Shown one piece after another: positions 1-20,000 of a stretch of 20,000 nt of DNA; the stretch's first letter is position 1; the number at the start of each line of letters is the position of its first letter. The notes under the pieces were generated by a model. The model had not been told where the DNA came from. It saw only the letters and a list, made by a program, of their open reading frames with translations, and did no database searches. Location: assembly GCA_008632985.1 (NCBI GenBank), contig QPGO01000067.1:380590-400589 (forward strand). The letters run 5' to 3'. Origin of the DNA: Psammoneis japonica. Lineage: Eukaryota. A program made the position numbers and the translations under genes.

Positions 1-544
1 GACAGATGGGCTGCACTGGTGATGGGAGAGGACCTGCCCTTGCAGCCAGTGGCTGGTGCCAGCAATGGTGCGGAAGCAATTGCAGCCATGGCAACAACAC
101 AAACTGGTGCATGAGTGCAAATTGCAGCAAACAATGAAATCCAGCAGAACATGGAAAAAACAATGAGGCAAACTGCAAGGCAATTGTCAGTCAAGAACAA
201 ATGGCAGTTGCAACATTTGCTTTTAACACAATGATGCAAAGAGACAAAATGCAGAAAGACATTGCAGGTGAAGATGGTGGATTGAAAGTGACAAGAGATG
301 TGATGAAGAAACTGGGAGCAGCAAATGACAAAAAGGGTTGAGATTGAAGTTGTGGGCAAGAACATTTGCACTTCAAAGTGGGGTGCAATTTAAAATCGAA
401 AAGAAGCTCACAAACTCAATTGGTTCTCAACTGATGTTTGAAGAAAGACTTGGCTTGCAAGTTCACAACAATCTGAAATTGGAGTCAAGAAACACCCAGA
501 TTGTGACAGGTGGTCAGACACAGATTGTTGGCATCCCAGATGTC

Positions 545-1660
545 CTTTCACTCTGGAGCTTGGAAGTTCAAGTCTGCTGCTGTTGGAGACAAATTGACAC
601 GGGGCTGCAACACCATGACATCAACCTTGAAATGTCCAACCACAGTTCTCAAAGTGTTGCCTGGGGTCCACCAGAGATCCCCAATGGCTGGTGCTGTCAT
701 GGTTTTTTTTCACACTCTGGAGTTTGGAAGTTCGAGTCTGCCATTGACAGGCACACATGACATGGGGCCACAACACCTTCAAGATCAACCTTGCAATGTC
801 CAGCCACAGTTCCCACAGTGTCACCTTGGGTCCACCAGAAATCACCAGTGCCCTCAGCTTGCAGCTGTCAGGTTGGCTGGTGCTGTCATGGGGTCCTTTC
901 ACTCTGGAGTTTGGAAACTCAAGCATGCTGTTGTTGCGCACATTGTGGCATGGGGCCACAACACTCCAAGATCAACCTTGCAATGTCCAACTGCAGTTCT
1001 TAAAGTCACACCTGGGATCTGTCAGAGATCACCAACACCCTCAGCTTGCTGTTGTTGTCAGGTTGATTGGTGCTGTCATGGGGTTCTTTTACTCTGGAGT
1101 TTGGAAAAGTTCGTGCTGCTCCTGTTGGGGACAACATGACATGGGGCCACAACACTTCACGACCAATCTTGCAATGTCCAGCCACAGTTCTTGAGGACAC
1201 ACCCAGGGGGGCACCACCAGATTGGTTGGCACTGTCATGGGGCCCTTTCACTCTGGAGTTTGGCAGCTCAAGTGTCTGCTCCTGTTGGGGACAATGTGAC
1301 ATGATTGAGCAACAACGCCGCAACACCAACCTTGAAATGTCTGGCCACAGTTCTTTGAGCAAGTGTTGCCTGGGGTCTGCTGCCAGAGATCACAAATGCC
1401 AACAAGAGCTTGCTGTTGTCAGGTTGGTTGGCACTGCAATGAGGTCTTTTCATTCTGCTGGAGTCTGCCTTGGAAGTTTTCAAATCTGCCCCTGTTGGGG
1501 ACAAGGTTGCATGGGTCCACAGCACACTGCAACATCAACTTTTCAATGTCCAACCACAGTTCTTAAAGCACTGCCCTCAGCCTGCTGCAACTTGTTGGGT
1601 GGGTTGGTGCCATCATGGAGCCACTTTGCTCTGAGGCTGGGAAGCTCAAGTCTGCTTTGC
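545..1660. repeat. Degenerate tandem repeat, ~160-200 bp unit, ~6.5 copies
   Basis: The anchor ACTCTGGAG(T/C)TTGG recurs at 550, 714, 901, 1091 and 1250, and in degenerate form at ~1452 and ~1628. Other shared blocks are CATGGGGCCACAACAC, ATCAACCTTG(A/C)AATGTCCA.CCACAGTTC and GTCAGGTTGG.TGGTGCTGTCATGG. Confidence 0.9.
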
Positions 1661-1844
1661 TGTCTGTGCCAGCCCACTGGAAACAAGAGTGCACTGACAT
1701 GGGCAGCCATTTGTCAGGGAAAGCTGGTGTTGGCAGGAGGTGCTGCAGTTGCAGCACCCCCATGTCTCTCGGGCCTGCTGCTCTGGCTCTTTGCTGGCAC
1801 ATGTCCAGCACAATGGGTTGTTGTTGCAAGTGTGTGGGTTGGAT

Positions 1845-2089
1845 TGACAGAAAATGAAGATGACTGGGTGGAAGAAAACAATGACTCCTTGCTGCTGTCT
1901 AAACAGCAGATGAGTCTCCATGCAGAGACCGTCACAGGAGCCGAAAGACTGGTGTCGTGACATCGGTGCTGCTGTTGTCATTCTTGTGAGCCGTGTGGCT
2001 TGAAAGCAAACCACATCGCGCGACGCGTGCGGAACTAAGAGCACACACAATTGTGTGTGACAAACTAAAATCTTGTTCAAATCCTGTCA
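1845..2089 (-). repeat. 3' LTR (245 bp)
   Basis: Direct repeat of 8443-8689 with TG...CA ends and the terminal inverted repeat TGACAG/CTGTCA. On the minus strand it is preceded by the PPT. Confidence 0.96.
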
Positions 2090-3720
2090 CTCCCCAGTTT
2101 GCTTGAGGGGTCAACAGCGACAGATTCGAAGTCGGATTGGTTGAAAGCCTCGGGATCGAAGTTCCAAAACATTAGAGGACGAAGGAGGTTCCAGATTTGG
2201 GAGCAACCCCAGTGCTTGCTGAGGATGTCAGCCGGGTTGCGGGAGCCTTGGACAAAATGAAACTCGAGGAAACCGGAGGCAATCGCCTCACGCACACGAT
2301 GGAATGAGAGGGCGGTGTGTCGCGTGTGCAACTTGGAGTGCGGGATGGCAGCACTGTCCACAACCGACTTGTTGTCCCCAAACATGCAGCATGTTTCACG
2401 AATGGGAACGCCAAGGCAATGCAAAGTGATGCGCAGATCAATGATCTGCTCGACACACGTCCTTGCGGCAACAAACTCGGATCCATGCGTGGCAGTCTCG
2501 ACTGTTGCTTGTTTCTTAGAGAACCAATCAGCCGGAAACTTGTTGAGAAAATGGAGGATGCCGGTGACAGAGCGGCCAGTGAGCATGCAATGGAACAAGT
2601 TCGCATCGATGCAGTGCGTGGTGGTGACGAACTTGCCAAGCGGCTCGGGCGCATCTTGTGGGAGCAGCTCTTCTACCTCCCCATGCACGGATTGAGCCCA
2701 ATCGCACACGGGCTCAGGGAGGTCCGAACAGTCGGGCTCCTCGGTGTGCACTCGGAGGGTGCCATGACGCATCTTGGAGAGGAATCCGCAGATGCATTTG
2801 GCACGGTCTAGGTGGCCTTGACGGGGCACTGCACGGAAGCCAGACAGGGACATGACAGCTGCAGCAATGTCAATGCGACCCAGAGATGTGGCCCATTGCA
2901 GGGATCCAATCAAGGATTGGAGTTGGTGGATGCCATCCGGTTTGAGTGATTCAGAGGTGTCGAGCTCAGGGTGGTCACCCTTGTCAAGGGGTGAAAGCAC
3001 ATCAGTGCAGGGCTTCTCCCCAAAGAGGCATGTGCAGTTGTCAACCATGTGCTCAATGCACTTGCGGGGAGCAAGGCACAGGGTGCCGTCTGGGTCACAG
3101 GTGAAGTCGCAGCCAAGATGGAACTCCAATGGTCCAGCGCCCTTGAGCTTGAACTTGCACTTCTCCATGAGGGTGTCTGCAAAAGCCTGGGGGTCCTTCA
3201 TGGTGAAGGCCAGGTCGTCCACATGCACTGCCACGTGTTCGCAGTGGTCACCATTCCTGCGCAGCCAGATGTCGGGTTCAGCTTTGCATGGAAAGAAGCC
3301 TTTGGCACGCAAGCAATCGGCAAAGCGTTCATGCCATCTGAGGCCGGAGCTGCGGAGTCCGTACAAGGCCTTGTGGATGACAAGGATGTGTCCTTCCAGG
3401 TCGCCGAACTCGGGGCCTGCCACGATGCACAGTTTCTCCTTGGTCGCAGCTTCAAGGCAGGCATTCCCAATGTCAGTGGCCCAGGTCTCTAGTTTGTTGA
3501 GTTCGGCCAGGAAGATCATCATTGCAGGCCATGGAGAGACACCACTCCGGAACAGACACTGTCGACGGGCACGTCTGTGAGGTGTCCATCGGCAACAAGC
3601 CTTGCTTTGTGCCGTCCGTCATGTTTGACATCGCAGACGAGATGCACCCGGATCTTCTTGTGTCCCGATGGAGCACTGGAATCCTTGTGGTGTCCGCAGT
3701 TGTGGAAGACTTCGCACTCA
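2077..3720 (-). pseudogene. Reverse transcriptase (RVT_2 type) and RNase H part of pol
   Basis: KARLVADGH, DIGNA(Y>C)LEA, KALYGLRSSG, (Y>H)VDDL, SKKQATVETAT(Y>H)GSEF and NPADILSK. One frameshift near 3520. Confidence 0.93.
2090..2100 (-). other. Polypurine tract (plus-strand primer)
   Basis: The minus strand reads AAACTGGGGAG immediately before the TG of the 3' LTR. Confidence 0.8.
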
Positions 3721-6700
3721 TCAAGCTGAGTCATCTCGAGGTCCGTTGCGTCTCCCCACTTGCGTTTGCTGTTGCGCTCATCAAGGGCCATGGCATGCTT
3801 GTAGTCCCGTGGCACTTCATGCCCGCACTTGTGTCGTGGCGCAGTGCGAAAGGAGCGCAACTTGGCTTGGTTGGCCATGTGGAACAGCTTCTTCTGACTG
3901 AGTGCCATCTTGCAAAAACGTCTCCATCCTTTGGTTTCTAGAAGGCCGTGCTCACGCGCGTAGATGGCACAGGGGATGGGGTCGTCCTTGGCAATGATGG
4001 CAAGGGGTTCGGACGTGATCTCCCCATTCTCCCATTCAAGCATGACGTTGTAGCTTGAGCCTTTCCAAGAGGGATCATGGGGTTGCAATGGTCTTTCGTG
4101 CGATGCGATGTGTCGGAACTTCCAGAGAGTTGAGTCCTCGTCTTCTTGCTCAATGTGGTGCATGATGTCATTGCAGGCCAGGACTTCCTCGTGTTCGTCA
4201 TTGTTGATGGAGCAAATGAACTTGACCAGTTCGGGATTGCCTCTGATTTTCCAGTCGTGGTCCTCAACGGCTTTGATGGTGCAGGCTCTGTGGCGTTGTC
4301 CATCCTCTTGTGGCTTCATGAGGAAGGTGCGTCCTGTGACATCCTCGGGGTCAAAGACCGGCATTTTGGGCATCCTGATCGCCTCCCCATGTGGTGAATC
4401 TGGCAAATTCTCGGAGTCGTGGCGGGATTTAATGACAGGGTCAGCAGATTTCTCATCAGGAGGATCAAGACACAGGTTTGGAGCGGACGGATCACGGGTG
4501 GAGTGCACGTTGGAACGGTGGAGAATCTTCTGAGTGTTGTCAGAAAGAATCTTAAACATCATTTGGTGACCAATGTGTTCAGCCATGCCAACGAAGCGAC
4601 CACGTAATTCACGGGATTCGGGCAGCCAGTCAGAATCATCCAGGTGGCAGCAAACGGGTTCCCACCATTGAAAGCGGAGGAGTGGGCTGATGTCAGGAGT
4701 AGAGCCGGACAGCACCTCAGTGGGGGCATGCCAGTGGAGCTTGGCGGATGCCGTGTGGTTGAGCACAAAACACACGCACATCAGGGCGAGCAGCCAGGTG
4801 CAAGCCGGGGACCCGAAGTGATCCATGACAGTGTTGGCCATGGTCTTCACAGTTTGGTGGCGGCATTCAGCAAAATTCTGATGCTGGTGGTGAGGCTCGC
4901 TTTGCCAACTAGAGATGAAGAGGGCACGAAGGATGCCAAGAACCTTGTTGATGAGCTCAACCTGAGCACGGTCGCTGATGAGCTTGGACGGGGCACCACG
5001 ATTGCGAATGTTGTCTTGAGGGTGTTGACAAATTCTTTGTCAGTTTTGGTGCCACACACGTCAGTGACGAGAGATTCTGTGCCTGCAAAGAGCTGGGCGC
5101 TGGTGCAACCAGAGTCAATGGCAGGGGTGTCAGAGCAGACCGTGTCAGTGGCAACGGGTTCATCACATCGGTGGACATTGAGAGCCAGGTTGGGTGATTT
5201 GCACGCCTTTTTCAGGTGCGTGCTGGCTGGCATGTGGGCGCACTGCATCGTGCAATCAAAAGTGTGGCAGGTGGTGTCCTTCAGGAGAAAGCCAAAGCAG
5301 GGGCAGAGGGACTCAAAGTCGGGATCCTTGGGATTGAGTTCACGCTCATGGCATTCATAGAAGAAATCAGATGTCGGGAGCAGGTGATCATCAAGGACGG
5401 AGTCTGCAAGCATGGCGTTGTTGATGACATGGTGGTGATGATGGTCACCGAACTCATCGAAGAGGTTGGCAGTCAGGTTGTCTTGGAGGTCAGACACAGC
5501 ATCACACCATGTCTCATTGTCCGTGAACTGGTGGTCAAGGACAGATGGATCCCATGTGTCATCACCAGTGAGAATGACATGCGGCAGAGTGTCCCATTCG
5601 GCATCGGTGCATGGGCGCATGGCGATGTGCGGGAGGCCGGCTTCATTGTCGATGGGAATGATGCATCCATCAACAGTGGTGACACACTGCAGACCATTGG
5701 GGACCTTGATGGACCAATTGTTGACATCGTGTTTGTGCCACTCGAGTTGGCCGCAAGAGTGCATCGTCTTCCCCTTTCCAGTGCAGGCACACTGGTGAAG
5801 GATGGCAATGGCAGGGCCGCATTGCGTGTGGATGACACCACCGGCAGTGACGGGTGGGGATGTTGACCAGTTGATGATCATCAACACCTTGGACGTCAAC
5901 CTGGCAACCAGCGCGGGCAATGACACAAACATCGAGAGCACCTTTGTGAGTGGACTTGTGGGTCGAGGCAGAGCAGACGACATTGTGGTTGTTGATGCGA
6001 CGGCATTGATGGCTGTTGATCTCAATGTCAGTGTCATTGGGCTTTGCATCGGAGCAGGAGGAAGGTGCAGATCCGGGCGGTTTCTGCCAGAACGGGTGGA
6101 AGGAGGCCGTTCAGGTGCCAGGAGACATTGCAAGTTGCCGGGTGGCAGGGGCTTGCGCCTGGTGAGATGAGCCAGAATGGGGTCAGCATTGGCTGCATCG
6201 GCTGCAGCGTCGGATGGTGCGAGTTCCGATGCAAGATCATGGATGTTGGCGGACAAGTGACATCGCCGTCACTGCCAAGATGGAGGTCATGTGGGTTGAC
6301 CATCGTTGAGTCATGGCAGTTGCCGGTGTGGGCATTGCGTGAGCCAAGAATGATGGCCTTGGTGGACTGGGGCAAGGTGTCCCAAATGTGCTGATGGTCC
6401 AGCAGAATGCGACGCCATTGTTCCCTGGTGAGGGAGTTGCCGCGGGTCTGTGCAGCACAAGCTTGGATGACGTCAACATCACTGTCGATGTCAAAGAATG
6501 CATCATTGTCATGGTCGTCGGGAACCAGGTCATGTTCGTAGATGGCACGGCGTGGGGCGCGAGGAGTGGTCTTGGGGGTGAACGTGCTGTCGTGCTGTGC
6601 TGCAGCAGAAAGCAGAAGTCCACAGTGCTCCTCGTAAGAGAGACCCTTTCCATTCTGCGTGCGGAACTGATCAGCTTGATTCTTTACTGAACGGAGCTCT

Positions 6701-8427
6701 TCGATGGGATGAACGGCATTCTCAAGCATGACACATTTCTGGCCAGCAGAGAAATGGTCCGCACCTGGGACAAGAGCTTCACACTTGCGGAGCTGGTCCT
6801 GCCAGTGAAGCATGAAGGCATGGGTGGATCCCTTCCAGGTGCCATCACCAAGGCGAGCAGTGGCGAGGTGCGTGAGAAGGGTCGAGGACTCCAGGGATGC
6901 ACGAGCAGAAGTGAGGGCGCACTTGGAAAGGTCGCGATGCACCGCTTGAGCATCAGAGGAGCTGACATGTTGACGAACAAGCACCTTGCCTTTGTCATTC
7001 TGCAAGATCCGTTCGAATGTGGCGAACATGCACTTCTGTTGTTCATCAAACAGGGCCTTGTCCTCAGCTGCAGAGGGCTTGCACTTCGGATCAAGAACAA
7101 GTTCGACGTCCTGGGAGGGGCCTGTGCGATGATGGAGGTGTGCCACGTGTGCCACTGTTTGTCTGACTTGAGAGTCGCGAAGGTGAGTGGGTCACGTTTG
7201 ATGCCTCGTTTAAAGTCACACACAGGGTCACGTGGTTTGGGTGGCAAAGAGCCAGGGGTGGGAGCAGATGGCGCTGCACCCATGGAGAGGGATGCTGCAC
7301 ACTCAGGACCAAGACGACAGTCAGTGAACTCCTCGTGAGTGAACAATTGAGGGTTGTTGCTGACATCCGCCCGCCGTGCACTTTTGCCATGTACAGGCTA
7401 ATCAGCGCAGCTGTCTGTGCTTTGTAACCACGTGGCAAGGGCATCTGATTGGTGCCATCGTTGTGCACAAGGGCATCCAGTTGCGTCAGAGTAAAAGCAA
7501 AAAGGTCCTGATGCGAATTGGTTCCATCAATGTTGAGAGCGGAGCACAATGGACTGTCTGCGGCTTGATTCAGAACAGTGCCTAGAATGTGCTCGAGGCC
7601 ATCAATTTGTTGTTGCCTGGTGAGAACCATGTTGCAACTGGGTGAATGTCGGAACTGGCTGGAGTCGGAGGGTGAGCTTGAAACAACTTGAAACTTGACT
7701 TGAATCTTGACTTGATGTCTTGAACTATCTGGAGAGTCAGAAGCCACCGGGCTGTGACATCCCATTCATAGTTAAGTGCCAAGCTTCCCATCTGGTCCAC
7801 AGAGTTGTGCCGGCACGTCGAGCCCGCAGCTGGCAACGCTTTGGGTTGCCTGAGAGCAGAGCAACGGGTTAAAAACCCCTGCTGACAAGCTGACTGGAGG
7901 TGGACAAGACCTCTGAACCGTTCTCATTTTGTGTCGGTTGGATGACCCGATCAGGCCGGCCAAATTTGGCGCTGTGGAGGGACGAACAAACGTGGGAAAT
8001 GCACCCTCGCCCCAACGTGGGCTGCAGTCATGAACTGCTTCCTCTCACAGTTGTCCTCATGGACCTTGTGGGACTGTAGAAGACCAGCAATCTGGTGTGG
8101 ATGCAAGGTGGTAGACTTGGTGTGCACAGAGCAGGGCCAGAGTCAAGGGTTCATGTCGTGTGCACGTGGACGCGAGCGGATGGATTGGTGGGATCTGCCA
8201 TGAGGAATCCGGAATCTCGGATGCTTGAGAATTTGGGAATTCCTGGTCAAACAAATGTCCGTTGAATGAACACATCCAACGATGGGAGGCATTGGACAAA
8301 TCCAAATGTGCAGATTTAATCCAGCACCCAGCAGTGAAGAAGGCAGATGTGTGCTTCCACCACCAACGGTGCGCGTCGTCGAAAAAATTTCTCGATGACG
8401 ATGATGAATGCTCAATGACAACAAAGA

Positions 8428-8442
8428 GCAAGACTGTTAATC
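8428..8442 (-). other. Primer-binding site, apparently complementary to the anticodon arm of tRNA-Asn(GUU)
   Basis: The plus strand reads GCAAGACTGTTAATC directly against the LTR. GA-CTGTTAA-TC is the anticodon stem-loop core of tRNA-Asn. There is no canonical TGG-starting PBS. Confidence 0.65.
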
Positions 8443-8689
8443 TGACAGAAAATGAAGATGACTGGGTGGAAGAAAACAACAACTCCTTGCTGTGCTGTCT
8501 AAATGGCAGATGAGTCTCTGTGCAGAGACCGTCACAGGAGCCGAAAGACTGGTGTCGTGACATCGGTGCTGCTGTCATCATTCTTGTGAGCCGTGTGGCT
8601 TGAAAGCAAACTACATCGCGTGACACGCACGGAACCAAGAGCACACATGATCATGTGTGATGAACTAAAATCTTGTTTAAATCCTGTCA
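8443..8689 (-). repeat. 5' LTR (247 bp)
   Basis: Direct repeat of 1845-2089. Manual alignment gives 21 transitions and one 2-bp indel. On the minus strand it is followed by the PBS. Confidence 0.96.
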
Positions 8690-8694
8690 TGGAT

Positions 8695-10690
8695 GTTGCA
8701 AAGATCAGCTGCATGACAGCAGCCCAACACAAACAACCAAACTGTGTGGGCTGGCACAGATGTGACAATTTCATTCTTGACAAGAGCCGATTGAGGCCAC
8801 AAAAACTCCTGGCATGAATCTTCTTGTTTGAAAACAGCTGTGCTGCATCTGATTGAAACAACATTCAACATCTGGAGCTGCTGAAAAATGAGAACACACA
8901 AGCAACATGCTTTGGCAATGAAGACCAATGAAGCTGTTCATTTGAGTTGGTTCAAACAATTGGAAACCTGGGAGCAGATTCCACCAACAAAACAACACAA
9001 AAACACAGGAGGATGCATCCAAGCAACACACAAACAATGATGACATTGCAAGGGCACCAACACCCAGAACTCTGCAAATGCCAACAAAAAATGACACAGG
9101 AGAGGCAAGAGGTCAGAAGTGCAACAGAGGAGCAGGCAGCTTCCAGCAACAAAAAACAACAACAAACTGATGCCTTCCTTTTGCACTTTTTTCATTTCTT
9201 GAAACTTGGACAAGTTGACAAAAATGGCCAAGGATGAGAAACAAAGTTCTGCAACATTGCACACAAGTGAGCAGAAAGAGTGGCATTGTGCCACAATTGC
9301 AAAAGAAAACACACCTGGCTGACAACTTCTCTGCTGTCTTTTCCCATGGATTTTGCCTTCACATCTCACAATGAAAAGCTGTCACAAAAATTGACTCTGA
9401 CAGGACAGCAGCTTCAAGAACAGAGGGAGCAAAGGCAGCAGAATGGCAGCATAGAATGAGAGCATGAGAGCATGCACCAAATGGCAAACATTGCCAGGGT
9501 GGAAAGCAAGCGTCATTGGAAACCAAAGCTGCAAAGTGCACGCCACCAGCTGACAAGCAAAATGCCAAAATTGTTGGCAGGCTCCAACCAAACAGCGACA
9601 ATCAGTCAGATCAACTTGGGTGTGTGTGTGCACAGAAATGAACCATGTTTCATTCATTGTGGTCCCCTGCTTTGCCAACTCAGTTGAGGATTGGCAATGC
9701 TTCATCATTCACAGTTGTTGCCCTGTGGTTGCTGAGTTCAAAATGAGTCTTGTCAAGAGCCCATTTTCTGTGAAACCAAATTTTCTTGAGTCTTGTTTCC
9801 TGCTTCACCAATTTAGTGAATTGTTCAAATTGATTGCTCACCATGAATGAGCACTTGACAAGAACACAGGCTTCTTGTCAAGCAAGTTTCAACTGTGTGA
9901 ACAAGAGCGGCTGTGTTTTCCAGACACGTGTGTGGTGTGTGCTTGCACACATCAACACGTCAACAATCTCAAATCAATGTGAGTGTTGGTGGTGCCACTG
10001 ACAACAACAAGCATTGTTGTTGCTTTCATCCTTGAGCACTTCCCCAATCTCCTTGGCTTTTGGGCTCTTGTGTGAGCACAGGTGACTGGCCAAAACAGAA
10101 GCACCGCAAGAGCAGTGCCGCCACACCAGAGCATTTGAGGCATGAGCTGATGGAGACTCCCAAATGGGACCCATTCACTGGTGATAAAGCCAACCAAACT
10201 TGTGCTTGATGCGCTTGGAATGAAGACAATTGCACCCTTGTCTCATTGTTTGTGATGCAGACATTCTTGAGGACCGGAAAACGTGAGAAGTGCGGTGCCT
10301 CTCGAGACAGTTTCGTCATTTGCTCGGCTCATTGTAAACTAAAACATCAATCACAACAATTTCAGCTGGAATCTTGTCAAGTTTTGATGCAACATGCTTT
10401 GCTTGGCAATGGACAACTCCCACATTCTTGGCTTGGAGCGACGAGTTTCATCACATTGTGCCTTTCCAAAGTGTGCGAGCATTCCATCAACACTCAGACA
10501 CAGTCAGTTTTTTAATGATGACTCAGCGAGAAGATTTTTGAACACAATGCTGGTCAGCATGGTAAGGTCTTCAAGGACAAAGGCACTCATCTTCCATCAT
10601 GATCTGGAATCGGTCATGACATGCTTTGCCGCGAGCTGATGCAGGAATGAAGAATCATCGACTGAAAATAAAAATGTCAGTCGTGCATGC
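8695..10690. repeat. Decayed, unidentified repeat/TE-derived DNA; probably continuous with 1-1844 before the copia insertion
   Basis: Same TpA and CpG depletion as 1-1844. The TSD joins the two flanks. No convincing protein motif is readable. Confidence 0.45.
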
Positions 10691-10895
10691 AGGCGCTATC
10701 GGGCGTAGTTTTCTACGCAGGTAGTACGGCGCAGAAGAGGGTACTCGAGCGAACGCCTGTTTCTTTCTTTCGCCCCTCACAAAAAGTTCTCTTTCCGCAC
10801 AATTTATTATTCCAACAAATTATTACTGTTTAGAAAGAGCACACAACCAAGGCACGAGGATAGAAGAAACTTCCTTTATACGATAGTCGCTCATA

Positions 10896-11774
10896 ATGGC
10901 GTCCCTAACCCAAGATTTACCGGATACCACCGAAAGGAAGAACTCGCGTTGGAGGTTCGGACGCTCACAAAATACGGCCGGACTCCATTGCAACACGTGC
11001 GGGGTTCAAACACACAAGCGCAATCGCTTTTCACTGCTTCGTCGCAAATTGGTACCTCTTACCATAGAGAACAGAGTCTTGAATGGACGGTGCCTTTTAT
11101 GTACTGAAGGACCAATGGAGAATGAAATTGCTGAGCCAGACACTGGAACGACCCATGGGAGAGAAGATGACATTAATTTCGAAACCGATCGCTTGGTTGC
11201 CAGCCTGGCAGGCCTTGGTCTACTTCTAACAATCCTTGTCGACGATGAAGAAAATACCGTCAATGACGTTGAGTCTCATGTTGGAATTGAAGAAATTTGT
11301 GAGGAATCACTTGCCGGCGATGTTGTTGAAAACGATGAGGAGAAACCCAACACCACAGACGACGAAATGAAATAATCCTTGGATCCAACCAAGTGTTCCA
11401 TATGCTTATGCGGTGAGGAAGATTTCTCATCCAAAGAAGAGAATTGCGTGGCGACCATTGATGGCTGCAGACATCGGTTTTGTTTCGAGTGCATCAAAGA
11501 GTGGAGTGCTCATGAAAACACCTGCCCGCTTTGCAAGACCCGATTCACGAGGATTTCTACGTTGCGAAAGCACTCGTCCATGTCAGATACAACTGAGATT
11601 GTGCCCCGTAGGGATCAAAGACCAGCCGACGATGACTTGGTTCCGACATTCATCGCTGATGCTTTGAGAGAAATTCTCGTGCAGCTTCTCATGGTTGCGG
11701 AGGAAGAGGATTCTGACGACGACGACGATTCTGTAGCAGCTCAAAGGGCATGGGAAGACTACTTTGGTCCGTAA
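10896..11774 (+). CDS. RING-HC (C3HC4) protein, putative E3 ubiquitin ligase, with an N-terminal CxxC...CxxC domain; interrupted by one in-frame TAA at 11373-11375
   Basis: ORFs 10896-11375 and 11379-11774 share a frame. The RING reads CSIC-x16-C-x-H-x2-C-x2-C-x10-C-x2-C (GCRHRFCFECIKEWSAHENTCPLCK), with an acidic linker and tail. Confidence 0.75.
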
Positions 11775-12196
11775 TCATCATTTGAATCCTATTTTGAATT
11801 CGTCGCCGCACCTGATCGCACTGTTGGTTGGTCTCGATGCATCATGCATCATTGCGTCACTTGCGTCATGCGTGTCTCTCCGATTAGAATCCGACTACAT
11901 AAGTAAAGCCTTGCAGCCTCGTCTCGAGTTCTGCAATCCTCGCATGAACCAGTAGAACACTAACAGAACACTTACGAATACCGTTTCTGCATAATCAACG
12001 AGCTAGCGTACCGGTAGGCAATGAAGGTTAGGTTTATTTGAAAAAACTACATATTTTTTTTTTTTGACGGAGTGGGCCTGTCGGTTTCTGTTTTCATTGT
12101 CGTTGCGGTAGATTTACTATTGACTTTCTTTGTAGATTAGACAATACAATCTGGTAAGATGATCTTCAGATACGAAATAATTTTCCACGACTCCGA

Positions 12197-13354
12197 ATGA
12201 GGCGCGAACTCTGCGCTGCCGCGATCAGGCGCGAATTCATCAGTCGGAGTCACAACCAATTGTTGCTGACACCCGTTGTCTCTGGTACAAAAGCGCAGAA
12301 GAAACACAAGCAACTCCGGAAGCAACAGGGAACGATGAACACGTTGCCAAATAGGTCCATGAATGGCGAAGGCTTTGGCAAAGTCCCAAACAATGCCATG
12401 CCGAACCGTTGGTGGAAAAAGTATAAGCGACAGATGCGATGCAGAAATAATTTTGCAGTCCCGAGTCATGCAAAGAGATTCTCAGCTTTTCCGAATAGAT
12501 TGAATTCCATGAGAATCGAGGGTTCTACCACCGAAGGCTTGTGTCAGTGTCAGTCTTGCCATCCTGAGCTCCAACAACATGATCAGAAAAAAAAGTCTTG
12601 TACAGCTGTAGAAAAGAAACCATCAAGTGATAGAGAGGAGCCGAGCTCGAGCCAGAACGCTGAAACGTGTAGCATATGTAGAGTCGGTGATTTATCCGCT
12701 TATGACAATGCCGCTGCGATCAATGGCTGCCCGCATCTCTTTTGTTTCAAGTGTATTGATGAATGGTCCAAACATGAGAACAGCTGTCCGCTCTGCAAGA
12801 AGCGGTTCACTTGCATTTTCTATCTCTATGCAGGACAAAAGACGAGGGCTTCTGCTTCACCCACCAACGCCCGACTCATTTGCAAACACGTGGAGAGTCG
12901 AAGTCAAGCTCCACCAAGTAACGAACAAGTGTTCATGGATTGGTCTGACCACTTTCACGTTGAAGATGAGGGTGAAAGGCGCGAACGAGATGGCACAGGT
13001 TCAGAGAGCGAAGCGGAAACAAGTTGGAGTCCCTCTGCTCCGGTTGCAGCAGCCGATGAAGATTCAGATCAAGACTCGACGCCATTTGAGCCACCGCCGG
13101 CACCTCCTCAAATTTCGATTGAGGACGAAGATGAAGAGTACTCGAACCTGAATGCGGCTTTTCCCCACCTCCTGGGACTCGAGCCAGAGGAGAAGGAGGA
13201 GGAGCAGGAGCAGGAGTCTCCGCGAGAAGACGGTTCATACGAAGTTGATCATTCGGAGGAGAATCAAGTCGTTTACACTCCTTTTATTACCAGCATCACA
13301 TACATTAGTGACAGTGAAGACACTTCCCATCTTTTGGACGAAGATTTCAGGTGA
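12197..13354 (+). CDS. RING-HC (C3HC4) protein, putative E3 ubiquitin ligase, with a long acidic C-terminus (start may be ATG 12335)
   Basis: 385-aa ORF containing CSICRVGDLSAYDNAAAINGCPHLFCFKCIDEWSKHENSCPLCKKRF at ~12668-12808. Confidence 0.85.
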   Translation: MRRELCAAAIRREFISRSHNQLLLTPVVSGTKAQKKHKQLRKQQGTMNTLPNRSMNGEGFGKVPNNAMPNRWWKKYKRQMRCRNNFAVPSHAKRFSAFPNRLNSMRIEGSTTEGLCQCQSCHPELQQHDQKKKSCTAVEKKPSSDREEPSSSQNAETCSICRVGDLSAYDNAAAINGCPHLFCFKCIDEWSKHENSCPLCKKRFTCIFYLYAGQKTRASASPTNARLICKHVESRSQAPPSNEQVFMDWSDHFHVEDEGERRERDGTGSESEAETSWSPSAPVAAADEDSDQDSTPFEPPPAPPQISIEDEDEEYSNLNAAFPHLLGLEPEEKEEEQEQESPREDGSYEVDHSEENQVVYTPFITSITYISDSEDTSHLLDEDFR

Positions 13355-14045
13355 CACAGATCAGAGGAAGGACCCTGAAGCATCGTTGTTTAAATGCGAG
13401 GCTACATACAAATACACGTCGGAAGACTTTTGCATTTTTGATAGAATACATGCACCATTGACAGATTATACATTGTCCGTAATAAATTTCTTATACGTTT
13501 CTGTGTCTAATTCCCGTTTCGCTCCCCCCACTCTCTAGTAGAAATGCCTAGAGTTGACTTTATTAACGAAACATTCGAAGGCAACGTTTGGATCACATGA
13601 TTTGATCAACATCCGAGCTACTCTCGAGAGAAGTTTCCGTTAGAACATTGAGAGAAAGAGTTATCAGCATCACCTCCAGTTACACGACATTCACCAGGCT
13701 ATGTCGCCTTACAGACAGAGTTCTCCCGTTCTGGCCGAGCTTACCGAAGGGAGGAACATTTGTTTGAGAGTGGTAACTTTGATCAAAATGCGAGCTTCTG
13801 AAGTCTAGAAAGCAGTCTCGGTCGGGACATTGAGCAAGAGCTAACAACATGAGCGGTACTCTACCACGTCCAACTACCTGTAGCTCCAAAAAACATGTCA
13901 TCAGTGTTCCCTCATTTGAGCAGTTTGCGTCCTTACGTACAGTGGATTTCTCTACCGGTGGAGTATACTGATGACAACAAAATGGTTCTAGAGTTTTAAG
14001 ATATTTGGTACCCCACAGAATGAAAATTCAATCCGTTACTGGCTA

Positions 14046-15684
14046 TTACAACTGAGACAAGACTTCGTCAGCAATAGCAATTGTCTTTTCAATGTCTTCA
14101 TCTGTGTGTGCCAACGACATGAAACCAGCCTCGTACATGGAAGGAGCAAGATAGACACCACGTTCCAACATCATGCGGTGCCACTTTCCAAACTTTTCTC
14201 CGTCCGACTCGGAGGCTTGAGAAAAGTTCTTGACGGGCCCTTCGGTAAAGAAGAATCCAAACATTCCTCCGGCAACACCACCGGAAATGGCGTGGCCGTG
14301 CTTTTCTGCGGCAGCGGTAATTCCGTCGACAAGCTTTTGTGCCTTGCGCTCGAGTTCATCATACGTGCCTTCTTCTTTGAGTTTCTTCAGAGTCTCAATA
14401 CCGGCAGTCATGGCAAGGGGATTACCGGAAAGAGTACCGGCTTGGTACATTGGACCGGCGGGAGCAACCATCTCCATGATATCCTTGCGGCCACCGTAGG
14501 CACCAACGGGAAGGCCTCCACCAATAACCTTACCCATGGTGGTGACATCTGGTGTGATTCCAAAGTATTCTTGGGCACCACCATATGAGACACGGAATCC
14601 AGTCATGACTTCGTCAAAGACAAGGAGAGCGCCGTTTTCCTTGGTCAATTCACGGATTCCCTCCAAAAACTCTTGGTCGGGCTTGATGAAACCCGAGTTT
14701 CCAACGACGGGTTCCAAAATGACAGCGGCGATCTCGTCCTTGTTGTCCTCAAAGATTTTCTTGACAGACTCGAGATTGTTGTATTCGGCACAGTACGTGG
14801 CCTGTGTGGCCGAGGCGGGAACACCGGGAGAGTCGGGAAGACCAAGCGTGGCAACACCGGATCCAGCTTGGACCAAAAAGGAATCGGCGTGTCCGTGGTA
14901 GCATCCCTCAAACTTGATTACCTTTTCGCGTCCGGTAAAGGCACGGACAAGACGGATCATTCCCATGCACGCTTCGGTTCCCGAGTTGGTGAATCGCACC
15001 ATTTCGACAGACGGAACGGCGTCAATTACCATTTTGGCCAATTCGTTTTCGAGTGGGCAAGGAGCACCAAAGGATGTGCCCTTTTCCATAGTGGCAGCAA
15101 CAGCCTTGAGTACAGTGTCATCAGCGTGTCCGAGAATGGCCGGTCCCCATGTTCCAACGTAGTCAATGTATTTGTTGTCATCCACGTCCCAAGCATAGGC
15201 GCCCTTGACGTGATCAAAAACGACGGGGTTTCCTCCGACACTCTTGAACGCACGGACCGGAGACGACACACCACCGGGCATGAGCTGAATATAATAGAAG
15301 TGGAAAAGATAAAGAGTGAGAGAAGGTGAGAATGATTTTTTTCGCGTGATTCTTTTGATTTCTCGACAGGCGCCAACGATGAATCTAGCCGACCAAAGAT
15401 TTTCACGGTAGCCAGAGGAACCGGTATGTTTCCAATGGAATTTTAAGCTTTGCAAAGAACGCAAAACAACTCTCTTCCACCTCGCCGTTCTTAATTTTCT
15501 CGACACTCTCACATGATAACACTCACGTTTTGAGCTTCGGCAAAGATTTCTTCACTCTTGGCAAAGTATAAGTTTCCGTCTCGACGGCGCTCATTTTCAG
15601 GCCATTGTTGGAACGAGTACCAAAAGCTGGTGCAAAGGCGGAGGCCGAGCCAACCAAGAGTGCGGATGCGATTGTCAACTTCAT
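14046..15684 (-). CDS. hemL: Glutamate-1-semialdehyde 2,1-aminomutase (GSA-AT), plastid-targeted; exons 15527-15684 and 14046-15284
   Basis: Motifs [40 protein letters not shown], the PLP lysine in TMGKVIGGG, and [10 protein letters not shown]. Exon 1 reads [19 protein letters not shown] (diatom ASAFAP motif). The GTGAGT...TTCAG intron is phase 0. Exon 1 is 158 nt, one base short at ~15563. Confidence 0.97.
15285..15526 (-). other. Spliceosomal intron of the GSA-AT gene (242 bp)
   Basis: Donor GTGAGT follows ...EAQN. A pyrimidine-rich tract and acceptor TTCAG precede LMPGG. Splicing gives the conserved [21 protein letters not shown]. Confidence 0.9.
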
Positions 15685-16276
15685 GGTAATATCTAAACCG
15701 TATTGTTGTTGTCAACCACAGAAATGGATCGGATAGTGGTCTGATGCGACGAGTGAGATGAAGTGTTGCCAAGTTGAAGTCGAAACAACGTGCCAACATA
15801 CGTACGCATGGAAGGAATCCTTCAATTTCAGAACGCAAATGATCTTCCTTCCACGTGTACGGTGGGGATGTAGAAACTAGTATTAATAGTACGCATCCCA
15901 CGTACTGCCAATCAGAGTCTGAGAGGCAATCTTTTTGTTGAAGTTCCTTTTGCGACCCGCGAAAAAGCTGTCGGATTCTTTCAGTCAAGTCAGTCGTTGA
16001 CATGAAAAGGGATCAGGCGGCTGTGCTCCAAAACACTGATTTTCCACGTACGCACAACATACCGGTACTACATCATACCATGGCGACGTTGCGTCGTTTC
16101 CACTGCCGCTGTCAGGTCGCTAAAAATGGGTGAGTCGCATGAGATATTGTTTGTAATTACCTTTACTGTCAACCGTGGGGATGACAACTGCCTATAGCCT
16201 ACTCAGCTTCATCTTGATCTCTGCAGTGACATGCCATCCCTCGTCTACTAGACTTTCATACAGATCAACAAGAATC

Positions 16277-17267
16277 ATGCGACAATTCTTACTCATACTA
16301 TTATACACTCGAGCCGTCCGCTGCACTTTTGCTTTGAGCAGCAGCTACTTATTTCAAAAAGCCCGACCGGAAATCCTCAATCTGCTGAATCATCCGCTGC
16401 AACTCCAGTTGGCGACAGGCGATCTTTCCTTGGGCGCCTTTCAAAGATTAGTTTTGGATCGCAAAGCCATTTTGGAGGGATTAATGCAAGCAACAACAAC
16501 GGGAGGAGAACTGCAGGCAAGCGTGCAAGCCGAATTGGATCGGCACGACAAGGTCCATCAGGAATGGTTGGAGACGGCCAAAGAATCTGGCAAATCAATA
16601 GTCGTGCCAGATATAGAGTGTTTACGTGTGGCGGCCATCACCTCAACATTGATTGCCCACAAGATCAGCAAATTAGTTCTAGCGCTCTCGCTCTGAAATC
16701 ACTGCTGATTTCCAATGGATTGGTGGGTGCTGCTGCCGTCCTTCAATGCCATGGGTTTTGTTGTCGTGCACTCTTGCAGGCCTTTCAAACGTGCTGGAAC
16801 GACAAGAAAATACGATTGAACTCAATCCAGCCTGTCATGGTTGGCTAAAGAGTCATGCGGAGCAATGGTCAGAATTGGGAGAACTCTGTAGTGCTCAACT
16901 GCTGGCACAACAAGATGGTGATTCCGAAGGATACACGGTTTGTCTTTCCATGCTTTACAATTGGATTGACGCCGAAGCGGCAACGACTGGAATTCGTGCC
17001 GATCTAAACGATCCAACCCTTTCAGCATTGCTAGATGAATTGGAACGGTTGGAACCGGGGTATGCTTCACAACGCGATAAACATCAATCCTTTGTGGCAG
17101 ATTTAACCGGCGTTAAGACGGGACAAGCGCTTCAGCAAAGGGCCCTTGACAAGGCGGAAAAAGCTGCAGCCTATCTGGCCGCCAAGAAAAACAAAAATGC
17201 CAAGTTGGATGCAGCACAGGCTTATTTAGCCGCCAAGAAGAAGAAAGAGTCCGAGGGCGATTCATAG
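16277..17267 (+). CDS. Uncharacterised protein with a signal-peptide-like start, TenA/THI-4-like helices and an internal CCHC zinc knuckle; two apparent 1-bp frameshifts
   Basis: Three overlapping ORFs join if one T (~16622) and one A (~16810) are restored in homopolymers. The joined product contains LLNHPLQLQLATGDLSLGAFQRL, ECFTCGGHHLNIDCP, NPACHGWLKSHAE and a duplicated AAxAYLAAKK tail. Confidence 0.7.
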
Positions 17268-17789
17268 CAATGCCATTAAGATGCAAAGAGGAGACAGATC
17301 GCACACGAGATCGCACAGCGAAGTGGCCACCGTGATGATTCTAAGCAACACCGCCACTGTTCAGTAGCTGCATTTCGAAACACTCAAAGCAACCAGGCTG
17401 TGCAAGGATCGCAAGGGCAGCGACAGGGTTGCCGCCGAATTCTACCAAACTCGCATTCTTGTGCTTGAGTGAAGATTTTCTCGATGGCATTTGAACCCAT
17501 CGACTGGAGCTCTGCTTGTTGCAATCTGAAATCCTCAGCAATTCATATTCTTGATGGTTCAGACCTAATTCGGCTTTAAACTTCCCTCTTCTCGGAAATG
17601 TCATTGACAAACGATGGCAGCACCACATCATTGTGTTTGTCCGTATTCTACCCGCACATTCACGTTTCTTTCTAGGAATAGTCTAGCAGCTTTCCAGTGG
17701 GATTCATTCGATTACTATCAGTAGCAAGACGTGAGAGTACATTTAGTCATTAGTTACGTTGGACGACTCGCTCTGCTCTGCGAGTGACT

Positions 17790-17990
17790 GTGTAGGGCCC
17801 CAGCAACTCTAGCTCGCGGTCGCCACTCTAGCTCTCTCCACTCTCTCTAGAGAGGGCCTTCCGGCAGCTAGCTAGCTACTTCTACTCTCTCTAGAGTAGA
17901 GAGCTAGAAGTAGTAGTCTCTACTCTAGAGTAGGGCCCTATCCTGCCTATGCCTAGAAGTATAATACTAGACTCTAACTAGACTAACAGC
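17790..17990. repeat. CTAG/CTCT-rich low-complexity tract with nested palindromes
   Basis: CTCTCTAGAGAG (~17843), AGCTAGCTAGCT (~17866), the CTACTTCTA...TAGAAGTAG inverted repeat (~17876-17913), CTACTCTAGAGTAG (17920-17933) and TAGGGCCCTA (17931-17940). Confidence 0.85.
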
Positions 17991-18228
17991 GAAGAGGCAC
18001 AGGCTCCGAATTTCTAAACCGGCGCCGTATGCAGCTGGTTCGAGACTAAGAGATGATTCCAGATTCCTCCTTCTCCCGTAGAAATTAACGTACGTAGTTT
18101 CTACGAATGCTTTGTACCAACGATCTTCTTGGAACTCCCTGACACAGACGACAGACGCTGAAACAGACCATGGCCTCGAGCCGTTCCTGACTCTCGCCTT
18201 ATTCTTTCTATCTAATCACAACATCACA

Positions 18229-19576
18229 ATGGCAGACGAAGCCCGCGCCATGCTGGATGCCCTCATGGGTGGTGACCGCAACGCCCCGCTACCCCAAGGC
18301 TCCGACGGTCGAGCTCCCCGTCGCACCAAGCGCTCGTGCTTTGATCGAGACATTTGTCCACTCTATTGCGCTTGGGGCGTCGACGTGTACGAGTTGTTTC
18401 GCAACACCAAATCCGACACGCTTGTCGGTATCAATCCCAATGTCGTCGATCCGGCCGCACACGAGGAATTCAAAAACTTGCCTCCGGTGGAACAAGAGCG
18501 TCTCGGATACAAGTCCATGTTGTTTCGTAAATTACAAGAGCTCGTGCAAAAGTGTGATCGAACCGTCAATCGCAACAAGGAAAAGCTGCGACAAGAAAAT
18601 GCCAAGCAAGCGCAGAGTCGGGGTGGACAGGATTTTGTGCAGCATGTCGATGAAGCGGCCGTGACGCAATTGGCGTCTGCCATGGTGCGTTTTGAATATC
18701 TGGAAGAGGACGTCATGGAGCTTGTCGGCAAGTTGCAAGAGATTCAAAAAACACAAGACGAACTCGAGGAGAAATTTGTGAATCTCTTGAAGAAGAAACA
18801 AGCATCCGAAAAAGATGAAGAAACAAAACAGGATGCAAAGGAAACGGAGAAGCCAAGGCAGAGCAAGTCACCGAGAGTGAGCATGCTTCGAAACCGCCAG
18901 AAGAAGCGGCTGCTACAGAAGAAAAGACGAAACGAAACAAGAAGACAAATCGACGAATGGCGAAAACAAGGAGGATGCAGACAAGACCAAGGATGGCACT
19001 GACGATGACAAGCTCGAAATGGAATTGCAGGAAGCGCTGGAAAAGACTCGCATTGAAAAACAGCACTTGCTTGTCGATCTCAAACTCAAGATCGGTCAGT
19101 ACCAACCCCTCAAGGAATCCATCCAGAGCCAACGCTATCAATTGGAGTATGTCAAGTCGGACATTACGTCAGACAAGACGGTTTGTGAAGTGTCTGGAAA
19201 CTTTATGAGTTCGCGCGATGCCGATGAACGCATTGCGGCGCATTATGCGGGCAAGCAATACGTGGGATGGAAGTTGGTGCGAGACAAGCTTGAAGAAATG
19301 CAAAAGGAATATGGGCGTTATGGACCACCAGGAGGCGGACGCCCGCCGCCTCCTCGAGACGATTACCGAAATCGTGGTCGGTATCATCGATCTCGGTCGA
19401 GAGAACGAGCTCGTGACCGCGGTCGCGGACCAAGTCCACCAAGGTGGGAACGTGGAGGAGGTGGTGGTGGTTACCGTGGCGGTGGTGGCTATGGAGGTGG
19501 CGGCGGCGGCGGTGACTGGAGGAGAGACCGTGGTGGCGGTGGTAGAAGGGATAGCGGTCGTCGTCATTGGAGGTAA
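18229..19576 (+). CDS. LUC7: LUC7-like U1 snRNP-associated splicing factor; two apparent 1-bp frameshifts in an E/K-rich insert
   Basis: N-terminal MADEARAMLDALMGGDRN, a coiled coil, VCEVSGNFMSSRDADERIAAHYAGKQYVGW (the LUC7 ZnF2 region) and an RS/RG-rich tail. Adding one A at ~18843 and one at ~18924 restores a single frame. Confidence 0.88.
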
Positions 19577-20000
19577 AGTGTTGCTTGCATGGGGTGAGTG
19601 ATATGGACCTAGAGATGACGGAGTATTTTTTTATGCCACACAACATGTTATTCTCCTCGTTGCATAGCAAATCGTAGCAGCTTGGAGAGAAGGAGTGGTA
19701 CTGAAAGAGGAAACGAATATTTTGACGGCGCGAAGACCATTGACATGAGAGCTCTGTAAGTAAAAAGTGAGTAAAACATTTAGTACATTTGCGTTCTAGA
19801 TTCCTTGCTTGCAGCAGACGACACGAAAGCAACAGGGGCGGTTGCATTGCTTTGGACCGCCCTACGTACCCATTTGCTTGTGTTCTAATGTGAGTATACC
19901 TATTGATTTGACACTCGTGCAAGAAACACTAATTGCTTCCGTTAGAACGACTTGGTCCAGTTTGGGTTGCCACCCAACAAAACGATTGTTCGTGTGCGAA

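Follow-up and report, generated by a model that had tools for sequence, protein, structure and literature searches.

What could strip almost every 5'-TA-3' dinucleotide from one part of a diatom chromosome and spare the genes next to it? The question is raised by 20,000 nucleotides of the Psammoneis japonica genome (assembly GCA_008632985.1, contig QPGO01000067.1; hereafter the window), of which the original prediction held that TA is scarce in a transposon block (about 30 by eye in 2100-8440), that it becomes common after ~10,695 and that the changes are restricted to the block. Dinucleotide counts bear out these statements. Positions 2100-8440 contain 33 TA, and 1-10690 as a whole contains 53 (observed/expected ratio, o/e, 0.09), together with 1155 TG (1.62), 1076 CA (1.74) and 360 CG (0.51). 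The corresponding counts in the adjoining host DNA of 10691-20000, across the one boundary of the domain that the window contains, are 340 TA (0.55), 618 TG (1.11), 692 CA (1.14) and 545 CG (1.01). TA o/e is 0.06 in 1-2100 and 0.07 in 8440-10690, and the depleted domain continues past the window start. At the other end, the maximum-likelihood change point of TA density lies at 10,669, with 7 TA in 8700-10668 versus 84 in 10669-12999 and the first TAs beyond it at 10697, 10706 and 10714. This edge is ~30 bp wide and lies ~200 bp upstream of the nearest host ORF (10887-11375). The pattern is real.

The substrate at 1845-8689 is a minus-strand Ty1/copia LTR retrotransposon nested in an older repeat (Table 1), with an RVT_2 reverse transcriptase, TG...CA LTR ends and a 5-bp TGGAT target duplication. 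It is colinear with 1859-aa relatives and its reading frame is interrupted at four or more points; tblastn with one of these relatives (P0004) returned HSPs at 7364-7119, 7125-6178, 6217-5015, 5018-3522 and 3522-2146. A Pfam search of the window ORFs found no integrase or protease domain of the element, the ORFs of 1-1844 matched no Pfam family, and 8695-10669 contains no recognisable coding frame. Summed contig depth is 742-1325 across 1-1334, versus 56 on the unique part of the window, and degenerate copies of the tandem array reach ~1650 (direct repeat families D1-D7). Right of the element, depth in three bins of 8672-10672 is 354, 186 and 56; the ~660 bp of 10006-10672 are TA-depleted at the same depth of 56 as the unique host part, and are possibly an old, diverged repeat. 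The copia element has 5.8 TA/kb and its flanks 3.4, versus 48.9 in 77 related elements, which amounts to losses of ~88% and ~93%: depletion of the non-copia flanks (1-1844 and 8695-10669) equals or exceeds that of the element.

Table 1. Features of the window, with positions, strand and the evidence for each.
Feature	Positions	Strand	Evidence
Older repeat, left part, host of the copia insertion, TA- and CpG-depleted	1..1844		TA o/e 0.06 and CG o/e 0.16 in 1-2100
Tandem array of 164-187-bp units within the older repeat	549..1203		TRF rows 549-847, 685-1203
Target-site duplication TGGAT, left copy	1840..1844		Flank ends TGGAT, then LTR start TGACAG
3' LTR, 245 bp, TGACAG...CTGTCA	1845..2089	-	Direct repeats D4/D8, LTR alignment
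RT/RNase H open frame, 513 aa, 1 Tyr, HVDD for YVDD	2077..3618	-	Pfam RVT_2, E 1.1e-13
copia polyprotein remnants, five frame segments, Tyr almost erased	2146..7364	-	tblastn
5' LTR, 247 bp	8443..8689	-	Direct repeats, LTR alignment
Target-site duplication TGGAT, right copy	8690..8694		Right flank sequence TGGATGTTGC
Older sequence, right part, TA-depleted to ~10,669, CpG-poor only to ~10,275	8695..10669		o/e, change points
Boundary of the hypermutated domain	10670..10697		TA density step, maximum-likelihood change point
Host gene region, internal control	10691..20000		TA o/e 0.55, CG o/e 1.01
RING-finger ORF	12158-13354	+	Pfam
Glutamate-1-semialdehyde aminomutase	14046-15551	-	Pfam; best named homologues from diatoms
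LUC7	18082-19576	+	Pfam

To read the polarity of the change at the protein level, the element was compared with 80 full-length relatives; of the 727 columns that these conserve, it retains 599 unchanged. At 37 conserved Tyr columns, 4 still read Tyr, whereas 21 have become Cys and 9 His, so that Cys (TGY) or His (CAY) accounts for 30 of the 33 changed residues; other aromatic residues persist (Trp 22/23, Phe 28/31). The catalytic YVDD motif has lost its Tyr, the element reading HVDD against the relatives' consensus ...AVYVDDL.... The prediction had described an RT/RNase H ORF with a single Tyr, which proves to be the stop-to-stop frame listed in Table 1; the motifs it named (HVDD, GNACLEA, TATHGSEF, HLVCDVK, DTVCSDT, WGCSQ and QLFAGTES) are all present in the translations, and its claim that coding capacity was destroyed holds, with Cys or His at 30 of 37 conserved Tyr, that of YVDD included. 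Strand signals are weak (P about 0.04 each): Cys outnumbers His 21 to 9, and His occurs at 8/17 sites after A/G versus 1/13 after C/T. A copia lineage natively poor in TA, with Cys and His at these sites, would account for the composition itself and nothing more. The prediction stood to fall if active family members natively carried Cys or His; intact relatives have Tyr at these positions, and so this objection falls away. Among 120 listed relatives the median is 3.9% Tyr and 0.95% Cys, and three window ORFs have 0.2-0.6% and 3.6-5.3%. The Tyr content of the relatives, the change of 33 of 37 conserved Tyr and the LTRs, which place TA loss after insertion, rule out a native lineage of this kind, which is also opposed by the four or more frame breaks. 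For gene callers, dead elements such as this one yield long Tyr-less, Cys/His-rich 'proteins'.

Alignment of the two LTRs revealed when and on what molecule the changes arose. Substitutions occupy 21 of 245 columns (8.6%), beside one 2-bp indel, and all fall within YpR dinucleotide pairs: 8 TG/CA doublets, 3 TA/CA, 1 CG/TG and 1 CG/CA, with 2 TA/TA and 9 CG/CG pairs unchanged. None of the 117 non-YpR columns differs. Only 2 of 22 CpG copies changed, and the doublets therefore cannot come from CpG. The 11 TA-derived differences are transitions without exception and include both products, in agreement with the proposal that A:T>G:C change at TpA yields TpG and CpA alike, as the TG and CA totals of the block also indicate. 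At least 0.83 of TA is estimated to have mutated in each LTR copy, close to the whole 88% loss. Because the LTRs differ only at YpR dinucleotides, mutation took place on DNA, after integration. The LTR comparison in this respect extends the original prediction: the process works on integrated DNA. Its rate, estimated from this one 245-bp LTR pair, is 140 or more times that of background substitution. In such genomes an insertion cannot be dated from the divergence of its LTRs, as this pair is 8.6% divergent with zero background substitution, and family copies may differ by more than 5-10% without great age.

In animals, APOBEC and ADAR enzymes edit retroelement cDNA or RNA before integration and with strand bias; ADARs favour a 5' U. 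Like the process described here, these systems are deaminase-type hypermutators that restrict retroelements with a 5'-neighbour preference. ADAR-like A-to-I changes in the transcript of the retrotransposon, or edits to its cDNA, made permanent through reverse transcription and integration, would suit a retroelement target and the 5' U preference, a point also raised in the Discussion of a recent preprint (bioRxiv 10.64898/2026.01.13.699255). However, pre-integration edits are common to both LTRs, strand-biased and absent from the flanks, and none of this holds here: the LTRs, copied from one template, differ at 11 TA-derived sites, 8 of them opposite-strand doublets, the flanks are equally or more depleted, and both strands are affected. 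ADARs, moreover, are known from metazoans. The LTR differences, the depleted flanks and the presence of both products in our view refute pre-integration ADAR or APOBEC editing as the main cause, and we regard transcript or cDNA editing as very improbable.

The block is poor in CpG as well, an observation absent from the original prediction. CG o/e in its three parts is 0.16 (1-2100), 0.66 and 0.30 (8440-10690), versus 1.01 in 10691-20000, and at 51 conserved Arg columns, compared with relatives, the element carries 6 Cys, 8 His and 1 Gln. The block thus bears the CpG to TpG/CpA decay of methylated transposons, and some of the TG and CA excess is due to it. Deamination of 5-methylcytosine gives the same products on the same block, but it has no power to remove TA, in the LTR pair it proceeds ~19 times more slowly per site, and its domain ends at a CG change point of 10,275, ~400 bp short of the TA change point. 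CpG decay has worked on the block as an additional process, at a slower pace, and does not explain the TA loss. Error-prone repair in methylated heterochromatin in place of a dedicated editor, with Pol eta-type WA errors following mismatch processing of deaminated 5-methylcytosine, would draw on this CpG decay and the 15/51 conserved Arg replaced by Cys, His or Gln, and the A>G errors of Pol eta fall at WA, preferentially at TA. The LTR differences nevertheless contain no transversions or ApA changes, and TA loss outpaces CpG loss and ends elsewhere. Furthermore, in proteins from other public contigs roughly half of the conserved Tyr are gone and Arg is retained (P0326: Tyr to Cys/His at 10/17 aligned, Arg intact 21/23; P0275: 10/22 and 27/28). 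These observations render error-prone repair very improbable.

A base-calling or assembly artefact, in which modified TA is misread as TG or CA, was weighed against other datasets. There are 14 gaps in 5.4 kb between the window and a k-mer contig from X1, and at the frame breaks at ~5017 and ~7117 some other family contigs (~1/5-1/2 of the depth there) have one extra base, which together suggest an indel-prone long-read assembly. The X1 contigs, built by exact 31-mers at a word depth of ~56 from the same sample and so not fully independent of the assembly, nonetheless give the same depleted unique stretches, matching 894-1873, 8664-8986, 9369-9656 and 9849-15291 with 0-6 other letters; the last of these, a single 5457-nt contig of depth 56 with 6 other letters, crosses the boundary. 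The same state recurs in the proteins P0326 and P0275 and in an unrelated metagenome contig (L065), which has 3 TA in 2766 bp and a reverse transcriptase with 1 Tyr, 15 Cys and 22 His. A systematic miscall of one motif would also not produce fixed differences of TG versus CA between the LTRs, and an artefact is extremely improbable.

Not all TA sites were lost equally. Survival, defined as TA retained relative to the baseline of related elements, is 0 for ATAT, ATAC and ATAA, 0.07 for GTAC and ATAG, 0.14 for GTAA, 0.19 for CTAC, 0.29 for CTAA and 0.39 for CTAG, and reaches 0.54 for TTAA (0.93 in the flanks). The mutation rate is governed by flanking bases, with A-TA and TA-T erased and TTAA mostly retained.

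The original prediction knew of no described pathway of this kind, but TpA>TpG/CpA hypermutation has been measured in mutation-accumulation lines of Bigelowiella natans (Mettrop et al., bioRxiv 10.64898/2026.01.13.699255). There, two integrated viral regions gained 231 new mutations, of which 230 were A>G or T>C; these GC-biased mutations were all at TpA, and reverse transcriptase and DDE domains were over-represented among low-TpA coding sequences. The phenomenon in that alga is a raised de novo rate across generations, active in some lines only. B. natans, which is unrelated to diatoms, is so far the only organism in which a TA-specific mutation process has been reported. In both hosts, A:T>G:C change occurs only at TpA, giving TpG and CpA, and is restricted to foreign or selfish DNA within an otherwise normal nuclear genome. 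The cases differ in host (a chlorarachniophyte, Rhizaria, versus a diatom, a stramenopile), in target (viral versus an LTR retrotransposon and its enclosing repeat), in stage (an NCLDV region with a Rho of 0.45 versus an end-stage block with a TA o/e of 0.09) and in evidence (de novo mutations measured versus a rate inferred from one LTR pair). Neither the resistance of TTAA, nor the timing proved by the LTR pair, nor the different extents of the TA and CpG-decay domains appear in the abstract, Results or Discussion of the preprint. Its 211 mutations, 6169 TpA and 3132 generations give, by our computation, a rate of ~1e-5 per TpA per generation, at which a young insertion would be saturated before background differences accumulate, as in the LTR pair. 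We take the diatom process to be of the same kind and to occur in another supergroup lineage. The block was probably hit after insertion by a near-saturating A:T>G:C process at 5'-TA-3' such as that of B. natans.

Fungal RIP resembles this process as a dinucleotide-specific, transition-only hypermutation of integrated transposons at the DNA level, affecting both strands with sharp limits close to the element. Its polarity is the opposite. RIP turns CpA into TpA by C>T change, enriching TpA and creating new stops, whereas the diatom block has a TpA o/e of 0.09, changes TA to TG/CA and has its TAA and TAG codons erased. RIP is also duplication-dependent and premeiotic. For the diatom process, the label of a repeat-targeted 'reverse RIP' is at best tentative: the ~660 bp at single-copy depth (10006-10672), which may be an old, diverged repeat, are depleted too, and in B. 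natans a single-copy target is hit.

In the most probable sequence of events, a diatom genome of normal TA content received a copia element, which landed in an older repeat. The silenced block was then mutated site by site on both DNA strands, almost only at 5'-TA-3', a changed A giving TG when on the top strand and CA when on the bottom strand. The process approached saturation and halted within ~30 bp at 10,670-10,697, leaving a dead element with Tyr turned to Cys or His, YVDD to HVDD, and TAA/TAG stops removed and none created. The data establish the pattern, its polarity, its onset after integration, the limits of the domain and the dependence on neighbouring bases. The agent may have been an enzyme guided by chromatin or small RNA.

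Because the products are strand-symmetric (TG 1155, CA 1076), T>C is indistinguishable from A>G by sequence. Dinoflagellates carry 5-hydroxymethyluracil (5hmU) in place of thymine, preferentially at TpA and TpC. A mutagenic base modification at TpA (thymine oxidised or glucosylated to the 5hmU or base-J type by a TET/JBP enzyme, or an adenine modified in heterochromatin), mispairing at replication to give T>C, that is A>G on the opposite strand, would match the symmetry and, if it follows a chromatin mark, the domain-like limits. On the other hand, the contigs show ordinary bases, 5hmU pairs well with A, and the near-pure transitions (0/117 other columns) demand highly specific mispairing, which makes base modification unlikely. 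We instead infer, tentatively, a TadA/ADAT2-type DNA adenine deaminase as the leading candidate, converting A to inosine that is read as G. TadA-derived adenine base editors and ADAT2/3 offer the chemistry for A>G in DNA with a 5' T preference, as a model only: in nature these enzymes work on tRNA loops or single strands, and their U-A-C/G/A context has no obvious match to the context order in the element, an order that to our knowledge is not known for any TadA/ADAT2/3 enzyme. DNA editing by amphioxus ADAT2 is cited in the Discussion of the B. natans preprint (bioRxiv 10.64898/2026.01.13.699255).

The pattern points to a natural, motif-defined activity that converts A:T to G:C in chromosomal DNA. 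With a confidence just short of even, we suggest that diatoms and chlorarachniophytes share a guided natural DNA editor, a SAR defence acting at 5'-TA-3' in transposons and viruses. Such an editor would be guided by chromatin or small RNA, would act orders of magnitude faster than 5-methylcytosine decay, and would kill elements by missense through Tyr loss while TAA/TAG stops vanish; it would constitute an ancient, SAR-wide counterpart of RIP in reverse and a source of TA-specific adenine base editors. If the finding holds, TpA-directed hypermutation is no quirk of one chlorarachniophyte, and has also shaped the transposons of diatoms, which are major marine primary producers. Genomes that carry the signature could then be set against genomes that lack it, as a direct test of its distribution and its enzyme. 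In 80 related elements, cut into 1152 windows of one kb, TA o/e falls no lower than 0.25 except at L065; with 1 of 80 related environmental loci clearly hypermutated, the process is no general feature of such elements.

The best-supported reading of the TA-poor block (window positions 1 to ~10,690) is a localised, DNA-level process that changes A:T to G:C specifically at TpA and acts on silenced selfish DNA. The original prediction of such hypermutation rested on about 30 TA seen in 2100-8440 and on tyrosine-poor translations, and the observation is confirmed: 33 TA are counted there, all of the quoted peptide motifs are present in the window translations, and the RT/RNase H frame holds one tyrosine in 513 residues. 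By maximum likelihood, TA density changes at 10,669, beyond which a TA occurs every few bases. CpG is also depleted in the block, a point absent from the original prediction, with an observed/expected ratio (o/e) of 0.16 in 1-2100, 0.66 in 2100-8440 and 0.30 in 8440-10690. CpG depletion stops at ~10,275 and TA depletion at ~10,669, CpG density being back ~400 bp sooner. The methylation-decay and TpA-hypermutation domains have no common edge; the evidence comes from a single window with one LTR pair and a single boundary.

Features and composition of the window. Summed word depth is taken from contigs at least 90% alike and is not a copy number.
Feature	Position	Strand	Description
TA-poor block, dinucleotides	1-10690		TA 53 (o/e 0.09), TG 1155 (1.62), CA 1076 (1.74), CG 360 (0.51)
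Right-hand part, dinucleotides	10691-20000		TA 340 (o/e 0.55), TG 618 (1.11), CA 692 (1.14), CG 545 (1.01)
RT/RNase H frame	2077-3618	-	Pfam RVT_2, E 1.1e-13
LTRs	1845-2089 and 8443-8689		direct repeats, TGACAG...CTGTCA
Target duplication	flanks LTR pair		5 bp, TGGAT
Tandem array in older repeat	549-1650		164-187-bp units, copies 60-87% alike
ORFs with no family in Pfam search	507-1139, 1067-1960, 3519-5039, 4847-6268, 6034-7191, 7091-7765, 8057-8650, 10887-11375
Copia element, summed depth	1845-8689		5,600-45,000
Older sequence, summed depth	1-1334		742-1325
Older sequence, summed depth	8672-10005		354 and 186
End of block, summed depth	10006-10672		56, same as unique host part

The LTRs and target duplication indicate that the copia element was inserted into older sequence, which now forms 1-1844 plus 8695 to ~10,669. 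No coding frame is recognisable in this older sequence, and the frames of 8690-10700 look non-coding. The polyprotein is colinear with a 1859-aa relative from 7364 down to 2146 as five frame segments and therefore has four or more breaks. At ~1/6 to 1/2 of the depth, some further family contigs carry one extra base at ~5017, ~6084, ~6257, ~7117 and ~7370. Two of these places coincide with polyprotein frame breaks, so some frameshifts of this copy may be assembly indel errors rather than real deletions.

To determine what TA had turned into, we used tblastn to map 80 full-length relatives, which are 52-70% identical, to the window and kept columns in which at least 30 relatives aligned and at least 80% agreed. 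The window is unchanged at 599 of these 727 conserved codon positions. Conserved tyrosines (n=37) fare differently: 4 are kept, 21 have become Cys, 9 His and 3 other residues. Conserved Trp is kept at 22 of 23 positions and Phe at 28 of 31, and conserved Arg (n=51) bears the CpG signature, with 34 kept, 6 Cys, 8 His and 1 Gln. Because the relatives hold Tyr at these sites, the ancestral state was TA and the element is not natively Cys/His, as the original prediction had required. Relatives also contradict the idea that low TA is the native composition of this copia lineage: their median composition is 3.9% Tyr and 0.95% Cys, and the catalytic motif of their consensus is YVDD. Polarisation was at the codon level; in blastn of the window against 80 related copia loci from metagenomes, best identities of 65-69% were too low to polarise nucleotides. 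In contrast to RIP, the process here destroys TAA and TAG stops, and it disables the element through missense change, tyrosine loss being prominent.

The LTR pair dates these changes. The two LTRs of one insertion are copies of one template and identical at the start. Their alignment shows 21 substituted columns and one 2-bp indel over 245 columns, and every substituted column lies within a pyrimidine-purine dinucleotide (8 TG/CA doublets, 3 TA/CA, 1 CG/TG and 1 CG/CA); 2 TA and 9 CG are unchanged in both copies, and outside such dinucleotides 0 of 117 columns differ. With changes at only 2 of 22 CpG copies, CpG cannot be the source of the 8 discordant doublets; these began as TA, which became TG in one LTR and CA in the other. 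If hidden concordant sites equal the discordant ones in number, the fraction of TA altered after insertion is at least 0.83 per LTR copy, equal to 1.8 hits per site, which nearly covers the whole TA loss of the copia element versus its relatives (88%; 5.8 versus 48.9 per kb). The TA rate in the pair is ~19 times the CpG rate and exceeds the upper bound for other sites by a factor of 140 or more. Neither UV photoproducts at TpA nor GC-biased gene conversion was retained as a cause, the LTR pair showing no change at any other site. Editing of the RNA or cDNA before integration is ruled out as the main cause, since the LTRs changed on opposite strands and the flanks, which are not copia, are depleted equally or more.

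One further copia copy is in the same state. Among the 80 metagenome loci, L065 (65-66% identical) has 3 TA in 2766 bp (o/e 0.02), a CG o/e of 0.44 and an RT with 1 Tyr, 15 Cys and 22 His; all of its TTAA sites are gone, and it is more saturated than the window. The remaining 79 loci have TA o/e of 0.33-1.06, and 1-kb windows below 0.25 occur in L065 only. Two loci, L013 (TA o/e 0.33) and L017 (0.44), were weighed as hypermutated, proved ambiguous for want of a clear TG/CA excess, and were not counted. Two proteins among the 240 listed relatives, P0326 and P0275, look like intermediate stages: Cys or His stands in place of 10 conserved tyrosines in each (17 aligned in P0326, 22 in P0275), and conserved Arg is retained at 21 of 23 and 27 of 28 aligned positions, respectively. 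Loss of Tyr with Arg intact shows that TA loss is independent of CpG decay. This independence, together with a spectrum that is too pure, makes error-prone repair at WA motifs an unlikely source of the changes.

TA survival depends on the flanking bases. Comparing the copia element with 77 relatives, both orientations pooled, survival is 0 for ATAT, ATAC/GTAT and ATAA/TTAT, 0.07 for GTAC and also for ATAG/CTAT, 0.14 for GTAA/TTAC, 0.19 for CTAC/GTAG, 0.29 for CTAA/TTAG, 0.39 for CTAG and 0.54 for TTAA. In the older flanks TTAA survival reaches 0.93 (versus the host baseline), and TTAA makes up 13 of the 53 surviving TA of the block. Taken strand by strand, the hierarchy is either a preference by 3′ neighbour of the altered A (T>C>G>>A) or its mirror image for the base preceding T. 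Tyrosine codons weakly favour the reading by the 3′ neighbour of A, with 21 Cys against 9 His outcomes and with His at 8 of the 17 codons preceded by A or G and 1 of the 13 preceded by C or T (Fisher P 0.04); the LTR doublets carry no direction information by construction. No strand-coordinated tracts were seen, the order of Cys and His along the element giving 15 runs versus ~13.6 expected (hand count), which fits many separate hits gathered over time and not one processive sweep. The state of the 8 LTR doublets changes 5 times over 7 steps. As to chemistry, either an adenine deaminase or a mutagenic modification of T or A would leave this sequence pattern; we tentatively favour the deaminase, the modification route seeming rather improbable.

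What we take to be the same kind of process has been described in Bigelowiella natans. According to the accessible portion of a preprint on mutation-accumulation lines (10.64898/2026.01.13.699255), an integrated giant-virus region and a virophage region together received 231 of the 302 new nuclear mutations, and 230 of those 231 were A>G or T>C, every one at TpA, at a rate of ~6e-7 per site per generation and in some lines only. Reverse transcriptase and DDE domains are reported there as over-represented in a subset of coding sequences poor in TpA, and the agent that its authors propose is a DNA adenine deaminase of ADAT2-like type. From the figures available there (211 mutations, 6169 TpA, 3132 generations) we compute ~1e-5 per TpA per generation, at which a new insertion would reach saturation within a few hundred thousand generations, long before background differences arise; this matches the LTR pair seen here. 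The host here is a diatom, not Bigelowiella. Right of the block, Pfam identifies genes for a RING-finger protein, glutamate-1-semialdehyde aminomutase and LUC7; the aminomutase family was also confirmed in Protein Atlas, and its best named homologues (86-91% identical) belong to Helicotheca, Fistulifera, Nitzschia and Phaeodactylum, with unnamed ones up to 92%. TpA hypermutation in diatoms did not come up in the literature searches, and the accessible text of a P. tricornutum mutation-accumulation study describes a bias of GC>AT without a hotspot of this kind (PMC6604790). Judged against these accessible texts, this is a diatom case, on an LTR retrotransposon, of a type of hypermutation whose first description, in 2026, was from a chlorarachniophyte. 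New here are the LTR-based proof of timing after integration, the near-saturated end state, and the ranking of flank contexts in a domain offset from that of CpG decay.

By summed depth the copia family is an abundant one, and close copies are lacking for the final ~660 bp of the depleted block. The repeat targeting of the original prediction thus finds no support in this stretch, which is depleted all the same. Family differences from the window are mostly balanced transitions (A>G 61, G>A 54, C>T 67, T>C 55; transversions 49), as expected from independently mutated sister copies and not from a large unmutated TA-bearing fraction. A sequencing or assembly artefact, in which the missing TA would be unreal, is contradicted by L065 and by contigs of the sequencing run X1 (exact 31-mers, depth ~56), which reproduce depleted 894-1873, 8664-8986 and 9369-9656 with 0-6 other letters; one X1 contig, within the same 0-6, crosses the boundary (9849-15291). 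X1 and the best-matching dataset share one sample, which makes this the support of accurate reads and not of an independent sample.

Three adjoining sites in the host gene region (16247, 16259 and 16483) are TA in the window and TG/CA in contigs of X1 and of a second run, X2; this may be allelic TpA change beyond the transposon block, at three sites only. The copia interior has no cover in X2 or in a third run, X3. X3, a tiny run of 0.16 million letters with 33-59-nt contigs, matches the LTRs only, at 1903-1949, 2068-2113, 8503-8535 and 8581-8620; it looks like a putative small-RNA library, which would fit RNA-guided silencing.

Follow-up and report, generated by a model that had tools for sequence, protein, structure and literature searches.

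A retrotransposon in a nuclear contig of the diatom Psammoneis japonica has two LTRs whose base substitutions relative to one another are all transitions, which raises the questions of what kind of process altered them, in which direction, and whether before or after insertion. In the window, which is the whole stretch of 20,000 nucleotides that was analyzed, the element is a Ty1/copia retrotransposon on the minus strand, diatom CoDi-like, sitting in a satellite array of the diatom nuclear genome. Its parts are as follows.

1840..1844, left target-site duplication, TGGAT, 5 bp, the same letters as 8690..8694
1845..2089, minus strand, left LTR, 245 bp, TGACAG...CTGTCA, the 3' LTR in the element's orientation (repeat search and alignment)
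2090..2095, minus strand, putative polypurine tract, GGGGAG on the minus strand, immediately upstream of the 3' LTR, with a function inferred from position only
2143..7597, minus strand, polyprotein-coding region, collinear with copia polyproteins of ~1850-1930 aa, with frame shifts along its length (tblastn, 20 homologs)
3085..3483, minus strand, reverse transcriptase RVT_2 of the Ty1/copia type (Pfam PF07727, E 1.1e-13), residues 46-178 of the minus-strand ORF 2077-3618
8443..8689, minus strand, right LTR, 247 bp, TGACAG...CTGTCA, the 5' LTR in the element's orientation (repeat search and alignment)
8690..8694, right target-site duplication, TGGAT, 5 bp (sequence reading)

Both LTRs are direct repeats with TG...CA ends, as Ty1/copia requires. 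The reverse transcriptase ORF has 2729 homologs, with PF07727 in all 120 among the matches listed, and those that are named are from diatoms. No Pfam integrase model was found in the element or in the intact homolog P0121, and the presumed order, with integrase upstream of reverse transcriptase in one polyprotein, rests on the collinearity over ~5.4 kb. The aligned codons of the polyprotein region contain no in-frame stop, and Tyr codons are nearly absent from them. The frame changes near 7116, 6044, 5857, 5017, and 3522; these five mapped changes amount to four or five frameshifts, depending on how those at 6044 and 5857 are counted, and the copy is not pristine. Indels in the element are commoner than the number of transversions between its LTRs (zero) would lead one to expect.

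Comparison of the LTRs

The original prediction, made from the sequence, was that the LTRs differ by 21 substitutions, all of them transitions, and one 2-bp indel, and this is borne out by the alignment, in which 23 columns differ (21 transitions, no transversions, and a 2-bp gap, TG, after 1892). The differing pyrimidine-purine (YR) steps comprise 8 TG/CA, 3 TA/CA, 1 CG/TG, and 1 CG/CA, in agreement with the predicted counts of eight, three, and two, and every example that had been quoted was found in its place. The steps that are alike in both LTRs are 2 TA/TA, 9 CG/CG, 26 TG/TG, and 14 CA/CA. All 21 substitutions are inside YR steps, whereas the 117 aligned columns that belong to no such step are identical in the two LTRs. 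When the 13 sites are treated as independent events, the chance that all would fall in the 130 of 247 columns that belong to YR steps is ~2e-4, and the chance of 21 transitions in 21 substitutions under a 2:1 prior is also ~2e-4. This confinement to YR steps agrees with the prediction that the hits came after insertion, on either strand of palindromic TA or CG.

A TG/CA pair could arise from a former TA or a former CG struck on opposite strands in the two copies. In a two-class model, which presumes equal rates inside each class (CpG loss is ~0.1 in the LTRs versus 0.32 in the coding sequence), derivation of all eight such pairs from TA gives lnL -19.2 with p_TA 0.82, compared with lnL -31.5 when all eight derive from CG. 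The opposite-strand hits that had been proposed are supported, and in the model all or nearly all of the eight sites are former TA rather than CG. The site at 2028/8628 may be a former CpG; it reads CG in one short X3 contig end.

The raw divergence of the LTRs is 8.6% (K2P 9.4%), with no difference in the 117 non-target columns, and the warning that LTR divergence would overstate the age of the insertion is thus upheld. The copy appears to be young, because there are only four internal places where all of the X1 depth departs from it by a transversion.

Direction of Change in the Coding Sequence

The direction of change was read from 757 conserved codons, 628 of which are identical in this element; a codon was counted as conserved where 80% or more of no fewer than 12 among the 20 full-length homologs share it. 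Only 6 of the 39 conserved Tyr codons are kept; 20 have become Cys (TGY) and 10 His (CAY), so that 30 of the 33 that were lost are now TGY or CAY. Consequently TA is, on comparison with the homologs, the ancestral state wherever that state can be read. Tyr makes up 0.2% of the residues in the RT-RH ORF versus 4.3% in homologs. A single TA>TG/CA change would account for 39 of the conserved codons that changed (129 in all), a single CG>TG/CA change for 31, and another transition for only 10; 15 of 47 CGN Arg codons have been lost to TGY, CAY, or CAA. The coding estimates, which are independent of the LTR model, are p_TA 33/39 and p_CG 15/47. The main cause of the changes is loss of TA, with CpG decay slower and secondary; CpG methylation decay is a minor component within the element and leaves the loss of TA unexplained.

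The sequence context is strand-specific. Of the surviving TA steps, 12 of 48 are within TTAA, whereas the gene region has 13 of 341 there (p = 5e-6); readings of T-A-T number 5 of 96 versus 157 of 682 (p = 1e-5), and a purine precedes 9 of 10 His outcomes versus 8 of 20 Cys outcomes (p = 0.017). Resistance of TTAA sites, and a preference for a pyrimidine on the 3' side, can thus already be seen here.

Regional Extent

The surroundings of the element, which include an internal control, are divided as follows.

542..1650, satellite array, units of ~164-191 bp, the insertion target of the element, with TA and CG nearly gone (repeat families D1-D7, TRF)
8695..10500, right flank, still TA-depleted, with CG back up from ~9900 and single-copy depth in the contig that holds the last 350-650 bp
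12158..19576, host genes (internal control), TA observed/expected 0.4-0.9, normal Tyr content of 2.0-3.6% (Pfam)
12158-13354, plus strand, RING-finger ORF (Pfam)
14046-15551, minus strand, glutamate-1-semialdehyde aminomutase (Pfam)
18082-19576, plus strand, LUC7 (Pfam)

In a sliding analysis, the observed/expected ratio for TA is 0.03-0.12 in positions 1-10000 of the window, which hold the satellite, the element, and the flank, and 0.4-0.9 in positions 10000-20000; TpA/ApT is 0.04-0.11 in the depleted region (0.11 in the element) versus 0.60 in the other. The element itself has ratios of 0.10 for TA and 0.65 for CG, and (CpA+TpG)/(ApC+GpT) is 1.60; in positions 1-1844 the ratios are 0.04 for TA and 0.09 for CG. 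CA/TG is the most frequent adjacent double difference between satellite units (52 of 213), and the summed X1 depth of the satellite is 1172-1975, as against 56 for unique DNA. The right flank has just two TA steps between 8690 and 10185, and an X1 contig of depth 56 begins at 9849; the depletion of TA runs a few hundred bases into this adjoining unique DNA. A neighboring host gene is 92% identical to diatom proteins. In this one window, targeting is confined to the selfish and repeat region, and the adjoining host genes are spared. It may be added to the original prediction that the process covers the surrounding satellite, that it concerns TA more than CG, and that its signature recurs in the alga Bigelowiella natans.

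Read-level Support

Accurate reads also carry the signature. In X1, contigs at a k-mer depth of 61-77 span 894-1873, 8664-8986, and 9369-9656, a total of 1592 bases, in which only six letters are different, although it should be recognized that X1 is possibly from the same sample as the assembly of the window, with its library type unrecorded, so that this support is not fully independent. These contigs enter the LTRs by just 29 and 26 letters, where 31 are required to count as bridging, and the read-level check thus covers the flanks, as distinct from the letters of the LTRs themselves. Another 11701 X1 contigs are from other copies, mostly 90-95% alike, and have transitions at 1062 of 1251 changed places. 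Between the window and the X1 contig there are 14 gaps over 5.4 kb of unique DNA, a hint of residual assembly indel errors in the window.

Discussion

The best full explanation of these observations, to which we assign a probability of about 0.8, is a real post-insertion process that is targeted to a region and converts A:T to G:C at TpA. On this explanation, a Ty1/copia element inserted into a satellite array of the diatom nuclear genome, after which a DNA-level process limited to the repeated or silenced region turned TpA into TpG or CpA. Each change is an A:T>G:C transition; the strand struck varies from site to site, and every copy was hit separately, to a state near saturation in which ~0.8-0.85 of its TA steps are lost. 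A slower decay of CpG to TpG or CpA (~0.1-0.3 lost) proceeded alongside, as would be expected were 5-methylcytosine present in the element. A TG/CA difference between the LTRs would then be a former TA struck in both LTRs on opposite strands, and a roughly equal number of former TA steps would have been struck on the same strand in both and hence be invisible. Since ordinary mutation has barely touched the LTRs, their 9% divergence would record the targeted process and not age. The data show the signature, its direction from TA, its timing after insertion, its regional limit, and its occurrence in accurate reads. The chemistry would most likely be enzymatic adenine deamination in the T-A context, with a 3' pyrimidine preferred; targeting would be by repeat or chromatin state, and the role may be genome defense, by analogy with the process reported in B. 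natans.

The signature is the same as that in B. natans, which is of a very recently described kind. In a preprint on this chlorarachniophyte, mutation-accumulation lines show hypermutation only at TpA, to TpG or CpA, in integrated viral DNA, at a rate orders of magnitude over background; across the genome there are clusters poor in TpA and rich in CpA+TpG, in which reverse transcriptase and DDE domains are overrepresented, and an ADAT2-like adenine deaminase is proposed as the putative agent (Mettrop et al., bioRxiv 10.64898/2026.01.13.699255). In both cases A>G or T>C changes occur only at TpA, give TpG or CpA according to strand, and are limited to foreign or selfish regions. The hosts differ, B. 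natans belonging to Rhizaria and the diatom to Stramenopila, and so do the targets (single-copy NCLDV and virophage insertions versus a highly repeated retrotransposon and satellite) and the TpA level (about halved, Rho 0.45, versus 0.03-0.12, near saturation); CpG decay accompanies the loss of TpA here but is unreported there, and de novo events were measured in B. natans but are inferred here. Diatoms, LTRs, and flanking-base context do not come up in the preprint text (10.64898/2026.01.13.699255). A literature search found no report of TpA-only hypermutation in diatoms.

The differences between the LTRs could be attributed to base-calling, if a modified base at TA or CG in repeats were misread strand-specifically by a long-read base-caller, so that the consensus carried TG or CA by chance, and the true LTRs were identical. 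In nanopore data, methylated motifs are known to produce strand-specific miscalls that are transitions, and such an artifact would be expected to give transitions at palindromic steps and nowhere else, and the 14 gaps suggest a long-read assembly with leftover errors. This argument is opposed by the X1 contigs, which at k-mer depth 56-77 form from accurate reads only and reproduce the TA-poor flanks, and by those from other copies, whose excess of transitions is as independent real hits predict. Because the outcome switches between TG and CA from one site to the next over 245 bp, and is not the same in the two LTRs although the sequence context is identical, neither a coverage-majority nor a context-driven artifact fits, and Illumina mutation-accumulation data in the B. 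natans study show the same signature; an artifact is therefore improbable. CpG methylation decay alone, with every TG/CA pair a CpG deaminated on opposite strands and the TA alleles derived from CA by RIP-like C>T change, is more improbable still. Such decay occurs in the element, as the lost Arg codons, the two LTR sites with CG versus TG or CA, and the CG at 2028/8628 in an X3 contig end indicate, but nine CpG steps intact in both LTRs and two half-hit are incompatible with eight double hits, and TA>TG/CA is seen directly in the lost Tyr codons. TA is depleted rather than enriched, the TpA/ApT of 0.11 and (CpA+TpG)/(ApC+GpT) of 1.6 being the inverse of RIP indices, which contradicts the scenario that the original prediction had named as its own contrary.

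The changes might instead have arrived with the element, through ADAR-like editing of its genomic RNA or a deaminase acting on its cDNA, and A>G hyperediting of animal retroelement RNA, with a 5' U preferred, offers a parallel. However, one template makes both LTRs, so such changes would match, yet 13 sites differ; both strands were struck (20 Cys and 10 His outcomes), and satellite and flank that are not part of the element are depleted even more than the element. As the main cause, editing before integration is refuted by the LTR differences and the depleted flanks, and we give it the least credence of all. The reading that the thymine is the base attacked is unlikely but deserves more weight than these: T in TpA would be oxidized or hypermodified, to 5-hydroxymethyl- or 5-formyl-uracil, by a TET/JBP-type enzyme, and pair with G to give T>C. 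5-Formyluracil does mispair with G, algae have TET/JBP enzymes, and, TA being palindromic, A>G on one strand and T>C on the opposite strand look the same. The 3'-neighbor effect (p = 0.017, with T-A-T most depleted) nevertheless suits an A before a pyrimidine, although it can be restated for T with its 5' neighbor, and the sole published proposal is the putative ADAT2-like adenine deaminase.

Post-insertion conversion at TpA shares features with other known systems. Like ADAR and APOBEC editing, it produces deaminase-type transition clusters, has a favored neighboring base on the 5' side, and is aimed at selfish elements, but those enzymes act on RNA or minus-strand cDNA before integration, are strand-asymmetric, and leave LTRs identical, whereas the LTRs of this element are unlike one another, the hits fall on both strands, and host satellite is included. 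CpG methylation-deamination decay explains the CG/TG and CG/CA LTR sites and the Arg to Cys or His changes, and also yields TG/CA between copies, but Tyr to Cys or His changes and the loss of TA are beyond its reach. Fungal RIP is likewise a post-integration, DNA-level process that produces transitions only, on both strands, and disables repeats, and its spill into flanking DNA may be compared with the few hundred bases of unique DNA affected here. RIP is mainly C>T at CpA, making TpA, and needs RID in premeiotic fungal cells; its hallmark, against the usual thresholds, is a high TpA/ApT and a low (CpA+TpG)/(ApC+GpT). In the element TpA is destroyed, both indices (0.11 and 1.60) are the inverse of those thresholds, and the process does not belong with fungal RIP. 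Diatom DNMT4 is described as related to RID (PMC9998398).

TpA-specific genomic hypermutation has one precedent, the 2026 chlorarachniophyte preprint, and its occurrence in a diatom implies that the process is no curiosity of one alga and may be widespread in marine protists. A bolder proposal, which we put forward tentatively and think somewhat doubtful, is that a diatom enzyme provides a defense directed at repeats or heterochromatin by deaminating genomic adenine in T-A(-pyrimidine), rewriting transposons and satellites to saturation within ~0.1% ordinary divergence and erasing Tyr and TAA/TAG codons, and that it is homologous to the chlorarachniophyte process. If this were true, DNA A-to-I editing would be an old form of genome immunity shared throughout the SAR group, a mirror image of fungal RIP. 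Genetically tractable diatoms would be a possible route to the enzyme. LTR pairs with intact target-site duplications are natural datable recorders of rate, strand choice, and context, and LTR-divergence dates of diatom retrotransposons can be off by a factor of ten to a hundred. Annotation of such elements is also made hard, in that Tyr is lost, Cys and His are gained, TAA/TAG stops disappear, and spurious long ORFs turn up in every frame.

The Insertion and Its Terminal Repeats

The Ty1/copia retrotransposon lies on the minus strand and is bounded by two LTRs, located by repeat search and alignment, and by a short duplication of the target site.

Features bounding the element
1845–2089: LTR of 245 bp, direct repeat, TGACAG...CTGTCA
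8443–8689: LTR of 247 bp, direct repeat, TGACAG...CTGTCA
1840–1844 and 8690–8694: target-site duplication TGGAT, directly outside both LTRs

Because TGGAT flanks both LTRs, the element represents one insertion; a recombinant of two elements is ruled out by the matching 5-bp duplication. Alignment of the LTRs gives 23 differing columns, consisting of 21 substitutions, all of them transitions, and one 2-bp gap, with a raw divergence of 8.6% (K2P 9.4%). When the pyrimidine-purine (YR) steps are classified, the pair contains 8 TG/CA sites (TG in one LTR and CA in the other), 3 TA/CA, 1 CG/TG, and 1 CG/CA, together with 2 TA/TA, 9 CG/CG, 26 TG/TG, and 14 CA/CA, and the 117 aligned columns that belong to no YR step are all free of differences; the chance of obtaining these locations of the differences alone is about 2e-4. 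Every count in the original prediction, made from the sequence by eye (21 transitions, a 2-bp indel, eight TG/CA, three TA/CA, and two CG sites), is reproduced by the alignment and YR-step classification. Its interpretation, that the differences arose by hits at TA and CG sites, is supported and can be sharpened, in that the sites were mostly TA and not CG.

Direction of Change

The long ORFs of the element are on the minus strand, and that at 2077–3618 carries RVT_2 (the Pfam domain of the Ty1/copia reverse transcriptase). Nothing in the protein database is closely related to the element; the 2729 relatives of this ORF have identities of at most 66–68%, and the few that are named are from diatoms (Cylindrotheca). 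A degenerate pattern for the LTR core had no match in metagenome contigs or in viral contigs. Twenty full-length relatives (1789–1933 aa) are collinear with 2143–7597, and against these the element shows frame changes near 7116, 6044, 5857, 5017, and 3522, with no stop codon among its aligned codons. At two frame changes (5017 and 7117), other genomic copies in contigs of X1, one of three sequencing runs compared with the window, have one extra base, each time a C before G; therefore, this copy has lost single bases at former CpG steps. Pfam models of integrase and gag match neither the element nor its intact homolog P0121, and their absence is therefore uninformative with respect to decay.

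Conserved codons, defined by at least 80% agreement among at least 12 of the 20 full-length homologs, number 757, of which 628 are identical in the element. The 39 conserved Tyr codons are now 6 Tyr, 20 Cys (TGY), 10 His (CAY), 2 Phe, and 1 Leu, and in the RT-RH ORF Tyr amounts to 0.2% versus 4.3% in homologs and Cys to 5.3% versus 1.4%. This comparison indicates that TA is the ancestral state and that TG and CA are derived. A CpG component is apparent in the 52 conserved Arg codons, now 32 CGN, 4 AGR, 6 TGY, 8 CAY, 1 CAA, and 1 AGT, with the loss of 15 of 47 CGN codons. Among the 129 changed conserved codons, a single TA to TG/CA step accounts for 39 and a single CG to TG/CA step for 31; the rest comprise 10 other transitions, 29 transversions, and 20 with no single step, the last two groups probably reflecting older divergence of the family.

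Across the 7.7 kb of 1500–9200, the six frames contain 33 stop-to-stop ORFs of at least 100 aa, and many of these overlap. The near absence of TA leaves TGA as the sole stop codon, so that spurious long ORFs abound here and could mislead gene callers.

Origin of the TG/CA Sites

The loss of TA per copy is about 0.85, as estimated from Tyr codons (33 of 39), and at this level the majority of former TA sites will have been hit in both copies of the LTR; in half of these cases the hits are on opposite strands, giving a TG/CA pair. A two-class model was applied, with equal rates within a class, equal strand choice, and same-strand double hits treated as unobservable. Derivation of all 8 TG/CA sites from TA gives lnL −19.2 (p_TA 0.82, p_CG 0.10), compared with −31.5 for derivation from CG; eight double hits at CpG are not consistent with the nine CpG that both LTRs retain and the just two that are half-hit. 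If p_CG is taken from the coding sequence (0.32), roughly one of the eight TG/CA sites could have been a CpG. The end of one short contig from the tiny run X3 provides a weak hint: there, site 2028/8628 has CG and site 2036/8636 has TA. The two-class model implies that the original 245-bp LTR would have held about 20 TA.

Regional Depletion of TA

The element is embedded in a satellite array with units of 164–191 bp, and the depletion extends well beyond the LTRs. The observed/expected ratio (o/e) of TA is 0.04 in 1–1844, 0.11 in the element, and 0.45 in 8690–20000; in 1-kb steps it is 0.00–0.18 from 1 to about 10000 and 0.32–0.93 beyond, and only 2 TA are present in 8690–10185. TG and CA have o/e values of 1.3–2.2, and CG is about 0.1 in the satellite flanks versus 0.5–0.8 within the element. 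The satellite (542–1650 and 8695–10000) is more depleted than the element (TA 0.03–0.07, CG about 0.1). Among adjacent double differences between its units, CA/TG is far more frequent than any other (52 of 213). The satellite-wide depletion of TA and CG, together with these differences between units, indicates that the LTR pattern is the local expression of a regional process, which thus removes TA, and CG more slowly, in favor of TG and CA. Related repeat sequence flanks the insertion on the left and the right, as shown by X1 contigs that connect 1154 with 9320.

To the right, CG recovers from about 9900 and TA only from about 10500, and an X1 contig of single-copy depth begins at 9849. TA loss seems to extend 350–650 bp into unique DNA, although this stretch could instead be an old part of the array that is no longer repeated. 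The genes on this side, identified with Pfam, are a RING-finger ORF, a glutamate-1-semialdehyde aminomutase, and LUC7. The aminomutase has identities of up to 92%, and its named matches are from the diatoms Helicotheca, Fistulifera, Nitzschia, and Phaeodactylum; therefore, the host is a diatom. The LUC7 homolog (18082–19576) is in two overlapping frames, 18082–19002 and 18881–19576, a split that a short intron or a frameshift could explain.

Sequence Context of the Hits

In small samples from one window, the 48 surviving TA of 1–10200 were compared with 341 TA of the gene region (10601–20000). TTAA accounts for 12 of 48 survivors versus 13 of 341 in the gene region (p 5e-6) and ATAN for 5 of 48 versus 142 of 341 (p 1e-5); counted per strand, T-A-T accounts for 5 of 96 versus 157 of 682 and T-A-A for 40 of 96 versus 140 of 682. 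Among lost Tyr codons, a purine precedes 9 of the 10 that became His, by a hit on the antisense strand, versus 8 of the 20 that became Cys (p 0.017). These values suggest a strand-specific preference for an A with a T before it and a pyrimidine after it.

Mutation or Artifact

The three runs, X1, X2, and X3, are from the same sample, and none is listed as RNA. X1, which is possibly from the sample used for the assembly and whose library type is unstated, contains 81% of sampled words of 6000–15999 and has a k-mer depth of about 56 over genes. Its contigs of depth 61–77 span 894–1873, 8664–8986, and 9369–9656, with 6 other letters in a total of 1592 bases; within the LTRs they cover only 29 and 26 letters and are not counted as bridging. 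An assembly artifact, such as strand-specific miscalling of a modified base in long reads, is an unlikely source of the TG/CA pattern, since these accurate contigs reproduce the TA-poor flanks and since, within a shared sequence context, the two LTRs alternate between TG and CA from site to site. An artifact is possible for the letters within the LTRs, and it should be noted that the window has 14 gaps, but only 6 letter differences, relative to the single-copy X1 contig over 5.4 kb of unique DNA (9849–15291). That gaps outnumber letter differences points to leftover length errors in the assembly or to heterozygosity for indels.

X2 covers the gene region, 10673–20000, only in patches whose depth varies widely, reaching 155 at the RING-finger ORF, and X3 consists of contigs of 43–193 bp, mostly on the LTRs and element (1906–8549); these two may be RNA or small-RNA libraries.

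Mechanism and Comparison with Known Systems

The observations establish a process that acted on DNA after insertion, on both strands, specifically at TA and within a limited region, with CpG decay in parallel. Pure CpG decay is contradicted by the difference in likelihood between the two origins, the intact CpG of the LTRs, and the change of Tyr to Cys and His codons. Editing before integration is contradicted by the finding that the LTRs of one insertion differ, selection against TA would destroy conserved Tyr in a selfish element, and GC-biased gene conversion is not specific for TA. In the proposed mechanism the adenine in T-A-Y would be deaminated enzymatically, with targeting perhaps by repeats or by chromatin state. 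Because the TA site is palindromic, modification of thymine leading to T>C is a possible alternative to deamination of adenine.

Full-text literature searches found no TpA-directed mutation described for diatoms, and the only relevant paper among the results is a preprint on Bigelowiella natans, based on mutation-accumulation lines (Mettrop et al., bioRxiv 10.64898/2026.01.13.699255). There, 231 of 302 nuclear point mutations were in two integrated viral regions, all but one of the 231 were A>G or T>C, every such change was at TpA, and the mutation rate was about 1000 times background. The same preprint describes 124 TpA-poor, CpA- and TpG-rich clusters in the genome, with TpA-poor coding sequences enriched in reverse-transcriptase and DDE domains, and proposes an ADAT2-like adenine deaminase. 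Diatoms, LTRs, and flanking-base context are all absent from its main text, and its supplements might hold data on context. The diatom case has the same TpA signature and belongs with this very recently described TpA-directed hypermutation, but differs in being from another supergroup lineage, in involving a retrotransposon and a satellite, and in being near saturation with CpG decay alongside. Fungal RIP is a functional analogue and the chemical mirror image (TpA/ApT is 0.11 in the diatom element). DNMT4 of diatoms is a relative of RID, the methyltransferase of RIP, and its role in diatoms is not established (PMC9998398). The process is of high interest for genome defense in protists and for the dating of transposons.

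Copy Number and Age

Over the element, X1 depth sums to 6,500–52,700 versus 56 over genes, and 11701 X1 contigs belong to the element family, mostly 90–95% alike. Transitions account for 1062 of the 1251 places at which family contigs differ from the window, the pattern that would be given by a burst of near-identical copies, each independently hit; the internal places listed include only 4 at which the entire X1 depth has a transversion relative to the window copy. Since the non-YR columns of the LTRs are all unchanged (upper 95% bound 2.5%), ordinary divergence lies far under the K2P distance between the LTRs, and the warning in the original prediction that LTR divergence overestimates the age of the insertion is justified. 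Despite this low ordinary divergence, the copy is not untouched, as its frameshifts show.

Tyr content has a median of 4.17% across 240 copia homologs. In one of these, P0083 (ENA metagenome, 552 aa), it is 0.91%, with Cys and His elevated, and in two others, P0053 and P0032, it is about 2.3%; such proteins may come from copies in other genomes that have undergone this TA loss as well.
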